In this document: positions 1-64,000 of the stretch, piece after piece | Layout of the letters: every line of letters starts with the position of its first letter | Numbering within the stretch: position 1 is the first letter of the stretch | NCBI GenBank assembly: GCA_025999215.1 | Contig: AP024679.1 | Location: 433,082 to 497,081, forward strand | DNA from: Candidatus Dojkabacteria bacterium | GTDB lineage: Bacteria > Patescibacteriota > Dojkabacteria > J137 | Direction: 5' to 3' | Length of the DNA stretch: 64,000 nt | Made by a program: the position numbers and the translations under genes | The notes under the pieces: generated by a model | The model's input: the letters and a program-made list of their open reading frames with translations, nothing else | Database searches by the model: none | What the model was told of the DNA's origin: nothing

Positions 1-1035
1 GGCGTGACAGTTGTTTTGCCTTGGCTTAAGAATTTTATGCGTGATATTGGTGAATCACCATTATTTGCAGCTAAAACGCCATTTAAGCAACCTGGTTTTG
101 TGTATGAAGGCGGTGGTGATTGTAACGAAGATGGTGAATGTTTGGGGTTAAGAAGAAGTTGGTTAATTGTTGATAAAGAATATCAAAGAAGAATCAAGCA
201 AGTGAAGGTACAAGTATGTACTGATCAACCTGATAAACTTGCAAGACCAGTAGATATAGCGCTGGGTTTTGCAGAAGAAAAAGTTTTTACATATTATGTT
301 AGCCCAGTGCCTGAGTGGCAAAATTTTGTTGACTCGTATATGCGCCAGAAGCATTCTGAAAATCCAGCAGAAAATCCTTTGAATGGTGGACCTGAAGAAT
401 ACTGTGATGTAGATAGGTCTGGTGGTTCTGACGATCCAATTTTGAATATTACTGCACCGATTAATGGTGATACCGTTACAAATAGCATAACTATATCTGG
501 CGGTGTTTACTCTGATAATTCAGATATTGTGAGTGTAAAGGTATATTTTGCGAATCAATTACTTGGAACCATCGCTTCAGGTTTTGAAAATTTAAATCAA
601 ACTTATGATATTTCTTCACTAAATTTAGAAAATGGAACATATACTTTTGTTATTGATGCTATAGATGCTAACGGCAATTCTAGTCAATATTCGATTGATT
701 TAGTAAAAGGTTCAGTTACAACATCTAATCTGACTTTTGTTACAGAACCTCCTTCTAGTTTAACTTATGGTGTAACAGTAAATCCAGTAACTCATACAAT
801 TACGGTAAACTATGCTGGAACTAAAACAATTAGTAGTGTGGAACTATATCAAATCAAAAATGGTACTGATATTACTTTGCTAGGAACAATGACAAACGCT
901 GGCTCAGGCAATTACACATATAGTTGGGGTGCTAGTGTACCTAACCAAACTGCAACTTATGAATTTTACGCTATTGTATACGTCAATGGCGGATTCTTGA
1001 AATCTCCTAATAGTAATCAAGTTTCTGTTAACTAA
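1..1035 (+). CDS. Partial CDS (5' end outside window): C-terminal end of a class-A-PBP-like cell-wall enzyme followed by Ig-like beta-sandwich repeats
   Basis: The frame is open from base 1 to the TAA at 1033-1035. LPWLKNFM resembles the end of PBP transpeptidase modules. The distal half is T/S/N/G-rich with repeated strand-like segments (ITISGGVYSDNSDIVSVKVYF, TYTFVIDAIDANGNSS). Family call is from memory only. Confidence 0.4.
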   Translation, partial: GVTVVLPWLKNFMRDIGESPLFAAKTPFKQPGFVYEGGGDCNEDGECLGLRRSWLIVDKEYQRRIKQVKVQVCTDQPDKLARPVDIALGFAEEKVFTYYVSPVPEWQNFVDSYMRQKHSENPAENPLNGGPEEYCDVDRSGGSDDPILNITAPINGDTVTNSITISGGVYSDNSDIVSVKVYFANQLLGTIASGFENLNQTYDISSLNLENGTYTFVIDAIDANGNSSQYSIDLVKGSVTTSNLTFVTEPPSSLTYGVTVNPVTHTITVNYAGTKTISSVELYQIKNGTDITLLGTMTNAGSGNYTYSWGASVPNQTATYEFYAIVYVNGGFLKSPNSNQVSVN

Positions 1036-1229
1036 AGAAATTCACAATAAAGTTAAAAGTTTTAACTTTTAGAAATGTAAATATTTTATCGAATCGCTTT
1101 TTGAAACGTTTATACTTTGGTGATCATTTAACTATTCTACTCTACTGTTTTTATAAAAAACTTCTCTAAATTTTAAAAAAAGGTTTAGAGTTTTTATAAA
1201 AAATAAAAAAACTTTTGGGTAATGGAAAA

Positions 1230-1574
1230 TTATTTGGTAACTTCTTTCACAATCTGATCAAAAGTCTCAGGTCTGGAAACTGCCAATTCAGAAAGAACTT
1301 TTCTATCAAGCGCAATATTTTTAGCTTTAAGATTTGCTACAAAATCTTTGTATGCAACACCACGCTGCGAAAGTGCACTTGAAATTGTTTTAATCCATTC
1401 TGATCGAAGTTGTGATTTCCTTCTTCTTCTGTGCGCAAAACTATACTGTCCAGCATGAAGCGTAGCCTCTATTGCTCTTCTGTAAAGTTTACTGTAGGTT
1501 AGTCTATAACCTTTCACTCTTTTTAAAACCTTTTTATGGCTTTTTCTTTTGGAGTGACCTCTTTTAATTCTCAT
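1230..1574 (-). CDS. rplT: 50S ribosomal protein L20
   Basis: 114 aa. MRIKRGHSKRKSHKKVLKRVKGYR is the conserved L20 N-terminus. It is the last gene of the thrS-infC-rpmI-rplT order. Confidence 0.95.
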   Translation of the reverse strand: MRIKRGHSKRKSHKKVLKRVKGYRLTYSKLYRRAIEATLHAGQYSFAHRRRRKSQLRSEWIKTISSALSQRGVAYKDFVANLKAKNIALDRKVLSELAVSRPETFDQIVKEVTK

Positions 1575-1599
1575 AATCTCTAATTAATAGCTATTCCTT

Positions 1600-1833
1600 T
1601 TAATTTTTCTTTTTAATTCCTAATAATTCTTTCACTCTTTTTTGTTCTGGTTTTGATAATTCTAATTTATCCTTATCAACTCTTCTTTTTGAACTTCTTT
1701 TATTCTTTTTGTGGGCATTATTTTTTAATCTTTGAACTACCCTTGTTACTACTCCAGAACCAGTAACTTTAAATCTTTTGGCTGTAGATTTATGCACTTT
1801 CTTTTTAATTTTAGTTTTTTTAGCTTTACTCAT
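1600..1833 (-). CDS. rpmI: 50S ribosomal protein L35
   Basis: 77 aa, lysine-rich, with KSTAKRFKVTGSG. Overlaps the infC stop by 4 nt. Confidence 0.9.
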   Translation of the reverse strand: MSKAKKTKIKKKVHKSTAKRFKVTGSGVVTRVVQRLKNNAHKKNKRSSKRRVDKDKLELSKPEQKRVKELLGIKKKN

Positions 1834-2390
1834 GATTTTTTCTTAACATTAATTACTAAATTATATCCTTCTTTTCGCACTTCCGATATTTCTTCAACCT
1901 TATCTTTCATCATTTCTCTAAGTCTTTCCATTGTAGCATACATTTGCTCTCTTGGCACTCTTCTAGTAGATTTAATTGTTAATTTAGCTGTATTACCTTT
2001 TGATACAAATTCAATAACCCTTTTTAGTTTGTTTTCCATGTCGTTATCTGCAATGTTAGGTTTGAACCACCACTCTTTATTTTTGACTTGGTGACCTTTA
2101 GCATTTTTAGCTTTTTTGGTTTGCTCGTACTTAAATTTTGACCAGTCTATGATTTTAGCTACAGGCGGATCAATATCTGGCGATACAAGAACCAAGTCTA
2201 AACCAACCTCTCTTGCTTTTGCTAAAGCTTCTGCTTTTGAAAGTACACCTAGATTTTCACCATTTTGATCTATTACTCTCATTTTCTCGGCACGAATATG
2301 ATTATTTCTATCGTACCATTTTATTTGAATAGATTTTTTCTTTGGCGATTTTCTAACTCTCCTGATCTTTTTACACTTAAAAATTAACAA
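1830..2390 (-). CDS. infC: Translation initiation factor IF-3
   Basis: IRAEKMRVIDQNGENLGVL and GLDLVLVSPDIDPPVAKIIDWSKFKYE match IF-3. The ORF-track start is TTG; the true start is often non-AUG in infC and is uncertain here. Confidence 0.9.
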   Translation of the reverse strand: MLIFKCKKIRRVRKSPKKKSIQIKWYDRNNHIRAEKMRVIDQNGENLGVLSKAEALAKAREVGLDLVLVSPDIDPPVAKIIDWSKFKYEQTKKAKNAKGHQVKNKEWWFKPNIADNDMENKLKRVIEFVSKGNTAKLTIKSTRRVPREQMYATMERLREMMKDKVEEISEVRKEGYNLVINVKKKS

Positions 2391-2429
2391 TGATATACTA
2401 ACATATTTTTAAAATATTGACAATGGATT

Positions 2430-3980
2430 TTACCCTATTTTTAGGTTTTCACTCAAAAAAGATGTTAAGTTTTCATAATCCATTAATCCAACCTCCCTAC
2501 CTTCAAACCTCACAGAAACTGAATTGTTTGTAACCTCTTTGTTACCAATCACAAGTATGACAGGAATTTTTCTTTCTTCAGCATTTCTGATTTTATTTTG
2601 TATACTTTTAGATCTTAAATCTACTTCCACATTATATCCTTGTTTTGCAATTTTTTTACTAAAATTGCTGGCGAATTCATTTTGTTTAGATTTTATTGGT
2701 ATACAAATAATATGAGTTTCTTTAATTGTAGTTGGTAAATTTCCATTGTTTTCTTCGAGTAAGTAAGCAATGATTCTTAGAGGTACCACTTCAATCTCAG
2801 TTACAAAAAGATTTTTATTTTCATTTTTCTCATCTACATAAGTAGGTGTATTTTGTGTGAAAGTTCTTAAGGATGCCAGTTGCCACTTTCTATCAAAAGA
2901 ATCTAGCACAAAAAATACAGTTTCCACGACACCATTAGTTTTGGTAAGCACTTGGTTGTGAGACACAACATTACTTTTCAAAACACTAGAAATGACTTTA
3001 ACTTTACCATCATCTAAATTATCACTTAAAATGTCGGCAGACACATCAATTAGAAGTTTTTTCCTGAATATATCAACAATTTCTTCTATTTGAATTCCCA
3101 ATTCACTCATTCCTTCCGTATCGGTGAACATCGAAATAATTGTTTGTACTAAAGTTTCAATTTTTTCTTTTTTAATTTCAAAAAAATTGGTTGAGTCGTA
3201 ATTAAAAATTAAAGGAAATTCTTTGTAACCATGATTTTTAGATTTGTAATTTTCGAATAGAATTTTTCTAAATTCGTAATTATTTTTTCCTTGAGGAAAG
3301 AGTGTTTGGTTTAAAATGTTATCTTTCAAGCTTCTCAAAAATAATTTTTTGAGACTCTTTATTGAATTTGCACCAAGAGGTGAAAAGTATATTGAGTTTT
3401 CGTATTCAAAAAATAAATTAGATGATAAGCCTATTGTTTTGTAGTTTTTGTTTTTGACAATTTCTAGCTTTTTTTTATAATCTTGTGCCTCATTAAGATT
3501 TCGAAATACCATTCCATAGACTCTTTGCAATTCTGGTCTGTTAGGATCATCTCTCCAAAAAGATTGCTCTACTTTGTTTACTACAATTATCCCAATTTCT
3601 TCAGTTGATGATACATGCGGTCCTCTGCACAAATCTGTAAATTCTTCTCCTAGTTTGTAAAAGCTTACTTCAGGCTCATCAATTTGTTTAACTAATTCTG
3701 CTTTGTAAATCTGGCCGTTTTGAAGTAAAAAATTCAAAGCGCTATCTTTATCGAGTGTTATTTGTGTAAATTTATGATTTTCTTTAATTATTTCGTTAGC
3801 AACTGCTTCAATATTTTTTAAATCTTCTTCTGTAATTTTTTTATCAATATCGATATCGTAATAAAATCCTTCACTGGTTACTGGTCCTATTCCAAATTTT
3901 ACTTCAGGAAAAACTCTTTTTATTGCTGCCGCCATAACGTGAGCCGCAGAGTGTTTGACTGTATCAGAAATTTTGGTCAT
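2430..3980 (-). CDS. thrS: Threonyl-tRNA synthetase homolog without a TGS domain; editing and anticodon-binding signatures present, class II catalytic motifs not recognisable
   Basis: HSAAHVMAAAIKRVFP, GIGPVTSEGFYYDID and DLCRGPHV match the ThrRS editing domain. The C-terminal IPVILVIGNKEVTNNSVSVR matches the anticodon-binding fold. It sits upstream of infC-rpmI-rplT. The core region could not be aligned to motif 2/3 or the Zn ligands (see findings). Confidence 0.75.
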   Translation of the reverse strand: MTKISDTVKHSAAHVMAAAIKRVFPEVKFGIGPVTSEGFYYDIDIDKKITEEDLKNIEAVANEIIKENHKFTQITLDKDSALNFLLQNGQIYKAELVKQIDEPEVSFYKLGEEFTDLCRGPHVSSTEEIGIIVVNKVEQSFWRDDPNRPELQRVYGMVFRNLNEAQDYKKKLEIVKNKNYKTIGLSSNLFFEYENSIYFSPLGANSIKSLKKLFLRSLKDNILNQTLFPQGKNNYEFRKILFENYKSKNHGYKEFPLIFNYDSTNFFEIKKEKIETLVQTIISMFTDTEGMSELGIQIEEIVDIFRKKLLIDVSADILSDNLDDGKVKVISSVLKSNVVSHNQVLTKTNGVVETVFFVLDSFDRKWQLASLRTFTQNTPTYVDEKNENKNLFVTEIEVVPLRIIAYLLEENNGNLPTTIKETHIICIPIKSKQNEFASNFSKKIAKQGYNVEVDLRSKSIQNKIRNAEERKIPVILVIGNKEVTNNSVSVRFEGREVGLMDYENLTSFLSENLKIG

Positions 3981-4022
3981 AACATTTTCTCTATCTTAGA
4001 GAAATATAAAATTTAATACACA

Positions 4023-4096
4023 TGAGCACTACAGGATTCGAACCTGTGACCTTTCCCACGTCAAGGGAACGCTCTAACCAGCTGAGCTAAGTGCTC
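4023..4096 (-). tRNA. tRNA-Val (anticodon GAC), no encoded CCA
   Basis: The reverse complement reads GAGCACT TA GCTCAGCTGGTTAGAGC G TTCCC TTGACGT GGGAA AGGTC ACAGGTTCGAATCCTGT AGTGCTC A. This gives a full cloverleaf with anticodon loop TTGACGT. Confidence 0.9.
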
Positions 4097-4689
4097 TTTT
4101 GCACCTTCTTTTTTTCTATTACGCTGTCGATAATTCCATATTCTACTGCCTGTAGAGCTGTCATGTGATAGTCTCTGTCAATATCTTTTAATACTTTTTC
4201 TTTCTTCTGCCCAGTTGATTCCACTAACATATCTACCAATTTATCTTTGAGCCTTAAAATTTCTTTAGCTGTAATTTCAATGTCTGATGCTTGACCTTCA
4301 ACTCCTCCTAGTGGTTGATGAATTAAAATCAAACTGTTTGGCAAAGCAAACCTTTTGCCTTTTGTGCCTTGAGACAAAATCATAGCTCCCATTGAAGCAG
4401 CTTTACCTACCGCAATGGTAACAATATCAGGTTTTATATAATTCATTGTGTCAATTATTGAAAGACCGTCATATACAGAACCTCCAGGACTATTGATGTA
4501 CATGGTTATATCTTTTTTAGGATCTTCTTTTTCTAAAAAGAGAAGTTGAGCAATCACTGCATTTGCAACCCCCTCATCAATCGCCGTGCCCAAAAAAATT
4601 ATTCTATCTTTGAGTAGTCTAGAATAAAGATCATAAGCTCTTTCTCCATCTCTGGTTCTTTCAATTACGTTTGGTATTAAATATGCCAT
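4087..4689 (-). CDS. clpP: ATP-dependent Clp protease proteolytic subunit
   Basis: [34 protein letters not shown] and [11 protein letters not shown] (catalytic Ser context) are typical ClpP. The last codons and the TAG stop lie inside the tRNA-Val gene. Confidence 0.95.
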
Positions 4690-4764
4690 TTATTTTTTTT
4701 AATAACTACTTAATCATTATAGTAGTAATTATTTTAATTTTCAACAGAACCGATTAGCTTATCA

Positions 4765-4806
4765 GGTAAAAAACAAAAATCCCCGTTGGGATTTTTGTTT
4801 TTTACC
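4765..4806 (-). terminator. Long perfect hairpin between the DUF192 gene and the clpP promoter region
   Basis: ggtaaaaaacaaaaatccc (4765-4783) and gggatttttgttttttacc (4788-4806) form a 19-bp stem with a 4-nt loop. The flanks are A/T-rich on both strands. Confidence 0.5.
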
Positions 4807-4926
4807 TCGTTTGTTGGAATATTATACACATTTTCAAATTTGTTTGTCAAAGGGGTTTATACAAAGTGTTTTAATTTCTTTATGTTAAAGCTTAAAAGCA
4901 CTTGAAATTTTGTATACAATTTTTAA

Positions 4927-5463
4927 TCACCATATAAATCTATCACCTATTTTAATTCCATTCTTTTCTGTCCAAAAAGCATTTACTTCAAGTGTGTATT
5001 TTGCCGGTTTTTCTGATGAGTAAATTTCTGTAGTTTGGTTTGGCATGGTGTTAGTGTGAATTTTAACAACTTTTTTATCTGCATCTAAAAATATAATATC
5101 TAGTGGAATATAAGTATTTTTCATCCAAAAGTTTAGAGTTTGTTCTTTTTCAAACACAAAAAGCATGCCAGCATCTTCAGGTAGATAATCTCTAAACATC
5201 AAACCTCGCTGCCTTTCTGTGTTATCATCAGCTATTTCTACAAAAATTTTTTTACCGTTCGGTGCGATTATTTCAATATTTTCTGAAGGTATTGCGTTTA
5301 ATTGAATGTCTTGATTTGCTTCGTTGTTATTTAAAAAGTTTTCACCTACACCTAACGCGATTAAAACAGCAAAAAAAACAGAAATTACTGTAGCAATAGC
5401 GCTAATTAAAAGTATAATCGGAGATTTGAGGTTTTGTAAAATTTTGTTTTTAATATTATTCAT
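4927..5463 (-). CDS. DUF192-family protein with N-terminal membrane anchor
   Basis: RQRGLMFRDYLPEDAGMLFVF...FWMKNTYIPLDIIFLD is the DUF192 signature. The start overlaps the mutL stop by 1 nt (TAATG). Confidence 0.8.
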   Translation of the reverse strand: MNNIKNKILQNLKSPIILLISAIATVISVFFAVLIALGVGENFLNNNEANQDIQLNAIPSENIEIIAPNGKKIFVEIADDNTERQRGLMFRDYLPEDAGMLFVFEKEQTLNFWMKNTYIPLDIIFLDADKKVVKIHTNTMPNQTTEIYSSEKPAKYTLEVNAFWTEKNGIKIGDRFIW

Positions 5464-7301
5464 TAAATTATTCGTTTAAAAAATTTATCTATATCTTCTT
5501 TCGTTAGTTTGTAGTAAGTTGGTCGTCCATGTGGGCAATTTTTGGGGTATTTAAGGCTAAACAAATCGTTAATGAGCTTATTCATTTCGTCTATAGATAA
5601 TTTTTGTCCAGCTCTAATTGATCCGTGGCATGCTGTTTTTGCCCAAACTACATACTGTTCTTGTGTTAATTTTACACTAGTTTCAAACTCGTAACTACTA
5701 AATTTTGAATCAAGATCATCTGATTCTTCGTTTATTATCTCATCAAAGAATTCGTTTAAATTTATATTTTCTAAGTCTTCAGGGATTTCCATAATTTGTA
5801 AGGATTTTTGTCCAAATCTTTCAAATTTAAATCCTATCTGAATTAAATCATTTTCAATCTTTTTAATATTATCTTTACCGCTAGTAGTTAACTCGACAAT
5901 TGCGGGAATTAATAGAGGTTTTGATTTAGGTTTTTGAATTTTTCGTAGCAATTTTTCAAAAATGATTTTTTCGTGAGCTGCATGCTGATCAACTATAATT
6001 AAGTTTGAATTTTGTTCAAACAGTATGTATGTTCCAAAAATTTGCATAGGGTTTTTGTTCCATGAAAAGGAAATCTCAACTTCATTTTTGCTACTATTAA
6101 TTCCTTCATCTGATAATAATTGCTGAGTAAATTCAAGTGCTTTTTTGACTTCATAATTTTTGTTTCTTTGGCTTCCGATATTAAATTTAATTTTATTACT
6201 CTGCTCTGTTTTTTGTAAGGGTAAGTAATGCCTTGGTGGATTAGTAGTTTTTAAATCTGGTTCATTTGAAAAGTTATTTTCTTCTCCTAAAAAATCTTTG
6301 AGTAATTCTTGCTTGGACTCTTTCTCAAGTGTTTTTTTGACGCTCAGAAAAACAGACTTGAAAATGGAACCTGGATCATCAAAACGAACTTCAAGCTTTC
6401 GTGGGTGCACATTAACATCAACTTGATTTGAATCAAGTGTTAAAAACAAAATATATTGTGGCTTTAAATCTTTATGCAAGAAACCTGAGTATGCTTTTTG
6501 GATTGCTGATGAAATAGTTTTGTTAGTTACAAATCTTTTGTTGATAAAAATATATTGAACTGGATTTGTTTTTTTTCCAAGTTTTGAATTACCCAAAAAA
6601 CCATTTAATTTGATTGAATTACTGTGAGCAGTTAAGTTATATGAGTTTTCTAAAAATTCTCTACCTAAAATATCTTTTATTCTGTTCTCAATTGAAGTTT
6701 TTTCTAGATTATAAAGTTGTTTATTATTGTGGTAAAGCTCAAAATGTATTTCAGGATTTGCAAGAGATGCATGAATGAAAACTTGGATAATGTGTCTAAG
6801 TTCAGTTTGATTAGATTTTAGAAATTTTTTTCTTGCAGGAACTGTAGCAAATAAATTAAAAACTTGAATTCTTGTGCCGTTATTGTAACCTTCTGGAGAA
6901 GCTTCTGAGATGGTTGTTGGGGTTACCACCACCGCTTTTGGGTTACTATCGGGTGTTTTAGATTGTAAAATAATCTTTTCAGCAACTGAACGAATGCTAG
7001 CCATTGCTTCACCTCTAAAACCAAATGAATTAATTTTAAGTAGGTCAGAAGATTTTTTAATTTTAGAAGTTGCGTGTTGTTCAAACACTAAATCAATATC
7101 ATCACTCTCTATTCCTATTCCATCATCAATAATTTCAATCAAATCTAGCCCATAGTTTTCAATATAAACTTTAATATGAGTTGCATTGGCATCAATGCTA
7201 TTTTCTAAAATTTCCTTAACTACGGACGCTGGTCTTTCAACAACTTCACCGGCAGCAATAAGGTTTATTACATGTGGAGGTAGTTTGTTAATTTTTCCCA
7301 T
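5463..7301 (-). CDS. mutL: DNA mismatch repair protein MutL (endonuclease-type)
   Basis: N-terminal GHKL ATPase (LIAAGEVVERPASVVKEILENSIDA). The C-terminal domain carries DQHAAHEKIIFE (DQHAxxExxxxE) and CPHGRP motifs. Confidence 0.95.
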   Translation of the reverse strand: MGKINKLPPHVINLIAAGEVVERPASVVKEILENSIDANATHIKVYIENYGLDLIEIIDDGIGIESDDIDLVFEQHATSKIKKSSDLLKINSFGFRGEAMASIRSVAEKIILQSKTPDSNPKAVVVTPTTISEASPEGYNNGTRIQVFNLFATVPARKKFLKSNQTELRHIIQVFIHASLANPEIHFELYHNNKQLYNLEKTSIENRIKDILGREFLENSYNLTAHSNSIKLNGFLGNSKLGKKTNPVQYIFINKRFVTNKTISSAIQKAYSGFLHKDLKPQYILFLTLDSNQVDVNVHPRKLEVRFDDPGSIFKSVFLSVKKTLEKESKQELLKDFLGEENNFSNEPDLKTTNPPRHYLPLQKTEQSNKIKFNIGSQRNKNYEVKKALEFTQQLLSDEGINSSKNEVEISFSWNKNPMQIFGTYILFEQNSNLIIVDQHAAHEKIIFEKLLRKIQKPKSKPLLIPAIVELTTSGKDNIKKIENDLIQIGFKFERFGQKSLQIMEIPEDLENINLNEFFDEIINEESDDLDSKFSSYEFETSVKLTQEQYVVWAKTACHGSIRAGQKLSIDEMNKLINDLFSLKYPKNCPHGRPTYYKLTKEDIDKFFKRII

Positions 7302-7328
7302 AAAAATTTAAAACTTTTACAAATCTCT

Positions 7329-8417
7329 TTATTTAAATTCGCCAAGTAAAAATATTTCTAATTTAAGATTTAATCCTAACTTTTCTAATGCTCTTTTTTT
7401 TATCTCTTCTATCACTGCTAAGTATTCTTGCGCTGTAGCTTTACCTTTGTTTTCAATAAAATTATGGTGTTTTTCTGATATCCAAGCATCACCAATGTGG
7501 AACCCTTTCATATTTAAAACATGTTCTACCACATACCCAACACTTACCGTAGGCCAACCTCTTTTCTCTTTTTCTTTTACGCTTATATTTTGAAAAACAC
7601 AACCTATTGAATTACTTGGTTGATGCAACGCTTTTCTCTTGGTCCACTCTTGAGCTACGTAAATGGCTCTTTTTTTATCACCTTTTCTTAAATTAAAAGT
7701 AGCATCTAAAATTATTTCTTTTGTATCATGAAAAATTGAATAATCATATTTTGCCTTAAGTTCATTTTGTTTATATATCTTAATTTGATTTTTTGAATCC
7801 AGCACCTTTACTTCATCAATTATCTCATGAATAAAATGAGTACCACCATGAATGTTATTAAAAATTGCACCACCGATAGTTCCAGGAATTCTTCCATACC
7901 ATTGTAAACCAGTTAATCCTTGATATACTAAATGATTGATCGCAAATGGTAAATCTACACCACTTTCCATAACTACTTTTACTATAGGTCTGTCATTTTC
8001 ATCGTAATCTAAATCTTGAAATTCATACATTTTCCTTGCGCCCTCTTTTTCTGTTGCGCTATTCCATCTAATTTCAGATTTATATGATTTTTCCCATTGG
8101 TTTATTAAATTTTCATTGTTTTCACTTTTTTCAACTATTTCTTTTTGACCTATAGTAATTTTTTTAGCTTGATTTCGTATAACTAACCCTCTGATTCCTA
8201 AATCACCCACCAAAACATTTGAACCCCAACCAAGCATTGTGATTGGTACGTTTTCTTTTCGAGCGTGAATTATTGCATCTATTAATTCTTCATTAGTTCG
8301 TGGTTCGTAAAAAATATCCGCAGGTCCACCAATTCTTAAAGTTGTATGTTTACTCAATGGTTCATTAAGCTTTATAAATTTTGGGTTTAATTTTGAAATT
8401 AGTTTCTGATATTTCAT
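7329..8417 (-). CDS. murB: UDP-N-acetylenolpyruvoylglucosamine reductase
   Basis: LSKHTTLRIGGPADIFYEP, GWGSNVLV and the GCVFQN-type C-terminal region match MurB. There is an acidic insertion of about 60 aa in the middle. Confidence 0.9.
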   Translation of the reverse strand: MKYQKLISKLNPKFIKLNEPLSKHTTLRIGGPADIFYEPRTNEELIDAIIHARKENVPITMLGWGSNVLVGDLGIRGLVIRNQAKKITIGQKEIVEKSENNENLINQWEKSYKSEIRWNSATEKEGARKMYEFQDLDYDENDRPIVKVVMESGVDLPFAINHLVYQGLTGLQWYGRIPGTIGGAIFNNIHGGTHFIHEIIDEVKVLDSKNQIKIYKQNELKAKYDYSIFHDTKEIILDATFNLRKGDKKRAIYVAQEWTKRKALHQPSNSIGCVFQNISVKEKEKRGWPTVSVGYVVEHVLNMKGFHIGDAWISEKHHNFIENKGKATAQEYLAVIEEIKKRALEKLGLNLKLEIFLLGEFK

Positions 8418-8420
8418 AAT

Positions 8421-9707
8421 CTATTTAACTTTTTCTATTTGTGCTCCAAGTGTTAAATAAGTTTCAACTAATTCAGGATAACGTCTGCTCAATTGATCTG
8501 TTTCGTCAATTAAGGTTGAAACGCCACTTGCACCAAGTGCCGCTACAAATAAAGCTTTGGCTGAAGCGATAATATTCGGAGCTTTGATTACTGTACCTTC
8601 TAATTTGCTTGGCCCAAAAGTTATCACTCTGTGAGGATCTGCCATTACAACATTTGCTTTAAGTTTTGCTAGCTCTTCTATGAAGTAAAAGCCGTACTCG
8701 TAAAATGAATTATGAAATATTAAACTTCCCTCTGCAAAACATGCAGCGACTACTAGTGATTGTATAGCATCAGGAGGAAATTGTGGCCAATGTAGCGCCA
8801 TAATTTGAAATAAATCTCCTCTAACAGTTTTGTGAGCTTTTAATTTTTGATTTTTAGGAATTATAAGTTTATCTCCTTCGTAGTAAGAGTTAAGATTTAT
8901 TTTTTCAAAGGCAGATCTAATATTTGTCATGTGTTCTGGAATTGCGTTATTTATAGTGAGCTCGCTTCCAGTGACAGCAGCTATTGCCATATATTCTGCG
9001 ATATCTAAATGATCACTTATCACATTCCACTCTGTTCCCTTAAGTTTATCTACACCATTTATCACTAATTTGTTAGAGCCAATGCCTTTAATTTTAGCTC
9101 CCATGCTAACCAACATGTTACATAAATCTTGAGTGTGAGGTTCACAAGCAGCATTGTAAATTTCTGTAACTCCAGGCGTTAGTACAGCCAAATTAATTAA
9201 ATTTTCTGTTCCTGTAACACTTGGAAACCAAGACCAAACTTTTGCGCCTTTTAATTTTTTTGCCTCTAAAAAATAACCTTTTTCTCTTCTGTAAACAGCA
9301 CCAAGTTGCACCATATTATCAATAAAAGCATCCAGTGGCCTTGAACCTAATTTACACCCCCCCGGTATAGGCATTTCAGCTTTTCCAAATCGATGAAGAA
9401 GTGGCGCCATAAACATTACAGAAGCCTTTGCTTTTTGGGATAAATCCTCATCGATTTTATAAGTATTAATACCTTTAGCTACTATTTTCACAGATGTTCC
9501 ATTGTTAAAATACGTAACCTTACCGCCGAGAGTTTTTACAATTTTAAGCATTATTCTTACATCAGAACTTTTAGGAACATTGTGTATGATTACTGGTTCA
9601 TCAGTCAATAAACTAGCTGGAATTAATTTTAAAATTGAATTTTTATTTGGAACTGGAGTAACCTCACCATTTAGTTCTATGCCTCCTTGAATTTTATATA
9701 CAGCCAT
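8421..9707 (-). CDS. murA: UDP-N-acetylglucosamine 1-carboxyvinyltransferase
   Basis: YKIQGGIELNGEV, the PGGCKLGSRPLD active-site Cys loop, and full length of 428 aa. Confidence 0.95.
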   Translation of the reverse strand: MAVYKIQGGIELNGEVTPVPNKNSILKLIPASLLTDEPVIIHNVPKSSDVRIMLKIVKTLGGKVTYFNNGTSVKIVAKGINTYKIDEDLSQKAKASVMFMAPLLHRFGKAEMPIPGGCKLGSRPLDAFIDNMVQLGAVYRREKGYFLEAKKLKGAKVWSWFPSVTGTENLINLAVLTPGVTEIYNAACEPHTQDLCNMLVSMGAKIKGIGSNKLVINGVDKLKGTEWNVISDHLDIAEYMAIAAVTGSELTINNAIPEHMTNIRSAFEKINLNSYYEGDKLIIPKNQKLKAHKTVRGDLFQIMALHWPQFPPDAIQSLVVAACFAEGSLIFHNSFYEYGFYFIEELAKLKANVVMADPHRVITFGPSKLEGTVIKAPNIIASAKALFVAALGASGVSTLIDETDQLSRRYPELVETYLTLGAQIEKVK

Positions 9708-9912
9708 TGATTAAATTTAAAATATTTTAATAATTATACCTTAAAATTAAAAATTACTCTAAAATTTCGAAAGGGGTAGTTAGATAATAACGTTAAAGTA
9801 TTTAGTATTCTAAAATTAAGAAAACCATTTTGCAGTTTTGGCTTTCTATGAGGATAACCAGGCCAGCAGCAAGGTCTATTTGCGCTTGTTGATTTTTTTT
9901 CTAAAATCAATA
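9672..9912. repeat. Direct repeat copy 1 (murA 5' end + promoter region + 3' remnant of a ydeI-like gene)
   Basis: The 146-bp core 9681-9826 matches 12179-12324 with about five substitutions counted by eye. More diverged homology continues to about 9912. The offset to copy 2 is 2498 bp in the same orientation. Confidence 0.85.
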
Positions 9913-10088
9913 AAAGATACAAAAATACACTCATCTTGTTTGGATGATTTTCACTTCCATGTAAGAGGTTTTATAAATATAGTTTAAATTATCTTTTTTC
10001 TGTATACTTTCCAGATTGTATTGTTCAGTAGATAGTATTTCAAACTTAAATTTCCATAATTGTCATTTTCTAACTTCTGTCAATAAGT

Positions 10089-12113
10089 TTAATCAGGAAC
10101 TTTTTGTAGTAAAAATTCTCTACAGTAAATCCTGGGTGGTTTAGACCAATCTATTTCACCATCAGGTTTGCGCTCATGTAAAATAAAACATCCATATCCA
10201 TATTGCCTTAACCCTATTCTACTGATCACGATCACATTATTTTTTAATTTTAATAGTTCTTTAACATATTTGTGATGCTTACGGGTTGCGTACATATTTT
10301 CATATATTCCATACTTTATACCAAAGTTACATGTGTACACACTAACATGTTTGCCATCCTCACATGCTTTGACATTTAGAATGGGTTCAACTGGTACATA
10401 CTTGAATCCTGCCCTTTTCCAATTATCTACTGCTTGATATACTCTTAACCAAGAAATAAATTCTTCATTTGATATGACTCTTCTATTACTTTTGTTGTCT
10501 AGCTCTTCAGTAATAATTGGGGGCTTTTTCTCTGCTTTTGATATTTCTTTTATTTCTGATTTTTCAAGGTTTTCTATTAGTTTTAATACATCTTTTTCGA
10601 TTGGTTTTCTATTTTTTTCTGGCAGATACTCAAAATTCCAAGCAAACCCAGGCGCAGCTTCTTTTGGTGCCATATCAATAAGTAGTCTAGCTACCTGTAA
10701 TTGATTCCCTTCATGTAAAGATGGGAGTCTAAAAGCGACCTCGTAAGCGGTTCCTTTTGGGTTTACACCCATAAGTAACTTAATGACTGCTAATTGATTT
10801 TTTTCTGACAAGTCCCGAAGTTGCCAAGCCACATTGCGAAGAAATTCGTCATTAATTGCTTTGGGAGCTTTTTCTATAAGTGAAGTAATAATTTCTATTT
10901 GAGTATCTTCTGGTAAACATGCTAAATGGCCAGCGAGGTTCTCAGCAGACTCTTGAGGTGCTTTTTCAACAAGTAGTTTAGCAATATCTCCCCTAATATC
11001 TTCAGATATATCATCAATTTTGTCAGATAACGGGCCTGCCGTTGGATTTATATATTCATCCTTATGTAACATGTACAAAATTTCATTTTTGATTTCTTGG
11101 GGTAATTCTTCAAATTCGCAAATTTCCCGAGCAAGTTCAGGTGCCGCTTCTTTTGGTGCTATATCGAGCAGTAAATTAAAGATATGTATCATTTGCTTTT
11201 CAGAAATAAACTCGCCGACATAAAAAAGTTTTTTAGCAAGTTCAGGTGCAGCTTCTTTTGGTGCTTTCTCTAGAATTAATTTTAATATTTCCATTTGAGC
11301 TTTTTCTGGTAAATATATGGCCTGATTTGCAAGCCCTGGTGCAGCTTCTTTAGGAGCTTTTTCTATAAGCTTTTTTGCGAAGTCTGCTCTAACTTCTTCT
11401 GGAAGGTCATTAATACCCCAGGCAAGTTTAGGTGCAGCTTCTTTTGGTGCTATATCGAGAAGCTTGTTTGCAAAGTCTACTCTTGTTTCTTTTGGAAGAT
11501 AAGAAACACTCCAGGCAATTTCAGGTACCGCTTTTTTGAGGGCTACATCAAACAGTAAATTAACAATTTGTTTTCTATTTTCGTATGGAAAAGATTCTAT
11601 GGAGCTAGCGATTACTGGAGCCGCTTCTTTGGGGGCATTCTCTAGGAACCAAGGTAATGCTTCTCTTTTAACCTCTGATGGGAGGTACTTAAAATTTTCA
11701 TATTCAGCTATTGCAGAAGTCACTTTTTTTAAATTTTTCTCCTTTATATGTTTTAAGAGCATTTTACAGATTTTTGTAAAAACTGCTGGTTCAAGAAGGC
11801 GATACAAATCTGAAATAAAGTTAGCAAGTTTAACCCCAGCTTCCTCTGGAGCGATATCTAAAATCTCTTGGGTTTTTTCGAAATAATCTCCTTGTTGACT
11901 ACATAGTGATAACATCGCATCAGTTATTTTAAAGTTTATTGGATCATTTTCGATAATGTTCTGGTATTGCCTTTCTAAATTTTCAACTATTTTTTGAAAC
12001 TCATCCTGGGACCATTTAGGTGCACCTGGCAAATGATACATTTCATAGTTTGCTATCATGTTGCGTGCCGTTTCACTTAAACTTGAATTAATTGAGGAAG
12101 TATTTTGTGACAT
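10089..12113 (-). CDS. 674-aa tandem-repeat (alpha-solenoid/HEAT-like) protein with unassigned C-terminal domain
   Basis: About a dozen units of roughly 31-36 aa of the form L(I/L)(E/D)xAPKEAAPxLAxxxxxLPEExxxxxxxxL. The only gene lying between the two direct repeats. Confidence 0.7.
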   Translation of the reverse strand: MSQNTSSINSSLSETARNMIANYEMYHLPGAPKWSQDEFQKIVENLERQYQNIIENDPINFKITDAMLSLCSQQGDYFEKTQEILDIAPEEAGVKLANFISDLYRLLEPAVFTKICKMLLKHIKEKNLKKVTSAIAEYENFKYLPSEVKREALPWFLENAPKEAAPVIASSIESFPYENRKQIVNLLFDVALKKAVPEIAWSVSYLPKETRVDFANKLLDIAPKEAAPKLAWGINDLPEEVRADFAKKLIEKAPKEAAPGLANQAIYLPEKAQMEILKLILEKAPKEAAPELAKKLFYVGEFISEKQMIHIFNLLLDIAPKEAAPELAREICEFEELPQEIKNEILYMLHKDEYINPTAGPLSDKIDDISEDIRGDIAKLLVEKAPQESAENLAGHLACLPEDTQIEIITSLIEKAPKAINDEFLRNVAWQLRDLSEKNQLAVIKLLMGVNPKGTAYEVAFRLPSLHEGNQLQVARLLIDMAPKEAAPGFAWNFEYLPEKNRKPIEKDVLKLIENLEKSEIKEISKAEKKPPIITEELDNKSNRRVISNEEFISWLRVYQAVDNWKRAGFKYVPVEPILNVKACEDGKHVSVYTCNFGIKYGIYENMYATRKHHKYVKELLKLKNNVIVISRIGLRQYGYGCFILHERKPDGEIDWSKPPRIYCREFLLQKVPD
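10640..11860 (-). repeat. In-frame coding tandem repeats (about 93-105 bp period) inside the 674-aa gene
   Basis: The recurrent DNA motif ggtgc(a/c)gcttcttttggtgc (reverse complement of APKEAAP codons) occurs near 10655, 11145, 11240, 11335 and 11430, with degenerate copies elsewhere. Confidence 0.8.
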
Positions 12114-12165
12114 ATTTTGATAAAGATAAAATAAAAATTTTGGTTATTCTACAACATACTCAATG

Positions 12166-12408
12166 CATCTAACTCTACGCCTCCTTTAATTTTGTATACA
12201 GCAATTGATTAAATTTAAAATATTTTAATAATTATACCTTAAAATTTAAAATTACTCTAAAATTTTGAAAGGGGTAGTTAGATAATAACGTTAAAGTATT
12301 TAGTATTCTAAAATTAAGAAAACCTTTTTTTCATTTTGGATTTCTGTGAGAACAACTAGGCCAGCAATAAGATGTTTTTGCACCTGTAGATATTTCTTTT
12401 TCTAAAAG
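12166..12408. repeat. Direct repeat copy 2 (dead murA 5' remnant + promoter copy + ydeI-like 3' end)
   Basis: Contains ATT GCT GTA TAC AAA ATT AAA GGA GGC GTA GAG, versus murA ATG GCT GTA TAT AAA ATT CAA GGA GGC ATA GAA. The upstream block is the same as in copy 1. Confidence 0.85.
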
Positions 12409-12591
12409 GTTTAAACGTTTATTTCTAGTAGTTCCTTTTTAGCAGCGCTTAACCAACATATCCATTCATTGCGAGCTAATTGTGTGAGTTTACCCCAGAC
12501 ATCATTTTAAATAGTATTTTTTGAGCATATTATCAAGATCAAGCGGCACTGCATGAAAATAGTTTTGTATACTTTTATAATTTTTATTCAT
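12331..12591 (-). pseudogene. Small YdeI/OmpD-associated-like gene with two frame disruptions
   Basis: Three frame segments: MNKNYKSIQNYFHAVPLDLDNMLKKYYLK* / NDVWGKLTQLARNEWICWLSAAKKE.. / TTRNKRLNLLEKEISTGAKTSYCWPSCSHRNPK*. The ARNEWI.W...AKK.ETR.KR and CCWP-type tail recall the YdeI C-terminal domain (from memory). Confidence 0.5.
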
Positions 12592-12708
12592 TATTTTTTA
12601 ATTAGGGAAGTTCTAATAATTTAAGAAGCGGTTTTTATTTTTTGGAAAAATACAATTACCTGAAAAGATATCTAAAAAAAGCAAATAAAAAAAACTAATT
12701 TTTAATCT

Positions 12709-12784
12709 TGGTGCCGAGGGGCGGACTCGAACCGCCGACACCACGATTTTCAGTCGTGTGCTCTACCAACTGAGCTACCTCAGC
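12709..12784 (-). tRNA. tRNA-Phe (anticodon GAA), CCA encoded
   Basis: The reverse complement reads GCTGAGG TA GCTCAGTTGGTAGAGC A CACGA CTGAAAA TCGTG GTGTC GGCGGTTCGAGTCCGCC CCTCGGC A CCA (76 nt). Confidence 0.95.
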
Positions 12785-12917
12785 ACTACGCTTGATTATA
12801 CACCGTTTTTTTCAACTTTGCGAATTTTTTTTTGTTTGTATTAAAAATTGTTTAGAATTATAGTAATTTTTTTTAAAGTGTTGTACAATTAATTAGTTTA
12901 CATTTTAATTGAAATTT

Positions 12918-13739
12918 ATGGAAGAATCAAAAACTACTTCAAACCAAGATATGAAGACTGAAAAAGTTAAATCAAATGGAAAAAGTAAGGTCTGGTTGAT
13001 TGCAGGTTTGTTATTTGTGATTTTTTTATGTTGTTGTTTGTGTGTGGGAGTTTTGGGTTATATGTTGTTTCAATCTGAAGATTTTAAAGAGGGATATTGT
13101 GAATCACTAGAAGAGGATGATGCATTGGATAATGATTTGTTAGGTTTGTGTGATGATTGGGAACCATCTTACGAAAAAGAAGATACCAAGGTTAGTTCAA
13201 ATGACAGCGATAAAAAAGCTGACGTTGTAGACAACAATACAGACACTAAAAAAGATGAATCTAACGACAAGAAGCAAAATAATGATAGTGCTTATGTTAT
13301 TTATGATGGTTATTACTTTTCATTCGAATATCCAAGATATTGGAAACAAAGCACATCTTCTACAGATTGGTCAACAGTTGAGTTTACATCTGAAGAAGGA
13401 GTTGTAATTAGTTTAAAATCAATTTATGATAATGAGTATTCAAAGAATTTGTCAGGTTGTAGTGAATATGAAGAGTCAATTTTTAGTGGTTTGACTAGTG
13501 TGTATGATAATGTTGAGTCTGAATCTGTTTTATTTACAACTACGGAGAATGGATATGCCGCTTGTTATTTAAAAGGTTATCTTGTTGATGGACCTATTAC
13601 TACAGTTTTAGAGCAATATTTAGTATTTGATCCTTTGATTGATACTTTTGCTTTAGAATTTGGAATTAAATACGATTCTAGAGATTCTGGCATGGGTAGT
13701 TACTTGCAACATGCTGTTGATACATTAACGTTTGAATAA
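12918..13739 (+). CDS. Hypothetical membrane-anchored protein (N-terminal TM, acidic linker, C-terminal globular domain)
   Basis: Intact ORF. An ATG at 12918 is preferred over the TTG at 12909. TM segment VWLIAGLLFVIFLCCCLCVGVLGYMLF. No family recognised. Confidence 0.6.
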   Translation: MEESKTTSNQDMKTEKVKSNGKSKVWLIAGLLFVIFLCCCLCVGVLGYMLFQSEDFKEGYCESLEEDDALDNDLLGLCDDWEPSYEKEDTKVSSNDSDKKADVVDNNTDTKKDESNDKKQNNDSAYVIYDGYYFSFEYPRYWKQSTSSTDWSTVEFTSEEGVVISLKSIYDNEYSKNLSGCSEYEESIFSGLTSVYDNVESESVLFTTTENGYAACYLKGYLVDGPITTVLEQYLVFDPLIDTFALEFGIKYDSRDSGMGSYLQHAVDTLTFE

Positions 13740-13818
13740 ATTTTAAAAAGCAAGAAATATAACTGAACCTAACATATTGATTTAATTTAAAAGTGTTGTT
13801 ACAATTTGTTGTTTGCTT

Positions 13819-13895
13819 GGGCGCCTAGCTCAACTGGCTAGAGCATCCCGTTTACACCGGGAAGGTTATAGGTTCGAGTCCTATGGCGCCCACCA
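13819..13895 (+). tRNA. tRNA-Val (anticodon TAC), CCA encoded
   Basis: GGGCGCC TA GCTCAACTGGCTAGAGC A TCCCG TTTACAC CGGGA AGGTT ATAGGTTCGAGTCCTAT GGCGCCC A CCA (77 nt). Confidence 0.95.
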
Positions 13896-14008
13896 AAAAA
13901 TCTGTGTTTGTCGTTTTCGTTTTTTTTATTCAAAATATTCCCATACTTTGCTTGTGATTTTATTGTTTGGAATCTCTTTTAAATCTTTTCCTAAATTTTA
14001 TAAAAAGC

Positions 14009-14014
14009 TATAAT
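14009..14014 (+). promoter_or_regulatory. -10 box TATAAT 5 nt upstream of the nth GTG
   Basis: gcTATAATaaaccGTG. Confidence 0.4.
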
Positions 14015-14019
14015 AAACC

Positions 14020-14682
14020 GTGAGTAATGAAAAAATTAAACAAAAGGCAAAAAAGGTTAATGCGTTGTTAAAAAAAGAATACCCTATAGTTAAAACTCCT
14101 TTGCACCACAAAAATGCCTGGGAACTTTTAATTGCAGTTATATTGTCAGCTCAAACTTTAGATGAAACGGTAAACAAAGTTACTCCAAGGCTTTTTAAGT
14201 TATACAATTCATGTTATGAATTAGCTGGGGCTAATTTGGCTGAAGTAGAAGAAGTTATAAAAGGCGTAAATTATTATAAAACCAAAGCCAAAAATATTAT
14301 CAAGACATCTCAAAAGCTAGTAGAAAATTTTGATGGTAAAGTACCAAATAAAATTGAAGAATTAACAACTCTTCCTGGTGTTGGTAGAAAAACTGCCAAT
14401 GTTATAATAAACGAGTGGTTTTGTAGGCATGATCAGAAAGTTTTACCTCAGGGATTTGTTGTTGATACTCATGTAGCTAGGGTTTCAAAGCGTTTAGGTT
14501 TTACTAAGCATTCTGATCCTACTTAAAATTGAGCAAGATTTAATGAATTTGTTTGATCAGATCTGATTGGCCTGAGTTGAGTTTGAGATTGATTTTTCAC
14601 GGGAGATATAGGTGTACCGCTCGTCAACATTTATGTTGTGAGCATGATAGATTGGAGTAAACTTTGTCAATGTTTATGTTAA
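14020..14682 (+). pseudogene. nth: Endonuclease III (Nth), frame-disrupted in its C-terminal third
   Basis: The HhH-GPD core is intact (LIAVILSAQTLDETVNKVT, LPGVGRKTANVI, VDTHVARVSKRLG) up to the stop at 14524-14526. The homologous sequence continues as KIEQDLMNLFDQ and then SDWPELSLRLIFHGRYRCTARQHLC in two other frames. The 4Fe-4S Cys spacing is not intact. Confidence 0.8.
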
Positions 14683-14686
14683 CATT

Positions 14687-15963
14687 ATGGAATTTAATTT
14701 AGTTTCTGAGTATAAACCTGCTGGTGATCAACCACGAGCGATTGATACGCTTTCTAATGGTTTGCTTGCTGGGAATCAAGCACCAAACGCTTGGTTGGTG
14801 CGACCGGAACTGGTAAAACTTTTACAATGGCAAATATCATACAAAATCTTGGGAAACCTGCTTTAATTCTTTCTCACAACAAAACTTTAGCTGCTCAATT
14901 GTTTGCTGAATTTAAAAAATTTTTTCCTTACAATGCTGTTGAGTATTTTGTGAGTTACTACGATTATTATCAGCCTGAGGCTTATGTTCCCTCAAGAGAT
15001 TTGTATATTGAGAAAGATGCCGATATAAACGACACAATTGAGCGGTACAGGTCTTCAGCTAGCCAGTCGCTTTTGACAAGAAAGGATGTGATTGTAATTT
15101 CAACCGTTAGTTGTATCTATGGGCTAGGGAATCCTGCAGATTATTTAGAATTAAGTTTTGAATTTAATGTTGGGGAAAGTTATAAACGCGATAATATTTT
15201 AGCGCGACTAACAGATATGCAGTATGAAAGAAACCAACTTGATTTCATGCCTGGGAGTTTTAGAGCCATTGGTGAGATTATTGATATTTATTTAACAAAT
15301 GCAAATGATGAAGCTGTAAGGTTAGAGTTTTTTGGTGATGAATTGGAATCTATAAAGATAATTAATCCTCTAACAGGCGAGTTTGTAAAAAATTTAAATT
15401 CAGTTATTATTTTTCCTGCCAAACACTATGTAAGTCCACATCATAAACTAATGGAAACGATTGAAACAATAAGAGAAGATATGAAAAAAGAAGTTCAGCA
15501 ATTTTTGGATAAAGGAAAGGTGGTGGAAGCAACGAGACTTAAGCAAAGGGTTGAATATGATTTGGAAATGATTGCTGAAACAGGTTTTGTAAAAGGCATT
15601 GAAAATTATTCTAGATACATTGACAGAAGACCACCCGGAAGTGCGCCATCATGTTTAATTGATTATTTTCCTCATGATTACATTATGTTTATTGATGAAT
15701 CACATATAACTGTTCCGCAAATTGGAGGAATGTACAATGGCGATCGCGCACGGAAACAGAGCTTGGTAGATTATGGTTTTAGGATGAAAGCAGCGCTAGA
15801 TAATCGACCTTTGAAATTTGAAGAATTTGAACAAAAATTAAACCAAGTTATTTACACCACGGCAACGCCAAGGGATTATGAAATTCAGAAAAGCATGAAT
15901 GCAACAGAAGAAATTAGGGAAAAAAGCCCTCAAATATTCAGTGGAAAAATGTTAGAATATTAG
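14687..15963 (+). pseudogene. uvrB: UvrB N-terminal half (about 425 codons) with two single-nt frame disruptions next to the Walker A motif
   Basis: MEFNLVSEYKPAGDQPRAIDTLSNGLLAGNQ (frame a), HQTL (frame c) and VGATGTGKTFTMANII (frame b). The extra bases are about 14780 and 14793. It ends ...TATPRDYEIQKS plus a 22-aa tail and TAG. The rest of UvrB is at 63780. Confidence 0.85.
15953..15958 (+). promoter_or_regulatory. Extended -10 (TGTTAGAAT) 6 nt upstream of the DUF368 ATG
   Basis: aaaTGtTAGAATattagaATG. Confidence 0.35.
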
Positions 15964-15964
15964 A

Positions 15965-16910
15965 ATGAAAATCAAGATTAGAAATATTTCACAAAAGGAA
16001 TGGTGATGGGTCTTGCTGAGGTTATCCCTGGAGTGAGTGGGTCAACCATGGCTTTGGTGATGGGTATTTATGATGATTTCATCAATCTACTCTACTCTTT
16101 TTCAAAGTTGGCGCAAAATTGTGTTGAGTTTTTGTTTCGAAAGAAAAGATTTTTTTGATCTTAAACAAGAGTTGACTGAACTATCTAGAATGGGGTTTTG
16201 CTATACCTTTGTTTTTCGGCATGATTGTGTCAATTTTATCTTTTGCCAATATTTTAAACTATTTCATTGATAAATCACCGGGTTACGTGCTTGCTTTTTT
16301 CTTTGGATTGGTGGTCGCATCGGTGTCAATTCCACTTCAGAGAGTTGGTAAGACCCAACATTTTGAAAGTTCTTTTGTTCTTGCTTCTCTCTTGCTTTTT
16401 TCTATTTTTTGCTTGGAGTTGATCCTATTGAGTTAAACGGTAAGCCAAATTTAGTTTATGTATTTTGTTGGGGGTATGCTTGCCATTTGCGCAATGAGTT
16501 TGCCTGGAATTAGCGGTTCTTTTATTTTGCTATTGTTGGGTTTGTATGAATACATTATTTCTATAATTAAAGATTTGTCTCATTTTAAGTTTAACTTCAG
16601 TGATTTTACTAGGTTGGTTGTTCTTTCTTTTGGTGTGGTGGCTGGATTTGTATTGTTTGTGAGAATACTAAAATGGTTGCTTTCAAAATACGAGGGCGAA
16701 TTGATGGCTTTTCTTGCAGGCTTGATGTTGGCATCGCTAAGAATTTTGTGGCCATTTATCGATAATTCACAGGAAGTTTCGAGAGTTTGGATGCTTATCC
16801 CAAGGTGATGTTAGAGTTAAGTAACACTGAACACCTTGTACACGGTTGCAATTATTGTAGCAAGTGCTGTAGCCGTCTTAGTAATCAAAAAGATTTCTGA
16901 TAAAATTTAA
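15965..16910 (+). pseudogene. DUF368-family membrane protein, fragmented by at least six frame disruptions
   Basis: GLAEVIPGVSGSTMALVMGIYD and AMSLPGISGSFILLLLGLYEY are the duplicated DUF368 signature. The homologous sequence hops between frames near 16000, 16140, 16196, 16400, 16460 and 16805. The C-terminal helix TLYTVAIIVASAVAVLVIKKISDKI ends at 16910. Confidence 0.7.
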
Positions 16911-16914
16911 GAGG

Positions 16915-18834
16915 TCACACCAAGGAAGCTTTGAGTCGCCTCAGGTTTGAGCCTATGTTTTCTTGTTTTAAAATTTTGAACTTTTTATTATTCTCTCCCA
17001 AAACTCCTGTTGTTTCAACATGCGGTCCTCCGCAAAACTCTTTTGAGAAACGCCTCATCTAAACTATTACCTATAAAATAAATGGTTACTTTGTCGGGAT
17101 ATTTTTGTCCAAACTCCATTTCTGCACCAATTTTTTGTGCTTCGCCTGAGAGGCATTTCTACTCTCTTCACTGGTAAATTTTCTGTGATCTTTTGATTGA
17201 CAATATCTTCAATTTTTTTGATTTCCTCTTCTGTAATTTTTTTTGAATAGTTAAAATCTATTCTTAATCTTTCAGAAGTTATGTTGCTACCTCTCTGGTG
17301 AATATTTTCGTCTAACACAAGCTGTAATGCTCTCAAAAGCAAGTGGTGAGCTGTGTGAAGCTTGGTTGTTTCGTGCGAGTGATCTGCCAAGCCTCCAGTA
17401 AATTTTTTTTGAGCGCCGGCACGAGATTGTTCTTTATGTTGTTCTAGCAACGTTTTAAAACCAACTATGTCTACTATAAATCCTATTTCTTTTGATAATT
17501 CTTGTGTCATTTCTACTGGAAATCCATAAGTTTCATAAAGATGGAAAGCTTCTTCACCTTTTAAGAAATTTCTATGAGGATTTTCGGATTTTTTGATATC
17601 AGTAACGATTTTGTAAAATTGCTTAATACCATTGTCTAGAGTTTTTCTAAATTTTATTTCTTCTTTATCTATTTCATCAATTATAAACATCTCCTTTTCT
17701 TTAAGATGAGGATAAGCATCTTTCATTTTTTCAATTACTAGGCTTGCCAAATCCTTGGTGAAATTTTTTTCTATTCCAAGAATTTTTGCATGTCTTATCA
17801 TCCTTCTGATTAAGCGCCTCAAAATATACCCTTGATCTTTGTTAGATGGCGCAATTCCATCGGCAAGAATAAAAGTTGATGCTCTTGCATGATCAGCTAT
17901 AATCCTGAATGCTTTCGTATATTTACTTCTGTTCTTCGTTGTGATCGTATTTGTGGCCTGATATATTTTCTATTGCGTTGATGTAGTCAATAAATAAATC
18001 AGTTTCGTAAACTGAGCGCTTGTTTTGAACTGTAGCGACAATTCTGTCTAGCCCTCCTCCATAATCAATGTTTTTTTGCTCCATAGGCTTCCATTTTCCA
18101 TCCTCAAATCTGTATTCCATAAAGACACTGTTTCCAATTTCTAAGTATCTTCCTGAATCATCATTAATGTGCAGTTTTTCTCCAGTATCATTTAATACTG
18201 TTTGCATATCATAAAAAATTTCTGAGCACGGTCCACCCAATTCTCCATTAACCTCGGGCCCTCTCTGCCACCAATTGTCTTTTTTACCATAAGGAAATAT
18301 TCTAAATTGCCAATTTTGACTTGATTCACCCTGTTGAGGAACATTTGTAATATCTTCACTAAATTTCGCTTCTATTCCATATTTTTTAAATGCCTTTATC
18401 CATGCGTCAATGGCTTCATCATCGCGAGGTATATTATCATCTCCTCCCCAGACGCTAGCAAAAATTCTTTGGGGATCAAGTCCGAACTTTTCTACATAAA
18501 GCTCCATTTTCCAAAGTATTTGTTCAGTTTTTGAAAAAGCGCCCAAAGACCAGTTACCGATCATTTCAAAAAAAGTTAAGTGATTGTAGTCGCCAACATC
18601 TTCAATATCATTTGTTCTTAGACATCTTTGTACATTACACAATCTTTTTCCCAAAGGATGAGGCTGTCCAGCTAGATATGGCACAAGTGGAAACATGCCT
18701 GAATTTACAAAAAGTAAAGTTGGATCATTATTTGGGACAAGGGATACATTCGGGATAATTTTTGCATTTCTTGGAGAACTTGTCCAAAATTTCAAAAATT
18801 CATTTCTTATTTCATCGGATGTTTTCATGAACAA
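16915..18834 (-). pseudogene. alaS: Alanyl-tRNA synthetase with three single-nt frame disruptions
   Basis: N-terminal catalytic part (FLKFWTSSPRNAKIIPNVSLVPNNDPTLLFVNSGM, FFEMIGNWSLG), middle part (AFRIIADHARASTFILADGIAPSNKDQGYILRRLIRR, HTAHHLL) and C-terminal part (GAEMEFGQKYPDKV, FSKEFCGGPHVETTG). The parts lie in successive +1 frames, with breaks near 17925, 17152 and 17050. Confidence 0.85.
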
Positions 18835-18867
18835 ATTATATCAAAATTACAAGGTAATTTAAATTTA

Positions 18868-21426
18868 TTATTTTTGTTGCAACATCAAATTGATTGTTTT
18901 CTTTTGAACAATGATAGCTAGTAATCCTATCAAAGTTAGGATTTGAATATAGATATAGTAATAAATGCTTATAGGAGTTATGTTGTAATAACTACTTACT
19001 GGAAAAAAAGTACCTAAAAGAATAGCCAAAATGGTTATAACCCATGAAGTTTTTAGTAGTTTAGGTTGGAGTTTAGATAAAACTAACCTTAAAAACAAGA
19101 AAAGTACAAAACTTCCAATGTATGTTGTTAGGGCTGTTAAAATAAATCTATCGCTACCGATGGGATGTTTGATGATTGGTAAGAATGTAAACAATGCTGA
19201 ACCTACCACCCCAACTCCATACATCAGAATTAAAACTGGTAATTTAGTTAATTTTCTACTTTCCCAAAATGTTATTGCAACAAACAATAAACTAAAAGCC
19301 ATATAGCACATTGTAAGTGCGGTGTTAAAATCAGTATTTTCCACCTCATTTGGCAGATCGTTCAGTTTTAAAATAACATAAAAAAAAGAAATCAATGTAC
19401 CTAAAACAATGCTTGATGGCACTGATGACAAAAAAACATCGTGCATAAATTTTCCAGAATTTACAACTGCTTCTCTAGTAAAACTTACAATGTAACTTGG
19501 GACTGAAGATGCAAAAAAACCAAAAAGAAGAGTTGAGGTTGGGAAAATAGGTAGTGGTTCTCTGTAAACAAAACTTACAAACATCACTAGCACCATGGTG
19601 ATAATGGATTTAGCTAGAAATATTTTGCTTGCAAATCTCAAATTGAATATTATGTTATTTCCTTCAAAGAAAATCTCAGGAATTTTTCTATAATCATTTT
19701 TGAGTAAAACAATATCTGCTATCTCTCGGGTTATTTTAGATCCACTCTCCATAGCTATACCAACATCCGCTTTTTTCATTCCCAACACATCATTTACACC
19801 GTCACCAACCATTGCAACTTTGAGTCCTTTTTCTTTAAGCTGTTTTATGATCGATAATTTATCTTCTGGTCTTGCTCGCGCAAATACTTGTTTTTCTAGA
19901 GCTAATTCTTCAACTGATAATCTCGTTTGACTTAAATCAACTACTTTATCTGTTGAGATGCCTATTTTTTCAACTATAGATTGAACAGAGCTTAAACTAT
20001 CTCCAGAGATTACTTTTAACTCAATATTTTGTTTTTGTATTTTTTTAATGATTTCTCTGATGCCTGGGTTTAAACTTTCTTCAAATGCAAAAATCATTAC
20101 CTGATCCGTGGATTTAAATTCATTTAGTTTTGCGTGTTCATTAAACTGAAAATACAACCCTAATAAAATTCTCAATCCTTTTGATTCATAATTTGCTAAA
20201 ACTTTTTTTACCTCTTCTCTTGTTTTGGGTGAGATCCATTTTTCTAAAACATTTGGAGCGCCAAAAATTATTCTTTTATATCGTTCACCAATTTCAGCTT
20301 GGATTAAGCTAAATTTGTTTTTTGATGTGAATGGTATTTGTTCAAAATTGTGATAATCTTCACTCTCATATGAAGAAAAAATTTGTTCTAGAATTTCTTG
20401 CGTCTTATTTTTTCCAAAAATTTCGTGCGATACTGAAATGTAAAATTTACCTATTTCTTCTTCACCTACATTGAAAAAATTTTTATCAAACAGTTTCATT
20501 TCATTCGTGGTAATTGTACCTGTTTTATCCATACATAAAACATTAATCTTGGCCAACTCATCAATTGCTCCTTTTTTTTGAATTAAAATTCCTTTTCGTG
20601 ATAATTTAGTTACAGAAAGTGAGTATGTTAAAGTAAACAGAAAAATTAATGATTGAGGAATAATTAAAGCAAGAATTGATGTTACAGCTAAAACTTTTTG
20701 TTGATTGGAGAAATCTCCCGAGTTTGAAAGGATAAAATTTGTTACAGCTGAAACAAACCCCATGAGGGCTAAAAGAAGTGCTATAAAATTTCCTATTTTT
20801 TCAAGCTCACTTCTTGTTTGTTTAAAGCTTGTAGCTTCTGTCCCAAGTCTGTTAAGATAATTTTGTTTTCCAACATTTTGAACTTGATAGATTATTTCTC
20901 CGGTTACCACAAAACTTCCAGACAAAACTTCATCTCCAACTTTTTTTATAATGTAATCAGATTCTCCAGTTAACATTGACTCATCAATTTGAAGTAGTTT
21001 TTCATAAACTACTACTCCATCAGCAATAATTCCTTCACCTTCTCTAGCAAGAATTAGGTCATCTATCACAATTTCGCTTGCTGGTATTTCTTTAATTTTA
21101 CCATCCCTGATAACTTTTGCTGTCCTCTGAAATTCTTTTTTTAGTTCTTCAAGTCTTTTTTTGACTCTGATTTGATCCCAAACTCCGAAAGCAGAATTAA
21201 TTATCACAAAACTAGCAAAAACTAAAACTTCCTTCCAAAGCGAAAAAATAGCAAGAGCAGTAATTACGCTGATTAAGATTAGGTTGATAAAATTAAAGTA
21301 GTTTCTTCTAATTATAGTTAATGTAGAAGGAGAATAAGAATCTATAATTTCGTTAGATAGTCCAAGTTTTTTTTGCTTACTAACATCATTTTCACTTAAA
21401 CCTTTGAGATTATACCTATTGATCAT
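18868..21426 (-). CDS. P-type (E1-E2) cation-transporting ATPase
   Basis: CMDKTGTITTNEM (DKTGT phosphorylation site), the MVGDGVNDVLGMKKADVG hinge, TGES in the actuator domain, and about 10 TM segments. Ion specificity is not assignable. Confidence 0.9.
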   Translation of the reverse strand: MINRYNLKGLSENDVSKQKKLGLSNEIIDSYSPSTLTIIRRNYFNFINLILISVITALAIFSLWKEVLVFASFVIINSAFGVWDQIRVKKRLEELKKEFQRTAKVIRDGKIKEIPASEIVIDDLILAREGEGIIADGVVVYEKLLQIDESMLTGESDYIIKKVGDEVLSGSFVVTGEIIYQVQNVGKQNYLNRLGTEATSFKQTRSELEKIGNFIALLLALMGFVSAVTNFILSNSGDFSNQQKVLAVTSILALIIPQSLIFLFTLTYSLSVTKLSRKGILIQKKGAIDELAKINVLCMDKTGTITTNEMKLFDKNFFNVGEEEIGKFYISVSHEIFGKNKTQEILEQIFSSYESEDYHNFEQIPFTSKNKFSLIQAEIGERYKRIIFGAPNVLEKWISPKTREEVKKVLANYESKGLRILLGLYFQFNEHAKLNEFKSTDQVMIFAFEESLNPGIREIIKKIQKQNIELKVISGDSLSSVQSIVEKIGISTDKVVDLSQTRLSVEELALEKQVFARARPEDKLSIIKQLKEKGLKVAMVGDGVNDVLGMKKADVGIAMESGSKITREIADIVLLKNDYRKIPEIFFEGNNIIFNLRFASKIFLAKSIITMVLVMFVSFVYREPLPIFPTSTLLFGFFASSVPSYIVSFTREAVVNSGKFMHDVFLSSVPSSIVLGTLISFFYVILKLNDLPNEVENTDFNTALTMCYMAFSLLFVAITFWESRKLTKLPVLILMYGVGVVGSALFTFLPIIKHPIGSDRFILTALTTYIGSFVLFLFLRLVLSKLQPKLLKTSWVITILAILLGTFFPVSSYYNITPISIYYYIYIQILTLIGLLAIIVQKKTINLMLQQK

Positions 21427-21461
21427 AAAAAAATAATTACCTTTTAATCATATCAAATATA

Positions 21462-22037
21462 TCAAGATTTCCAAATTTCTTCTTCAAAATTAGTTTTAAA
21501 ATTTACGTATCTTGCAAATACAAACAACCAGTCCGAAAGTCTATTTAAATACGCTCTAATTTCAGGAATATTTTTTTTGAATGTTGGAGTTAATAATTTT
21601 TCATCAAGTAAGTCAAGTTCGAGAGTGTATGAAACGAATCTTCTTTCAGCTTTCCTACATATTGCTCTACATACGTGAAGTCTTGATCCGAGTTTGTTGC
21701 CTCCTGGCAGAATAAAATTTTTAAGAGTTGGAAGATTAGAATCCATTTCATCAATTGATTTTTCAATTTTTTTTGTAAGTTCATTCAAATTTATTTCTAG
21801 CTCTGCCCCAACAACTATAGCACCAATTGAAAATATACTACTTTGAACACACATCAATAATTCATCAAATTTTAAAAATTCTTTGAAATTTTCTTTCAAA
21901 ATTTCTCTTACAACTCCTAAGAAAGCATTAAATTCGTCAAGAGTTCCAATCAATTCTATAGTGTCACTTGCTTTGGATATTCTCCCCTTCACAACCGATG
22001 TTTTGCCATCATCTCCTGTTTTGGTGTATATTTTCAT
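21462..22037 (-). CDS. PduO-type ATP:cob(I)alamin adenosyltransferase
   Basis: MKIYTKTGDDGKTSVVKGRISKASDTIELIGTLDEFNAFLG is the PduO/MMAB-type N-terminus. 191 aa. Confidence 0.85.
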   Translation of the reverse strand: MKIYTKTGDDGKTSVVKGRISKASDTIELIGTLDEFNAFLGVVREILKENFKEFLKFDELLMCVQSSIFSIGAIVVGAELEINLNELTKKIEKSIDEMDSNLPTLKNFILPGGNKLGSRLHVCRAICRKAERRFVSYTLELDLLDEKLLTPTFKKNIPEIRAYLNRLSDWLFVFARYVNFKTNFEEEIWKS

Positions 22038-22096
22038 AAATTTTAAGTAAAAATATAGACAACTTAAATAATTTTTATTAGTATGTTGTTAGGTTA

Positions 22097-24664
22097 ATGA
22101 TACTACAAAAAATTTTTTTTACAATGAAATATTTAAAGTTAACAAAAAAAATATTCACTACAGTTTTGGTTTTTGGCATTTTTGGATTGGTTTTGCCTTC
22201 TATTTGGAGTGTAAATGCTATAGTAGATGTGCCTTTAGAGACTTACTCGAATACGCAGACAGAGGTAATTAAACCTACACCATCAATGAATGGTTTGTTT
22301 TGTTTTGTTCCTGCTGAAGTTAATCAAGCACTCTATGGATGTCCTATAGTTACAAGTTGTGGTTTCTTTAGTGATTTAATGTCTGTTGGTGAGACTGTTC
22401 TTTCTGGTACTACCTTTTTTAACACAGCATGTGATGCAACTAATGGAGATTCACAATTTAATCCTAATTCAGGAATTGGTTTAAATCACGTGGCATTAAA
22501 TGGTATTGATACTTTGTTAAACTTAAGACCTGTAAGTGGTGTAGATTATATTAACCAGAATGTTTATGCATTATCAAAGTTGGGTAACGTGAGCGCACAA
22601 GATGGTGGTAGGGTGCTTCCATATTATCCTGGACTTGGTTATCAGTTACAGGCACCAATGCAAGCTTTTTGGGGCTGGTCCGTTAATATAGTTTATGGTT
22701 TTTTGATAGTTTTGATAATTGTTGTAGCACTTGCAATAAGTTTCAGGCAAAGATTAGGCGGTAGCGCTGTTGTTACTTTACAAAATTCTATCCCAAATAT
22801 TGCTCTTGCTATGATTTTAGTACCACTCAGTTTTGCAATTACTGGTTTGTTTATTGATGCTATAACTGTCGGTTCGAATGTTGTTCATGGTTTTCTATTG
22901 GGACCTGGATCACCAGGTAGGGTTGTTATAGAAGGCGATGAAAACGATCGGCCCTTTAGTAGGGATCTATATCCAGATGATCCTGATTTACAGTTGTTAC
23001 AAGGAAGTATTGGAAACCCATTGGAATTATCTATTGAGGGTGGTACGGTTGGAGATGCTGCTTTTGATATTATTATTGGAGATAAAGGCACCACGAGGGA
23101 TGCAATTGATAAAGGTTTGTTAATTTTTTCTCCACTTTTTCCATTTGCAGCTATAACTATACTACTACAAGGTATATCTCAAATTCCAGTTGTTGGTGAA
23201 AGAACTACTTCTAGTATTTCTGAGTTGTTTGGTTTTGGCAGTGAGATTCCGCAGTTTGCAGCTTCGTGGTGGATAGGCCAATTTTTCACTTTATTTATGA
23301 ATATAATATTCTTTTTCACAGGTTTACGAATTTTATGGTTATTATTAAAAAAGTTTTTTGTTTTGATGATATCGCCTGTATTTTCTCCTTTTGTGTTTGC
23401 AACTATAGCAATTCCTGGAGTAGGTATGAAAAATGTTTATTCTTTTTTGAAATCACTAGGTGCTGTTTCAATATTTTATATTGTTGCTTATTCTATGATT
23501 TTGTTGGCAAATATTATTGGTAATATAAAATTTGTACAAAGCATAGAGCAACAATTTCAAGTTTCAGGTTATGTACCTCCATTACTAGGATTTAGTGGCA
23601 AATTTATTGAATTATCGGAAAAAATAATTAGTAGTGAAGGTACTGAAACTGGAGTCAATGCTTTAGTTTACTTGGTTATGTCTAGTGTTGCGGTTGTCAT
23701 CTATTTATCTATTCCAAAAACTCTAAGAGATATTGATAGAAGATTGGGAACAGATAGATCTATGTTAATGCCTATTTTGCAAGATACTATTCAGAGCGCA
23801 AGAGATTCTCTTGGAATTGGTAGAGAGTTAGGGTTATATGGTGCCAACTTAGCTGCGAGCGCCTACAATAGGTTTGCAGGTGTGGAAGCAGGGCAACCTG
23901 GAAGTGCGCAATACAGGTTTAGAAGATTTTTTTCTAACTCTTTGAATAGGTTAGATTCTCAATCAAATGATCCAAATAGGAGTTTTTTGGGTAGAGTTGC
24001 ATCTAGGTATGATAGGTTTGTAACAGGTCAAGTTGCTAGAGCTTTAGGTGTAACACCGCAAGGTTTTGATGAGCAAGGAAGGAGGTTGCCTGCTTCATTT
24101 AAGGTTCAATTTGTTCCAACTAAGTATGTAAATGAGTTTGGAATTATAACTTTTCCAAACTCATTCATTCAAGAAATATGTCAAGCAGCTACAGATGTTG
24201 GATCTAATAAATGGTCAATTGAGGGTTTTGTGATAATGAAGATAACTGCTGAAAATGCTGAGTTACCTTTTACATTTGATACAAATTCTGTTAGTATTCA
24301 AGAAGCAGTTAAAGCACCTGATGGTGCAACAGACATACCATCAGGTAAAACGGATACTCAAAGGTTGTATAAAGAGAAAGTAGATATATTTGGTGTGAGT
24401 AAAGCAACTAAAGGGGCTTTGTCCATTCAGCTGTCACCTAGATCTGCTCCTATGCCAACTGATGGTAAATCTGCAGGTATATTGTTTGATTTGGTTATAA
24501 ACGATGTAAGGAAATTGTTTGGATGGGATGGTCAAAAAATTGTAAAAGGGGACGCTATTATTTCAACTGTTTCCTCTGTCGTTATGTCGGACAAGATTTT
24601 CTTTGTTTTTAGGGATGGTGCTGCAGGACCAGTAAGGTTGCAATTGGGCGCAACACCTGATTAA
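22097..24664 (+). CDS. 855-aa polytopic membrane protein, possible VirB6/TrbL-like channel component (weak)
   Basis: Signal/TM segment, a Cys-containing ectodomain of about 180 aa, at least 6 TM helices, and an Arg-rich soluble C-terminal region of about 300 aa. The start may be the ATG at 22124 (MKYLKL). The VirB6-like idea rests on topology and context only. Confidence 0.55.
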   Translation: MILQKIFFTMKYLKLTKKIFTTVLVFGIFGLVLPSIWSVNAIVDVPLETYSNTQTEVIKPTPSMNGLFCFVPAEVNQALYGCPIVTSCGFFSDLMSVGETVLSGTTFFNTACDATNGDSQFNPNSGIGLNHVALNGIDTLLNLRPVSGVDYINQNVYALSKLGNVSAQDGGRVLPYYPGLGYQLQAPMQAFWGWSVNIVYGFLIVLIIVVALAISFRQRLGGSAVVTLQNSIPNIALAMILVPLSFAITGLFIDAITVGSNVVHGFLLGPGSPGRVVIEGDENDRPFSRDLYPDDPDLQLLQGSIGNPLELSIEGGTVGDAAFDIIIGDKGTTRDAIDKGLLIFSPLFPFAAITILLQGISQIPVVGERTTSSISELFGFGSEIPQFAASWWIGQFFTLFMNIIFFFTGLRILWLLLKKFFVLMISPVFSPFVFATIAIPGVGMKNVYSFLKSLGAVSIFYIVAYSMILLANIIGNIKFVQSIEQQFQVSGYVPPLLGFSGKFIELSEKIISSEGTETGVNALVYLVMSSVAVVIYLSIPKTLRDIDRRLGTDRSMLMPILQDTIQSARDSLGIGRELGLYGANLAASAYNRFAGVEAGQPGSAQYRFRRFFSNSLNRLDSQSNDPNRSFLGRVASRYDRFVTGQVARALGVTPQGFDEQGRRLPASFKVQFVPTKYVNEFGIITFPNSFIQEICQAATDVGSNKWSIEGFVIMKITAENAELPFTFDTNSVSIQEAVKAPDGATDIPSGKTDTQRLYKEKVDIFGVSKATKGALSIQLSPRSAPMPTDGKSAGILFDLVINDVRKLFGWDGQKIVKGDAIISTVSSVVMSDKIFFVFRDGAAGPVRLQLGATPD

Positions 24665-24674
24665 GGAAGTTTAC

Positions 24675-25691
24675 TTATTTAGCTCCAGCTCCTCTTAACC
24701 TATTAATCAATCCCACGACACTAGTTGGGTTCCTTTTGTCTCCAAAAAGAGCTTCAAAAAAGGTCCCTCCTAACGCACTTGTAAATTTACCGACATTGCT
24801 ATGAACTGGATTAAAAAGTGGCCTGGGCTTACTACCTTGTTCGAGTATATCCTTTATTGTTCTTGTATCTCCAAAAAAACTTGCAAAAAGACGAATTGGA
24901 AAAAGTTTTCTATTTTTTGTATACAAATAATTAACAGGTTTGTTTTTTCCTAGAGTTTGATACATATTACCTTCTATGTATGTTTGTGACTCCAAGCGAC
25001 TGCATGTTTTAAAAATTTTTTCAAAATACCTTATTTTTCTGTTTGGAATAGGGCGATTAAATTTTTTTGTAACAAGAAAACTATGAAAATCAGGATCTTT
25101 TGATTTTATTTTTTCAAGGAGCTCTATACGTCCTTGTATACTTTGTAGTTGCCTTTCTATAGGTAAAATTTGATTTAAGAGTGATTTTGGTAAACCATAT
25201 TCTTTTCGGAGCTCTTGTAAGACCCTTCTTCTTGCTTGCTGTTTAGACATAGCATTATTTGTTCCTAGTGTTTCAATTACTCTTTTTTCAAAAAAATTTT
25301 TTAAAGATTCTAAATCATTAGCTCTTTGTGCCTGATCGGTAGGGGTGGTAGTCGTTTGCTGTCCATTTGTAACATTTGGATTGTTTGTTTCAGTTGATGA
25401 TGAGAGTTCTTGTAATTTTTGATTAAGTCTTCCTATAAATTTATTTATAACATTTTCAACATCACTTGATTGAAGGGATTGTAATTCAGTAACTTCTATT
25501 CCAAGGGTTTGCCCGATCGGTTCAATAATCTCTTTAATGGTTGTAGTCAGCTTTTCGATATTTAGGTTAGCATTTGACTGTAGTTCTAATAGAAGTGCTT
25601 CCAATTCACTTAAAGCTTTATTCAAACTGTTTAAATTTTCATTTGTATTTTCTATTGGCTCGTTCGGTTGGGGTGGAATTGCTGATACCAT
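24675..25691 (-). CDS. Hypothetical coiled-coil protein
   Basis: Intact 338-aa ORF with an N-terminal heptad-like L/E/Q-rich region, a T/Q/N-rich linker and a basic C-terminal half. No family recognised. Confidence 0.5.
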   Translation of the reverse strand: MVSAIPPQPNEPIENTNENLNSLNKALSELEALLLELQSNANLNIEKLTTTIKEIIEPIGQTLGIEVTELQSLQSSDVENVINKFIGRLNQKLQELSSSTETNNPNVTNGQQTTTTPTDQAQRANDLESLKNFFEKRVIETLGTNNAMSKQQARRRVLQELRKEYGLPKSLLNQILPIERQLQSIQGRIELLEKIKSKDPDFHSFLVTKKFNRPIPNRKIRYFEKIFKTCSRLESQTYIEGNMYQTLGKNKPVNYLYTKNRKLFPIRLFASFFGDTRTIKDILEQGSKPRPLFNPVHSNVGKFTSALGGTFFEALFGDKRNPTSVVGLINRLRGAGAK

Positions 25692-25884
25692 TTTAATTTA
25701 CTAACATAAGAATTAATAAAACATGCCTGTAATTGTACTAATTTTATCAATTTTTAGTAATAATTAAAAATTTTTTATCAATTATATTTTTGTATTGTAA
25801 AATTTACCTTATAAGACTAAGTATTGAATAGTAAATTATTATTGATATAATTGTTTAATAATTAATCAATATATTTCAAAAGAT

Positions 25885-26424
25885 GTGAACAAATTAACTG
25901 AAATTTCTAATAGGTTTCGAGATAAAAAACTTAATGAGGTAACTAAAAAGTTAGCTAGAAAAGGTTTAGCTTCTGTTACTGGAGGGTCGTCTGAGCTTAT
26001 TCTAAAACTTAGAAATTTTGCAAAAAAACACAAAACTTTATCAATTACCATAGGATTATTTGCTTTTTTATTACCTTTATTACCCTTGTGTTTGCTTTTA
26101 TTTTTACCCCTTTTGTATGGTAATTTGCTTGATTTAGGGTATAGATTTGTAAAAGATAAATTACAAAGTATAATAAAAGATACTTTTTTAGACAGTATTT
26201 TTGGTGCTACATCAGATTTACCAACCTTTGCAGAAAATATTGAAAATGGCCGTTATTCCTGTATTGGTGATACTTATTTATTAGATACTCTTACGGGTGA
26301 AATTGTGAGTTTGTATGATATGTCACAGGAGCTTCAGGTAAATTTGACTTGTTTGCAACCTTTAGAGGTATATTTGGATCTGAAGTCGCAACAAAATATT
26401 AAAAATAGGTTTTTAGACAAATAA
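25885..26424 (+). CDS. Hypothetical membrane protein
   Basis: GTG start. One Leu/Pro-rich TM region (ITIGLFAFLLPLLPLCLLLFLPLLYG). No family recognised. Confidence 0.4.
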   Translation: MNKLTEISNRFRDKKLNEVTKKLARKGLASVTGGSSELILKLRNFAKKHKTLSITIGLFAFLLPLLPLCLLLFLPLLYGNLLDLGYRFVKDKLQSIIKDTFLDSIFGATSDLPTFAENIENGRYSCIGDTYLLDTLTGEIVSLYDMSQELQVNLTCLQPLEVYLDLKSQQNIKNRFLDK

Positions 26425-26593
26425 TTTTAAGTAGTTTTTTTTGACAAATTTATTTAGTAGAAAAACTAAGTGGAAATATTAATGGATGCTTACAAAATAT
26501 CATAAAGATTCTTGAGATCAATGATAGTTATAAAAATAACAGATGTGGTATAAACTTTAATTTTAAAAATTAAGTTAAACTAAATTTTGAGGT

Positions 26594-28318
26594 TTAAGTA
26601 TTTTTATTTTCAAAACTTTGAGGCTCATTGTAGGTCGGGGGCGTATAATAATTTGTAGTTATTGTAGTATCTGTAGCTGGTATTTGATATTGTTCCGTAA
26701 TTATTTCACTTTCAGTAGTTTTAATTTCTTCTTCTAATTCATCGGTGTCTCTTCTCCAAAGTGCGTACAGAAACCAAGGCACAAAAAGCAATACCAAAGA
26801 ACTAAAACAAATTAATAAAACTATAAATATTGAGTTTGGATTAATTTCTCGATTAAATAAAATTAAGCTTTCGTGTTTGTTTTGAGATTCTTCTCTCTCA
26901 AGAGGAGTTGGATCAACGCGAAACTGCCAATCAAAACTATTTGCTGCACCGCTTGTGTCACCTATTTCAACTTTTACATTGTGTAGACCTTCTTTTGCTA
27001 AATCTGTTGTAATGATACATCTAAACTCACTTTCGATCACTTCACAATTTTCCGAAATATCTTTTCCATCAAAATAAACTCTGAGGCTTTTCTCATCGAT
27101 GGATGAGTTTTGTGACGGTACTAATTTACCTTCAATTGTTTTTACCTCGGTAACAGTTGAATCTATTTCTGGTTTTACATTTAAAATCAAAGGAATGCTT
27201 GTTATTGTTTCATTTTGGTTTACCACAAACTTAGGAGAAACCTTACTTATTGCTATGCCATTATCAAACTGTACTTTAATTCGTAAGTAGTAAACTCCTT
27301 CACTCAAACTACTTACATCCCAACTAAATTTCCTTTCATTATTTTCAAGCTCAGCAATTTGAAAAAAGGTTTCTAAATTTGAACTATACTCAAGTATTTG
27401 TGATTTAGTTTGAGAATCTGGGCTTATTTCCCATACTATCTCTAGTAAATTATTTTCAATAATTTGGTCAGATTTTGGAGACAAAAATTCTAGAGAAATC
27501 TCAGCTTCTTTCATAGATTCACCATTATCTTGCTCTTCGTTTGGTTGATTGCTGTTAGAATTGTTTTGGCTTTGGTTAGATCCTAAAGATTCACTCACTT
27601 GAGTGTCTAAATTTTTTACGGTCAGTTTAAATTGTTGTTCAACTTCTCCACTTAATCCGTCATCAATTGAAATTATAACAGTGTAAGTGAGTTCACCTTG
27701 AGAAATTGTTGGCGTTTGAATTTTTAAGTTTGAACCGTTTAGTGTAACAAAGCTAGGAGCTTGCTTTATTCGAAAACTAATAGTATCACCATCAGCATCA
27801 AAACCTTCTAGTTTAAAAGTAAATTGCTCATTTTCATTCAAAATTAAATCATTCGGAAATTTTGTGAATGTTGGTAGTTCGTTTTGATTAGTGATTGTAA
27901 CAATTCTGGAGTTACAAACACTGTAGTAATTTTCGTTTTGGAGTTGTAAGCAAATTCTTAAACAATAATCTCCATCATTTAAATTGTTTGTGAGTGTTGA
28001 ATTTGTATTCCATGTTACAGTGTAGGGATCAGTTTGGCTAGATTGTCCAGTTGATGCGCTAGTTATACTTCCAAAATTTTGTGTGCAATTTTGTGAATCT
28101 AGAATTTCAGCCACAAAGGGGATGTTTTCGTTGTCATCATCATACATTATCCAAGAAACGTTTACTTCTCCTTTTAATTTTTTGTTGGGTGCAGGTTCAA
28201 TAACTTTAAAAACATCATTCACATCAGCTAGGGTGTTTGCTGTCGTATTTGTTTTAAAAAGTAAAAAAACTAGGCCAAGCGCTATAAAGCCAGTTAAAAA
28301 AATTTTGTTAAAATTCAT
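26594..28318 (-). CDS. Surface protein with Ig-like and cadherin-like (dystroglycan-type) domains and a C-terminal TM anchor
   Basis: Signal peptide. FKLEGFDADGDTISFRIKQAPSFVTLNG...YTVIISIDDGLSGEVEQQFKLTVKN is a cadherin-like/putative-Ig motif. C-terminal helix IFIVLLICFSSLVLLFVPWFLYALW. Confidence 0.65.
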   Translation of the reverse strand: MNFNKIFLTGFIALGLVFLLFKTNTTANTLADVNDVFKVIEPAPNKKLKGEVNVSWIMYDDDNENIPFVAEILDSQNCTQNFGSITSASTGQSSQTDPYTVTWNTNSTLTNNLNDGDYCLRICLQLQNENYYSVCNSRIVTITNQNELPTFTKFPNDLILNENEQFTFKLEGFDADGDTISFRIKQAPSFVTLNGSNLKIQTPTISQGELTYTVIISIDDGLSGEVEQQFKLTVKNLDTQVSESLGSNQSQNNSNSNQPNEEQDNGESMKEAEISLEFLSPKSDQIIENNLLEIVWEISPDSQTKSQILEYSSNLETFFQIAELENNERKFSWDVSSLSEGVYYLRIKVQFDNGIAISKVSPKFVVNQNETITSIPLILNVKPEIDSTVTEVKTIEGKLVPSQNSSIDEKSLRVYFDGKDISENCEVIESEFRCIITTDLAKEGLHNVKVEIGDTSGAANSFDWQFRVDPTPLEREESQNKHESLILFNREINPNSIFIVLLICFSSLVLLFVPWFLYALWRRDTDELEEEIKTTESEIITEQYQIPATDTTITTNYYTPPTYNEPQSFENKNT

Positions 28319-28354
28319 GCCTGATTATAGCAGTTTTTACTACAAATTTGCAGA

Positions 28355-29797
28355 TCAATCTAATTCTCCTGCACTATCTATCAAAATTTGAACATCGTTT
28401 TCGGCAGAAGATATTGCGCTCGAACTTGCATTCTTATCAATTAATTCTTTGAAAATTTCCTTAACTTGCAAACCCTTTACTTGACGCCAAGTTTTCGCAT
28501 GCGGCAAAGATTCATTGTAAATTTTTAAGTAACTATCACTTTCAAGTTCATTTGACATATCAAGCCTTGGGTAAAGAATTCCAAAGTCATACCCGTAGAA
28601 ATTTTTGATGTTATCACTAAGTTTTTTTAACTGCTGAGGCTCACTCATCCAGCTTAAGAAATCCCAAGCAACAGTTGAGTACGGTCTTGAGTTTGATACT
28701 ACTACCCCCCAGTAGTCCGTCCAATTAATTACAGGTTCATCTTGTCCTTGCAGTTGAGGAACTTGAGATATGCCAATATCCAAGCCTAAATCGTACTGTT
28801 TATTGTAAAAAAGTATGTCTCGCAATCTCCAACTTGGAGCATAAATCATTGCAGTTTTGCCTTCTAAGAAAGTTTTAGCATCGTTATCAAGGTTTGGACT
28901 CCAAGTTTGAAATTCATTTGTAGTAAAACTTTTATAAAAAATTATAGCATCAAGCGCATCTGGATCAGTTGAAAAAGTTGCATTACCATTTACATCTGTA
29001 AATTCTACCCCATTTTGTGCAAACAAAGTAAAAAGTAGTTGTGTTGGAAAGCTTACATTTTGAGAAGTTCCAGCAGCGAAACCAGCTTGAGTGATGATGT
29101 CACCATTTTTTTTGGTTAGATTTACTGCCACATTTCTAAATTCAGCCCATCCTGTTGGTGGAGCACTAATAGCGCTTTGTTGTAAAAGATCTTTGTTATA
29201 AATGATTGCAAAAGTGTCCATCCAAAGAGGAACCCCAATCACTTGACCGTTTGGTGCAAAATCGCTTACCACTGCTGGATAAAATTTACTTTGAAAAGTC
29301 TGCAAATTTTCTGTCGTGCTAATTCTTACATATGGCACATAATCAGCGGCCCAAGAGTTGTGAACCATAAACATATCTGGAATCTCAACGCTATTTCCAG
29401 ATGATATAACCCTATTCAATTCGCTATTGTATTGTTGCTCAGCGTTCTCAAATTTCCCACCGGGCCACTTATTGACATATTCAATTGTTACATTAGGCTT
29501 GATTGATTTATAATCGTCAAGCAGCGGGTTAACTACTTCTTCATCCACAAATACACCCCACCATTGTAGTACAACTGGGTCTGCATTAGCTGAATCAGGG
29601 GTTGAATTGTTTGATGAATTATTTGATCCAAGTAGTAAAAATATTAGTAAGATAAAGAGTATTATACCAATTACCACCAAAATTAATACCGCGAAGTTTT
29701 TGTTAGATGGAGGTTTAGAGCTTTTTTGCGTTGTTTCTTCGTAACTAAATGAAGGGTTAGCATACCCATAGGTTTGTGTTGTATAAGCATCTGCCAT
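28355..29797 (-). CDS. ABC-type extracellular solute-binding protein (family 1, sugar-type) with TM anchor, no adjacent permease or ATPase
   Basis: VVLQWWGVFVDEE, IPDMFMVHNSWAADYV, GVPLWMDTFAIIYNKDLL and GKTAMIYAPSW are typical family-1 SBP blocks. N-terminal helix FAVLILVVIGIILFILLIFLLL. Confidence 0.75.
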   Translation of the reverse strand: MADAYTTQTYGYANPSFSYEETTQKSSKPPSNKNFAVLILVVIGIILFILLIFLLLGSNNSSNNSTPDSANADPVVLQWWGVFVDEEVVNPLLDDYKSIKPNVTIEYVNKWPGGKFENAEQQYNSELNRVISSGNSVEIPDMFMVHNSWAADYVPYVRISTTENLQTFQSKFYPAVVSDFAPNGQVIGVPLWMDTFAIIYNKDLLQQSAISAPPTGWAEFRNVAVNLTKKNGDIITQAGFAAGTSQNVSFPTQLLFTLFAQNGVEFTDVNGNATFSTDPDALDAIIFYKSFTTNEFQTWSPNLDNDAKTFLEGKTAMIYAPSWRLRDILFYNKQYDLGLDIGISQVPQLQGQDEPVINWTDYWGVVVSNSRPYSTVAWDFLSWMSEPQQLKKLSDNIKNFYGYDFGILYPRLDMSNELESDSYLKIYNESLPHAKTWRQVKGLQVKEIFKELIDKNASSSAISSAENDVQILIDSAGELD

Positions 29798-29886
29798 ATA
29801 GATATACTATCACTATTTTTATAAAGTTTCTAATTTTTTGATTTTTTCTTTTTTGTCTAAAATTTAGTTTTAGTTTAAAATGAGTT

Positions 29887-31074
29887 ATGGCTAATTCGTT
29901 ATATAAAACAACAGCAAATGCTAGAAAAATTTTGTTTGCTTTTTTAGTATTTTCTTTGCTAATTGTTGTTAATGATTTTTACCAAAGTTTGTCAAAAACT
30001 CAAACAGATTTTGGTTTGAATTCTCAAAGAAGGTTTTATATGTCTACTAAGTTTTTTGATTTTTTAGATGATATTCCACCAGTTCCTGATATTCCAGGTA
30101 TTCCTCGTGATACAAATGATTCTCTAACTTATTCTGTTGAAGGAGTTTTTTCCGAATTTCCTGATATTTCTTATGTTTATACAATTGAAGAGCCAGCTGA
30201 AAAACTTCTCACATTTCAAAATGCACAAAATATTGCAAGTGAGCTTGGATTTAACTCAGAAAATTTTTCTGAAAGTGGCCAGTCTCAGGTTGTGTGGTCT
30301 AAAGATAATGGCGCTACAACTTTAACATTCGATAGGGTTTTACAGACATGGAATATGAAAACCGATTTGACAAACAATCCTCGATTTAATCCTGTTCAAA
30401 AAATTGTACAAAATCGTTTGAATAATTTATCTCTCACTTTGCTTAGTCGTATTAGGTTAAATGGAGGGAAGGGTTTTAATAATGGTTTATCTGAAAATAT
30501 TTTTTTAAAAAGGGAGGCAAATGGTGATTTGGTTGAAGTTACAGATTCAAATCAAGCACAGCTTATATTGTCAAATGCTTATAGAATACTACCTTTGGCT
30601 GATCTGAAACCACAGAGCGAACAGCCGGAACTATTACCTGGTGAAGTAAGACCTCGACCAGTTTCGGCAAAGGTTTATACTTCTGATCCTTTTCGTGGTT
30701 CTGCAAATTTTTTAACCAAGGGAAGTGAACCTGAAGATGACATTTACGAATTTTCTTTCATTAATTGGGAGTATGGTGTTGATGTAGGAGCTTATCCAAT
30801 TATCACTCCACAAGAAGCGTGGAATAATGTTCAGCAAGGTCAGGGAAGTTTGGTGTTTATAAGGCAACAAGGAGATAGTAGAATTGGTGGAAGAGATCCT
30901 TTAAATGTGAGAAGGTATGTTTTAGAAGCAGACAAAACAGAAATAGCTTTTTATGAACCTAGTGAGTGGAATGGTTTTGTTACTCCAGTTTATATATTTA
31001 GAGGAAGAGCTGAACTAGAGAACGGAAGGCAAGCAAGTTTTATATTTTATATTGATGCTCTTAAAAGATTATGA
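29887..31074 (+). CDS. Hypothetical TM-anchored extracellular protein, first gene of a three- or four-gene plus-strand run
   Basis: N-terminal TM helix (ILFAFLVFSLLIVVN). Overlaps the next gene by 4 nt (ATGA). No family recognised. Confidence 0.55.
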   Translation: MANSLYKTTANARKILFAFLVFSLLIVVNDFYQSLSKTQTDFGLNSQRRFYMSTKFFDFLDDIPPVPDIPGIPRDTNDSLTYSVEGVFSEFPDISYVYTIEEPAEKLLTFQNAQNIASELGFNSENFSESGQSQVVWSKDNGATTLTFDRVLQTWNMKTDLTNNPRFNPVQKIVQNRLNNLSLTLLSRIRLNGGKGFNNGLSENIFLKREANGDLVEVTDSNQAQLILSNAYRILPLADLKPQSEQPELLPGEVRPRPVSAKVYTSDPFRGSANFLTKGSEPEDDIYEFSFINWEYGVDVGAYPIITPQEAWNNVQQGQGSLVFIRQQGDSRIGGRDPLNVRRYVLEADKTEIAFYEPSEWNGFVTPVYIFRGRAELENGRQASFIFYIDALKRL

Positions 31075-32270
31075 AAAAATTACTAATAAGTCTAACAGTT
31101 TTAATGATTTTTTTTCAATTTATAAATTTTAATTCATACGCGTCGGGTTCATCAGACGCTGCTTGTAGTGATCCTGAGGTTAGAATAGGTAGAATAGCAT
31201 TTTTAACTGCTCTTGCAACTGAAATAATTAATAACCCGGGTATTGTGACTTATCTTAAGGAAGCAGTAGATAACCAATATGATGGTAATAGCTCTAATGA
31301 TTATTTTACTGGGCATTCACTAGATTATCAAGGAACTTTTTGTGAGGATAATGGTAAAGTATACTTGTTATGTACAGCAATGGATGGAAAGGTTTGTGTA
31401 AATAGATATTGGCATTTGTCAAGAGAAGAAGCTGATAACTTAGCAAAATCTGAAAATGATAGTACTTACGATGATGAAAAAGGACCTAGATTTGCAAATA
31501 CTTTAATTCCTGAAGAACAATATGATAATGAACTTTATCGTTGTGGTCAATTTTTAGAAAGTGACTTAAACTATGAACAACAAGATTTAGTTTATAGTGA
31601 ATATAATTTGTTTTATGTTCTGCGCAATCTTTATTTAGATTTTTTTTCTTCAATAAGCGTCACTGATGATGATCGTGATCAAGTTGATAGAAGTATTGCA
31701 GATATTTATGACACTTATAACCCTAAAGATATTGATGATCAGTATTTTTTTTCAACGGCACCGTATTCGGATTGGTTTGATATAAATTGGAATAGGCTTT
31801 ACAGTTGTGTTAATAGTGGGGTAACACAAGGGGACTTTTTCTATATTGATCGTGAAAAAGCAGATTCGGAATATAGACTTATTAATGACAACAATAACAA
31901 TAATAATAATAGTAACATAATTAGCAGTAAATGTAATGGAATAGATTGTTGTGCAGAAAATGATCAGCAATGTAGAAGTTGTGTAGGAGCTGGAGGAGTA
32001 TGGACGGCTGTTGGGTGTATAGATCCAAGTCCGGTTGGCGTGTTAACAAGGCTTGTGCAGTTAGGATTGGGAATAATGGGAGGAGTTGCGCTGATTCAAA
32101 TAATATATGCGGGCATAATGTACCAATCAGGAAATGAAGAGAAAATAAGGAAAGCAAGAGAGCAATTATTGGCAACGCTAACAGGGCTAGCGGTATTGGT
32201 GTTTAGCGTATTGATAGTACAAATATTAGGAGTTAATTTACTTGATACAGTACCAGCTGGTTTATTGTAA
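31071..32270 (+). CDS. Ectodomain fused to a VirB2/TrbC-like (T4SS-pilin-like) two-helix C-terminal module, paralog A
   Basis: Signal peptide and an N-terminal domain of about 290 aa. The Cys-rich knot is CNGIDCCAENDQQCRSC. It is followed by VGVLTRLVQLGLGIMGGVALIQIIYAGIMYQSGNEEKIRKAREQLLATLTGLAVLVFSVLIVQILG, i.e. helix, charged loop, helix, as in TrbC/VirB2-type pilins. Confidence 0.6.
   Translation: MKKLLISLTVLMIFFQFINFNSYASGSSDAACSDPEVRIGRIAFLTALATEIINNPGIVTYLKEAVDNQYDGNSSNDYFTGHSLDYQGTFCEDNGKVYLLCTAMDGKVCVNRYWHLSREEADNLAKSENDSTYDDEKGPRFANTLIPEEQYDNELYRCGQFLESDLNYEQQDLVYSEYNLFYVLRNLYLDFFSSISVTDDDRDQVDRSIADIYDTYNPKDIDDQYFFSTAPYSDWFDINWNRLYSCVNSGVTQGDFFYIDREKADSEYRLINDNNNNNNNSNIISSKCNGIDCCAENDQQCRSCVGAGGVWTAVGCIDPSPVGVLTRLVQLGLGIMGGVALIQIIYAGIMYQSGNEEKIRKAREQLLATLTGLAVLVFSVLIVQILGVNLLDTVPAGLL
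31938..32270 (+). repeat. Shared 3' module of the paralog pair (copy A)
   Basis: Homologous to 33168-33497. Positions 31992-32110 are identical to 33219-33337 (119 bp); the remainder differs mostly at synonymous sites. Confidence 0.9.
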
Positions 32271-32282
32271 TGTTATAGTATT

Positions 32283-33497
32283 ATGTTTGTGATACAGAAA
32301 ATATTAGGTAAAATTTTTCATAATTCAATAAATACATTCATATTCGTTTTTGTAGTAACTTTCATCTTTGTGTCGGTTTTTGGTAGTAATATCTCAGCAC
32401 AAATTTCCAATACGTGTACAATTGTGAATTATATAAACGAAAATGATATTGATTTGTTTAAAGACTTTTCTGTGTGTGATGTTGTTGTTACCAATGAAGA
32501 AAATCAGCTGATAGATGTTACACTGCCCGAATGCACTACAATAAAAGATTTACAAAACAATCAGTTTTTTTATTGTCCATATAGGGGAGGTGATGCGATA
32601 AGTTTGACTGAAACAGCAAGCTCTCAAGAAATTAGAAATGACTTAGAATCCTGTAAGGAAAAATGGAGAACAGGTCTTTTAAGTTTTGACGGTTTACCAA
32701 CAATTACAAATTTTTTACAAACGGATTCAGATATAGAAGAGTTGGTAACTTTTTTTCAGACAAATTCGGTAATTGAAATAGCAAATATTTGCTCAGTTAA
32801 TTCTGAAACAATAGTTGAAGCTGAAGATTGTCCAAGAATAGAAGGTAGTTTTTTCATGAATGATTTAGTTAGCCAAAACACTGTAGAATTATCTCTTACA
32901 GATATTTGCTTAAAAAAAACAGGCGTAACTCAAATTGATATACTCTACTCTTATGATTTGTCTTTTAATGATTTTGAGAAAACTGAAAATCCTCAAGGTA
33001 TTCTTTTAGCACGTTTTACTTTAGATCCAAGTGGTAGCGGAAAAGTGTTAAATTTACCGCTTACATCTGAAATAAATATCAACAATAGCAATCATTTAAT
33101 TGTATGGGTCAAGGAGGATAAGAGTCTAAATCTAAAATACTCCAAACCGAACTCTAATAATTGTCAAGGAATAGACTGTTGTGCTCCAGGAGATTTTGAA
33201 TGTAGATGTTTACAAAGTGGAGGAGTATGGACGGCTGTTGGGTGTATAGATCCAAGTCCGGTTGGCGTGTTAACAAGGCTTGTGCAGTTAGGATTGGGAA
33301 TAATGGGAGGAGTTGCGCTGATTCAAATAATATATGCAGGTATAATGTACCAATCAGGAAATGAAGAGAAAATAAGAAAAGCAAGAGAGCAGTTGTTAGC
33401 AACACTAACAGGACTTGCGGTATTGGTATTTAGTGTATTGATAGTGCAGATACTGGGAGTTAATTTACTAGATACGATTCCAGCTGGTTTATTGTAA
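32283..33497 (+). CDS. Ectodomain fused to a VirB2/TrbC-like two-helix C-terminal module, paralog B
   Basis: The N-terminal domain is unrelated to paralog A. The last roughly 110 aa are nearly identical to paralog A (CQGIDCCAPGDFECRC...GGVWTAVGCIDPSPVGVLTRLVQ...). Confidence 0.6.
   Translation: MFVIQKILGKIFHNSINTFIFVFVVTFIFVSVFGSNISAQISNTCTIVNYINENDIDLFKDFSVCDVVVTNEENQLIDVTLPECTTIKDLQNNQFFYCPYRGGDAISLTETASSQEIRNDLESCKEKWRTGLLSFDGLPTITNFLQTDSDIEELVTFFQTNSVIEIANICSVNSETIVEAEDCPRIEGSFFMNDLVSQNTVELSLTDICLKKTGVTQIDILYSYDLSFNDFEKTENPQGILLARFTLDPSGSGKVLNLPLTSEININNSNHLIVWVKEDKSLNLKYSKPNSNNCQGIDCCAPGDFECRCLQSGGVWTAVGCIDPSPVGVLTRLVQLGLGIMGGVALIQIIYAGIMYQSGNEEKIRKAREQLLATLTGLAVLVFSVLIVQILGVNLLDTIPAGLL
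33168..33497 (+). repeat. Shared 3' module of the paralog pair (copy B)
   Basis: See copy A. Confidence 0.9.
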
Positions 33498-33498
33498 T

Positions 33499-35232
33499 AT
33501 GAAATTTATAAAATTTGCACAACTTCTACAATCGCTAGAAAAAACTAAAAGCAGGAATGATATGACTAGTCTTCTGGCTGAATTTTTAGATGGTATAACG
33601 GAACAAGAGTTTGTTGTGGTTTACCTTATTCAAGGAAGATTGAAACCTAAGTTTGTAGATTTAGAATTTAATTTATCTCAAAAATTGATTCTCAAAGCTC
33701 TAGAAAATTTAGGTGATTCTAATATGCTTTTTAAAGATTTGGGAGATTGTGGTTTGGTGGCCGAAAAGCTTTGTAGTGATGCAAGTGATGATTTAGAAAT
33801 TGTTGAGGTTTATGAAAAACTTATTGAAATTGCAAACTTGAAGGGAGCGGGATCTCAAGATTCTAAAATTGAAATGTATCTTGAATTGATTAAGAATGTA
33901 AAACCTCTGAGTGCAAAATACATTACAAGAGTAATTGTGGGTAATTTGAGATTGGGTTTGAGTGATAAAACTATTTTAGATTCAATTTCTTGGCTTAAAA
34001 AAGGTGATAAGTCATTAAGATCAATTTTAGATAGAGCTTACGGCATAAGGTCAGATATTGGAGAAATTACTAAAATTACCTTATTCAATAAAGATTTTGA
34101 AAATATTCTAAACTCAATTTCACTAAAGCCTCTAACACCTGTAGCTTCAAAACTCGTTGAAAGAGCAAAAGATACAAAAGAAGTTTGGGAGCGTATGCCA
34201 AATTGTTTTGTGCAGCCCAAATTAGACGGATTAAGAGGACAAATTCACTATGATGGGAATGAAAATGTTGAAATATTTAGTAGAAATATGGAAAGGTTAA
34301 CTTTGCAATTTCCTGAAATTGTTGAGGAAATAAAACAAAATTTTAATAATTCCTTTATCTTGGATTCTGAAATAATAGGTTGGGATGAAGAAAATAAAAC
34401 TTTTTTACCCTTTCAAGAAACAATTAAACGAAAAAGGAAATATGATATTCAAAACCACCTCAAATCGATTCCTATAAAGGCAATGTGTTTTGATGTTTTG
34501 TATTTTGATGGAACTGATCTTACCCAAAAGCCACTAAATGAAAGGATAAATATTTTGTTCAAAAATTTTGGAAGTAAGAGTAGGTTTTTGGAAATTTTAG
34601 AAACAAAGCAGATAGCATCACTTGATGAACTAACCACGTATTTTGAAGAAAAAGTGTATAGTGGTTTGGAGGGAATTATCACAAAACAATTTGATTCATT
34701 TTATGAACCAGGGACAAGAAATTTTAGCTGGATAAAACTCAAAGCAAACACTGTGTCAAGTTTAGTAGACACGATTGATGTTGTGGTTTTAGGTTATTAC
34801 TACGGAAAGGGAGCTCGAGCAAAGTTTGGTGTAGGGACCTTGTTGGCAGGAGTTTATGACCCTGATAAAAATGAATATTATTCTTTAGGGAAAGTTGGTA
34901 GTGGTTTTACTGACGAAGATTTGAAAAAAATAAAATTTGATTTATGTCAAATTCAGATTTCGGAAAAACCAGATAATTTTATAGTTGATAAAAATATATA
35001 TCCGGACGTTTGGGTTGAACCTAAAATTATAATGGAAATTGTTGCTGATGAAATTACAAGGAGTAATGTACATACAGCAGGCAAAGGTTTTCGGACAAAA
35101 GTAAAAAACGATGATTTTCAAAAAGGTCTATCAATCCGATTTCCAAGGATGAAAATTTGGAATCGCCAAGATAAAGACATTCCTACAACTGTGACTGAAC
35201 TTGTCCGAATGTACGAATTAAGAAAAGGTTAG
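33499..35232 (+). CDS. lig: ATP-dependent DNA ligase (Lig1/archaeal-type)
   Basis: Motif I KLDGLRGQIH (AMP-lysine), FILDSEIIG, EGIITK and WIKLK. A DNA-binding N-domain and an OB-fold C-domain. Starts 1 nt after the paralog B stop. Confidence 0.9.
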   Translation: MKFIKFAQLLQSLEKTKSRNDMTSLLAEFLDGITEQEFVVVYLIQGRLKPKFVDLEFNLSQKLILKALENLGDSNMLFKDLGDCGLVAEKLCSDASDDLEIVEVYEKLIEIANLKGAGSQDSKIEMYLELIKNVKPLSAKYITRVIVGNLRLGLSDKTILDSISWLKKGDKSLRSILDRAYGIRSDIGEITKITLFNKDFENILNSISLKPLTPVASKLVERAKDTKEVWERMPNCFVQPKLDGLRGQIHYDGNENVEIFSRNMERLTLQFPEIVEEIKQNFNNSFILDSEIIGWDEENKTFLPFQETIKRKRKYDIQNHLKSIPIKAMCFDVLYFDGTDLTQKPLNERINILFKNFGSKSRFLEILETKQIASLDELTTYFEEKVYSGLEGIITKQFDSFYEPGTRNFSWIKLKANTVSSLVDTIDVVVLGYYYGKGARAKFGVGTLLAGVYDPDKNEYYSLGKVGSGFTDEDLKKIKFDLCQIQISEKPDNFIVDKNIYPDVWVEPKIIMEIVADEITRSNVHTAGKGFRTKVKNDDFQKGLSIRFPRMKIWNRQDKDIPTTVTELVRMYELRKG

Positions 35233-36062
35233 TTATAGAATACAAAACTTTGATGAGGTCTCCCTGGTTTAAATTCTTCTGGAACGGTTTGTTTGGTTAA
35301 TTTATCTGCGCCTGGTCTCAAATATGGATCAAGCACAAAATCTTGCAGGTTGGTACTAAAAAAGATAAAGCCATTTGTTCGAAGCAGGTTTTTTTGTATG
35401 GTTCTAATCAATTCTTTGTGATCTCTCTGAACTTGAAAAGTTTTTGATTTGTTTCTTGAAAAACTAGGAGGATCAATTATTATGATATCGTATTGTGTTT
35501 CACTTTTTATAGCTAATTCTAAGAACGAATATACATCCATGCTCCAAAATTCATTTGGAGCGAGAGTATTTAAGTTATTTAATACAAAATTTCTCTTACT
35601 CCACTCTATATAATTTGATGAGAGATCTACACTTGTTACGGATTTTGCGCCTTTGTCTGCACAGTACACACTAAATGATCCAGTGTAAGAAAAAAGATTA
35701 AGCACATCTTTTTTGTTGCAATGTTCAGACACTAGTTCCCGAGATATTCTATGATCAAGAAATAAGCCCACATCTAAATAATCTTCAAAGTTTATTTCAA
35801 ATTTAAGATCATTTTCTATGCAGTAATATGGTTTTGGAGCTGGCTGACCAGCAATTAGCTCAGTTTTGTTGAGTTTGGTATCAAATCTCCTTTTAAGATA
35901 AATTCCTTTGAGAGAATATGTATCAAGCAATTCTTGTGCAAAGTTTAGATAATTTAATTCAACATAAGCTTGAAGCACTCCGTATTCATCGTATTTATCT
36001 AGAGCCCACAAAATCTTGTTACTTTCATCTAAGTTTTGTGTTAATCTTTTACAGTTAGTCAT
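35229..36062 (-). CDS. Class I SAM-dependent methyltransferase (RlmI/RlmK-like catalytic domain, no PUA)
   Basis: VLNLFSYTGSFSVYCADKGAKSVTSVDLS and IIIDPPSFSRNK are the SAM-binding and DPPxF-type motifs of this rRNA methyltransferase group. Confidence 0.8.
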   Translation of the reverse strand: MTNCKRLTQNLDESNKILWALDKYDEYGVLQAYVELNYLNFAQELLDTYSLKGIYLKRRFDTKLNKTELIAGQPAPKPYYCIENDLKFEINFEDYLDVGLFLDHRISRELVSEHCNKKDVLNLFSYTGSFSVYCADKGAKSVTSVDLSSNYIEWSKRNFVLNNLNTLAPNEFWSMDVYSFLELAIKSETQYDIIIIDPPSFSRNKSKTFQVQRDHKELIRTIQKNLLRTNGFIFFSTNLQDFVLDPYLRPGADKLTKQTVPEEFKPGRPHQSFVFYN

Positions 36063-36134
36063 TTTTACAAAATAATTTTTTTATTTTATCATTAAGTAGG
36101 TTAAGTTTAAATTTTAAAGTTTATTGTTTGAATT

Positions 36135-36869
36135 ATGGAATTGCTAAAAGTTAGGTCTCAAATTCGCTCTATTGTTTTAGCTATTTTGGGAATAATTGCG
36201 TTTTTACTTTTTTTAAGAATTTCTTTTGAATTGGTCGAAGCAAATAGACAAAACGGAGTAGTTAGAGCGCTTTTTACGGTAACAGATTATTTAATTAATC
36301 CTTTCGAAGGATCAGTTATTTTAGATGATGATAGCGATTTAAAACCTTTTAATTTTGATGCACTATTTGCTTTAGTAACTTATGTTGTGCTTGGTTTTGT
36401 ATTTATTGATTTTGTGACTGGGTTCTTGCATGAGCGTTTAAAAGATGTTGTTAAAAATATTGTTGATGCATTATTTAAGTTAGTGGAATTTTTGTTAATT
36501 TTAAGGATTATTTTTATCTTTTTTGAAATTGGTATACCACGAAGCGCTGCAAGCGGTATTGTAAAATTTATTTATAATATTACAGATTGGAGTGATGTAG
36601 TTGATATTAAATTTGTTATTGAAAATTTAGCTTGGAGTAGCATCATAACTCTTGGGATTGTTGCTGTGTTTGATATTTTGAGTGAGCAATTAATTGATGC
36701 TTTGTTTGATTATGGCAATAAGGGCGATACTGTGATTACCAAAAAAGTAGTGAAAACAAAGACAATACCACAGCCTACCCAGCAAAACATAACCATAAAT
36801 GTTCCAGTGCCACCACCGCAGTACACTTCAGGTAATCCTTTTGGTGGTAATGCTAATAAGCCAAAGTAA
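36135..36869 (+). CDS. Membrane protein, possibly YggT-like
   Basis: Four predicted TM helices. LRISFELVEANRQNGVVRALFTVTDYLINPF resembles the YggT repeat. Pro/Gln-rich tail. Weak call. Confidence 0.45.
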   Translation: MELLKVRSQIRSIVLAILGIIAFLLFLRISFELVEANRQNGVVRALFTVTDYLINPFEGSVILDDDSDLKPFNFDALFALVTYVVLGFVFIDFVTGFLHERLKDVVKNIVDALFKLVEFLLILRIIFIFFEIGIPRSAASGIVKFIYNITDWSDVVDIKFVIENLAWSSIITLGIVAVFDILSEQLIDALFDYGNKGDTVITKKVVKTKTIPQPTQQNITINVPVPPPQYTSGNPFGGNANKPK

Positions 36870-36871
36870 TT

Positions 36872-38383
36872 TTAAAATAAATTTTTGCTTCTTAATTGGG
36901 TATGATATTTTTTAGCAAATCTGTGTGCTTCGTCTCTTATTCTTTGAATTAGGTATAAACTTTCAGAATTTTTAGGTAGAATTATTCTTTGGAATGTAGA
37001 ATCAATTTTTTTGGGATCTTGGTTGAATTGTTTTTTAATTTTAAATATTTCTTCATTTTTCTTAGCTAAACCAATTATTGGTATTTCATTATCAAGTTTA
37101 AAAATTTTTAAAACTTCATAAACTGCAGAAATTTGACCTTTTCCTCCATCAATTATTATTAAATCAGGTTTTTGAGCAAAGCTTTCATCAAATTTCCACT
37201 TTTTCATTTTGCTTGCAATTTCAGGGTTTATTTGGCTTAGTTCCACATCACTTTCAATTAATCTTTTAAATCTTCGCGCTAATACTTCTTGCAGCATTAA
37301 AAAATCATCAGGATTTTGTTTAGAACGAATCCTAAATTTTCTATAAAATTGTGGAGCTGCCTCTCCATCAATTTGCACTACCATTGAGCCCGTAGCGTTA
37401 GTTCCTTGCAGATTGCTAATATCGTAGCATTCAATTCTAAAATTAGGGTGTTTTTTTAATTTGTTAGCTGGAAAGTTGAGTTTTGAGATTAAATCATCAA
37501 TTGCATTTTTTCTAAGATTTTGTAGATGGTCTTCAACCATTATATCGTCAAAAGTCTCTTCAACGACTGTATTTTTTGTTGCATAATCAATGTCGTTTAT
37601 CATGTTTCTTATTTCTGCTGCTTTTTCAAATTCTAAATTGCGAGCGTATGTTTTCATTTGTTTTTCTAAATCATTCAAAATTTTATCTTTTTCTCCTTTG
37701 AAAAACCTTAAAATATGTTTGTATCTTTGAGTATATTCTTCTTTGGTTTCTAATCCAGCGCAAGCACCTTTACATAATCCAATGTGGTAATAAAAACAAG
37801 GTTTTTTCATATTTGTGATCACCTTTTTTGATTTGTCATCTAGTTGATAAGCAATTTTTCTGTGAGAGCAAAAAGGGAAAATTTTTCTTAGTTTTCTTAA
37901 AACTCTTTTTACTGGATAAGCATTGGGATATGGACCAAAGTAGATAGCGCCATCGGTTTCTTTTTTGCGAGTAATCGTAATTTTTGGAAAATCTTGATAT
38001 GTAGAGTTTGCGGTTGGAATTGGTTGATTCTTTTTTCGTATTTTTTCAAACCTCACAAATATGTAGTTTTTATCATCTTTCATCAGCGTGTTATATTTTG
38101 GCCTGTATTTTTTAATTAGGTTTGTTTCAAGAATAAGTGCCTCAATTTCAGTATCTACTGTGTAATAATTGATTTTTACAGCCTCATTTAACATCTGTTT
38201 AATTTTGTCTGAAAGTTTGTCATAGTTATTAAAATAACTTTGAATTCTATTTTTAAGGATTTTAGCTTTGCCTACATACAAAACTGTATCTTTTTGATCT
38301 AAATACAAATAAACTCCTGGTAGCTTGGGAGCATTTTTGACTATTTCTTGAAAATCTTTTGATTTGGTATTCAATATATCCAT
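36872..38383 (-). CDS. uvrC: Excinuclease ABC subunit C, short form lacking the C-terminal (HhH)2 domain
   Basis: GIY-YIG domain (LPGVYLYLDQKDTVLYVGKAKILKNRIQSYF), a UVR domain, and the endonuclease domain IIDGGKGQ...RDEAHRFA. The protein ends about 15 aa after RDEAHRFA. The start is taken at MDILN (38383) rather than the ORF-track start. Confidence 0.9.
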   Translation of the reverse strand: MDILNTKSKDFQEIVKNAPKLPGVYLYLDQKDTVLYVGKAKILKNRIQSYFNNYDKLSDKIKQMLNEAVKINYYTVDTEIEALILETNLIKKYRPKYNTLMKDDKNYIFVRFEKIRKKNQPIPTANSTYQDFPKITITRKKETDGAIYFGPYPNAYPVKRVLRKLRKIFPFCSHRKIAYQLDDKSKKVITNMKKPCFYYHIGLCKGACAGLETKEEYTQRYKHILRFFKGEKDKILNDLEKQMKTYARNLEFEKAAEIRNMINDIDYATKNTVVEETFDDIMVEDHLQNLRKNAIDDLISKLNFPANKLKKHPNFRIECYDISNLQGTNATGSMVVQIDGEAAPQFYRKFRIRSKQNPDDFLMLQEVLARRFKRLIESDVELSQINPEIASKMKKWKFDESFAQKPDLIIIDGGKGQISAVYEVLKIFKLDNEIPIIGLAKKNEEIFKIKKQFNQDPKKIDSTFQRIILPKNSESLYLIQRIRDEAHRFAKKYHTQLRSKNLF

Positions 38384-38389
38384 AATTAA

Positions 38390-38395
38390 ATGATA
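38390..38395 (-). promoter_or_regulatory. Extended -10 (TGCTATCAT) 6 nt upstream of the uvrC ATG
   Basis: The minus strand reads TGcTATCATttaattATG. Confidence 0.35.
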
Positions 38396-38490
38396 GCATG
38401 GCGCAATTTTTGAACCAAAAGGCAAATTTAATCAATCTGTAAATAATTTTATTTTTGTGCTAGACTTGTGAATAGTAATTTTAAACTTAC

Positions 38491-39660
38491 ATGTACTCGG
38501 CGATAGATTTTAATTTTTTACTAAGAGACTTACTAAATGCAGCTATGCTATCGTTAGTTTTTAGTTTTTTGATAGCTTTTCCGATCATTCACTTGCTGTA
38601 TAAGTTTAATATCACTCGGAGAATGGATTATGATTTTACCACTTTGATTGAAAAAAGGAACCTCAAAGTAGGTGTGCCAATAATGGGCGGACTCATAGTC
38701 GTAATAAGCGTTGTTGTTTTAAATTTATTTTTCAATCCAGCTAGAGATAATTCTGAAAAAGCTTATGAAAGTTTGCTTTTGATTTTAGGGATATTTGTAT
38801 TATCAGCATTGCTAGGTGGTTTTGATGACGTTTTAAATATTTATGGAAAAGAAAGAAAGCAAAGGGCTTTGAGCTTGACTTTAAGGCTCATTAAAGTTCA
38901 TAAAAGTAAATTAACCAGGATAAAATTATTAATTACTCTACCCTGGGAAGTTTACAAAAGGTTTTTTTACATACTTGGATCTAACCCCGGTAGAGGTATT
39001 CATGCCCATGAAAAAATTATAGTGCAATCCATTGTAGGTATTGCCTTGGGATCAGGTATATACTTTTATTCATCTCGTCCAAATCCTGGAGAATTTTGGA
39101 TACCTTTTTTTGATTTTAACTTAGATATTGGCTTCTTGATTATTCCTTTTGCTTGGTTAACTGTTTTGTTAATGACTAATGCTGTTAATTTAGCAGACGG
39201 GATGGATGGTTTGGCAGCTGGAGAGTTATTTCCTTCTTTTTTTGGCTTTTTAGTGCTAGCTATCGCAAAGCAGGATTTTAGAATTGCATTTTTGATTGCT
39301 ACAGTTTTGGGAGCCTTACTTACTTATCTTTATTTCAATGCTCCACCAGCACGTTTTCAAATGGGAGATGTGGGTTCATTATCGCTTGGAACGTTATTGG
39401 CAACCGTTGCGTTTATCTTAGCTGAACCGATGATGCTGTTGATAATTTCATTTCCGTTTGCTTTGACATTACTATCTTCACTGATTCAGGGTGTTGGAAG
39501 AAGGATCATCGGGAGAAGGATTTTTAGGATGGCACCTATACACTATCATTTGCAATTAACTAGAAAATGGAGTGAAGAAAAAGTTGTGTTTAGGTTAATT
39601 TTGTTCTCTATGGCTTGCTCTTTATTTGGATTGTGGGTATATTTTAATCAAGCATTATGA
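38491..39660 (+). CDS. mraY: Phospho-N-acetylmuramoyl-pentapeptide transferase
   Basis: NAVNLADGMDGLAAG, PARFQMGDVGSLSLG and about 10 TM helices. Confidence 0.9.
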   Translation: MYSAIDFNFLLRDLLNAAMLSLVFSFLIAFPIIHLLYKFNITRRMDYDFTTLIEKRNLKVGVPIMGGLIVVISVVVLNLFFNPARDNSEKAYESLLLILGIFVLSALLGGFDDVLNIYGKERKQRALSLTLRLIKVHKSKLTRIKLLITLPWEVYKRFFYILGSNPGRGIHAHEKIIVQSIVGIALGSGIYFYSSRPNPGEFWIPFFDFNLDIGFLIIPFAWLTVLLMTNAVNLADGMDGLAAGELFPSFFGFLVLAIAKQDFRIAFLIATVLGALLTYLYFNAPPARFQMGDVGSLSLGTLLATVAFILAEPMMLLIISFPFALTLLSSLIQGVGRRIIGRRIFRMAPIHYHLQLTRKWSEEKVVFRLILFSMACSLFGLWVYFNQAL

Positions 39661-40874
39661 AAAAAATAAAAATAGAAATTAGTCTACAATCGTTTTTTTT
39701 ACTTTTTCTTGCAATATTTGCTTTGTATATAGCTTACTTGCTTAGAGAAATTTTGTTACTTCTTTTTTTGGCTTTTATTATTAATTCAGGTTTGAGACCG
39801 TTGGTAGATAAACTAGAGCAAAAAAATATACCTAGAGTTTTAAGTATCGCAATAATTTATTTTTTTGCAATCAGCGTAATTATTCTTTTGATTTCAATCA
39901 TTGTTTCTGCATTAATAAATCAAGCTAATGATCTTTTTAGTTCTCTTCCTGTTTTTGTTGAAGATACGCTTGTTGAATTAAGGGAGGATGTGCCTGCAAT
40001 TAGAGAATATTTGGATAATAATGATATAAATTTAATTGTAAATGATTTACAAAATACCATTAAAGAATTAAATGGTTTAGAAGATATAAATACCAATAAT
40101 GTGATATCTATTCTTGCATACTTTGTTGAGTTGTTGGCAAGAGAAGGTTTGTCTGTTTTTCAAACTGTTTCTGGAGTATTGTTTTCAATTTTTATAGTCA
40201 TTGTAACTTCAATTTACATGTTGAGTAAAAAAGAAGATGTTTATGAGGGAATTGTTAAATTGCTTCCGTCGCAAACCTCTAAAAAAGTGACGAGTATTTT
40301 AAAAAAGATTGAAACTGGGCTAGGAGAATGGTTAATAGCAATTATCACTGTAATTTTGATAATAGGTTTTCTTGCTTACTTAATAATATCAATACCGAGC
40401 CTTTTCTTGAGTATTGATGATTATGAAGTAGCTAGGTTTGCTGTAATTATCGGGCTTGTGTCGGGTTTAATGGAGTTGATACCGCAGATAGGTGCTTTAA
40501 TTGCTTTTATATTTGCTGTTGGTTTGACCATTATTACAGGTGGTTCGCTTCCAATTGTTATTTATGTTGCAATTATGTTTTTATTGCTTCAACAAGCTGA
40601 AGGGTTGATAATCAGCCCAATTGTAATGAAAAAAGTTGTTGATATTGATCCAGTTTTGAGCATTTTTACGGTTTTGGCAGGTTTTAAACTCGGAGGAGCA
40701 TTTTTAGCGGCGCTAAGTATTCCTTTAATTGTTACATTTCAGATTATAGTAGCAGAGTTATCCAATGAATGGAAAGAACATCAAAAGAGAAAAATGCATC
40801 AAAGAGAGGAAGCAGAACAAAAAATTACTAATGAACTGAAAAATGTTTGGAAAAATATTTTTTCTTCTCAATAA
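39657..40874 (+). CDS. AI-2E/PerM-family transporter
   Basis: Eight TM helices. The LMELIPQIGALIAFIFAV and LLLQQAEGLIISPIVMKKVVDIDPV blocks are typical of this family. Overlaps the mraY stop by 4 nt. Confidence 0.75.
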   Translation: MKKIKIEISLQSFFLLFLAIFALYIAYLLREILLLLFLAFIINSGLRPLVDKLEQKNIPRVLSIAIIYFFAISVIILLISIIVSALINQANDLFSSLPVFVEDTLVELREDVPAIREYLDNNDINLIVNDLQNTIKELNGLEDINTNNVISILAYFVELLAREGLSVFQTVSGVLFSIFIVIVTSIYMLSKKEDVYEGIVKLLPSQTSKKVTSILKKIETGLGEWLIAIITVILIIGFLAYLIISIPSLFLSIDDYEVARFAVIIGLVSGLMELIPQIGALIAFIFAVGLTIITGGSLPIVIYVAIMFLLLQQAEGLIISPIVMKKVVDIDPVLSIFTVLAGFKLGGAFLAALSIPLIVTFQIIVAELSNEWKEHQKRKMHQREEAEQKITNELKNVWKNIFSSQ

Positions 40875-40888
40875 TTTTTAATAATTTG

Positions 40889-41090
40889 TTTCACAGTCAT
40901 TTTTCTGATTTTACCTTGTGAAAATTAACTAATTAGAATTTATATTTTTGTCTTTTTTATTTTCACACAAACTTTCCCACGTTATGCCTGTGAAATTTTA
41001 TACTTAACTTTGTTAAGTTAATTTTATATTAGCTAGTATGGGTTTTTTTGACTATTTTCACGGGTAAGTTTTATTTATGGGGCAATGAAA
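40889..41090. promoter_or_regulatory. Three inverted-repeat units TTTCAC(A/G)-N21-(T/A)(G/A)TGAAA in a 3'-3' intergenic region
   Basis: TTTCACA 40889-40895 pairs with TGTGAAA 40917-40923. TTTCACA 40961-40967 pairs with TGTGAAA 40989-40995. TTTCACG 41056-41062 pairs with AATGAAA 41084-41090. The spacer is exactly 21 nt each time and is not conserved in sequence. Confidence 0.4.
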
Positions 41091-41104
41091 AATCATTGCC
41101 CCAT
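41077..41104 (-). terminator. Hairpin downstream of nrdJ
   Basis: atggggcaatga (41077-41088), loop aaaa, tcattgccccat (41093-41104) form a 12-bp stem 26 nt after the nrdJ stop, with A/T-rich flanks. Confidence 0.5.
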
Positions 41105-41129
41105 AAACTAATTTCTTTTACTTAAGTCA

Positions 41130-44100
41130 TCAAGAACACCCGGTTGTGCTACCACAATCTTCACAAACTGAACAGCTACCGTTTTTTCTAACATTTACAC
41201 TTCCACAGGTTCCACAAATCTCTCCGGTGTATCCTTTACTTTTTGCTTCCTTTAACAAAGTATCTTCATCAAGAGTTCCATCAAAGCTTATTTGTTGTTC
41301 TAGCTTCATTTGTACAGGATCAGTAACGATTGGTTTAAAACTTTGCATATTGTCTTCATCATTTTCGTTATCAAAATTTAAAACTTCAGTATGTCCCTTT
41401 CCATTGATATGTGGAATTCTGATTCTAAAGTTACTTCCTTCTCTATAAGACTTTTCTACTAGCTCTTCGTTGTGATAGTATTTTGCAGTCTCTTTATCCA
41501 AAAACTTTAATGCTAACCATCTTGCTATATAGTCTATTAGTGATTTAGCAATAGGAATTTCTTTATTGCTGGTCATTCCACTTGGTTCAAATTTAGAGTT
41601 TGTAAACTTTTCAACCAAAACTTCTAGAGGAACTCCGTACTGCAAATTTAGTGAAAGTGATGTTGCAAAAGCATCCATTATACCTGATAAGGTGCTTCCA
41701 GCTTTGGAGATTACCAAGAATATTTCTCCTGGTGTACCATCTTCAAAAAGCCCTACAGTGATATAACCTTCAATTGCGCCTACAGTAAATTTATGAGTGA
41801 TGCTGTGTCTTTCATCAGGTAATCTTTTTCGCTTAACTGTGCTCTGCTCTTTCATTACAATGGTTTGTACAGCTTTAGAATCAACGTCTTCTGATACTAC
41901 TTCTTCATCGTTAAAGTTAAATAATTCTGCATAAGAACTTTTATCAGAGCTCGAATTTAGAGGTTGGCTTAATTTTGAACCATCTCTATACAAAGCATTC
42001 GCTTTGAGCATGAGCCTCCAACCTTCCCAGTATGCTTGCTCAACATCTTCAAGTGTTGCATCTTCTGGTAGATTAACGGTCTTACTGATAGCTCCAGATA
42101 TGAATGGTTGCGCTGCAGCCATTTGTTTCAAATGTCCAAGTGTTGCAATATATCTTTCACCTTTTGTTCCACATTTATTTGCGCAATCAAATACCTTTAG
42201 ATGCTCTGGTTTGATGTGAGGAGCTCCTTCGATTGTCATTGTTCCGCACGCGTACTCGCTTGCAGCTGATATCTCTTCATCGCTAAAACCGATGGCTTTG
42301 AGAATATCAAGATTGCTATTATTTAGTTCTTCATCACTTAAGCCTAAAACATCTTTACAGAATTCTTCACCGAGAATCCATTTGTTGAATGCATGCCTTA
42401 TTTCAAAAGCATTTTTGAGCCCTCCTTCTACAGCCATAATCTCTTTATCTGTAAAACCTTTTGACTTTAGAACTTCATGATTTATAAAAGGAGCGTTTTG
42501 AAGTGTAGCATGACCTATTATATATTTGATTATCTCATCAATTTGCTTTTTGCTGTAACCTAATTTTTGTAATGCAGGTTCTACTGATTGATTTACAATC
42601 TTGAAATATCCTCCACCTACTAATTTTTTAAATTTAACCAAAGCGAAATCTGGTTCAATTCCTGTAGTATCGCAATCCATAACCAATCCAATTGTTCCTG
42701 TAGGTGCAATTACAGAAACTTGAGCATTTCTGTATCCGTACTTTTCACCTAAATCAAGAGCAAAATCCCATGCTTTGCGAGCTTCCTCCAAAAGATATTT
42801 GGGAGCAAATTTTGGGTTAATTCCCATTGGTTTTATGGTTAATCCTTCATACTCATTTTCATTAGCGTTGTATGCTGCTCTACGATGATTTCTAATTACT
42901 CTCATCATGTGTTCTTTGTTCGCTTCAAATCTTTCAAAACTTCCTCGTACTTTTGCTAACTCTGCAGAAGTTGCGTATGATTCTCCGGTGAGTATTGCCG
43001 TAAGTGATCCGGTAATTGCAAAACCTTCTTCACTATCGTAAGGAATACCTTGTCTCATTAAAAGTGATCCAATGTTAGCATATCCGAGTCCGAGAGTTCT
43101 GTATTTGTAAGTTAGCTCCGCTATTTCTTTTCCGGGTAAATGTGACATTAAAACTGAAATTTCAAGGACAATTGTCCAAAGTCTTATTGCATGTTTGTAT
43201 GTTTCAACATCAAATTTTCCAGTTTTGTCATCATAAAATTTTACAAGATTAAGTGATGCAAGATTACAAGCAGTATTATCCAAAAACATATATTCTGAAC
43301 ACGGATTGCTCGCATTTATCTTTCCATCAGCGGGGCAGGTATGCCATTCATTGATTGTTGTGTCAAACTGTACCCCAGGATCTGCAGATTGCCATGCAGC
43401 TCTAATAATTTGTTCCCACAGATCTCTTGCTTTAACGGTTTTGTAAACTCCCCCATCTGTCCTATTTCTTAATTTCCACTCTTTGTCTTGTTGAACCGCT
43501 TCAAGGAATTCATTAGTTATTCTTACTGAATTATTAGAATTTTGACCACTTACAGTTGAGTAAGCTTCAGATCTAAAATCTGTATCGTATTTTTCAAGAG
43601 TAAACTCCTCGCTTGAGACTCCATTTTCAACTAGCATCAAAGCTTGTTTTATGAAGTTTAGTGGAACAAAATTATCGTGTGCTTCTTTAATTAATTTTTT
43701 TAATTCTTTATTAGTTTCGGGATTAATTCCTTTTTGTTCAGCTGATTGCATTATTTTCTTAAGATGAAGATAATTTACATGCGATCCACTTACTAGAGCA
43801 GCTACCTTTTGTTCTTCTACTACTTTCCAATTTATAAACTCTTCTATCTCTGGGTGATCCATGTCAACACAAACCATTTTAGCGGCTCTTCGAGTAGTAC
43901 CGCCACTTTTGATTGCTCCTGCTGCTGAGTCAAAAACCTTCAAAAAGCTCATTAGTCCTGATGAAGTTCCTCCACCACTTAACAATTCACCCTTTCCTCT
44001 AATTGGTGAAAAATTAGTTCCTGTACCAGATCCGTATTTAAATAATCTTGCTTCTTTTAACACAAGATCAAAAATTCCACCTTCATTTACTAAATCATCT

Positions 44101-44744
44101 TCAACTGATTGAATGAAACAAGCGTGAAGTTGAGAACGGGTATAAGCATCTTCTGATAATTTAGTTTCACCAGTTAGTTCATCCACATAGTAGTGACCCT
44201 GTGGAGCGCCTGTGAGACCGTATGCATAATTTAATCCTGTATTAAACCATTGAGGACTGTTGGGCGCACCAATTTGCATAGTTATCATGTATGCGAGTTC
44301 ATCTTGAAAAGCATCTGCATCTTCTTTGCTATTGAAGTATCCATACTCTTCTCCCCAGTGTCTCCAAGCACCGGCTAGCCTTGTAGCTACTTGTTTGATT
44401 GAATTTTCGCCACCCAAAATTACATTACCTTCTTTATCTTTTCTAAGTTCACCTTTAGAGTTTCTTTGAGGAACTCCCTTTTTTCTGCAATATTTTTGAG
44501 CAAGAATGTCTGTAGCCATTTGGCTCCATGAAACAGGAACCTCAACATTTTTCATTTCAAAAACTACTGATCCATCTGGATTCACAATTTTTGAAGATCT
44601 GAATTCAAACTCAATACCATCATACCAATTTTCTTTACCTTTAGTAAAAACTCTTTTAATCTTCAAACCTTTTGATCCGATGTTATCCTTTATTCTTTTT
44701 GAAACATCGGTTGGGCTGATGTTTTTTTGTGGTGAACTGTCCAT
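41130..44744 (-). CDS. nrdJ: Class II (adenosylcobalamin-dependent) ribonucleotide reductase
   Basis: 1204 aa. Contains the WSQMATDILAQKYCRK N-terminal block, SNPCSEYMFLDNTACNLASLNL (active-site Cys loop), and the C-terminal Cys cluster CGTCGS...CSVCEDCGSTTGC. Confidence 0.95.
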   Translation of the reverse strand: MDSSPQKNISPTDVSKRIKDNIGSKGLKIKRVFTKGKENWYDGIEFEFRSSKIVNPDGSVVFEMKNVEVPVSWSQMATDILAQKYCRKKGVPQRNSKGELRKDKEGNVILGGENSIKQVATRLAGAWRHWGEEYGYFNSKEDADAFQDELAYMITMQIGAPNSPQWFNTGLNYAYGLTGAPQGHYYVDELTGETKLSEDAYTRSQLHACFIQSVEDDLVNEGGIFDLVLKEARLFKYGSGTGTNFSPIRGKGELLSGGGTSSGLMSFLKVFDSAAGAIKSGGTTRRAAKMVCVDMDHPEIEEFINWKVVEEQKVAALVSGSHVNYLHLKKIMQSAEQKGINPETNKELKKLIKEAHDNFVPLNFIKQALMLVENGVSSEEFTLEKYDTDFRSEAYSTVSGQNSNNSVRITNEFLEAVQQDKEWKLRNRTDGGVYKTVKARDLWEQIIRAAWQSADPGVQFDTTINEWHTCPADGKINASNPCSEYMFLDNTACNLASLNLVKFYDDKTGKFDVETYKHAIRLWTIVLEISVLMSHLPGKEIAELTYKYRTLGLGYANIGSLLMRQGIPYDSEEGFAITGSLTAILTGESYATSAELAKVRGSFERFEANKEHMMRVIRNHRRAAYNANENEYEGLTIKPMGINPKFAPKYLLEEARKAWDFALDLGEKYGYRNAQVSVIAPTGTIGLVMDCDTTGIEPDFALVKFKKLVGGGYFKIVNQSVEPALQKLGYSKKQIDEIIKYIIGHATLQNAPFINHEVLKSKGFTDKEIMAVEGGLKNAFEIRHAFNKWILGEEFCKDVLGLSDEELNNSNLDILKAIGFSDEEISAASEYACGTMTIEGAPHIKPEHLKVFDCANKCGTKGERYIATLGHLKQMAAAQPFISGAISKTVNLPEDATLEDVEQAYWEGWRLMLKANALYRDGSKLSQPLNSSSDKSSYAELFNFNDEEVVSEDVDSKAVQTIVMKEQSTVKRKRLPDERHSITHKFTVGAIEGYITVGLFEDGTPGEIFLVISKAGSTLSGIMDAFATSLSLNLQYGVPLEVLVEKFTNSKFEPSGMTSNKEIPIAKSLIDYIARWLALKFLDKETAKYYHNEELVEKSYREGSNFRIRIPHINGKGHTEVLNFDNENDEDNMQSFKPIVTDPVQMKLEQQISFDGTLDEDTLLKEAKSKGYTGEICGTCGSVNVRKNGSCSVCEDCGSTTGCS

Positions 44745-44777
44745 TCTAAAAAAAATAAAAAATAAATTAAATTTTAA

Positions 44778-45230
44778 TTATTCAGATAGTCTTTTTAATT
44801 CGTTTTCGACATCCTCCAATGTTTGAAATTCTTTGTAAACTGCTGCAAAAAGTAATGCACCAAGTTTATCAATCTTATTTAAATGTTTAAGTACCAAATT
44901 TCCAATTTCTTGAGAGCTTACAGATGTTTGATTTTTTTTATTCATTAGTGTTATTTCTATTTCATCAATCATTTGTTCAATTTTTTCATCAGGAATTCCT
45001 CTCTTGGCGGTAGCCTTTAGAATTCCGCGCTTTAGTTTTTCTCTGTCAAATTCTTCAATGTTGCCATTACGTTTTAAAACATTAAGTATAACTTTTTCTA
45101 TTCGCTCGTATGTTGTGAACCTTTTGCCACAATTTTCGCATTCTCTTCTTCTTCGTACGACATTTGTGCTTAAATTATCGCGTTTATCTATTACTCTAGT
45201 GTTAGTTTTTTTACAATAAGGACATACCAT
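44778..45230 (-). CDS. nrdR: Transcriptional repressor NrdR
   Basis: MVCPYCKKTNTRVIDKR...CENCGKRFTTYE zinc ribbon plus an ATP-cone. The start is placed at the conserved MxCPxC (45230), 12 codons inside the ORF-track call. Confidence 0.9.
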   Translation of the reverse strand: MVCPYCKKTNTRVIDKRDNLSTNVVRRRRECENCGKRFTTYERIEKVILNVLKRNGNIEEFDREKLKRGILKATAKRGIPDEKIEQMIDEIEITLMNKKNQTSVSSQEIGNLVLKHLNKIDKLGALLFAAVYKEFQTLEDVENELKRLSE

Positions 45231-45278
45231 ACTCAACAAATTGTGTTTATGCCATACTTTACACACAACCTATTGTGG
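45231..45278 (-). promoter_or_regulatory. Two candidate NrdR boxes upstream of nrdR-nrdJ
   Basis: 45231-45246 (actcaacaaattgtgt) and 45263-45278 (acacaacctattgtgg) each match about 13 of 16 positions of the remembered consensus acaCwAtATaTwGtgt. Their centres are 32 bp apart. Confidence 0.5.
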
Positions 45279-45407
45279 TGTCAAGCTATTTTAAAAAATT
45301 TCTGAAGTTATTATTTTATCTCAAAAATCTCATATTTTAATTTACTATAGGATAAGTTTAAACAAATTTTTTATAAAAAATTTTTTACATGTTAATATTA
45401 TCTAACT

Positions 45408-46841
45408 ATGAAAAATTGGATACACATTACTGGGGTTTGTGGTAAAGCAACATCATTAGTTGCCTACATGTTCAAAGATCTTGGTTGGTTTGTAACTGGC
45501 TCAGATATTCAATATTTTCCACCAGCAAGCGATTTTTTGGTTAAGAATAAAATTCCGCATGCAGAGGGTTACACTTTTAAACACTTAACCAAAAATTTTT
45601 GGCTAAAGCTAGGATATATTCCTCCTAAAGATAATCCTGATATTTGCATGGTTATTAGTACAGTATCTAGAAACAATCCAGAGCTAAAGTATGCCATGGC
45701 AAGAAATATAAAAGTTATGCCCATGTCTCAAATTCTTGGAGAGTATTTAGTAAAAAAAGAGTCAATTGTGGTTGTAGGTAGCTCTGGAAAAACAACTACA
45801 ACAGCTATGTGCGCCTTTGCTCTTTCAAAGTTGGGCTACAATCCGAGCTTTATGATTGGTGCTGATGTTTTAGATTTTGAATATTCAATAAGTAACACTG
45901 ACTCAATATGGAGTGTGGTTGAGGGTGATGAGTATCACAACATAGATCCTATAATTGAAGGAAAACCTAAATTTATGGAGTATAAGCCAAAGTATATAAT
46001 TTTAACTAATTTAAACTGGGAACATCAGGATGTTTTTAAAACCTTTGAGAATTATTTGGATGCTTTTGCTGATTTGATTAGACTTTTACCGGAAGATGGT
46101 TTGCTAGTTTATAACCAAGACGATGCTAATATTTCAAAACTTTTAACAACAATAAGCGATGAAATAAGACCTAGAATGATATCTTTTGGGGAAGGTGTGA
46201 AAAGTAATTATTTTTATAAATATTCAATAGATAATTCCAAAACTAAATTTGTTTTGCATAAAAATAAACAAGAAATTTGTAGGGGTGAGACTACATTGTT
46301 GGGTAGCTATAATATTGCGAATATTACCGCCGTTTTTGCTCTGCTTGATTCTTTGGGGCTTAATTTAACTAACTTTTCAGAAATAATTTCAAAGTTTAGA
46401 GGTGTGCGAAAAAGACTTGAAATTTTATTTCAAAGTGAAAATTTAGTTGTGATTGATGATTTTGGAGTTGCGCCATCAAGGGCTAAGAGAACTCTTGAAA
46501 CTATAAAAAAATATTATCCAGATAAAAAAATTGTGGTGGTTTTTGATCCAAACGCTGGTAGCAGAATAAAAGATAAAAGTGTTTTTAAAGAAGTTTATGA
46601 AAATTCGTTTCAACATGCAGATTTTTTGTACATACCGGAATTGTCAAATTTTGATGAAAATTTACTGTCAAGAGATAAAATGATTGAATATTTAAAAGAG
46701 ATGAATTTTAAAGTTTTTGAAACACTTGAATGGCTAGAAGAAATTAAAAGTATAGTAAAAAAAGAACAATGTGTTGTGGTTTTTTTGAGTAGTTATCGTT
46801 TAACTAAAATATCGCACGATTTTGCCAAAAAGTTTTTATAA
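45408..46841 (+). CDS. Mur ligase family enzyme (Mpl/MurC-like)
   Basis: IHITGVCGKATSLVAYMFKDLGWFVTGSDIQYFPPASDFL resembles the Mpl N-terminus. VVGSSGKTTTTAM is the P-loop. The central and C-terminal Mur ligase domains are present. Confidence 0.8.
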   Translation: MKNWIHITGVCGKATSLVAYMFKDLGWFVTGSDIQYFPPASDFLVKNKIPHAEGYTFKHLTKNFWLKLGYIPPKDNPDICMVISTVSRNNPELKYAMARNIKVMPMSQILGEYLVKKESIVVVGSSGKTTTTAMCAFALSKLGYNPSFMIGADVLDFEYSISNTDSIWSVVEGDEYHNIDPIIEGKPKFMEYKPKYIILTNLNWEHQDVFKTFENYLDAFADLIRLLPEDGLLVYNQDDANISKLLTTISDEIRPRMISFGEGVKSNYFYKYSIDNSKTKFVLHKNKQEICRGETTLLGSYNIANITAVFALLDSLGLNLTNFSEIISKFRGVRKRLEILFQSENLVVIDDFGVAPSRAKRTLETIKKYYPDKKIVVVFDPNAGSRIKDKSVFKEVYENSFQHADFLYIPELSNFDENLLSRDKMIEYLKEMNFKVFETLEWLEEIKSIVKKEQCVVVFLSSYRLTKISHDFAKKFL

Positions 46842-46882
46842 TTTGTTTAAACAATTCTGATGTGTTAGAATGATATAGTAAT

Positions 46883-46888
46883 ATAATC
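46883..46888 (+). promoter_or_regulatory. -10 box TATAAT 5 nt upstream of the SPFH gene ATG
   Basis: gtaaTATAATcaagttATG. Confidence 0.4.
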
Positions 46889-46893
46889 AAGTT

Positions 46894-47832
46894 ATGTGGG
46901 AGCTATTTTTAGTACTTTTTTGGGCATTTATATTTGTTTCACCGGTACTTATTTTTTTGTTGTTACTTAGCTTTTTTACTGTTGAACAGCAGACTGTTGC
47001 TATTGTAGAACGTTTTGGAAAATTTTCTAGATTATCTGGGCCTGGACTTCATTTTAAAATCCCGTTGATTGAAAGGATAGCTGGTAGATTGTCTCTTAGA
47101 GTACAACAATTAGATGTGGTTGCTGAGACTAAAACAAAAGACAATGTATTTGTTCATATTACAGTTTCTGTTCAATACTTTGTTATTCCAGAAAAAGTAT
47201 ATGAGGCTTTTTATAAACTAGATGATCCAAAAGAACAGATTAATTCTTACGTTTTTGATGTGATTAGGTCTAGGGTTCCTAGAATTAGTATTGACAAATT
47301 ATTTGAGGAGAAAGAAGAAATAGCACAAGCTATAAAAGTTGAGTTAAATGACACTATGCAGGCTTTTGGTTTTGAGATATTAAATTCATTAGTTACAGAC
47401 ATAAATCCAGATGCGAAAGTGAAAGAAGCAATGAACGAAATAATTGCAGCGGAAAGACTAAAAGTAGCAGCAAAAGAAAAAGCAGAGGCAGCAAAGATTA
47501 TGAAAGTTAAAGAAGCTGAGGCTGACGCTGAATCCAAAGCTTTGCAAGGTAAAGGTATTGCTGATCAAAGGACTGCAATAGTCAACGGTCTCAAAGAATC
47601 TGTGGAAGATTTTCAAAGCGGAATTCCCGGAACATCAGCACAAGATGTTATGAACCTTGTATTGATGACTCAATATTTTGATACCCTACAATCATTAGGG
47701 CAAACTTCAAATACAATTCTAATACCCCATTCACCAGGCGGAATGAGTGATTTGATGGAGCAAATGCGTAATGCTTTGATACAATCAGACATGGTTTCAG
47801 AAGCCAATAAAAAAAAGATCGATGCTGATTAA
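46894..47832 (+). CDS. SPFH/band-7 (stomatin/prohibitin-like) membrane protein
   Basis: N-terminal TM, then VEQQTVAIVERFGKFSRLSGPGLHFKIPLIERI, and an Ala/Glu/Lys-rich coiled coil (AAERLKVAAKEKAEAAKIMKVKEAEADAESKA). Confidence 0.85.
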   Translation: MWELFLVLFWAFIFVSPVLIFLLLLSFFTVEQQTVAIVERFGKFSRLSGPGLHFKIPLIERIAGRLSLRVQQLDVVAETKTKDNVFVHITVSVQYFVIPEKVYEAFYKLDDPKEQINSYVFDVIRSRVPRISIDKLFEEKEEIAQAIKVELNDTMQAFGFEILNSLVTDINPDAKVKEAMNEIIAAERLKVAAKEKAEAAKIMKVKEAEADAESKALQGKGIADQRTAIVNGLKESVEDFQSGIPGTSAQDVMNLVLMTQYFDTLQSLGQTSNTILIPHSPGGMSDLMEQMRNALIQSDMVSEANKKKIDAD

Positions 47833-47849
47833 TTTTTTAAATTAACAAA

Positions 47850-48791
47850 TTGTCTAAAGTAAAGTCTGCTAAAGAGATTCTTCTTGATTATGATATTTTG
47901 AAGGGTGATGGAAATCGCCACCCTAAGCATGAGTTTCAGGCTTATGCTTATAGGCTTGCACATGATCTTAATGATTTGGTTAATCTAAAAATTTATATGA
48001 GATTAGCTAAAAACGTTGAAAGAACCCTGCTTGAGCAAGCATATGCATATGCAATCGATTCAAAGACAGAAGAAAAAGCTAAAATTTTTTTGTGGAAAGT
48101 CAAAGATTTGAGAAAAAAGTTGTCGCAGCTAAAAATCACTAGTTCTTTCGATTATGAAATAATAATTAAGCAAATGACAAAACTTCGTAATGATTTGGCA
48201 GAAGATATTGTTAAGAAAAATAATAAAACTTTTTTAGCTCAAGATATTAATCATTTTAGAATTTTGTTATCTGAATTTTTTGATAACAATACCAAAAAGA
48301 ATAATGTTTTGTTTGTAGGTCTTGATTGTATTGAGTTAGTAAGTCTTTTTAATCATCAAAATTTCCGTATTTTTGGTATAGAATACGCAAGAAATTTAAC
48401 AAATCTGTTTAAAAAACATTTTAAAATAAAAAATTTCGCCAAACAAAAATTTATAACTAAAGATTTTTTAAAAAATTCTTATAAAAATGAACAGTTTGAT
48501 TTGGTAGTTTTAAATTCTTATTGGAATTTTGTACCAACTGGAGTTGAAAAAATTTTTTTTAATGAATTAGCTAGAATCTCTAAAAGTAAAATTTTGATGA
48601 GTGTTAAATTTGCTAAGGAAACTACACAGACTTGGGATAAGTTTGTTGCTAAGGATACTGAATATTTATATTTTCAAAAAACAAACAGTTTTGATGATTT
48701 TAATTCACTACTTCATGTTTTAAATTTACAGGTAATTAAAAATGAACAATGTAATTCTAAATATTTATATTTAATCGAGAAGAAATTATGA
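47850..48791 (+). CDS. Hypothetical protein; the C-terminal half has a methyltransferase-like layout but a degenerate SAM motif
   Basis: TTG start. VLFVGLDCIELV...FDLVVLNSYWNFVP is arranged like class I methyltransferase motifs I and IV but lacks the GxGxG glycines. Overlaps the ung start by 4 nt. Confidence 0.45.
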   Translation: MSKVKSAKEILLDYDILKGDGNRHPKHEFQAYAYRLAHDLNDLVNLKIYMRLAKNVERTLLEQAYAYAIDSKTEEKAKIFLWKVKDLRKKLSQLKITSSFDYEIIIKQMTKLRNDLAEDIVKKNNKTFLAQDINHFRILLSEFFDNNTKKNNVLFVGLDCIELVSLFNHQNFRIFGIEYARNLTNLFKKHFKIKNFAKQKFITKDFLKNSYKNEQFDLVVLNSYWNFVPTGVEKIFFNELARISKSKILMSVKFAKETTQTWDKFVAKDTEYLYFQKTNSFDDFNSLLHVLNLQVIKNEQCNSKYLYLIEKKL

Positions 48792-49450
48792 ATGTAAAGA
48801 TAAATGATTCATGGAAGAATCTATTGCAAGAAGAGTTTGAAAAACAATATTTTAAAGATTTGGCATCATTTGTAAGAGAAGAATATTCAAAATTTAGAGT
48901 TTATCCTCCTGGTAGTAGCATATTCAATGCTTTTGAATTGTGCCCTTTCGATAAAGTTAAAGTTGTAATCTTGGGGCAAGATCCATACCATGGGCCTAAT
49001 CAGGCACATGGCCTTGCTTTTTCTGTAACTGATGGTGTTAAGATTCCGCCTTCACTTCAAAATATTTTTAAGGAAATTAATCAAGAATTTGGAACCCCCA
49101 TTCCAAAAAGTGGTAATTTAGAGAGATGGGCAAAGCAAGGCGTTTTTTTGCTGAACTCAATTTTAACTGTACGAGCTGGTCAACCTGGCTCTCACAAAGG
49201 AAAAGGTTGGGAAATTTTTACTGATAAAGTTATTGAGATTTTGTCAGAAAATAAAAATAATTTAGTTTTTTTACTTTGGGGTAATTTTGCTCAAAACAAA
49301 GCAAGTTTGATTGATTCCAATAGACATTTAATTCTTAAATCACCACATCCATCCCCATACTCAGCAAATAGGGGTTTTTTTGGAAATAAACATTTTATAA
49401 AAACAAATAATTATTTAATTGAAAATAATCTAGAGCCTATCGTTTGGTAA
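48788..49450 (+). CDS. ung: Uracil-DNA glycosylase (family 1)
   Basis: VVILGQDPYHGPNQAHGLAFSV and the HPSPYSA motifs. Confidence 0.95.
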   Translation: MNVKINDSWKNLLQEEFEKQYFKDLASFVREEYSKFRVYPPGSSIFNAFELCPFDKVKVVILGQDPYHGPNQAHGLAFSVTDGVKIPPSLQNIFKEINQEFGTPIPKSGNLERWAKQGVFLLNSILTVRAGQPGSHKGKGWEIFTDKVIEILSENKNNLVFLLWGNFAQNKASLIDSNRHLILKSPHPSPYSANRGFFGNKHFIKTNNYLIENNLEPIVW

Positions 49451-49458
49451 GTAAGATT

Positions 49459-49496
49459 GAGGAGAAGAGTTTGGGTTATCCCAAACTCTTCTCCTC
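49459..49496 (+). other. Perfect 17-bp-stem hairpin directly after ung, without a U-tract
   Basis: gaggagaagagtttggg (49459-49475), loop ttat, cccaaactcttctcctc (49480-49496). Confidence 0.6.
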
Positions 49497-49723
49497 ATTA
49501 CCTACCTTCAACTTATTCGCCCCCTGTATTCGTTGATATCAAGGTCGACTCTTATGTATTCGAGTATCGAACTAACAGCACCTTTTGATAATTTAATCAA
49601 AGGCTTGGTATTCCCAAATTAAGCTGCGAGGGAGCCTCAATAAACTAATTTTAACACAATGCGTATCAATTTGTCAATACTTCTTAGCATCACAACGGTA
49701 TATATTTAAGGCTTACATTTTGA

Positions 49724-49729
49724 TAAAAT
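49724..49729 (+). promoter_or_regulatory. Extended -10 (TGATAAAAT) 6 nt upstream of the ATG at 49736
   Basis: tTGaTAAAATaaaaaaATG. Confidence 0.35.
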
Positions 49730-49735
49730 AAAAAA

Positions 49736-50341
49736 ATGAATTTTATTAAAAACTTTTCTGGAATAATTGCTTGTTTTGTTGTTGTGATATCAAGCCTAGT
49801 TTGTACCACTTTGGCTCCAGATGTAATTGAAGAGAAGGATTATGTATTGAGTTATTTCGGTAAAGAATCTCAAACTCAATTTATTTTCAACTTTAGCTTA
49901 ATTTTGGCTGGACTATTTTTAATGATATTTTTAAATTATTTGCGAGTAAAACTAGAGATATCGTATAGCAAAGTTGTTTTATTTTCACCAGCGATTTTTT
50001 TTATGTTAGTTGGAGTTTTCTCATTGGATGTTAATAGTTTTTTACACACACTTTGCTTTATCGCTTTTATTTTCAGCTGGTTTGTAAATGTTATTTTGAT
50101 TTCTAAATTTGTAAGAAAAAAAATATATGCAAGTTTTTTGAGTGGAACGAGCTTTAGTGCATATATTATTCTTTCTACTTTGTTTCTGGCTGATGTAAGA
50201 TTTTGGATATGGGCAGAATTTGTTTTAGGTTCATTTGTTTTATTTCAAATTTTAATACTTACGGATTATGTAATATTTTTGAAAGAAAAAAGATTTTCTT
50301 TTAAAAAAGTCCTGAAATATGAAAAAAAATTATTTGGTTGA
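49736..50341 (+). CDS. Hypothetical polytopic membrane protein
   Basis: Intact 201-aa ORF with about six hydrophobic helices. No family recognised. Confidence 0.5.
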   Translation: MNFIKNFSGIIACFVVVISSLVCTTLAPDVIEEKDYVLSYFGKESQTQFIFNFSLILAGLFLMIFLNYLRVKLEISYSKVVLFSPAIFFMLVGVFSLDVNSFLHTLCFIAFIFSWFVNVILISKFVRKKIYASFLSGTSFSAYIILSTLFLADVRFWIWAEFVLGSFVLFQILILTDYVIFLKEKRFSFKKVLKYEKKLFG

Positions 50342-51322
50342 CTCTATTCTTGTCCATGTTTTTATGAAATCCTTTTTTAAAACTCTTCTTTCCCAATAAA
50401 TCATTAGCCACAACCACAACCTTATTGGATAAAGACTTAAAGACCAAAGTAACTCTTTGAAATTTCTTGCGTACTTAATCGGAAACCAAAAATATTCAAG
50501 CTCTTTTTTGAACGATCTAGCTTTAGTTTCTGGTTTAACTACACCAAACTCCCAAAGTTGAACATAACCTCCTGTTGATCTTTTCTTTTGCGCCATGTAA
50601 TCTTTTAAATTGTTTGCGTATTTGACATAAACAATAGCGTTTGGAGAATATCTAATTTTGCCTCCATTGTTATGAACCACATATGAAATGTAAGCATCGT
50701 CAACTAAAGTGTTTTCAGGAAAAATTCCAATTCCAAAATCCACTTTGTGTTTGGGAAGAATATCTAAAAAGTCTTTTCTGATAGCCCATAAATATCCACT
50801 GACTGGAAAAAAATTAATTTTAGATACTATTTTTGTACTTTTTCCTTGAGGGTTAGGTGTTAGTTCTATGGTTCTTTTGTGGTGGGCAGCATCTGCTAGT
50901 AGATGTCCCAAGTAACTCATTCTTTTGTTTTTAGGTTCCATTGATTTTGGTCTTCCGCTAACGAGTGTGGCATTTTCTGTGATTAGAGTCGTAATTAAAT
51001 TTTTAACAGCATCTTTTTCCAAAAAAACATCTCCATCAGTAAAAACTAAAATATCTCCAGAAGCTTTTTCAATACATAAATTTAGCGCAGTTGGCTTTCC
51101 TTTACCGAACTTTCTTCCAGGATCTTGTATGTATGTGAAATTTTTTATGTTAAGCCTTTTAACAACTTCATATGCGCTATCTTTAGTTTCTTTATCAGGT
51201 GCTGCAACAATCAATTCAAAATCTCCAGTATATCCAGAATAGTTCGGGTCGGCGAGAGTCTCAATTGTCTTTTTAATTGTGTCGGCCTCTTTGTAGGCAG
51301 TTATTATCAATGATACTTTCAT
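50330..51322 (-). CDS. Family 2 glycosyltransferase with C-terminal TM helices
   Basis: VSLIITAYKEADTIKKTIETL, the DILVFTDGDVFLEKDA (DxD) motif, and the C-terminal LWSLSLYPIRLWLWLMIYW. Confidence 0.85.
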   Translation of the reverse strand: MKVSLIITAYKEADTIKKTIETLADPNYSGYTGDFELIVAAPDKETKDSAYEVVKRLNIKNFTYIQDPGRKFGKGKPTALNLCIEKASGDILVFTDGDVFLEKDAVKNLITTLITENATLVSGRPKSMEPKNKRMSYLGHLLADAAHHKRTIELTPNPQGKSTKIVSKINFFPVSGYLWAIRKDFLDILPKHKVDFGIGIFPENTLVDDAYISYVVHNNGGKIRYSPNAIVYVKYANNLKDYMAQKKRSTGGYVQLWEFGVVKPETKARSFKKELEYFWFPIKYARNFKELLWSLSLYPIRLWLWLMIYWERRVLKKDFIKTWTRIESTK

Positions 51323-51405
51323 GTTTATAGTTTTGAGTTCGTTAATTTTAACATTTTACTTTTAAATTTTCTAATTGCTGATTTAAAAATATTTCTTTGG
51401 TGTGA

Positions 51406-51411
51406 GATAAT
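51406..51411 (+). promoter_or_regulatory. Extended -10 (TGAGATAAT) 5 nt upstream of the ATG at 51417
   Basis: gTGaGATAATcattcATG. Confidence 0.4.
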
Positions 51412-51416
51412 CATTC

Positions 51417-52268
51417 ATGTCGGAATTTTTGATAACACACATTGGCTGGAGCAAAAAAGGTCAAAAATATTTGCCAGTTCTAGAGTGGTTTAGATTAGAC
51501 AACCATGAATTTCAAAAGGTTGAGCTGGATAAGTTTAAAAATTTTGATTTTACAAAGCAATCTTCCAAAAAATTTTGTATTGGATACTATGATGAGTTAG
51601 AGGGAAAGAAACCTTGCCCAAGGTTAAAACTTATTGATGAAAAGTATGAAAGGTGTTTTGAGTGTGAAGAAAAAAATCAATTAAAAAGTATTCTTTTTTT
51701 TGGTAAAACTCCAACAACTCAAGGTTTAAAAAATTATTTTAATTCAGAGCATTTAGTATACTTGGCATATTTTGAGCCTAATATTTTAAAAGTAGGTACT
51801 GTTAATATCAAAAGATCAGAGTTAAGACTCTTAGAGCAAGATGCGCAGGCGTATGTTTTTATTGCTCGAACCCCGAATGCTGAAAGCGCTTGGAAACTTG
51901 AAAAATACTTATCAAAAAGATTTGGTTTAACTACAGCTGTTCAATCAAAAACTAAGTTTTCAACCATTACTCTGAAGCCTAACCTTGACAAAATAAAAAC
52001 ACTCTTAAATCAAAAAACAAATGAGATTGAAAAGAACATAGATGAAAATTATTTTGAATTTTTGCTTACATCAAAGAATATAAATTCATTTTTTCAAAAT
52101 GATATAATCTTTTACCCTGAGACTCTTCCGAAGAAGATGACGAAAGCTTCAAAAATAAAAGGAGTTTTTAAGGGGTTACGTGGAAATTACTTAATTTTAG
52201 AATCTGAGCAAAACTATTTTGCTTATTCAAAAAAAGATTTAGTTGGTTATAGAATAAGTTATGTTTAA
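51417..52268 (+). CDS. Hypothetical protein with a four-Cys zinc-ribbon-like cluster
   Basis: FCIGYYDELEGKKPCPRLKLIDEKYERCFECEE (C-x14-C-x13-C-x2-C). Overlaps the next gene by 8 nt. Confidence 0.5.
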   Translation: MSEFLITHIGWSKKGQKYLPVLEWFRLDNHEFQKVELDKFKNFDFTKQSSKKFCIGYYDELEGKKPCPRLKLIDEKYERCFECEEKNQLKSILFFGKTPTTQGLKNYFNSEHLVYLAYFEPNILKVGTVNIKRSELRLLEQDAQAYVFIARTPNAESAWKLEKYLSKRFGLTTAVQSKTKFSTITLKPNLDKIKTLLNQKTNEIEKNIDENYFEFLLTSKNINSFFQNDIIFYPETLPKKMTKASKIKGVFKGLRGNYLILESEQNYFAYSKKDLVGYRISYV

Positions 52269-52947
52269 TGGAAATACAGTCTTAAAAAATAAAAGACAAA
52301 TTTATGGAAATGTTTGGGAGTATCAATTGGAACTTGATCAAACTCTTGAGTTTGTGCCCGGGCAATTTGTAAGTATAGAGGTTGATAAAATGATCAGGCG
52401 GTCTTATTCGATTTTATCAGTTGAAGAAAATTTATTAACCCTTGTGATAGATTTGTCTCCTGGAGGTCCAGGCTCTAAGTTTTTTGCGCAGATAAAACCT
52501 GGGCAAAATGTCAAAATTATGGGGCCTCTAGGCAGGTTTACTTTATCAAATGTCAATATTGAAAAAGTTTTTATTGCAACAGGCACGGGGATTGTGCCGT
52601 TTGTTCCAATGATTAAATATTTACTTAAAAATCAATTTCCACATAAAATTTCACTTTTTTTTGGAACTAAATTTTTAGAAGAAAATAAAAATTACCACTA
52701 CTTAAATTTTGAAGAAGCAAATTATGAAAATTTTGAAGTTTATCGATGTATTACAAGAGATAAATTTATAGAGGATGATCATACTTTTTTAGGCAGAGTT
52801 ACTGAAGTTTTACCAAGACTAATTACAAACTGGGAAAATAAAGAATTTTATATTTGCGGAGTAAATGTGATGATTGATGATGTAGTTGATATTTTAAATA
52901 AAAATAACGTTTCTCCTTCTCGAATATTTTTTGAAAAGTACGGCTAA
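52261..52947 (+). CDS. Ferredoxin-NADP reductase-like FAD/NAD(P)-binding oxidoreductase
   Basis: RRSYSILS (RxYS FAD motif), GPGSKFF, FIATGTGIVPFVPM (NAD(P) motif) and YICGVNVM near the C-terminus. Confidence 0.75.
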   Translation: MFNGNTVLKNKRQIYGNVWEYQLELDQTLEFVPGQFVSIEVDKMIRRSYSILSVEENLLTLVIDLSPGGPGSKFFAQIKPGQNVKIMGPLGRFTLSNVNIEKVFIATGTGIVPFVPMIKYLLKNQFPHKISLFFGTKFLEENKNYHYLNFEEANYENFEVYRCITRDKFIEDDHTFLGRVTEVLPRLITNWENKEFYICGVNVMIDDVVDILNKNNVSPSRIFFEKYG

Positions 52948-53537
52948 TCTAGCAAAAAATCTATATCTAATTTTTGGAGCTCTTGCGCCATTCGTTCAAG
53001 TAATCTTTCCATTTTGTGTTCATCATTTAGTTTAATTTTGCCAACGCCGATTTGTGAAGCTGCAAGAATTGTGTTAGCTATCAAAATACTATACAGAGAT
53101 TCAAGAATGCTTGCAAAAATATCTATATTTTCATCTCTAATAATTTCAGATTCTAGTTCTGGGCTTAATTCTGCCATTTTTGTAATACCACTTTTGTTCG
53201 CCAAAGCATTTTGAAGAAGTTTTTCTATGGTTGGTTTAATTTCAAATTCATTATTATCTTGACTTATATCTGGATACTTCTCAACTTTTGATATATCAGC
53301 TGCGCTTTTGGCTATCTCAAGCAAGTTATCCATTAAAATCATTTTATCTTTAATTTTTTTGAGTACATCGTCAATTAAATCTAACCTTTTGGCAACATCC
53401 ACAATGATTTCATATAGATCTACTTCTTCTATTGTAAGTTGTCTGCTCATGTCTTCTGCAGGGTGAAATGTTATTGTAGGTTTAAAGTTAATAATATTTA
53501 ATGCTATGTATGGGTAAATATTTTGTGGCTCTTTCAT
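52944..53537 (-). CDS. Hypothetical acidic helical protein
   Basis: Intact 197-aa ORF. No family recognised. Confidence 0.45.
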   Translation of the reverse strand: MKEPQNIYPYIALNIINFKPTITFHPAEDMSRQLTIEEVDLYEIIVDVAKRLDLIDDVLKKIKDKMILMDNLLEIAKSAADISKVEKYPDISQDNNEFEIKPTIEKLLQNALANKSGITKMAELSPELESEIIRDENIDIFASILESLYSILIANTILAASQIGVGKIKLNDEHKMERLLERMAQELQKLDIDFLLD

Positions 53538-53597
53538 AACCTATTATACCATCTTTTGCGAAAAATTTTTAATATGCTGTTATAATTACTTGTTGCT

Positions 53598-54737
53598 ATG
53601 AAAAAAACTATTAAAACCAATCACGGAGAAATAAAAACACCGGCTTTTATGCCTGATGCAACCTATGGTTCAATTAAGACAGTTTCATTTAATGATGTTA
53701 AGAAGGCAGGAATTAAAGAAATTGTTACAACAACGCTACATATTGAACAAAAAGTAGGTAGTATATACATTAAAAAATTTGGAGGCATTCATAAATTTTT
53801 TAAATGGGATAGACCAATTTTAACTGATAGCGGCGGATGGCAAGTATTTTCCTTAATTAACTCTCCAAAATCAAACGGGAAAAACAAATTAACAAATGCT
53901 GGTTGCACTTTTGTGGATCCGAGTACTGGAAAAACTTCCCTACTCACTCCAGAAAACTCAATTCAAATTCAACTTAATTTAGGTTCTGACATTTTGACAG
54001 TACTAGATATTCCGATTGATCCAACTATATCCCTTGAAGAGCGAAAGAAAGCGACAACCTTAAATTCGCTATGGGCACAAAGGGCAAAAAAATACTTTGA
54101 TCAAAATAAATTGCCTGGTCAGCTTTTGGGCGCAGTTATACAAGGTGGGGATGATTTCGAGCTACGTAAGCAAAGCGCTAAAGATTTAGCTGAGTTAGAT
54201 TTTGATTTATATAATTTTGGTGGAATTCCTTTGTATTCTGAAGTTTCATGGAAATATGATTATCCCCAAGGACTTTACAGAGAGATGTTACATTTTGTTA
54301 AAAGCCTTATTCCAGACGATAAAATATCATACGCAATGGGAGTTGGAATGCCTGATGATATTGCTTATTGTGTGGATATTGGCTGGGATTTGTTTGATAC
54401 TGTTTTACCAACCAGAAATGCAAGGCATGGTTTTCTTTTTGTATCCGAAGGTCAAGGTGATGCAACTCGTAGTTACAAAAGTCCTTTTGATGATTCAAAG
54501 CTTTCTAAAAAAAGTTTTAGTTATGATATTTTGCATCTGCGGAATAAAAGGTATGAGTTTGATGAAAACCCCGTTGATGTTAATTGTACATGTGAGTGTT
54601 GTAAAAGTGTTTCGAGAGCTTATTTGAGGTATTTGATTAGAATTAAAGAACCCGCTGGTTTTAGACTTGCAACTATTCACAATTTAACGTTTTATGCTAA
54701 TTGGGTTAATAAGCTTATGATTTCGATTTCAAATTAA
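53598..54737 (+). CDS. tgt: Queuine tRNA-ribosyltransferase
   Basis: TPAFMPDATYGSIK, ILTDSGGWQVFSL, and the Zn site CTCECCKSVSRAYLRYL...H. Confidence 0.9.
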   Translation: MKKTIKTNHGEIKTPAFMPDATYGSIKTVSFNDVKKAGIKEIVTTTLHIEQKVGSIYIKKFGGIHKFFKWDRPILTDSGGWQVFSLINSPKSNGKNKLTNAGCTFVDPSTGKTSLLTPENSIQIQLNLGSDILTVLDIPIDPTISLEERKKATTLNSLWAQRAKKYFDQNKLPGQLLGAVIQGGDDFELRKQSAKDLAELDFDLYNFGGIPLYSEVSWKYDYPQGLYREMLHFVKSLIPDDKISYAMGVGMPDDIAYCVDIGWDLFDTVLPTRNARHGFLFVSEGQGDATRSYKSPFDDSKLSKKSFSYDILHLRNKRYEFDENPVDVNCTCECCKSVSRAYLRYLIRIKEPAGFRLATIHNLTFYANWVNKLMISISN

Positions 54738-54768
54738 ATTTCATTATCGTTGATTTTTTTAAAATGCT

Positions 54769-55488
54769 TTATAACTCGTTTTCAAAAATTATATCTCCAA
54801 CTGCACATAAAAATTCAATAATTATATCTATAAAAATGCATAAAATTAATAACTCAATATTTATGTCCTCATTATTCAAACCATTTATATCTAGCAATGA
54901 GTATAACTTTTCAGGTATTTTTGTTATAGAATTTAAAATATCTGAAACTTCAGATAGATTACCAATGAATTCATTGTAATAAGCCATAATTCTACCATTT
55001 TCATTTAGAGTATTGTTGTGGTTTTTACTTATAGTATTTTGGCTGGTTTCACTTATTTTCTTATAGTTTATAATTTGACTAAATGTATTAACAAGTTCTA
55101 TAGCATCATCAATACCTATTGCGTTTATAAGGTCTCTTAGGTTTTGAATAAAATTTTCTTTAGTAAGAAACGCATAATTATTCTGTAAAGCACTTAATTT
55201 CAAATTGTATCTAATTACTGGCTCTATATTGGTTATATCATCTATATTGTGATTTTTGTATCGTACTAACAACTCGATAAGTATACGATTAATTTGAAAC
55301 ATTGCATCAAATGCTTCAGTATTTTGCTGTATATTATTTCTAATTATATCAATATTTTTTTTTACATAATTAATTTGGTCAGAAGGGTTGCCCTTAGATA
55401 CGAAAAAACTATTATATATATCTTCAGCGATTTCACTTTGAAATTTAAGCAAATTAGGATTGGGATTTTCAATATTGAGTTGACTCAT
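54769..55488 (-). CDS. Hypothetical N/I/L-rich helical protein
   Basis: Intact 239-aa ORF. No TM segment or family recognised. Confidence 0.45.
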   Translation of the reverse strand: MSQLNIENPNPNLLKFQSEIAEDIYNSFFVSKGNPSDQINYVKKNIDIIRNNIQQNTEAFDAMFQINRILIELLVRYKNHNIDDITNIEPVIRYNLKLSALQNNYAFLTKENFIQNLRDLINAIGIDDAIELVNTFSQIINYKKISETSQNTISKNHNNTLNENGRIMAYYNEFIGNLSEVSDILNSITKIPEKLYSLLDINGLNNEDINIELLILCIFIDIIIEFLCAVGDIIFENEL

Positions 55489-55647
55489 AAATATCTATTA
55501 AACAAAATAAATAATTTCAAGAAAAAGTGATGACATTTTATCACATCTGAATAAATTTTTCAAGAAACATTACAAGAGCAACATGAGAGCTTTTTAACAC
55601 TCGATATCTAAAAAATGAAAATTATGAAATGCCCCAAATTCAAAAAA

Positions 55648-56301
55648 TTAATTTTCCGGCTGAGCAGATAATTCACATAACGTTTCAACTAACGTATCTG
55701 TAAAGGTTTTATTATTTGCTAATTCTGCTAGTTTTGGTAATTTAGAGAGTTGTTGTTCTAAAAAAGTTTTATCTAAATTATATACATTTTGAAGCTCAGT
55801 AATGCCAGTTAAAACTTTTAAAATAGTTTCTGATACAACATTTTTTGAAGATGAACCAGTAGTGCTAGTTAAAACTTCTAAAATAAATTTTGATAAATCA
55901 TCTGAAGATGAACCAGAGTTAATATTATCTTTCTATTTTATAATTTTATGATGCAATATAGATAATCTTAGGATTATTGGTTGCATTATGTTAGCTAAAG
56001 CTTGTTGAGGATTTTCCTGAAGTATTAGTGAATTTAAAGTATTTGTCTCTGAAGGTTTTGTCTCTAAAGACATAATATGAATAATATAACTTAAAAGTAT
56101 GTCTAAAAATGCATTAAATACTTCATCACCAACATTTAGTTTTAGTTTTTTTTCTTCTAACTTTTTTCTTAATGCTTCTTTTAAATTCTCTCTGTTCTCT
56201 GAACTTAATTTTGTTTGAAAAACATTTAGAATTTTCGTTAACTGAGCTATTGTTAGTGATTCTCCTGTTGTGTCCTGTTTGATTGTTTCTGCCATAAACA
56301 T
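55648..56301 (-). pseudogene. Orphan gene interrupted by one in-frame TAG (122 codons, TAG, then 94 codons)
   Basis: The TAG is at 55933-55935. The downstream 94 in-frame codons (55651-55932) contain no ATG, GTG or TTG and end at the TAA at 55648-55650. They include a tandem pair GSSSDDLSKFILEVLTSTT / GSSSKNVVSETILKVLTGIT. Confidence 0.45.
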
Positions 56302-56385
56302 AACTTTTTTTTTAAAAAAAAACGTTAAATTGTATCATACAAGCTTACTTTTTACAAGATATTCCAAAAAAAATTTCTTTTTTGG

Positions 56386-56391
56386 TACAAT
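56386..56391 (+). promoter_or_regulatory. Extended -10 (TGGTACAAT) 5 nt upstream of the gpmI GTG
   Basis: ttTGgTACAATgaagcGTG. Confidence 0.4.
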
Positions 56392-56396
56392 GAAGC

Positions 56397-57959
56397 GTGG
56401 CGAATTTTTTCAAAAGACCAAAACCTTTAGTTTTAATCTCAATGGATGGTGTTGGTGTGGCTGAACCAGGCCCTGGCAATGCTGTAACTTTAGCCAAAAC
56501 TTCAAACCTTGATAGGCTATGGTATGAATATCCTCATACTTACCTTGAAGCTGCTTCATTGAGTGTTGGGTTACCTGTTGGTACAGATGGAAATAGTGAA
56601 GTTGGACACATGACAATGGGCGCTGGTAAAGTGATTTTTCAAGATTTACCAAGAATTGATAATTCTATCCAAACTGGAGCATTTCAACATAACCCAGTTT
56701 TGAAAGAGGCATTTAGATATGCCAAAGATCACAAATCTAATATTCATGTGATGGGGTTGGTTGGAAAAGGAAAAGTTCATTCATCGTTTGAACATCTCAA
56801 AGCAATCATTGACATGGCAAGTGCAGAGGATGCAGATTCTAATAGGTTTTTTATCCATGCTTTTACTGATGGTAGAGATTCTGGCGTTAATGACGGATTA
56901 GATTTGCTTGATAATTTAGAGATATATTGTAAGCAGAGAAGAATTGGAAGAATAGCATCCATCATAGGAAGAGCTTACGCAATGGATCGTGACGAACGAT
57001 GGGATAGAACACAAAAGGCTTATAACTTAATTACTGAAGGAATTGGTGAAAAGGTTAAAGATTGGAGAAAAAGATTAAAAGAATTTTACAAAAAAGGTGT
57101 GAGTGATGAATACATAGAGCCGTTAGTAATCCTTGACCGGCATGATTCATATTCCAAAGTTGGTGAAAATGATGTTGTGATTTTTTTTAACTTTCGACCT
57201 GATCGAGCAATACAACTTACTAAGGCATTTGAAGATAAAAATTTTAGAGGTTTTGATAGATCTTTAATACCAGGGTTATTTTTTGTTGGGTTGACTAGTT
57301 ATGAAGATAATTTGCCAAGCAAAGTTGCTTTTCCACCTGAAGATATTACAATGCCACTAGGAAAGGTACTCTCACTGAATGGTTTAACTCAGCTTAGAAT
57401 TGCGGAGTCAGAAAAATTTCCTCATGTTACTTATTTCTTCAATGGTGGTAACGAGGAAGTATTGCCTGGTGAAACTTATGTTGAAATACCTTCCCCGAAA
57501 GATGTAGCCACTTACGACTTGAAACCTGAAATGAGCATGGAATGGGTTACAACAGAATTAATTAAAAGATTAGAGACTGGCAAGTTTGATTTTGCTTTAA
57601 TTAATTTTGCAGGACCAGATATGGTTGGACACACAGGAGTGATTGATGCTACGATAAAATCAATGGAAATTTGTGATCAGCAAATTGGAAGAATTGTTAA
57701 GTATGTACTAAATCATGACGGCGCTGTGGTAATTACAGCGGATCACGGTAATGCCGAAGAAATGATAAATACTATCACAGGAGAGCCAGACACAAAACAT
57801 TCTACAAACCCTGTTCCTTTCTTGGCGGTTAAAAAAGGACTTAAGCCTGTAGAATTGCCAGTGGGAGGTTTGGCTGATGTGGCACCAACAATTTTGGCGA
57901 TGTTAGGTTTGGAAATACCAGCAGAGATGACAGGCAGAAATTTACTTGAAGGAATATGA
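56397..57959 (+). CDS. gpmI: 2,3-bisphosphoglycerate-independent phosphoglycerate mutase
   Basis: PLVLISMDGVGV, GNSEVGHMTMGAG, HAFTDGRDS, and ADHGNAEEM near the C-terminus. GTG start. Confidence 0.95.
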   Translation: MANFFKRPKPLVLISMDGVGVAEPGPGNAVTLAKTSNLDRLWYEYPHTYLEAASLSVGLPVGTDGNSEVGHMTMGAGKVIFQDLPRIDNSIQTGAFQHNPVLKEAFRYAKDHKSNIHVMGLVGKGKVHSSFEHLKAIIDMASAEDADSNRFFIHAFTDGRDSGVNDGLDLLDNLEIYCKQRRIGRIASIIGRAYAMDRDERWDRTQKAYNLITEGIGEKVKDWRKRLKEFYKKGVSDEYIEPLVILDRHDSYSKVGENDVVIFFNFRPDRAIQLTKAFEDKNFRGFDRSLIPGLFFVGLTSYEDNLPSKVAFPPEDITMPLGKVLSLNGLTQLRIAESEKFPHVTYFFNGGNEEVLPGETYVEIPSPKDVATYDLKPEMSMEWVTTELIKRLETGKFDFALINFAGPDMVGHTGVIDATIKSMEICDQQIGRIVKYVLNHDGAVVITADHGNAEEMINTITGEPDTKHSTNPVPFLAVKKGLKPVELPVGGLADVAPTILAMLGLEIPAEMTGRNLLEGI

Positions 57960-58993
57960 ATGAGAAAACAAAAATAAAAAATGAAATTTTAAATAAAATT
58001 GAAAATGCTTCAAATATTGCAATTTGCGCTCACAGAAATCCAGATTTTGATTGCATATCATCAGCTTTGATTTTTTATTTTTTTATTAAAGAAAATTATA
58101 AAAAGTCAGCTACAATTTTTGTAGAAGATGATGTTGATGGTTTAGAATTTTACAGTACTCTGCCAGGTTTTGATAAGGTAAATTTTGTAGATGATTTGGC
58201 AAAAAGCATTAGTGCTTATGATCTTTTAATCTTTGTTGATAGCAACGTTTACAAACAATTTACAAGTGATCCATTAGCATTAGAAAATATTTTAAAATCA
58301 AAAGAAAATATACTAGTTGATCATCACGATGGGGAAGGTGATCGCTTTAACACAAAATTTGCTTTTCCCGAAAGCCCTTCATGTGCTGGGGTTTTTACTG
58401 ATTTTTTGTTTGATGAAAATAGTGCTAATTTTGAAATGGCTTTTTGGAGTGTTGTGGGAATAATGTCCGATACTTCAAAACTTTCATATGTTGATAGTAC
58501 TCAAATTTTTGAAGTTGAGAAATTAACAAGACTTGTTAAGCAATTTCTAATTGATCTTAGGTTGGTAAATAGAATTTTAGACTACAGAACTCGTTTTGAT
58601 GTGTTGCAAGAGCAAGAGTTATTTAAAAATTTAAGTGTCAGATTCTCCGAAAAATTAAATTGTAATTTTATTTGTTCGTTTTTGAGTGAAGATTTTTACA
58701 AAATTGATGCTGGTAAAAAAGGTTTAGCTGAAAGTACTTTTATAAATTTTTATTTATACAATATTGCAAATTGCGAATGGGGTTTTGTGGTGAAGATGAA
58801 AGATAGCAAAAATTTTAAAATTTCTTTTAGATCTAGCGGTAGAGGTCCTAATGTAAGACTTTGGACAGAACTGTTTGGAGGTGGTGGACATAATCAAGCT
58901 GCTGGTGCATCAATTAAATTTGATAAAAATACCAAGCCTTTGGAGGTTATTGATTATGTTATCCAAAAAATTGAAAATTCTAGTATAAAATAG
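57956..58993 (+). CDS. DHH/DHHA1-family phosphoesterase (NrnA-like)
   Basis: ICAHRNPDFDCISSAL (DHH motif I/II context), VDHHDGEG and GGGGHNQAAGA (DHHA1). Confidence 0.8.
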   Translation: MNEKTKIKNEILNKIENASNIAICAHRNPDFDCISSALIFYFFIKENYKKSATIFVEDDVDGLEFYSTLPGFDKVNFVDDLAKSISAYDLLIFVDSNVYKQFTSDPLALENILKSKENILVDHHDGEGDRFNTKFAFPESPSCAGVFTDFLFDENSANFEMAFWSVVGIMSDTSKLSYVDSTQIFEVEKLTRLVKQFLIDLRLVNRILDYRTRFDVLQEQELFKNLSVRFSEKLNCNFICSFLSEDFYKIDAGKKGLAESTFINFYLYNIANCEWGFVVKMKDSKNFKISFRSSGRGPNVRLWTELFGGGGHNQAAGASIKFDKNTKPLEVIDYVIQKIENSSIK

Positions 58994-59037
58994 TAATAAA
59001 TTGTTATTTTTACAATAATATCTTTTAGTTATTTAAA

Positions 59038-60468
59038 ATGAAAAAATCTTTAATAATTTTGCTGACAATTTTTTTTGTGTGTTGCTGTTTACTAATTTTA
59101 GGATTTATTGTTATTTTTACATTAAGCTCTGAAAGATTTAATCTAAAAGGAAAATATCAAGCAGAAACTCCTCATGAAGGAATAGAAATGTTTTTGGCAG
59201 ATACTCTAATTACTTTTGTTGATAATTTAGATTTTAGTAGTGAGCAAAATCTTGCACGTTCTTTATCAGACAGCAATGCTTTAGGTAATTCCGTAGTAGA
59301 AGTTTTTGAAAAAACAAAATTTTTGCAATATCCAGAATTTTCTAAAGAAAATAATTCAATTGAAGCTGTTTTAAATTTTTCAGTAATAAATTCTGATGTA
59401 AATGCTAAATTTGATTCTAATTGGATTGTTGAATACGGAGATGAAAAGTTTAATAGAGATAGTTTAAAAGGAAAATTATCAAAAACTGAAGTTGAAAAGA
59501 TAATTAGAAGTTTTCCGAAACTTCAGGTGACTGGAAATTTAGAAAGTACTGAACTGGATGGAGAAATTGATTTTGACGCAAGATTTATGGAAGGAAAACT
59601 TTATGTTAGTTTCGGAGATCAAGCTTTAGAAGTCTTGGAAGTTCCAAGTGATATATTTTCAAATAATTTTGTTAAACTTAATTTAAATGAAACTATTGTA
59701 AACTCTACCCTTCAAAATCAAGAAGATTTTTTGACAGAAGAACAAATTGATTTTTTTACTGATGATGAAGATATAACAAAGTTATATCAAAATGAAGCTA
59801 AAATAAAGAAAAATTTAAGAAAAATTTTGAGAAATGGAAAAATTTTTAGTGATGTTGAAGAAATTGATTCTAAGTTATTTCCTTTGGCAGTTAATTGCTA
59901 CAACGGTCAAGTGGATACAACAGAAATGAGACAAAGTTTTGAAAAGTATGGATTAGAGTTAGTAACTCTTCTTACTCCTGATTTAGAAGATCCTATTGAA
60001 GCTTTTAACCAAACTTTGGACTCTTTAATTGATGCAGAGAAGTTTTTTGATGAAAATGAAACTTTTATAAATTACTGTGTTGATAAGAATAAAAACTTTT
60101 CTGGTTTGGAAGTTACCATTGAAGCAAGTAATTTTGAATTTAAATTAAATTATTTCTTAAAAGATTTAAATTCTAGTAAAAAAATTACTAAACCGCAAGA
60201 TTATTTTGATATTACAGATTTGGTTTTATCTTCTGATGGCACAGTTAACTTAGGTACTCTATTTAGTGGCAATTTATACAACTTAGAGAATAATCATGAC
60301 GAACTTACACCTAAGAAAAGTGATGAATTTATTTATAACTCAAACATTGATTGGGATAAGTATTTAAAAGACGTTGATGAAATAATCAAAGAGTTTGAAA
60401 ACGGAAATATTGACTATGAAGAGTATTTGAAAAGATTTGATGAGCTAAATTTGAAGTATGGTGTTTGA
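59038..60468 (+). CDS. Hypothetical TM-anchored extracellular protein
   Basis: N-terminal helix LIILLTIFFVCCCLLILGFIVIF, followed by an acidic, N/E/F-rich sequence of about 440 aa. No family recognised. Confidence 0.5.
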   Translation: MKKSLIILLTIFFVCCCLLILGFIVIFTLSSERFNLKGKYQAETPHEGIEMFLADTLITFVDNLDFSSEQNLARSLSDSNALGNSVVEVFEKTKFLQYPEFSKENNSIEAVLNFSVINSDVNAKFDSNWIVEYGDEKFNRDSLKGKLSKTEVEKIIRSFPKLQVTGNLESTELDGEIDFDARFMEGKLYVSFGDQALEVLEVPSDIFSNNFVKLNLNETIVNSTLQNQEDFLTEEQIDFFTDDEDITKLYQNEAKIKKNLRKILRNGKIFSDVEEIDSKLFPLAVNCYNGQVDTTEMRQSFEKYGLELVTLLTPDLEDPIEAFNQTLDSLIDAEKFFDENETFINYCVDKNKNFSGLEVTIEASNFEFKLNYFLKDLNSSKKITKPQDYFDITDLVLSSDGTVNLGTLFSGNLYNLENNHDELTPKKSDEFIYNSNIDWDKYLKDVDEIIKEFENGNIDYEEYLKRFDELNLKYGV

Positions 60469-60693
60469 TGTGATTTTGAGATATGGTTCATAATATAATA
60501 GTTTTACGACTTAAATTTATTTTGATATTGATAACTTAAGTAAAATCTTTTATAGATCCACAAGTTTTTTGGTTTATAGGTGTAATAAAAATTTTAAGTA
60601 TAAGTTAAATTTAAAGTGGTTTTAAAAAGTTGGGAAGTATGTTATAATGTAATCGGTTTGAATTAGCTCAAGCAACGCTAAAGGAGAATAGCC

Positions 60694-61314
60694 ATGAGCG
60701 AGCACGTTAAGAAAACATATCTTCTTGTGATTTTTGTATTGCCAATGATTATACTTATACTACTACTTATTATTGGTGGGGAAGACACCCATGATCACAA
60801 AGTAGAGGTGTTTGATCAAATCTATATCCCCTCCATGGTTTTGGAAGTAGATATAGCTTTCTATTGTACTGTTGAAGGTCCTCCTCCAGAGAAAATGGAG
60901 AAGGATTGGATAGGTACTGTTCAATTCTTGAATGTTAAAGTTAACAAAGTAAGTAAAGAATTGAACATAGAAGAAACGAATATTTTGGATATTTGGTACA
61001 GTGTTGATGTAAACATTGTATCATTTGAACGCATTCAGTTCCCTGATCTAGATCAGGGATCAGAACTCTTCCGCTGTATGCCGGAGGGTTTTGAGTATGA
61101 TCAGGTTGTACAAGATTTCATGGCGTATCGGGTCATGCGAGATCTTTTGAGATCAGATAATGTTGATCTTGAAAGAATAAGAGATGTGAGCCATAGTGTC
61201 ATAATTTGGTATATAAAGACCGAACTGAAAAGGCTCGGTCGAATCATAGGGTTGGTGTATAGAGGACAGGTGTTAAATTACAATAAACCAACACCTACTC
61301 TATGGTTAAATTAG
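60694..61314 (+). CDS. Hypothetical TM-anchored protein (atypical composition, strong SD)
   Basis: AAAGGAG lies 7 nt upstream of the ATG. N-terminal helix LLVIFVLPMIILILLLIIGG. Visibly more G+C than neighbouring genes. Confidence 0.55.
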   Translation: MSEHVKKTYLLVIFVLPMIILILLLIIGGEDTHDHKVEVFDQIYIPSMVLEVDIAFYCTVEGPPPEKMEKDWIGTVQFLNVKVNKVSKELNIEETNILDIWYSVDVNIVSFERIQFPDLDQGSELFRCMPEGFEYDQVVQDFMAYRVMRDLLRSDNVDLERIRDVSHSVIIWYIKTELKRLGRIIGLVYRGQVLNYNKPTPTLWLN

Positions 61315-61320
61315 TATACA

Positions 61321-61358
61321 TGATGAATCCTATGTTTATTTTATCATAGGATTCATCA
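61321..61358 (+). terminator. 14-bp-stem hairpin after the 206-aa gene
   Basis: tgatgaatcctatg (61321-61334), a 10-nt loop, cataggattcatca (61345-61358). Confidence 0.45.
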
Positions 61359-61468
61359 CAAAGTTTTCCTTGCAGAAAAATAGTTTTGTTGATTAAATTA
61401 AGATTTTTGCTTAATTTTTTTTAAACAAAAAATTATCAATGGTCAAAAACAAGATGTGATATTTACAA

Positions 61469-61484
61469 TGTTTGTGCACAAACA
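61469..61484. promoter_or_regulatory. Perfect 16-bp palindrome upstream of an extended -10 box
   Basis: TGTTTGTGCACAAACA at 61469-61484. TGGTATAAT at 61504-61512. AAGGAG at 61538-61543. ATG at 61548. Confidence 0.35.
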
Positions 61485-61547
61485 ATTATCATTGATGATT
61501 TTATGGTATAATTAAAAGGATTGCGAAAGTACAGACAAGGAGCAATT

Positions 61548-61772
61548 ATGGAGCTGCTGATTGGTTCTTTACAAATTTTGGGAGCATTTCCGATTGCATT
61601 CCTGAACATGGTGAACTCAATTTTTATTATCGTCCTTGCAACAATTTTAATATCAGTGGGTTTTATTACAAACACACTGATTTTAATCGATGTAGGTAGT
61701 TTGCTGTTTGCTACAGCAATAGCAATTTACTTACTATTTTGGTTACTATATGTAGTAACCAAAGCAAAATAA
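61548..61772 (+). CDS. Small (74 aa) hydrophobic membrane protein
   Basis: The start is chosen at the ATG preceded by AAGGAG. Two to three TM helices. Followed by a canonical terminator. Confidence 0.45.
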   Translation: MELLIGSLQILGAFPIAFLNMVNSIFIIVLATILISVGFITNTLILIDVGSLLFATAIAIYLLFWLLYVVTKAK

Positions 61773-61780
61773 AAATCATA

Positions 61781-61802
61781 AGCCCCTTCGGGGGCTTTTT
61801 TT
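61781..61802 (+). terminator. Rho-independent terminator
   Basis: AGCCCC TTCG GGGGCT followed by TTTTTT. Confidence 0.75.
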
Positions 61803-61933
61803 CTTTTTTTAATCTTTCATTTATAAAATTTTTTAAATTAAATTTAAAGCTAATTTTTTAATTTTTATTAATTTGTTTTAACTTAAAATGTTTTTATTAA
61901 TTTCCTAATGATTTTATTGTATAATGAATTTAT

Positions 61934-62007
61934 GGTGTGGTAGCCAAGTGGTTTAAGGCGAGGGTCTGCAAAACCCTTATGCGCGGGTTCGAATCCCGCT
62001 CACACCT
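61934..62007 (+). tRNA. tRNA-Cys (anticodon GCA), discriminator U, no encoded CCA
   Basis: GGTGTGG TA GCCAAGTGGTTTAAGGC G AGGGT CTGCAAA ACCCT TATGC GCGGGTTCGAATCCCGC TCACACC T. Confidence 0.9.
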
Positions 62008-62008
62008 T

Positions 62009-62665
62009 TTAATTTTTCTGATCCCAAAGAAAACCTGTGTTGGTGATATACAAATTGTAGGTTTGTGGAGTGTTTAATACAAATTGACCGGGAACTGATA
62101 GCTGGGTTGTATCAATGAAAAAATTGTAAATTTTAGATTTAAAGGAATCTTTTGATAAATTTTCACTCAAATCTTTCCATGTTGCATCAATTCCACCGTT
62201 TAGATCGTAGTTTGAGAATTGCATTTGAATTTCATTTTTGTTAATTTCTTTTTCATTATCAATGTTGTACCTTCCGAATATTTTGGCAACTTTATAAATC
62301 GTTTTAAAATCAAGCAAAATTAAATTGTCTTTAAATTTTATAATTGGACCACCAATGTGAATGCTATCGCCGTACACTTTAAACTCTTGTTCACTTGCCT
62401 CCTCTACCCTAGTTTCATCTTTAAAAAAAATTCTTGCTAGAGCTGATTGATTTTTGATAGGTTTATATTTTACTATTGCAAATTCTCCATTTTCATCTTG
62501 TCTCAATTCTGAGATACTAACTTCAGCAACTAAAGTTTTATCAGTGAAAACCTGATAAGTACGAAGCCAAATGCCTACAAAGCTTGTTGCAGAAATTAAC
62601 AAACAAGCAAACAAAAAAAGACTTAGCAAAATTAAAGATAGAATTATTTTATTTAAAGTTTTCAT
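62009..62665 (-). CDS. Hypothetical TM-anchored protein
   Basis: N-terminal helix IILSLILLSLFLFACLLISATSFVGIWL. The stop abuts the tRNA-Cys 3' end. No family recognised. Confidence 0.5.
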   Translation of the reverse strand: MKTLNKIILSLILLSLFLFACLLISATSFVGIWLRTYQVFTDKTLVAEVSISELRQDENGEFAIVKYKPIKNQSALARIFFKDETRVEEASEQEFKVYGDSIHIGGPIIKFKDNLILLDFKTIYKVAKIFGRYNIDNEKEINKNEIQMQFSNYDLNGGIDATWKDLSENLSKDSFKSKIYNFFIDTTQLSVPGQFVLNTPQTYNLYITNTGFLWDQKN

Positions 62666-62704
62666 TGTTTAATTATAACTATCAAATGGCACAATTACAA
62701 ATTT

Positions 62705-63232
62705 ATGATAAAATTTTATATGCAAAAATTATCAAAAAAAGAAATTAAAAAAATTTTTAAACATGAGCAAAGAAGCAAATTAATTCATGTGGTTGCAGAA
62801 AATATTCAATATGCCAAAAATGTAGCGAGTATATTTAGAATATGCGATGCTGGAGGAGTTTCAAGACTATATTTAACAGGAATATCGCATACGCCACCAT
62901 TTGGTAAAGAATTGCGGAAAGTATCTCGAAATAAAGAAAAAAGTGTTGAGTGGCATTATTTTGAAAGCTCTGTGAAATTACTTTCTAGTCTCAAAAGTCA
63001 AGGTTTTAAAATAATTGCTATTGAACTTTGTAGAGAGTCTTTTCCTATTCAAGAATTAAGAGACAAAATCAAACCTTTTGATAAAATTTGTCTGGTTGTA
63101 GGTAATGAAGTTTATGGAGTTACTAGTCGTACTTTGGACGTTTGCGACATGGCAACAGTCATTCCAATGTATGGCAAAGGCGCAAGCCTCAATGTAACTA
63201 GTAGCTTAGCAATAGCGCTTTTCAACTCCTAA
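62705..63232 (+). CDS. SpoU/TrmH-family RNA 2'-O-methyltransferase
   Basis: NVASIFRICDAGGV, LVVGNEVYGV and IPMYGKGASLNVTSSLAIALF are SpoU motifs 1-3. The start is possibly at the second ATG. Confidence 0.8.
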   Translation: MIKFYMQKLSKKEIKKIFKHEQRSKLIHVVAENIQYAKNVASIFRICDAGGVSRLYLTGISHTPPFGKELRKVSRNKEKSVEWHYFESSVKLLSSLKSQGFKIIAIELCRESFPIQELRDKIKPFDKICLVVGNEVYGVTSRTLDVCDMATVIPMYGKGASLNVTSSLAIALFNS

Positions 63233-63239
63233 AATTACT

Positions 63240-63683
63240 TTAAAATGGCAAATCATCAGGATCTATAGAATCATCTACAGAATCATCATTATTCGATGTT
63301 GCCTTGGTATCAGAGCTAGATTCTGCTTTGTTTTCATCAGATCCACCTTCGTATCTTGCCACCAAAATCACATCGTCAGCATTTACCTCTGTTTTGTATT
63401 GCTTTTGACCTTCACTGTTTTCCCAGCTTCTAGTTTGTAGTCTTCCTTCAATGTAAACTCTGGTGCCTTTTTTTATTCTTTGCGCAAGAGCTTCTGCATT
63501 TCTCCAAACCACAATGTTGTGGTAAGTAACTTCGTTTTCCCATTCATCATTTTTTTTGTAACTTCTGTTGGTTGCTATTCCAAAGTTTAAAACAGCGCTT
63601 CCGCTAGGTGTAAATCTCAAATCAGGCTCATTGGTTACATTCCCCATTAAAATTACTTTGTTGACGTCTCCGAACATGCTCAT
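63240..63683 (-). CDS. ssb: Single-stranded DNA-binding protein
   Basis: OB fold (NKVILMGNVTNEPDLRFTPSGSAVLNFGIATN) and an acidic tail ending DDLPF. Confidence 0.95.
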   Translation of the reverse strand: MSMFGDVNKVILMGNVTNEPDLRFTPSGSAVLNFGIATNRSYKKNDEWENEVTYHNIVVWRNAEALAQRIKKGTRVYIEGRLQTRSWENSEGQKQYKTEVNADDVILVARYEGGSDENKAESSSDTKATSNNDDSVDDSIDPDDLPF

Positions 63684-63767
63684 TTTTTAAAATTAATAAA
63701 TATTTACTTATTATAGTTTTTTTTGATTAAAATGTAAAACTTAAAAATTCTAAAAAAATTTAAATGT

Positions 63768-63773
63768 TATAAT
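63768..63773 (+). promoter_or_regulatory. Extended -10 (TGTTATAAT) 6 nt upstream of the uvrB C-half ATG
   Basis: aaTGtTATAATcaaaatATG. Confidence 0.45.
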
Positions 63774-63779
63774 CAAAAT

Positions 63780-64000
63780 ATGAGTTTAATTCTTCCAAAA
63801 AATTACAAAGGTGTTGTCAAACAAGTGATTAGACCAACTGGGCTTTTGGATCCATTGGTTGAGGTCAGGCCAACCATGCCTGAAACTTTTGACAAACTTA
63901 AATTATCTTTACGAGAAAATGGATATGAAGACATGCCCACCTACAAAAAAACAACATGGTTAAAACCACAAATTCCTGATTTAATCGAAGAAATTGAAAA
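63780..64000 (+). CDS. uvrB: UvrB C-terminal half, separate ORF (3' end outside window)
   Basis: MSLILPKNYKGVVKQVIRPTGLLDPLVEVRP...QIPDLIEEIEK. The IRPTGLLDP block follows directly after the point where the N-half (14687-15963) stops. Confidence 0.85.
   Translation, partial: MSLILPKNYKGVVKQVIRPTGLLDPLVEVRPTMPETFDKLKLSLRENGYEDMPTYKKTTWLKPQIPDLIEEIE

Follow-up and report, generated by a model that had tools for sequence, protein, structure and literature searches.

Does a gene that lies in the position of thrS still code for an enzyme charging tRNA(Thr)? The question is raised by a gene for a 516-aa homolog of threonyl-tRNA synthetase (ThrRS), located in a stretch of 64,000 nucleotides from Candidatus Dojkabacteria (hereafter the window), which keeps the editing and anticodon-binding parts of the enzyme and has a class II core that is hardly recognizable. 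According to the data reported below, we consider it probable (about 0.62) that this gene descends from the native thrS, retaining the ancestral slot thrS-infC-rpmI-rplT, that aminoacylation has been lost, and that the product is now a tRNA(Thr)-specific proofreading protein; this reading is drawn from residue conservation and from analogy with known systems.

The identical protein (P0001), which comes from a Candidatus Dojkabacteria MAG (862,240-bp contig), is labelled "threonine--tRNA ligase" in the NCBI annotation. The ORF starts with ATG, and infC begins 40 bp downstream of the gene. The order of the ORFs (Table 1) bears out what an earlier note on this DNA had claimed, that is, that the gene sits in the thrS slot ahead of infC-rpmI-rplT. 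Moreover, the order mutL-DUF192-clpP-X-infC-rpmI-rplT is conserved around orthologs sharing merely 30–40% identity, murB being part of the upstream block that they have in common. The interval between clpP and the gene harbors tRNA-Val(GAC) in the window, whereas in basal relatives (L098, L089) it contains a live ThrRS block. An Rfam scan of the region upstream of the gene did not retrieve any T-box, leader or other known RNA element. Elsewhere in the window, the reading frame of alaS is broken by at least two frameshifts, which implies either assembly indel errors or decaying genes in this genome.

Table 1. Coordinates in the window of the degenerate ThrRS gene, of its domains and motifs, and of the neighboring genes.
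Feature	Position	Strand	Basis
Degenerate ThrRS homolog gene, 516 aa	2430..3980	(-)	ORF; 100% identity to P0001
N2-type editing domain, residues 1-160	3501..3980	(-)	ThrRS HMM 229 bits; all canonical editing residues
HxxxH editing motif, H10-S-A-A-H14	3939..3953	(-)	kept in 61/61 family members
CxGxH editing motif, C118-R-G-P-H122	3615..3629	(-)	kept in 61/61 family members
Shrunken, catalytically degenerate class II core, residues ~191-400	2781..3410	(-)	no PF00587; hhalign
Class IIa anticodon-binding domain, residues ~401-516	2433..2780	(-)	PF03129 E 6e-16
infC (IF3)	1830..2390	(-)	ORF; IF3_N/IF3_C Pfam matches and same order in orthologous loci
rpmI (L35)	1600..1833	(-)	ORF; Ribosomal_L35p at orthologous loci
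rplT (L20)	1230..1574	(-)	ORF; Ribosomal_L20 at orthologous loci
tRNA-Val(GAC)	4023..4096	(-)	ARAGORN and Rfam; sole feature between clpP and the degenerate gene
Upstream synteny block clpP-DUF192-mutL-murB	4087..8417	(-)	ORFs
clpP	4087-4689	(-)	ORF
DUF192	4927-5463	(-)	ORF
mutL	5463-7301	(-)	ORF
murB	7329-8417	(-)	ORF

The profile search that the earlier note had proposed detected the editing and the anticodon-binding domains and not the class II core. In Pfam, tRNA_SAD (PF07973) matched residues 105–155 (E 1e-10) and HGTP_anticodon (PF03129) residues 426–511 (E 6e-16), the latter confirming the anticodon-binding domain that had been proposed at the C-terminus; tRNA-synt_2b (PF00587) did not match the 516-aa protein even at E ≤ 10, and it is absent also from the precomputed Pfam matches of all 62 clusters of the short family. 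The score against TIGR00418, the thrS equivalog, was 210.1 bits, compared to a curated cutoff of 383.65, which places the protein outside the threonine--tRNA ligases. The canonical ThrRS HMM aligned to residues 9–223 (229 bits) and the alignment of ThrRS sequences from the PDB was restricted to residues 6–195 and 355–511; hhalign against canonical ThrRS gave a full-length homology with a probability of 100%. The sequence strings quoted by the earlier note (HSAAHVMAAAIK, DLCRGPHV, SFWRDDPNRPELQRVYG, FPLIFNYDSTNFFEIKKEKI and VTEIEVVPLRIIAYLLEE) were all located in the translation. HSAAH is preceded by nine residues only, so that there is no TGS domain, in agreement with the start about 10 aa ahead of this motif that had been described. 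PF02824 is missing as well from many live homologs of 573–598 aa; since the absence of TGS is usual in CPR ThrRSs, it does not represent a part of the anomaly.

The middle of the protein is where it departs from a synthetase. Profile–profile alignment established the homology of this region to the class II core, the deletion of the block bearing KPMNCPxH, and a lack of conservation at the positions of motifs 2 and 3. Deletions have removed the motif 2 loop as well as the Zn loop, and live relatives have about 62 core residues more, a difference close to the shortening of about 55 aa estimated beforehand. At most one of 13 catalytic residues (0–1/13) is left in the degenerate core. As for the Zn ligands (E. 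coli C334, H385 and H511, corresponding to C333, H384 and H509 in P0094), C333 is deleted in 60 out of 61 members of the family, H384 is kept in none (0/61) and H509 in a single one (1/61); the window protein has lost the Cys block and keeps no ligand of the triad. Of the ATP-binding arginines, R362 of motif 2 is kept in 0/61 and R518 of motif 3 in 6/61 members. The window protein has R402 aligned at motif 3, at a position that is unconserved in the family and most commonly occupied by E. Furthermore, no Arg, His or Cys between residues 160 and 478 is found among the family-wide invariant or near-invariant positions. Motif 1 proper (GYxxVxTP) is unconserved in the family (8% of the members have Y289 and 18% have P295), and the formation of a dimer or a heterodimer, as judged from these residues, is uncertain. 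Conservation along the protein is lowest in the core (entropy 2.5–3.0), where the pairwise identity is 22% in the family vs. 51% in live ThrRSs. The Zn-ligand context and motifs 2 and 3, reported as missing after an alignment by hand, were recovered neither in the protein nor in the family by sensitive profile–profile and HMM alignments. With the Zn triad and the motif 2/3 arginines gone and the editing and anticodon parts kept, the pseudo-synthetase proposed by the earlier note is supported, and the residues left show a core that should be unable to bind threonine or ATP in the manner of any known class II synthetase.

The editing domain has a different pattern. H10, H14, K93, D116, C118, H122, W142 and R153 (numbering of the 516-aa protein) are invariant in the family, all 61 members keeping H73, H77, K156, D179, C181, H185, W205 and R216 of the canonical numbering; the editing-site signatures are thus intact, as had been observed for the window protein, and both HxxxH and CxGxH are shared by the whole family. 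HxxxH has a role in editing (PMC3592468, PMC12003907) and the Cys of CxGxH is crucial in proofreading (PMC12003907). The position equivalent to Y173 of E. coli ThrRS, which separates ThrRS-type from AlaX-type sites and is a small aliphatic residue in AlaX (PMC12003907), is Y or F in 61/61 members, i.e., of the ThrRS type. Among the near-invariant canonical N2 positions, some are altered in the family: Y218 has become variable, G207 is replaced by N, D or E, and the Y204 position is occupied by H, F or Y. The pairwise identity of N2 is 54.6% in the family vs. 54.5% in live ThrRSs, and on this comparison the editing domain appears as strongly constrained as in a working ThrRS.

In the anticodon-binding domain (ABD), 61/61 members have the canonical invariants G595 and E598 and 60/61 have R607, with a pairwise identity of 37% in the family vs. 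48% in live ThrRSs; we take the conserved ABD residues to be anticodon readers, as in the E. coli ThrRS–tRNA complex. The conservation of N2 and ABD indicates that both are under strong purifying selection. The AF2 model of the 516-aa protein has a pLDDT of 91.6, with the core included in the confident fold, and Foldseek matched it to 1qf6_A (E 3.5e-43, TM 0.79); the degenerate core of the model also matches ThrRS catalytic-domain structures. The structure prediction suggested as a further check therefore shows a model in which the overall ThrRS architecture, with its arrangement of N2, core and ABD, is retained.

The protein is not an isolated case. Within Candidatus Dojkabacteria, at least 61 protein clusters belong to the family, and the ORF is intact in at least 61 independent assemblies, with a length of 501–532 aa; the loss of the core, being common to 61 independently assembled homologs, is not due to chance or to an assembly error. 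In a tree built from the N2 and ABD columns, 85 degenerate proteins form a single clade. The orthologs in the same slot represent a graded series, which goes from 593 to 501 aa, from 10/13 to 0/13 catalytic residues and from 542 to 189 bits against TIGR00418; the live Dojkabacteria ThrRS copies score 641–664 bits. Intermediates such as P0188 and P0131 exhibit Zn-ligand loss, and several intermediates exceed the TIGR00418 cutoff though lacking the Zn ligands. The nearest relatives for which a nucleotide sequence is available differ by about 30% in their proteins, a distance at which synonymous sites should be saturated and a dN/dS per domain would not be informative.

If the degenerate protein does not charge tRNA(Thr), a separate synthetase should be present. 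In two basal lineages, a complete ThrRS is found directly upstream of the degenerate copy: L089 harbors a live 612-aa ThrRS followed by a 148-aa ORF and by the degenerate P0215, while in L098 and L099 a live 605-aa ThrRS lies 10 bp upstream of the degenerate P0145. These partners score 641–644 bits against TIGR00418 and also bear the complete editing hexad, which implies that the degenerate copy is not the sole editing site in those genomes. No second thrS was found within the 64 kb of the window, and in this organism charging is presumably the task of a second ThrRS whose gene lies at another site of the chromosome. A metagenome scan with the live copy of L089 retrieved seven loci, six of which have one live ThrRS-like gene each (one of the six being a 160-aa fragment at a contig end), the seventh being a weak partial match. 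The live ThrRS lies in the infC slot in L091, L092 and L095, and outside the slot in L094, on a contig too short for a link with a degenerate copy to be seen.

The loss of the charging site, together with the intact proofreading and anticodon-binding parts, suggests that the protein most likely only removes wrongly attached serine. The polypeptide combines HxxxH and CxGxH with no synthetic active site, as expected for a free-standing editing factor, and the most likely reading is that of a Ser-tRNA(Thr) deacylase specific for tRNA(Thr), charging being left to a second ThrRS. In this scheme, the anticodon-binding domain would dock the tRNA(Thr) anticodon, the dead core would represent a rigid spacer presenting the acceptor end to the N2 site, and this site would hydrolyse in trans the Ser-tRNA(Thr) released by the live ThrRS (trans-editing). 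The trans-editing function is deduced from residue conservation and from published Zn-ligand mutants of Anabaena T1 (PMC4787780), and would represent a genetically fixed version of the zinc-free T1 subunit.

Different roles have to be considered for a protein with this composition. The retention of the anticodon-binding domain and of the overall ThrRS shape, the permanence of the gene in the operon with infC-rpmI-rplT, and the full editing site of the visible live partners, beside which pure editing looks redundant, would all fit a binder of tRNA(Thr) or of an mRNA mimic with a mainly non-hydrolytic role. E. coli ThrRS regulates its own mRNA at the translational level, and such a binder might act in translational regulation of the operon, in tRNA sequestration or hand-off, or as an inactive subunit modulating the live ThrRS in a heterodimer; heterodimers of duplicated ThrRSs are documented (PMC4787780). 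We regard this as unlikely: the eight editing-site invariants in 61/61 members and an N2 conserved to the level of live enzymes would go unexplained, the upstream region has neither a T-box nor a leader nor another known RNA element, and the motif 1 residues of the class II dimer interface are unconserved. An editing factor with a changed substrate, e.g., another small amino acid on tRNA(Thr), might also account for the persistence of the protein in genomes whose live ThrRS has an intact editing site of its own; it would add to the cis-editing of that enzyme without repeating it. The altered Y204, G207 and Y218 positions go in this direction; however, every residue of known importance in Ser-tRNA(Thr) hydrolysis is unchanged and the aromatic residue at the Y173-equivalent position is kept, with no sign of a different pocket, which makes such a shift improbable.

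The remaining possibilities concern whether the core, or the whole gene, still has any function. The NCBI label, the thrS slot and the lack of a second thrS in the 64-kb window are what would be expected if this were the only ThrRS of the organism, still charging through a radically remodelled, zinc-free site. This is very improbable: no part of the protein is less conserved than the core, the opposite of the pattern of an active site, the core has no conserved Arg, His or Cys, its motif 2 and Zn loops are deleted, and partly decayed relatives have a complete ThrRS adjoining. As for a functionless, decaying pseudogene or an assembly artefact, to which the alaS frameshifts of the same window might point, it is effectively refuted by the ORF being intact in all those assemblies, by the purifying selection on N2 and ABD, and by a core that is confidently folded at 22% identity across a deep radiation.

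The deacylase reading finds parallels in known systems. Crenarchaea have a ThrRS-ed/ThrRS-cat split (Korencic et al. 2004, as summarised in PMC7373986 and PMC3592468). The proposed Dojkabacteria arrangement is similar in that one ThrRS-derived gene would serve for charging and another for the proofreading of serine, and in that the editing protein, like ThrRS-ed, retains an anticodon-binding domain (NF011500 matches residues 403–493). The crenarchaeal editing module has a DTD-like fold, whereas that of Dojkabacteria has the bacterial N2 (HxxxH/CxGxH) fold, and the crenarchaeal catalytic partner is without an editing domain, whereas the partner has a full editing site in the two Dojkabacteria genomes showing it. 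With 38.4 bits vs. a cutoff of 362, the protein is not a member of the "Ser-tRNA(Thr) hydrolase" family NF011500.

Anabaena T1 is also an N2-type ThrRS that can lose its Zn site. When its three Zn ligands are mutated, Ser-tRNA(Thr) deacylation remains intact (Rubio et al. 2015, PMC4787780), and the mutated T1 lowers the Ser-tRNA(Thr) produced by the editing-defective T2; zinc-free T1 is without aminoacylation activity and heterodimerises with T2 (PMC4787780). Deacylation in trans, established for T1, is predicted here, and the intermediates P0188 and P0131 have the same kind of Zn-ligand loss as the mutated T1. However, T1 is a complete enzyme with a conditional, reversible switch (zinc), while the loss in Dojkabacteria is genetic, permanent and far wider, with the ATP-binding motifs gone and the core shortened; moreover, T2 is editing-defective and the visible Dojkabacteria partners are not obviously so.

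The protein shares with AlaX/AlaXp the editing-domain superfamily and the HxxxH and CxGxH motifs. AlaX, which coexists with a cis-editing synthetase as a redundant extra sieve (PMC7373986, PMC12003907), consists of the editing domain alone or with small additions and acts on tRNA(Ala); unlike it, the Dojkabacteria protein has the whole ThrRS scaffold, a ThrRS ABD and the Y173-type aromatic residue. The match to NF040865 (AlaXM; 44.8 bits at residues 10–139 vs. a cutoff of 300) places it outside AlaX. With canonical bacterial ThrRSs (E. coli 1qf6, S. aureus 1nyq) it has in common the N2-core-ABD architecture and the genomic slot; unlike them, it lies below the equivalog cutoff and lacks the Zn triad, the motif 2/3 arginines and about 62 core residues. 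A further catalytically dead class II synthetase paralog is HisZ, the HisRS-like regulatory subunit of ATP phosphoribosyltransferase. HisZ, like the proposed deacylase, is a homolog of class IIa synthetases that no longer aminoacylates and persists in a different function; it has, however, no editing domain, acts in amino-acid biosynthesis and is a paralog at a different locus, whereas in Dojkabacteria it is the gene in the original slot that has decayed.

No prior description of a degenerate Dojkabacteria ThrRS was found in the literature. A broader scenario, which is possible and which we put forward only tentatively, is that Dojkabacteria evolved, independently of Crenarchaea and on another editing fold, a permanent two-gene threonine system, in which the original thrS was turned into a dedicated, full-length Ser-tRNA(Thr) deacylase guided by the anticodon ("ThrX") and charging passed to a second ThrRS that was acquired; in the most derived lineages, that of the window among them, the charging enzyme may have lost or weakened its own editing. 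If true, this would be a completed reciprocal split, traceable through living intermediates (from 10/13 to 0/13 catalytic residues). The deacylase reading would by itself provide the first N2-type parallel in Bacteria to the archaeal division of labor between ThrRS-ed and ThrRS-cat. Such a series of living intermediates at one locus is rare. That streamlined genomes of less than 1 Mb keep a protein of about 500 residues, proposed to be devoted to proofreading only, with a fully conserved editing site, suggests that clearance of Ser-tRNA(Thr) in trans has a fitness value even beside a cis-editing synthetase. The protein might also be used as a natural minimal scaffold to study how the ThrRS body positions the tRNA for editing without catalysis. 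Since the genes of this family are automatically annotated as threonine--tRNA ligase, and several intermediates lie above the cutoff, completeness estimates and metabolic reconstructions of CPR may count a non-functional synthetase.

Lastly, four further proteins were considered as possible second copies or partners and rejected. P0165, which is N2-less, catalytically live and similar in the ABD, comes from an insect symbiont, Candidatus Providencia siddallii. P0157, also N2-less and live, is 63% identical to an ordinary CPR ThrRS and lies on a contig with 41% GC and no link to Dojkabacteria; its layout consists of an N-terminal hydrophobic helix followed by the core. P0061 and P0065, the closest canonical matches, are the ordinary thrS of other lineages, and P0065 falls within a large clade of live ThrRSs inside Dojkabacteria.

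The ThrRS-like gene of the window occupies the thrS slot upstream of infC-rpmI-rplT, as the earlier note had claimed, and all the peptide strings quoted there were found in its translation. The protein is 100% identical to an NCBI entry, labeled threonine--tRNA ligase, from a Candidatus Dojkabacteria (CPR/Patescibacteria) MAG (862,240-bp contig). Upstream of the gene lie tRNA-Val(GAC), clpP, a DUF192 gene, mutL, murB, and murA, in a window with a GC content of about 31%. No terminator-like site was seen on the minus strand from the clpP stop to rplT; thus, clpP, the tRNA gene, the ThrRS-like gene, and infC-rpmI-rplT may form a single transcription unit.

Features of the window with their positions and strands.
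Feature	Positions	Strand	Remarks
ThrRS-like gene	2430-3980	minus	intact ORF, 516 codons, ATG start
infC	1830-2390	minus	40 bp downstream of the ThrRS-like gene
rpmI	1600-1833	minus	after infC
rplT	1230-1574	minus	after rpmI
tRNA-Val(GAC)	4023-4096	minus	upstream of the ThrRS-like gene; shares 10 nt with the 3' end of the clpP ORF as listed
clpP	4087-4689	minus	
ORF, 674 aa	10089-12113	minus	no Pfam match at E<=0.001
alaS	17067-18834	minus	split into at least three reading-frame pieces
alaS piece	17923-18834		matches tRNA-synt_2c positions 1-267
alaS piece	17067-17822		tRNA-synt_2c positions 301-450 and beginning of the editing domain
ORF, 855 aa	22097-24664	plus	no Pfam match at E<=0.001
Ribonucleotide reductase	41130-44744	minus	class II (B12-dependent), 1204 aa
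ORF, 476 aa	59038-60468	plus	no Pfam match at E<=0.001

Pfam recognized two domains in the 516-residue protein, i.e., tRNA_SAD (residues 105-155) and HGTP_anticodon (426-511); a class II core was not detected at E-values of up to 10. The score against TIGR00418, the curated thrS equivalog, was 210 bits vs. a cutoff of 383.65. Only residues 6-195 and 355-511 could be aligned to solved ThrRS sequences, and a canonical ThrRS HMM built from 58 sequences covered residues 9-223 and 362-517, placing the motif 3 string 'ihrailGsleRf' opposite 'IEVVP--LRII'. A profile-profile comparison revealed that the middle region is homologous to the class II core (probability 100%, full length), with the block containing KPMNCPxH (about 28 residues) and the motif 2 loop deleted and the motif 2 and motif 3 positions devoid of conservation. 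The lack of class II signatures and the retention of the editing and anticodon modules are thus as the earlier note had described them, even this sensitive alignment recovering neither the Zn ligands nor motifs 2 and 3. The TGS domain is indeed absent too, but this does not belong to the anomaly, since many live CPR ThrRSs of 573-598 aa also lack it. Judging from the sequence, the loss of aminoacylation appears close to certain.

In the homolog search, 62 clusters (501-556 aa) and a partial sequence of 434 aa were retrieved, the most distant at about 29% identity; the clusters share the same two Pfam domains, lack PF00587 and, where named, all belong to Candidatus Dojkabacteria. Residue retention was read at near-invariant canonical columns in an alignment of 61 family members with 58 canonical ThrRSs, numbered on the canonical ThrRS P0094 (within one residue of E. 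coli ThrRS). The editing residues H73, H77, K156, D179, C181, H185, W205, and R216 are kept in 61/61 members, as are G595 and E598 of the anticodon domain (R607 in 60/61). Among the catalytic Zn ligands, C333 is deleted in 60/61, H384 is kept in none of the 61 and H509 in one; R362 of motif 2 is kept in 0/61 and R518 of motif 3 in 6/61. Motif 1 proper is not conserved in this alignment, and no invariant or near-invariant Arg, His, or Cys occurs across the family between residues 160 and 478. Mean pairwise identity is 54.6% in the degenerate family vs. 54.5% in live ThrRSs for the N2 editing domain, 22.1% vs. 50.9% for the class II core (about 217 vs. 279 aligned residues), and 37.1% vs. 48.4% for the anticodon-binding domain, a pattern opposite to that of a working synthetase. 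The gene is, therefore, a member of a conserved family and not a broken gene. The AlphaFold2 model built on the family alignment has a pLDDT of 91.6 without disordered segments and superposes on full-length E. coli ThrRS (1qf6_A; E 3.5e-43, TM 0.79), as well as on structures of the catalytic domain alone; hence, according to the model, the degenerate core persists as a structural element.

The neighborhood murA…mutL-DUF192-clpP-X-infC-rpmI-rplT, which includes a PBP gene in the opposite orientation, is shared by members only 30-40% identical. Longer relatives were retrieved when the 162 C-terminal residues served as the query of an exhaustive search; the proteins were scored on 13 catalytic, 6 editing, and 3 anticodon-domain positions. 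The catalytic residues kept decrease from 10/13 in P0188 (593 aa; C333→N, H509→Y) to 8 in P0131 (570 aa), 5 in P0215 (584 aa, an NCBI Candidatus Dojkabacteria protein), 4 in P0137 (586 aa), 3 in P0145 (562 aa), 1 in P0135 (554 aa), and 0-4 in the family of about 500-530 aa (501-532 aa), with all six editing positions and the whole anticodon-domain triad retained by every protein of the series. The P0131 and P0135 genes occupy the same slot as the gene of the window. TIGR00418 scores drop along the series (542, 519, 438, 349, 338, 210, and 189 bits); P0188, P0215, and P0131 (loci L089:10001-11755, L088:10001-11713) retain only one of the three catalytic Zn ligands, exceed the cutoff with the first three of these scores, and are named threonine--tRNA ligase, an annotation pitfall in CPR genome reconstructions. 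In a neighbor-joining tree based on N2 and anticodon-domain columns only, 85 degenerate proteins fall inside a single 91-leaf clade, with long forms basal and short forms derived. Its only live member, P0065, represents a tightly conserved canonical set of 585-596 aa (more than 120 clusters among the matches listed, 75-100% identity), whose names likewise refer to Dojkabacteria or candidate division WS6. Since the P0065 gene occupies the slot in its own genome, the class holds both lineages with a live and lineages with a dead slot gene.

No second ThrRS-like gene was found within the 64-kb window; in relatives, namely in two basal degenerate lineages, a charging partner was demonstrated. At L089 (GCA_014729085.1, Candidatus Dojkabacteria), the order is iPGM, EamA, a 612-aa ThrRS, a 148-aa ORF, the degenerate P0215, and infC-rpmI-rplT-pheS-pheT. 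Two independent assemblies (L098 and L099) share the order mutL-DUF192-clpP, CarboxypepD_reg, histidine kinase, response regulator, iPGM, a 605-aa ThrRS, 10 bp, the degenerate P0145, and infC-rpmI-rplT-pheS-pheT. The 612- and 605-aa proteins (L089:7279-9117 and L098:8173-9990) retain editing 6/6, catalytic 13/13, and anticodon-domain 3/3 positions, score 641 and 644 bits with TIGR00418, and share only 29-36% identity with the adjoining degenerate copies, so that they are not fresh duplicates of them. Their N2 domains are orthologous (60-62% identity), also to those of slot-type ThrRSs in related lineages; the L098 core resembles the general CPR type (P0067/P0074, 58-62%), and the L089 core, in which the unusual motifs KPMNCPAGMMVY and FTQNDAH occur, resembles the type of the Dojkabacteria protein P0065 (about 64%). 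A shared N2 domain with different cores suggests domain-level recombination between ThrRS genes. In the simplest history, a second ThrRS would have been inserted directly upstream of the native thrS, which would afterwards have lost catalysis. In derived lineages such as that of the window organism, a single tRNA gene is all that is left between clpP and the degenerate gene (in the window, tRNA-Val(GAC)); iPGM in the window lies 52 kb away and is followed by a DHH-family gene and no ThrRS. In these lineages, the live ThrRS would have to sit elsewhere in the genome, where phylogenetic bracketing leads us to infer its presence.

The degenerate protein lacks the synthetic site and retains the ThrRS architecture, together with an intact editing site and intact anticodon-domain invariants, both under strong constraint. 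Ser-tRNA(Thr) hydrolysis at N2 depends critically on H73 and H77 of the HxxxH motif (PMC3592468), and the CxGxH Cys is crucial (PMC12003907). A bulky aromatic residue at EcThrRS Y173 tells ThrRS-type from AlaX-type sites (PMC12003907); the equivalent position is Y or F in 61/61 family members. Mutation of the three Zn ligands of Anabaena T1 leaves its Ser-tRNA(Thr) deacylation fully intact, and the mutant reduces the Ser-tRNA(Thr) made by T2, an editing-defective paralog; in its zinc-free form, T1 separates into monomers that have no aminoacylation activity and heterodimerize with T2 (PMC4787780). The degenerate protein would bind tRNA(Thr) through its anticodon-binding domain, use the dead core as a spacer, and hydrolyze Ser-tRNA(Thr) let go by the live ThrRS. 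The pseudo-synthetase proposed in the earlier note is thus supported at the sequence level, and editing in trans is the best-supported predicted function (probability about 0.6). The visible live partners retain their own editing sites; therefore, the protein may be, by analogy, a redundant extra sieve, as AlaX next to AlaRS (PMC7373986), or else could do something beyond simple editing.

The predicted editing function is closest to those of crenarchaeal ThrRS-ed and zinc-free Anabaena T1, the protein belonging to neither: ThrRS-ed has a DTD-like fold (NF011500 score 38 vs. a cutoff of 362) and T1, unlike the degenerate protein, is a complete enzyme with a conditional switch. Nor is it an AlaX (45 vs. 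a cutoff of 300) or, lacking four defining features, a ThrRS. It was classified as a synthetase-derived trans-editing or pseudo-synthetase protein, a known kind of which this variant is new; in a literature with incomplete full-text coverage, no prior description was found for ThrRS in Dojkabacteria/Candidate Phyla Radiation/Patescibacteria or for trans-editing paralogs.

Other unusual ThrRSs were observed. P0157 (L087:5804-7360), whose gene is flanked by TIM and miaA on a contig of 9.9 kb with 41% GC, is catalytically complete; the editing domain is entirely absent, and a hydrophobic, transmembrane-like helix and a short linker take its place at the N-terminus. The core shares 63% identity with ordinary CPR ThrRS. 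A miscalled start may account for this form, or P0157 may be a genuine editing-less, membrane-tethered ThrRS. Four proteins from the C-terminal search (P0226, P0242, P0191, and P0236) mirror the degenerate family, with a complete catalytic set and a degenerate N2 that has lost HxxxH and CxGxH; P0186, from an Arsenophonus insect symbiont, is similar.

Elsewhere in the window, the third alaS frame carries the '...CGGPHV...' editing motif close to its 3' end, and a related genome encodes AlaRS as a single intact 645-aa protein (L090:1215-3152). The first frameshift has no long homopolymer, and the broken alaS represents either an assembly indel error or genuine decay. The barrel domain of the unusually long ribonucleotide reductase was matched as two stretches, with a C-terminal TSCPD domain, and the protein may contain an insertion.

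Follow-up and report, generated by a model that had tools for sequence, protein, structure and literature searches.

An insertion-duplication scar holding a single gene between two copies of the murA promoter junction in Candidatus Dojkabacteria

The DNA upstream of murA in this Candidatus Dojkabacteria genome carries a real, fixed insertion-duplication scar, in which a 2.26 kb segment with one intact gene, coding for a 674-aa protein, lies between two direct repeats of the junction between murA and a ydeI-like gene. The features are collected in Table 1, numbered along the window, by which we mean the whole 64 kb stretch of DNA that was analysed. Since each copy of the repeat contains both the 5′ end of murA and the 3′ end of the ydeI-like gene, the two genes must once have been adjacent and joined by a single junction, both on the minus strand and approximately 125 nt apart, with the murA promoter and leader between them. 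Both this ancestral adjacency and the insertion-duplication are well supported.

Table 1. Features of the murA upstream locus (window coordinates)
Feature	Position	Strand	Description
murA, intact, 428 aa	8421-9707	-	ORF; Pfam EPSP_synthase; N-terminus aligned from Met1 with 52 orthologues
Repeat copy 1 (J1)	9668-9906		murA codons 1-13 (9668-9707), murA upstream region (9708-~9832), orphan ydeI-like tail (~9836-9906)
Near-identical repeat core	9706-9826 (partner 12204-12324)		119/121 identical; exact blocks of 43, 18 and 58 nt
3′ flank of inserted gene, 182 nt	9907-10088		Non-coding; unique in window
Inserted gene, 674 aa	10089-12113	-	N-terminal region, ~11 HEAT-like repeats, C-terminal ~155-aa protein-kinase-like domain
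5′ flank of inserted gene, 52 nt	12114-12165		Non-coding; unique in window
Repeat copy 2 (J2)	12166-12407		Dead murA start (12166-12205), copy of murA upstream region (12206-12330), ydeI-like stop codon and tail (12331-12407)
OmdA/YdeI-like ORF, 86 codons	12331-12591	-	Two compensating 1-nt frameshifts in T/A runs (12505-12508, 12436-12440)
tRNA-Phe(GAA)	12709-12784	-	Next gene upstream, outside the repeat; Rfam tRNA, 71 bits

A repeat finder applied to the 64-kb window returned a direct repeat of 233 nt (9668-9900 and 12166-12398, 88% identity, spacing 2498), and gapped local alignment lengthened it to 239/242 nt (9668-9906 and 12166-12407, 89% identity). Blastn within the window aligned the copies at 88.9% identity over 235 nt (E 1.6e-79) and detected no third copy in the 64 kb. 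These results bear out a preliminary description of this DNA, which had claimed a direct repeat of about 240 bp in one orientation, with the murA 5′ end, a TATAAT-containing upstream block and a ydeI-like tail in each copy; its count of about five substitutions in a 146-bp core was also accurate, the mismatches in 9681-9826 falling at 9689, 9696, 9705, 9749 and 9768. The copies lie in one orientation and represent one contiguous chromosomal segment, and they differ at 29 positions, each with its own alleles. Their outer halves run on into coding sequence: the murA end of copy 1 (a1) continues into the intact, functional murA, and the ydeI-like tail of copy 2 (T2) into the ydeI-like ORF. Each inner half is an orphaned fragment: a2, the murA start of copy 2, which lacks the ATG, ends at codon 13 and belongs to the copy directly upstream of the 674-aa gene, and T1, the ydeI-like tail of copy 1, which lacks a stop codon and has no ydeI sequence upstream of it. 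The orphan parts have diverged to a like extent on both sides, by 17.5% at the murA end and ~23% at the ydeI-like tail.

The product of murA matched Pfam EPSP_synthase over residues 7-415 (E 1.3e-58) and was 45-69% identical to those of 62 MurA loci. Copy 1 holds the true murA start, MAVYKIQGGIELN, and in copy 2 the same end reads ATT GCT GTA TAC AAA ATT AAA GGA GGC... (IAVYKIKGGVELD), the start codon having been lost (ATG to ATT). The similarity of copy 2 to murA stops after codon 13, and Gly14, which is found in 50 of 52 relatives (the remaining two read as stops), is replaced there. The differences between a1 and a2 are synonymous or lie at positions that vary among orthologues, with Y4, K5, I6, G8, G9 and L12 kept, a pattern that is weakly suggestive of a once-functional donor murA, on the tiny numbers of 7 differences in 40 nt. 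On the other side of the junction, the YdeI-like ORF scored 23.8 bits against Pfam OmdA (PF13376) as found, below the cut-off of 25.6, and 34.3 bits (E 2.3e-8) with its frames corrected, above the cut-off. Its frameshifts, which lie beside copy 2, had escaped earlier notice. The tail reads ..CCWPGYPHRKPK in copy 1 and ..YCWPSCSHRNPK followed by a stop in copy 2; the orphan version is ~24 codons long and translates as ..ILEKKSTSANRPCCWPGYPHRKPK. A codon comparison of T1 with T2 showed mostly non-synonymous changes, one codon indel and the lost stop.

Identity along the repeat was not uniform, a feature absent from the preliminary description. The core was identical at 119/121 positions versus 85/112 in the flanks (Fisher p = 9e-8), and the orphaned coding ends were ~77-83% identical; this unevenness suggests that a crossover, gene conversion or selection has acted on the promoter core. 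That core falls largely within the murA upstream region, which measures 125 nt in each copy. It contains the -10-like element GGTATAAT, which precedes the murA ATG by 27 nt, and, at -85, CGTTATTATCTA, a motif conserved in the lineage. The motif YCGTTW was found upstream of murA in ~24/27 Dojkabacteria loci, compared with 8/47 of the other window ORFs scanned. The core gave no Rfam match and no stable RNA fold.

Between the copies, the 674-aa ORF is the only gene, as had been proposed; any further ORFs in the segment are short, antisense and contained within it. The 182-nt flank did not resemble the remainder of the ydeI-like gene (score 20, shuffle mean 18.7±3.0), nor did the 52-nt flank resemble murA beyond codon 13 (score 10, shuffle mean 11.1). 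These sharp boundaries, with no residual similarity in the flanks, favour one discrete event over a decayed large duplication. The earlier statement that no integrase or transposase is present was likewise upheld: the only ORF of the insert had no transposase Pfam match, and no tyrosine or serine recombinase ORF was found between or adjoining the repeats. No terminal inverted repeats join the ends of the insert, and it contains no tRNA-derived att site. The insert does not match a transposon or insertion sequence, having no transposase and no terminal inverted repeats: direct repeats of the target flank the inserted DNA, as in transposon target-site duplications, but they measure 239-242 bp rather than 2-15 bp.

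Sequence assembled separately from reads supported the inner part of the locus. Logan unitig L034 (run DRR290133) is identical to window positions 9797-12233 and its two ends lie 30 nt (k-1) into the exact blocks of 58 and 43 nt, which indicates that reads join T1, the 674-aa gene and a2 and that both repeat alleles are present in the reads. This independent unitig thus supports both inner junctions, and in total three Logan unitigs (5.5 kb) agree with the window at every position. Only the primary assembly, in a contig of 862 kb, supports the outer joins (a1-I-T1 and a2-I-T2, where I is the murA upstream region). Several housekeeping genes 2-7 kb away are fragmented in the assembly (nth, uvrB, an uptA-like gene and alaS), so that local assembly quality is not perfect.

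The 674-aa protein is 36% and 34% identical to two other proteins (P0002 and P0003, respectively) over ~72% of its length, and its HEAT-like repeats are 31 aa long with an APKEAAP motif and a 93-nt period. It shares its architecture and C-terminal domain (241 bits against the domain profile) with an unnamed family that combines HEAT repeats with a minimal kinase-like domain, represented by 536 cluster representatives at E≤1e-3. It had no significant Pfam match itself, but relatives with the same C-terminal domain do match HEAT_2 (for instance P0090, 46 bits, cut-off 27.7). The structural model of family member P0013 (pLDDT 84) yielded 393 PDB matches with E≤1e-3, all 50 of those listed being kinase or pseudokinase domains; the 674-aa protein's own model was poor (pLDDT 63), with a best E of 0.058 and top matches that were mostly kinases too. 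The near-invariant GTxTVLLGGT, ILRI, HGHxHxxNF and IDFD of the family are KPPIITEELD, NRRV, RQYGYGCF and REFL in this protein, which keeps the core hydrophobic and structural residues and has lost the Gly-rich, HGHxHxxNF and IDFD loop motifs altogether; judged from these residues, it is probably a non-catalytic variant of its family. In a genome of 32% GC, a composition at which we estimate ~7.6% of random codons to be stops, the 674-codon ORF is intact, suggesting that the gene is maintained by selection or arrived recently. Its GC3 (0.24) is like that of host genes. Homologues lie in unrelated contexts (after rpsI, beside dut/smr and in a glycosyltransferase cluster), which argues that the gene moves between sites, and a duplicated neighbour-gene end was found at none of the three homologue loci examined. 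No paralogue or second copy was detected in the window by tblastn, the gene was not found in plasmid or phage collections, and neither the repeat core nor the protein's domain was found in IMG/VR.

It had been expected that related genomes would show ydeI directly adjacent to murA. This was not seen: among GTDB species representatives and JGI metagenomes, where the nearest MurA is at most 69% identical and the relatives are accordingly distant, the gene immediately upstream of murA in most Dojkabacteria is ftsI rather than ydeI, and neither ydeI nor the 674-aa gene was found at that position in any relative. Three loci have murA-murB-mutL in the same order as the window, but the upstream neighbour is a different one in each, and none of the 48 related murA loci has a duplicated murA junction.

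A Campbell-type single crossover is the best single mechanism for the scar, with a probability that we put a little short of even. In this model, a DNA circle that bore the 674-aa gene together with a homologous copy of the junction would have integrated by one homologous (RecA-type) crossover in the intergenic core. The near-identity of the 121-nt core could then be the crossover or heteroduplex tract, the result of later gene conversion, or both, helped by selection on the promoter elements, and the orphaned coding ends could be donor-derived, drifted or both. Insertion without duplication would sever murA from its promoter, leaving a duplicating event as the only survivable one; murA, which is essential, would keep its own promoter and leader through copy 1, and the inserted gene would come to lie behind the second, in copy 2, 92 nt upstream of its ATG. 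Campbell-type insertion-duplication is the product of suicide or integrative plasmids with one chromosomal fragment, as used in insertion-duplication mutagenesis. There, as here, the insert lies between direct repeats of a chromosomal segment of a few hundred base pairs and no element-encoded recombinase is needed; if the cloned fragment includes a promoter and a 5′ end, integration leaves the downstream gene whole and under its promoter, with a truncated duplicate ahead of the cargo. Unlike the plasmid products, this locus is natural, has no vector backbone or replicon, and has copies that are 11% diverged with a core at 98% identity. The preliminary description had proposed integration of such a circle; the anatomy of the locus fits, but no donor or circle turned up, and no empty site. 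Some earlier event would also be required to link junction and cargo in one circle. Between donor and recipient, intergenic DNA is normally expected to change no more slowly than coding DNA, so that under this model, too, the 98% core needs an added assumption (heteroduplex segregation, conversion or selection).

The same anatomy could have arisen in situ in one step, either from a long staggered break that was filled in, amounting to a target-site duplication of extreme length, or by template switching during replication, in which the junction would be copied, followed by a jump to a cargo template and a jump back 240 bp behind. All four repeat halves would then derive from the resident junction, the orphans having drifted neutrally and the core having been kept by conversion and selection. 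The sharp boundaries and single inserted segment agree with this, as does the host-like GC3 of the cargo; the similar divergence of the two orphans fits one age, and the T1/T2 changes and the lost ATG of a2 look like neutral decay. Old repeats subject to gene conversion, moreover, classically keep a highly identical centre while their edges erode. However, the window contains no source copy of the cargo, an event old enough for a neutral divergence of ~20% would have left the 43- and 58-nt exact blocks a long time in which to delete the insert, and to our knowledge target duplications of ~240 bp are far outside the range of bacterial insertion mechanisms. We consider this origin unlikely overall, with an appreciable share of the probability. 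A larger tandem duplication, from the ydeI tail to murA, whose upstream murA copy was then replaced or deleted by the 674-aa gene, had been offered previously as a second option. Tandem duplication is a common event and would leave a locus of the same appearance, but at least two events are needed, no trace of murA beyond codon 13 or of ydeI remains in the respective flanks, and the window holds no second cargo copy, which leaves this course improbable.

Two further explanations concern the 2.5-kb unit itself. It might be an integrase-less, cis-mobilisable cassette that moves in and out at the murA upstream core through a site-specific recombinase acting in trans, with the repeats as attL and attR and the element-borne gene ends making both target genes whole again, much as tRNA 3′ ends are restored by phages and genomic islands. 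Exact blocks amid diverged homology are what the attL and attR ends of integrative elements look like; with temperate phages, ICEs, genomic islands and cis-mobilisable elements the unit shares direct repeats whose core is identical and whose flanks are diverged, as well as a gene-end copy that keeps the target intact. The cargo family occurs in varied genomic contexts. The exact 43-, 18- and 58-nt blocks are, however, explained equally well by homologous recombination or gene conversion as by an att core. Unlike such elements, this is a single-gene unit, with no integrase in or adjoining it, no match in phage, plasmid or IMG/VR collections, no duplicated gene end at the three homologue loci and no second junction at the 48 murA loci, and it sits at the promoter junction of a protein gene rather than at a tRNA 3′ end, with the adjacent tRNA-Phe outside the repeat. 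We regard a cassette as very improbable. Alternatively, the true chromosome might read ydeI-junction-murA, with the unit a separate circle, or part of another strain, threaded in through the exact repeats. The k-mer graph (two paths in and two out at the 43- and 58-nt blocks) fits the linear integrated form and an empty site plus circle alike, the unitig confirms the inner junctions only, and genes nearby are fragmented. Against this, 29 differences with copy-specific alleles do not resemble the artefacts of a collapsed or duplicated assembly, ordinary reads exceed the exact blocks in length and so span them, three unitigs match without difference and the contig is long; an artefact or mixed population is the least probable of the explanations considered.

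Taken together, the locus is a fairly ordinary recombination scar of a known kind and reveals no new kind of system. There is a very small chance that the 2498-bp unit, one gene plus one junction copy, is a minimal mobile 'gene circle' without its own recombinase, which would pass from one Dojkabacteria strain to another by being taken up, circularised and integrated through a single crossover at the promoter of an essential gene, duplicating that promoter and using it for its own expression; if so, this would be a general route of single-gene acquisition in streamlined, mobile-element-poor Patescibacteria genomes. Patescibacteria (CPR) genomes are small, with few recognisable mobile elements, and their synteny is broken by single lineage-specific genes whose entry route is usually invisible. 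Here the footprint of one such entry upstream of an essential gene is preserved: the accompanying duplication left murA under its own promoter and supplied the incoming gene with a copy of that promoter and leader, a clean natural example of promoter capture by insertion-duplication. Combined with read data or sister strains, the locus could reveal whether homologous single crossover is the way in which such genes arrive.

The two copies of the ydeI-murA junction were delimited by alignment. A repeat finder paired 9668-9900 with 12166-12398 (233 nt, 88% identical, spacing 2498 nt), gapped local alignment lengthened the repeat to 9668-9906 (copy 1) and 12166-12407 (copy 2), and blastn recovered the pair with an E value of 1.6e-79 and no third copy within the 64-kb window. 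Each copy consists of murA codons 1-13, about 125 nt of murA upstream region and the last ~24 codons of a YdeI-like ORF. In copy 1 the murA codons (MAVYKIQGGIELN) run on into intact murA; in copy 2 (IAVYKIKGGVELD) ATT replaces ATG and the similarity to murA is gone after codon 13, at Gly14, a residue that is itself near-universal in relatives (50/52). The tail of copy 2 is in frame with the YdeI-like ORF and finishes at the stop codon of that ORF, and the tail of copy 1 is an orphan that lacks one codon and the stop. Inside the repeats, no residual similarity was detected between the 182-nt inner flank and the rest of ydeI (score 20, shuffles 18.7±3.0) or between the 52-nt inner flank and murA (score 10, shuffles 11.1±1.9). 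By alignment and flank shuffles, the content and limits of the repeats in the preliminary description proved accurate to within a few bases, and its observation of a duplicated murA junction around a single gene was confirmed. These results show a single ancestral junction, one discrete insert of 2.26 kb and a duplication of about 240 bp.

Neither mobility genes nor terminal inverted repeats nor a tRNA-derived att site were found at the insert, in agreement with the earlier statement that no integrase or transposase is present. All genes between 5.4 and 12.8 kb lie on the minus strand. A genomic island at tRNA-Phe gained no support, as inspection of 9700-12700 by eye revealed no GC-rich stretch resembling a partial tRNA-Phe copy. 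The cumulative GC skew of the window has its minimum at about 12000-12900, where gene orientation also changes from all-minus (1830-12113) to mostly plus; a replication origin near 12.8 kb was considered on account of these two features but gained no positive evidence, since no cluster of DnaA-box-like sites was found.

Features of the murA locus, fragmented neighbouring genes and identity between the parts of the two repeat copies
Feature	Position	Strand	Remark
tRNA-Phe	12709-12784	minus	first in reading order
OmdA/YdeI-like ORF	12331-12591	minus	after tRNA-Phe, before copy 2
674-aa gene	10089-12113	minus	between copy 2 and copy 1
murA	8421-9707	minus	after copy 1
murB	7329-8417	minus	after murA
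mutL	5463-7301	minus	after murB
nth	within 14020-18834		168 aa, remainder out of frame
uvrB	split at about 14785		stops after 390 aa
VCA0040/UptA-like membrane protein	16000-16808		three frames
alaS	16915-18834		at least three pieces
Repeat, murA part			33/40 identical (82.5%)
Repeat, intergenic core	9706-9826		119/121 identical (98.3%)
Repeat, ydeI tail			43/56 to 50/67 identical (about 75-77%)

Related loci were scanned for an empty site using MurA as the anchor (33 loci from GTDB species genomes and 29 from JGI metagenomes). The closest MurA among GTDB species representatives and JGI metagenomes was at most 69% identical, and neither ydeI nor a homologue of the 674-aa gene was detected upstream of murA in the 33 and 29 loci, even by tblastn at E<10. 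In at least 22 related loci the genes immediately before murA are rsmH-ftsL-ftsI of the division/cell-wall cluster (for example, L016, 4883-7945), and neither ftsI nor rsmH was found anywhere in the 64 kb. The order murA-murB-mutL of the window is shared by three loci (L008, L013 and L033), each with a different gene upstream of murA. These differing neighbours indicate that the upstream boundary of murA is a recurrent synteny breakpoint in the clade, and the ydeI-murA adjacency implied by the repeats is itself lineage-specific. No second copy of the murA junction was observed in 48 related loci.

In the product of the inserted gene, a 31-aa unit (motif APKEAAP, 93-nt period) recurs about 11 times, and a C-terminal domain of ~155 aa (10089-10571) follows. 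The product is identical to a protein encoded on an 862-kb contig of a Candidatus Dojkabacteria MAG (locus-tag prefix KatS3mg085). Other full-length homologues are few (P0002 and P0003, 34-36% identical), and the C-terminal domain places the product in an unnamed, fairly large family of HEAT-repeat proteins with a minimal kinase-like domain (536 cluster representatives, E≤1e-3); in the best 150 of these 536 the domain is C-terminal or nearly so, in proteins reaching about 800 aa. The repeat part of some members matches Pfam HEAT_2. An AlphaFold model of the family member P0013 (pLDDT 84) matched solved protein kinases (393 PDB chains, E≤1e-3), and the poor model of the window protein itself (pLDDT 63) gave top matches that were mostly kinases, none of them significant. 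Alignment with the family shows that the window protein has other residues at every one of the near-invariant motifs (GTxTVLLGGT, ILRI, HGHxHxxNF and IDFD) and keeps the structural residues; from its sequence, the protein looks like a non-catalytic, pseudokinase-like derivative. Its ORF is intact, although at 32% GC stops would make up an estimated 7.6% or so of random codons; its GC3 of 0.24 is host-like, and no paralogue was found within the window.

The homologues occur in unrelated contexts (after rpsI, beside dut/smr and within a glycosyltransferase cluster), and no duplicated ends of neighbouring genes were found around them at the three loci examined. Carriage of the gene on phages or plasmids was rejected after phage and plasmid collections gave no match and the profile of the C-terminal domain none in IMG/VR. 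A recurrent footprint at homologues was likewise set aside: one contig (L068) is without repeats and another (L035) ends 39 nt after the gene. In L067, an unrelated metagenomic contig, what is repeated is a short intergenic hairpin element, present three times, and not the end of a gene. These copies (3938-3969, 4668-4753 and 6143-6228; 60-86 nt, hairpin ACGTTGTACAA..TTGTACAACGT) have a cassette-like spacing, with one each before the C-terminal-domain homologue and the small gene preceding it; a tRNA-like sequence comes next.

The divergence between the two repeat copies is uneven, the intergenic core being far more similar than its flanks (Fisher p=9e-8). A structured RNA or riboswitch in the core was rejected (no Rfam match and no stable fold, z-scores of +0.5 and +0.2), as was a dispersed repeat element, since the window has just two copies and the IMG/VR data searched have none. 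The −10-like GGTATAAT of the core lies 27 nt before the murA ATG, and CGTTATTATCTA is present at −85 in both copies (9777-9795 and 12275-12293). A consensus promoter scan gave 19 sites as compared with 13.6 expected by chance and is uninformative in this AT-rich DNA. In about 24/27 Dojkabacteria loci the motif YCGTTW(T) occurs 30-60 nt before murA, as a rule with a −10-like hexamer 12-17 nt ahead of it, and a 12-mer identical to the CGTTATTATCTA motif of the window occurs upstream of murA in L043; CGTTW was found upstream of just 8 of the 47 other window ORFs scanned. YCGTTW(T) may act as a leader or operator element specific to murA. Its conservation upstream of murA indicates that the core holds authentic, lineage-conserved murA regulatory sequence, kept in both copies. 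The conserved promoter elements explain perhaps a third of the 121-nt core, and the rest of the identity requires recombination, either in the original crossover or heteroduplex tract or by continuing gene conversion between the copies.

Another long repeat pair in the window, at 31977 and 33204, was rejected as an insertion footprint, as it corresponds to the common C-terminal domain of two tandem paralogous genes (31071-33497; 399 and 404 aa). Their N-terminal parts are unrelated and their C-terminal ~98 aa (..GGVWTAVGCIDPSPVG.., hydrophobic, membrane-anchor-like; repeat 31977-32271/33204-33498) are 92% identical, a pattern suggestive of recent gene conversion or of a domain swap between the adjacent genes.

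Two 1-nt shifts that compensate each other, in the T/A runs at 12505-12508 and 12436-12440, interrupt the YdeI-like ORF; the frame-corrected product of 86 aa scored 34.3 bits against Pfam OmdA (threshold 25.6). A search for YdeI homologues gave no candidate with sufficient word matches to the query. Between 14.0 and 18.9 kb (14020-18834), fragmentation affects nth, uvrB, an undecaprenyl-phosphate-translocase-like gene and the essential alaS, reflecting either a cluster of assembly indel errors or real decay, and two look-ups of exact products in Logan gave no match. In view of this fragmentation, local indel errors are also possible at the ydeI shifts, and the ydeI-like gene is only a possible pseudogene.

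The repeat copies differ at 29 positions in ungapped register, which sets them apart from repeats that an assembly has collapsed or duplicated by error; copy-specific differences lie at 9705/12203, 9749/12247, 9768/12266 and 9827/12325, among others. In an independent assembly (Logan, run DRR290133, k=31), a 2437-nt unitig (L034) is identical to 9797-12233, confirming the joins between the orphan tail, the 674-aa gene and the dead murA start. It ends exactly 30 nt inside exact blocks of 58 nt (9769-9826) and 43 nt (12204-12246), where the de Bruijn graph must branch if the reads hold both repeat alleles. Two more Logan unitigs (7260-9237 and 12756-13847) match the window without any difference. 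The one that covers murB and, of murA, the 3′ two-thirds stops inside murA at 9237/9238, beside a T8 run, a possible sign of polymorphism between strains or of length heterogeneity among the reads there. Exact-protein look-ups in Logan returned L034 (the 674-aa gene), L036 (murB and part of murA) and L037 (a 273-aa gene); none of the three crosses the outer repeat joins, which are supported by the primary assembly alone. The graph alone would be compatible with an empty site plus a 2.5-kb circle, but as a read is longer than the exact blocks a misjoin is unlikely, and we consider an artefact or mixed population very improbable.

Single-crossover (Campbell-type) integration is the best-established bacterial route to inserts flanked by direct repeats of a few hundred base pairs, and the anatomy of the locus appears to be exactly that of such an event. 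A circle bearing the 674-aa gene and a homologous junction would integrate through one crossover. As the layout implies, copy 1 would leave murA its own promoter, leader and start codon, and copy 2 would supply the inserted gene with an equivalent promoter and leader, 92 nt before its ATG. Since a non-duplicating insertion would disconnect the essential murA from its promoter, or truncate murA or ydeI, the duplicating outcome would be expected to survive. The differences between the two murA ends are synonymous or at positions variable among orthologues, which may lend this reading slight support. Counting against it, a circle with junction plus cargo needs a prior history, and the 98% identical core needs an extra assumption (heteroduplex, conversion or selection). 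Natural Campbell-type duplications were also looked for in the literature, and no directly relevant report was found. The structural part of the mechanism proposed in the preliminary description is supported by the junction anatomy, but the Campbell-type crossover itself is unproven, and we prefer it tentatively, at somewhat less than an even chance. The main rival is a one-step duplication-insertion in situ, by long staggered-break fill-in or template switching, after which the orphan ends would drift and the core would be converted. It accounts for the fact that the orphan ends have diverged to a similar degree and have decayed (missing ATG, missing stop, indel of one codon), but it needs a very long target duplication, to our knowledge far beyond any known for bacterial insertion mechanisms, and is in our view possible though rather unlikely. 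Tandem duplication plus replacement, the other route proposed earlier, is improbable, and an integrase-less mobilisable cassette slightly more so. The locus is a natural insertion-duplication with promoter capture, of a kind already known, and is of some value as the preserved footprint of a single-gene gain in a CPR genome.

Follow-up and report, generated by a model that had tools for sequence, protein, structure and literature searches.

Single-base insertions that split four adjacent conserved genes in a circular Dojkabacteria assembly are best explained as consensus errors

Four consecutive conserved genes in the published circular genome of a Candidatus Dojkabacteria bacterium are interrupted by 16 frame breaks, which lie between positions 14,521 and 17,943 of the window, meaning the whole 64,000-nt stretch of DNA analysed here, a part of AP024679 (MAG KatS3mg085). 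The genes are nth, the N-terminal half of uvrB (uvrB-N), a DUF368 gene and alaS, and beneath the breaks their coding signal is intact. We consider it highly probable (about 0.9) that the extra bases arose as consensus errors in the published assembly and are not part of the organism's DNA, and we infer that the reads themselves lack them.

Frame breaks in nth, uvrB-N, the DUF368 gene and alaS

The identities of the four genes were confirmed with Pfam and NCBIfam, and their coordinates are given in Table 1 together with those of the adjoining features. When the proteins of a relative, L005, were used as tblastn queries, several HSPs in shifting frames were returned for exactly these four genes, with the frame order 1>2>3 for nth, 2>1 for uvrB-N, 1>3 for the DUF368 gene and -2>-3>-1>-2 for alaS. 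Frameshift-aware protein-to-DNA alignment, for which the intact syntenic proteins of L005 served as the main reference, and which was repeated with an equal insertion and deletion penalty and with L006 as a second reference, placed a total of 18 extra nucleotides over about 3.4 kb, from 14 events that are clearly +1 and two that are +2. Unambiguous +1 insertions thus account for 14 of the 16 sites and unambiguous deletions for none (0/16); the two +2 sites could alternatively be read as -1 plus an extra codon, with the +2 reading favoured at both in a 13-sequence alignment. Another candidate reference, L001, was dropped, its assembly being noisy and its own alaS in fragments.

Table 1. Features of the damaged stretch and its surroundings, in window coordinates
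Feature	Position	Strand	Details
Variable island between murA and nth	9708..14019		adjoins the damaged stretch
ydeI/OmdA-like small gene	12334..12591	-	+1 near 12506, within an A run, and -1 or +2 near 12435
nth (endonuclease III)	14020..14682	+	extra bases at about 14521, 14558 and 14649
uvrB N-terminal half gene (uvrB-N)	14687..15963	+	extra bases at 14780 and 14790; corrected product 424 aa
DUF368 / VCA0040-like (polyprenyl-phosphate transporter-like) gene	15965..16910	+	ten extra bases at 8 sites: 15986 (+2), 16144, 16193, 16356, 16375, 16463, 16776 (+2) and 16841; corrected product 311 aa
alaS (short-type alanine--tRNA ligase with editing domain)	16915..18834	-	extra bases at 17943, 17144 and 17050; corrected product 636 aa
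uvrB C-terminal half gene, start	63777..64000	+	begins MSLILPKNYKGVVKQVIRPTGLLDP; RPTGLLDP motif; runs past the window end

The first-pass annotation, which was made from the letters and their open reading frames, had described many breaks in these four consecutive genes, all of insertion type wherever they could be resolved. Both statements are borne out by the tblastn frames and the frameshift-aware alignment, with 16 sites in total, all 14 resolvable events being +1 and no deletion needed. It had located the right breaks at coordinates that were off by a few to about 20 bases, and its estimate of at least six for the DUF368 gene, while correct as to multiple breaks, fell short of the 10 nt found at 8 sites. 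Were insertions and deletions equally frequent, the probability of an all-insertion spectrum would be at most about 6e-5 on the basis of the 14 clear events, or 1.5e-5 counting 16 sites.

Also in agreement with the earlier reading, in which a ydeI-like gene was the sole broken conserved gene outside the four, all 12 of the 12 flanking syntenic genes gave one HSP in one frame with no break in tblastn. From nth to alaS the rate is about one break per 300 nt, compared with none detected in the rest of the window (the ydeI-like gene apart), where the other approximately 51 kb of coding sequence would be expected to hold about 170 breaks at that rate. Inside 14.0-18.8 kb, clustering of the breaks was not significant (P 0.08 to 0.17).

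Coding signal beneath the breaks

After removal of the extra bases no in-frame stop is encountered in 1,588 codons, and the corrected products are collinear with their syntenic orthologues in L005, at identities of 64.5% (Nth), 77.4% (UvrB-N), 52.3% (DUF368) and 78.1% (AlaRS). These values fall in the same range as those of the unbroken flanking genes against L005 (51-86%). Orthologues are intact in L005, L006 and L007, as well as in 14 further genomes. At columns that are otherwise invariant, private changes numbered two in UvrB-N, none in DUF368 and two in AlaRS (rank 10/17), with no outliers. In these genes a random substitution would create a stop in about 5.3% of cases, and real decay would be expected to leave between 2.9 and 9.5 nonsense codons (18 indels, with 3 to 10 substitutions per indel), against the zero that were seen (P from 0.06 down to 8e-5).

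Corrected Nth consists of 217 aligned residues, followed by Leu-Cys and a stop codon, and spans positions 1-192 of the 192 in TIGR01083 with a score of 230.7 bits (cut-off 211.7). Its Cys-rich tail, RYRCTARQHLCCEHDDWSKLCQC, matches the L005 tail RYRCMAQKNLCCEHETWSKLCSC, so that what had been taken for a scrambled Fe-S tail is instead a third +1 insertion, at 14649. The two breaks in uvrB-N sit just upstream of the Walker A motif, and the corrected protein, which aligns gap-free with the 424-aa protein of L005, covers positions 1-407 of the 653-position UvrB model. The corrected DUF368 protein shows 100% coverage of its homologues and keeps 51 of the 51 invariant columns of alignment A1. Corrected AlaRS extends over positions 2-592 of 595 in NF002436 (631 bits, cut-off 529), with the HxxxH and CGGPH editing motifs intact.

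The length of UvrB-N is a separate matter, as uvrB is naturally split in this lineage. About 113 of the best 120 UvrB-N matches are stand-alone proteins of 398-441 aa, and the C-terminal half is encoded by a separate gene about 48 kb away; because of that C-half gene at 63777, uvrB-N is to be regarded as half of a split gene and not as a truncation. The first-pass annotation had treated it as a remnant, where we find a complete, lineage-typical half gene. The typical N-half and the C-half at 63.8 kb together rule out a "truncated uvrB" as a sign of real decay, and the split accounts for nothing beyond the "missing" UvrB C-terminus, leaving the frame breaks to be explained otherwise.

Assembly provenance and sequence context of the insertions

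KatS3mg085 (AP024679) was assembled with metaFlye 2.8.3 from PacBio HiFi reads above Q20 (Kato et al. 2022, PMC9671151). It is a circular MAG with a mean coverage of 10.8x, the read N50 of the underlying data was 10.5 kb, and its status in Table S3 of the source paper is "Finished"; the same sample, from the Katase hot spring, also yielded another MAG from that order, KatS3mg086 (J137), at 5.9x (PMC9671151). Short-read polishing is not mentioned in the methods of that paper, and the word "polish" is absent from it. INDELs without support from any read have been documented in metaFlye HiFi assemblies (bioRxiv 10.1101/2025.04.22.649783; for metaFlye and metaMDBG also Nat Commun 2026, PMC13087279), as have, for these assemblers, contig paths through variable sites that are backed by one read (bioRxiv 10.1101/2025.04.22.649783). 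At least two fragments of the split genes were deposited as "hypothetical protein" (KatS3mg085_434 and KatS3mg085_438). An exact-product look-up returned no identical products of the window's proteins on record, the best match to corrected AlaRS in a scan of genome contigs was 61% identical, and same-species DNA was not found in two metagenome scans with patterns that tolerated inserted bases.

Errors in HiFi reads are usually indels concentrated in long homopolymers. In the damaged stretch none of the 25 A/T runs of six or more and one of the six G/C runs of four or more is affected, in keeping with the earlier remark that the sites are not long homopolymers, and 8 of the 14 single insertions are unlike either neighbouring base. 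Because they avoid long homopolymers, the insertions are not typical HiFi read errors, and an ordinary, well-covered consensus should therefore not produce them; a stretch with poor support or strain variation would account for them better. No common sequence motif, DNA-modification motif or slippery run was found at the 16 sites. A test for tandem alleles, in which a polisher writes out both alleles of a SNP, was weakly positive across the single insertions (10/14 against a null of 0.43, P=0.03) and gave 6/8 against a null of 0.59 (P=0.3) at non-homopolymer sites, both by simulation with the same aligner. Tandem writing of strain SNPs is possible as one sub-mechanism, which we do not claim. 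Repeat-driven misjoining was also considered and rejected, as its sole candidate, a 233-nt direct repeat at 9668/12166, is too short to confuse 10-kb reads.

The variable island next to nth contains a 674-aa repeat protein, the ydeI-like gene, tRNA-Phe, a 276-aa ORF and tRNA-Val, and is missing from syntenic L005 and differs in content in L006. An Rfam search returned four tRNAs only. A stitched ydeI-like peptide matches PF13376 across both junctions (E 9e-11). The gene is indeed broken, as had been reported; its assignment to the same damage is less secure, since the break includes a probable deletion, unlike the insertion-only stretch at 14,521-17,943, and lies in the variable island. Possibly the gene is part of the bad stretch too; alternatively, it may be a genuine island pseudogene with a separate cause.

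For the four genes, it seems probable that the contig over 14.52-17.94 kb rests on a single low-accuracy read or very few of them, or on mixed reads of co-existing strains. The affected stretch measures 3.4 kb, or as much as 5.5 kb with the ydeI-like gene counted in, and adjoins a strain-variable island; in either case single-base insertions would have been retained or introduced by the consensus about once every 300 nt. This is the pipeline step that we infer to lie behind the insertions, and in the cell nth, the uvrB N-half, the DUF368 transporter gene and alaS would all be intact and functional. With 10.8x coverage, a chance fall of read depth to 1x or below along more than 3 kb is improbable under a Poisson model, and a systematic cause is therefore assumed, such as strain variation at the site, the filtering of alignments or the way the polisher behaves. 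The suggestion made at the outset, of a consensus or polishing problem biased towards insertions or of a haplotype with poor support, draws support from the insertion spectrum, the lack of nonsense codons, the absence of excess change at conserved residues, the clean flanks, the essential role of alaS and the provenance of the assembly.

Alternative explanations and comparison with known systems

The breaks are real in the deposited sequence, and could be taken at face value as a genuine pseudogene cluster in which nth, uvrB-N, the DUF368 gene and alaS were inactivated at this locus, with function supplied from second copies or a host. Patescibacteria have reduced genomes and are thought to be host-dependent (source paper, PMC9671151), and the neighbouring ydeI-like gene, with its mixed indel spectrum, resembles an ordinary pseudogene. 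We nevertheless regard such decay as very unlikely, since the spectrum consists of insertions alone, nonsense codons are absent, conserved positions are not altered to excess, and in every relative examined each gene is one intact ORF within the same syntenic order. Bacterial gene decay, as Mira, Ochman and Moran reportedly concluded in 2001, is normally deletion-biased and substitution-rich. The enzyme encoded by alaS is universally essential, and only one KatS3mg085 AlaRS is present among the best 120 matches. Moreover, 18 extra bases in four adjacent genes and none in 12 neighbours would demand a very recent and strictly local burst. Such a burst can be imagined, for example as error-prone repair synthesis along a tract of some 3.4 kb next to a recombining island, and would place the insertions truly in the lineage; we give it the same very slight chance. 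If it had occurred, nth, uvrB-N, the DUF368 gene and alaS would have been lost at once, and the cell line would be dying or rescued by a host or another copy.

It is conceivable, if rather improbable, that the contig was threaded through a read from a rare, defective or damaged variant, in which case the molecule would be real and unrepresentative. Single-read paths of a minor subpopulation have been documented for these assemblers (bioRxiv 10.1101/2025.04.22.649783), the stretch borders the variable island, and at 3.4 to 5.5 kb it is shorter than the read N50 (10.5 kb). No living variant, however, could tolerate a broken alaS, and an indel-only pattern with intact conserved residues resembles sequencing noise rather than mutation; in practice this reading shades into the artefact explanation. 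Programmed recoding, whether by +1 ribosomal frameshifting or by transcriptional slippage at the break sites, has next to no chance of being correct. The shifts at 14521 and 14558 can be placed equally well at the next in-frame stop (TAA and TGA), in the style of "shifty stops", but these two sites fit through placement ambiguity and the other sites fail: at 14649 and at 14780/14790 the homologous frame switches well ahead of any stop, and the 16 sites share no motif or slippery run. No orthologue is shifted at any of these positions, a lack of conservation by which recoding is effectively already refuted, and we know of no precedent for sixteen recoding events over four genes.

Loss of Nth, UvrB, the DUF368 transporter or AlaRS by the cell has almost certainly not occurred, and on the consensus-error reading the breaks have no biological meaning. 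Their importance is for data quality, in that a "Finished" circular MAG, AP024679, would carry a multi-kilobase stretch of insertion errors that splits four conserved genes. Such errors lower apparent completeness and could pass for the loss of DNA-repair and tRNA synthetase genes in Dojkabacteria, and re-polishing of the AP024679 record, or annotation of its genes in corrected frames, is called for. The local, insertion-only, non-homopolymer and island-adjoining pattern should be a useful flag for similar assembler artefacts.

Several known systems resemble this locus in part. Pseudogene clusters, such as those of Mycobacterium leprae and recent endosymbionts, likewise present adjacent conserved genes with multiple frame disruptions, but in their decay deletions and insertions occur alongside nonsense and missense changes, and essential genes such as alaS are spared, whereas here there are insertions only, no stops and no excess substitutions. 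In programmed +1 frameshifting of the prfB type, and at the "shifty stops" of Euplotes, one skipped base likewise restores the frame; the breaks described here differ in having no conserved site, motif or conservation among orthologues. Nanoarchaeum equitans, which has a split alaS, offers a likeness in the natural splitting of a gene, which here affects uvrB, while alaS is a single ORF in all relatives. The closest parallels may be the indel errors of long-read assemblies (the IDEEL-type frameshift problem), which likewise truncate predicted proteins; with the metaFlye and metaMDBG INDEL cases this locus shares a long-read-only metaFlye metagenome, modest coverage and intact sequence beneath. 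Unlike those errors, the present ones occupy one stretch of 3.4 to 5.5 kb and are not scattered, are all insertions and have no tie to homopolymers, a combination indicating that support or polishing failed locally, rather than general read noise.

Frame breaks in four consecutive genes

Fragments of four genes, identified from an ORF listing and Pfam matches, occupy the interval from 14.0 to 18.85 kb, and the remainder of the 64-kb window consists of long, densely packed, unbroken ORFs; Rfam and ARAGORN matches in the window were four tRNAs and nothing else. The closest homologue of the UvrB N-terminal protein (77% identity) lies on L005, a JGI contig from a syntenic relative whose gene order is identical to that of the window from 1 to 24.6 kb: L20, IF3, ThrRS, ClpP, DUF192, MutL, MurB and MurA, followed by Nth (237 aa), UvrB-N (424 aa), DUF368 (310 aa) and AlaRS (637 aa, minus strand), and then a P-type ATPase, cobalamin adenosyltransferase and an 853-aa protein. 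Two further relatives, L006 and L007, also carry nth-uvrB-N, with alaS close by in the reverse orientation; each is a single ORF, and other genes take the position of DUF368. Another related contig, L001 (JGI 3300045909), carries alaS in pieces of 500, 46 and 49 aa (10001-11894), broken at positions that differ from those in the window and surrounded by many tiny ORFs without Pfam matches; it appears to be another error-laden assembly and was rejected as a reference.

When 16 L005 proteins were used as tblastn queries, all 12 flanking genes gave one HSP in one frame, and each of the four target genes gave several HSPs with shifting frames. Breaks were placed by frameshift-aware protein-to-DNA alignment. 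A rerun that penalised -1 deletions and +1 insertions equally, with L006 as second reference, recovered the same sites: 14 unambiguous +1 events, no unambiguous deletion in the four genes, and no event of either kind in the control genes. The two 2-nt sites in DUF368 are formally also readable as a deletion plus an extra codon; the +2 solution fits in length at both in a 13-sequence DUF368 alignment. The total is 18 extra bases at 16 sites in 3.4 kb. These results bear out the first-pass annotation, which had described four consecutive genes broken by insertions, with frame restored by removing one nucleotide at resolvable junctions that are not long homopolymers (0 of 25 A/T runs of at least 6 in the genes carry an insertion).

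Features of the damaged stretch, the adjoining island and the split uvrB (window positions)
Feature	Position	Strand	Breaks or remarks	Basis
nth, endonuclease III (HhH-GPD), fragmented	within 14.0-18.85 kb	+	14521, 14558, 14649	Pfam; frameshift-aware alignment
uvrB-N, UvrB N-terminal part, fragmented	14687-15963	+	14780, 14790	Pfam; frameshift-aware alignment
DUF368/VCA0040-like membrane protein, fragmented	within 14.0-18.85 kb	+	15986 (2 nt), 16144, 16193, 16356, 16375, 16463, 16776 (2 nt), 16841	Pfam; frameshift-aware alignment
alaS, alanyl-tRNA synthetase, fragmented	16915-18834	-	17943, 17144, 17050	Pfam; frameshift-aware alignment
uvrB C-half	63777-64000	+	canonical RPTGLLDP motif	
Island between murA and nth	9708-14019		4.3 kb	
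ORF of 674-aa protein	10089-12113	-		
93-nt (31-aa) tandem repeats	10593-11648		diverged	
233-nt direct repeat	9668-9900 and 12166-12398			
ydeI/OmdA-like gene	12334-12591	-	+1 in A run ~12506, probable -1 ~12435	

Coding signal in the corrected genes

With the extra bases deleted, the four genes contain no in-frame stop across 1,588 codons and align with L005 gap-free or nearly so, at identities of 64.5 (nth), 77.4 (uvrB-N), 52.3 (DUF368) and 78.1% (alaS), the same range as the clean neighbouring genes (51-86%). The Fe-S tail of Nth had been described as scrambled, but correction restores RYRCTARQHLCCEHDDWSKLCQC, with the Cys pattern of L005. Corrected Nth and AlaRS score above NCBIfam equivalog cut-offs end to end, and corrected DUF368 keeps 51 of 51 invariant columns. 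Private changes at otherwise invariant positions, counted in alignments of 17-32 orthologues, number two in UvrB-N, none in DUF368 and two in AlaRS, with no outliers.

AlaRS of this lineage is short (~636 aa). It comprises catalytic, tRNA-recognition and editing domains and matches the short-type alanine--tRNA ligase model NF002436 (595 positions) end to end. Many CPR/DPANN "alanine--tRNA ligase-related" entries in the AlaRS match list are ~300-460 aa and look partial or possibly split.

To correct the first-pass annotation, the uvrB-N gene is whole and not a remnant. Of the 120 closest homologues, about 113 stand alone, with lengths of 398-441 aa, on long Dojkabacteria/Patescibacteria contigs, and the C-half begins at 63777. 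The natural state of uvrB here is two separate genes ~48 kb apart: one encodes the first RecA-like half, which ends ...TATPRDYE...SGKMLEY, and the other encodes the helicase C-terminal half, which starts MSLILPKNYKGVVKQVIRPTGLLDP. A literature search found no published description of this split.

A variable island between murA and nth

The island is absent from L005, has different genes in L006, and appears to be a hotspot for changes in gene content. It contains a 674-aa protein, a broken ydeI/OmdA-like gene, tRNA-Phe, a 276-aa ORF without a Pfam match, and tRNA-Val. The ydeI-like gene is indeed frameshifted, as had been noted, and its mixed indel spectrum and position inside the island suggest that it may be a genuine pseudogene and not the same artefact. 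Because of this, 5.5 kb is only an upper bound for the bad stretch, of which 3.4 kb is certain.

The 674-aa protein has no Pfam match; its tandem repeats, in which a motif "APKEAAP...LA" recurs, are reminiscent of helical repeats. Through the direct repeat, with a core of ~150 nt at ~96% identity, the murA 5' end and the sequence upstream of it recur before the 674-aa gene. The second copy holds a murA start remnant of ~17 codons (AVYKIKGGVELDALSML, then a stop), and copy 1 additionally shows traces, now degenerate, of the 3' end of the ydeI-like gene.

Decay, recoding or consensus error

Genuine decay would leave substitutions as well as indels. A random substitution in these genes has a 5.3% chance of producing a stop codon, and at the usual bacterial ratio of 3 to 10 substitutions per indel, from mutation-accumulation studies, 18 indels would be accompanied by 2.9 to 9.5 nonsense codons; none was seen (P 0.06 to 8e-5). 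That every one of the 14 clear events is an insertion has P <=6e-5, leaving deletion bias aside, and P = 1.5e-5 over all 16 sites; the known bacterial indel bias is towards deletion. alaS is an essential gene, and only one AlaRS entry from KatS3mg085, the MAG holding the window, occurs among the best 120 matches. The deposited fragments KatS3mg085_438 and KatS3mg085_434, from an 862,240-bp contig of this Candidatus Dojkabacteria MAG, are 100% identical to window proteins. Programmed recoding was ruled out, since none of the breaks is found in L005, L006, L007 or the orthologue alignments, and no motif common to the sites was found. A "shifty stop" +1 reading can be placed at two Nth sites, but it does not work at 14649 or in uvrB: the shift of homologous frame there comes long before any stop. 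The insertion-only spectrum, zero stops and retained conserved residues thus uphold the earlier view that an insertion-biased consensus artefact is more likely than decay. We consider the observation confirmed and give the artefact a probability of about 0.9; the four-gene damage is very probably no real biological feature, and the main value of the stretch is as a data-quality flag.

The reads were PacBio Sequel II HiFi with a Q20 filter, assembled with metaFlye 2.8.3 in a study whose text does not contain the word "polish" (PMC9671151). Its Table S3 lists KatS3mg085 (AP024679) as circular and "Finished", with 31.4% GC, 10.8x coverage and GTDB order J137, and a second J137 MAG from the same sample, KatS3mg086 (5.9x, 226 kb).

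The consensus error may have arisen in a poorly supported stretch or, alternatively, in a strain-mixed one. A random fall to <=1x across >3 kb at 10.8x is improbable by a Poisson estimate. Strain mixing was addressed by asking whether each inserted base resembles the other allele at a synonymous SNP, placed next to the first as a polisher with mixed strains might write it; this tandem-allele test was weakly positive over all sites (10 of 14 vs a null of 0.43, P=0.03), with P=0.3 at non-homopolymer sites. We therefore commit to a general consensus error by either route. Eight of the 14 single insertions are unlike both neighbouring bases, and the insertions lie off long homopolymers and therefore differ from ordinary HiFi read error. 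The damaged stretch adjoins a variable site, the island. Indels that none of the reads support have been documented in metaFlye HiFi assemblies, as have contigs routed across variable sites with just one read behind them (bioRxiv 10.1101/2025.04.22.649783).
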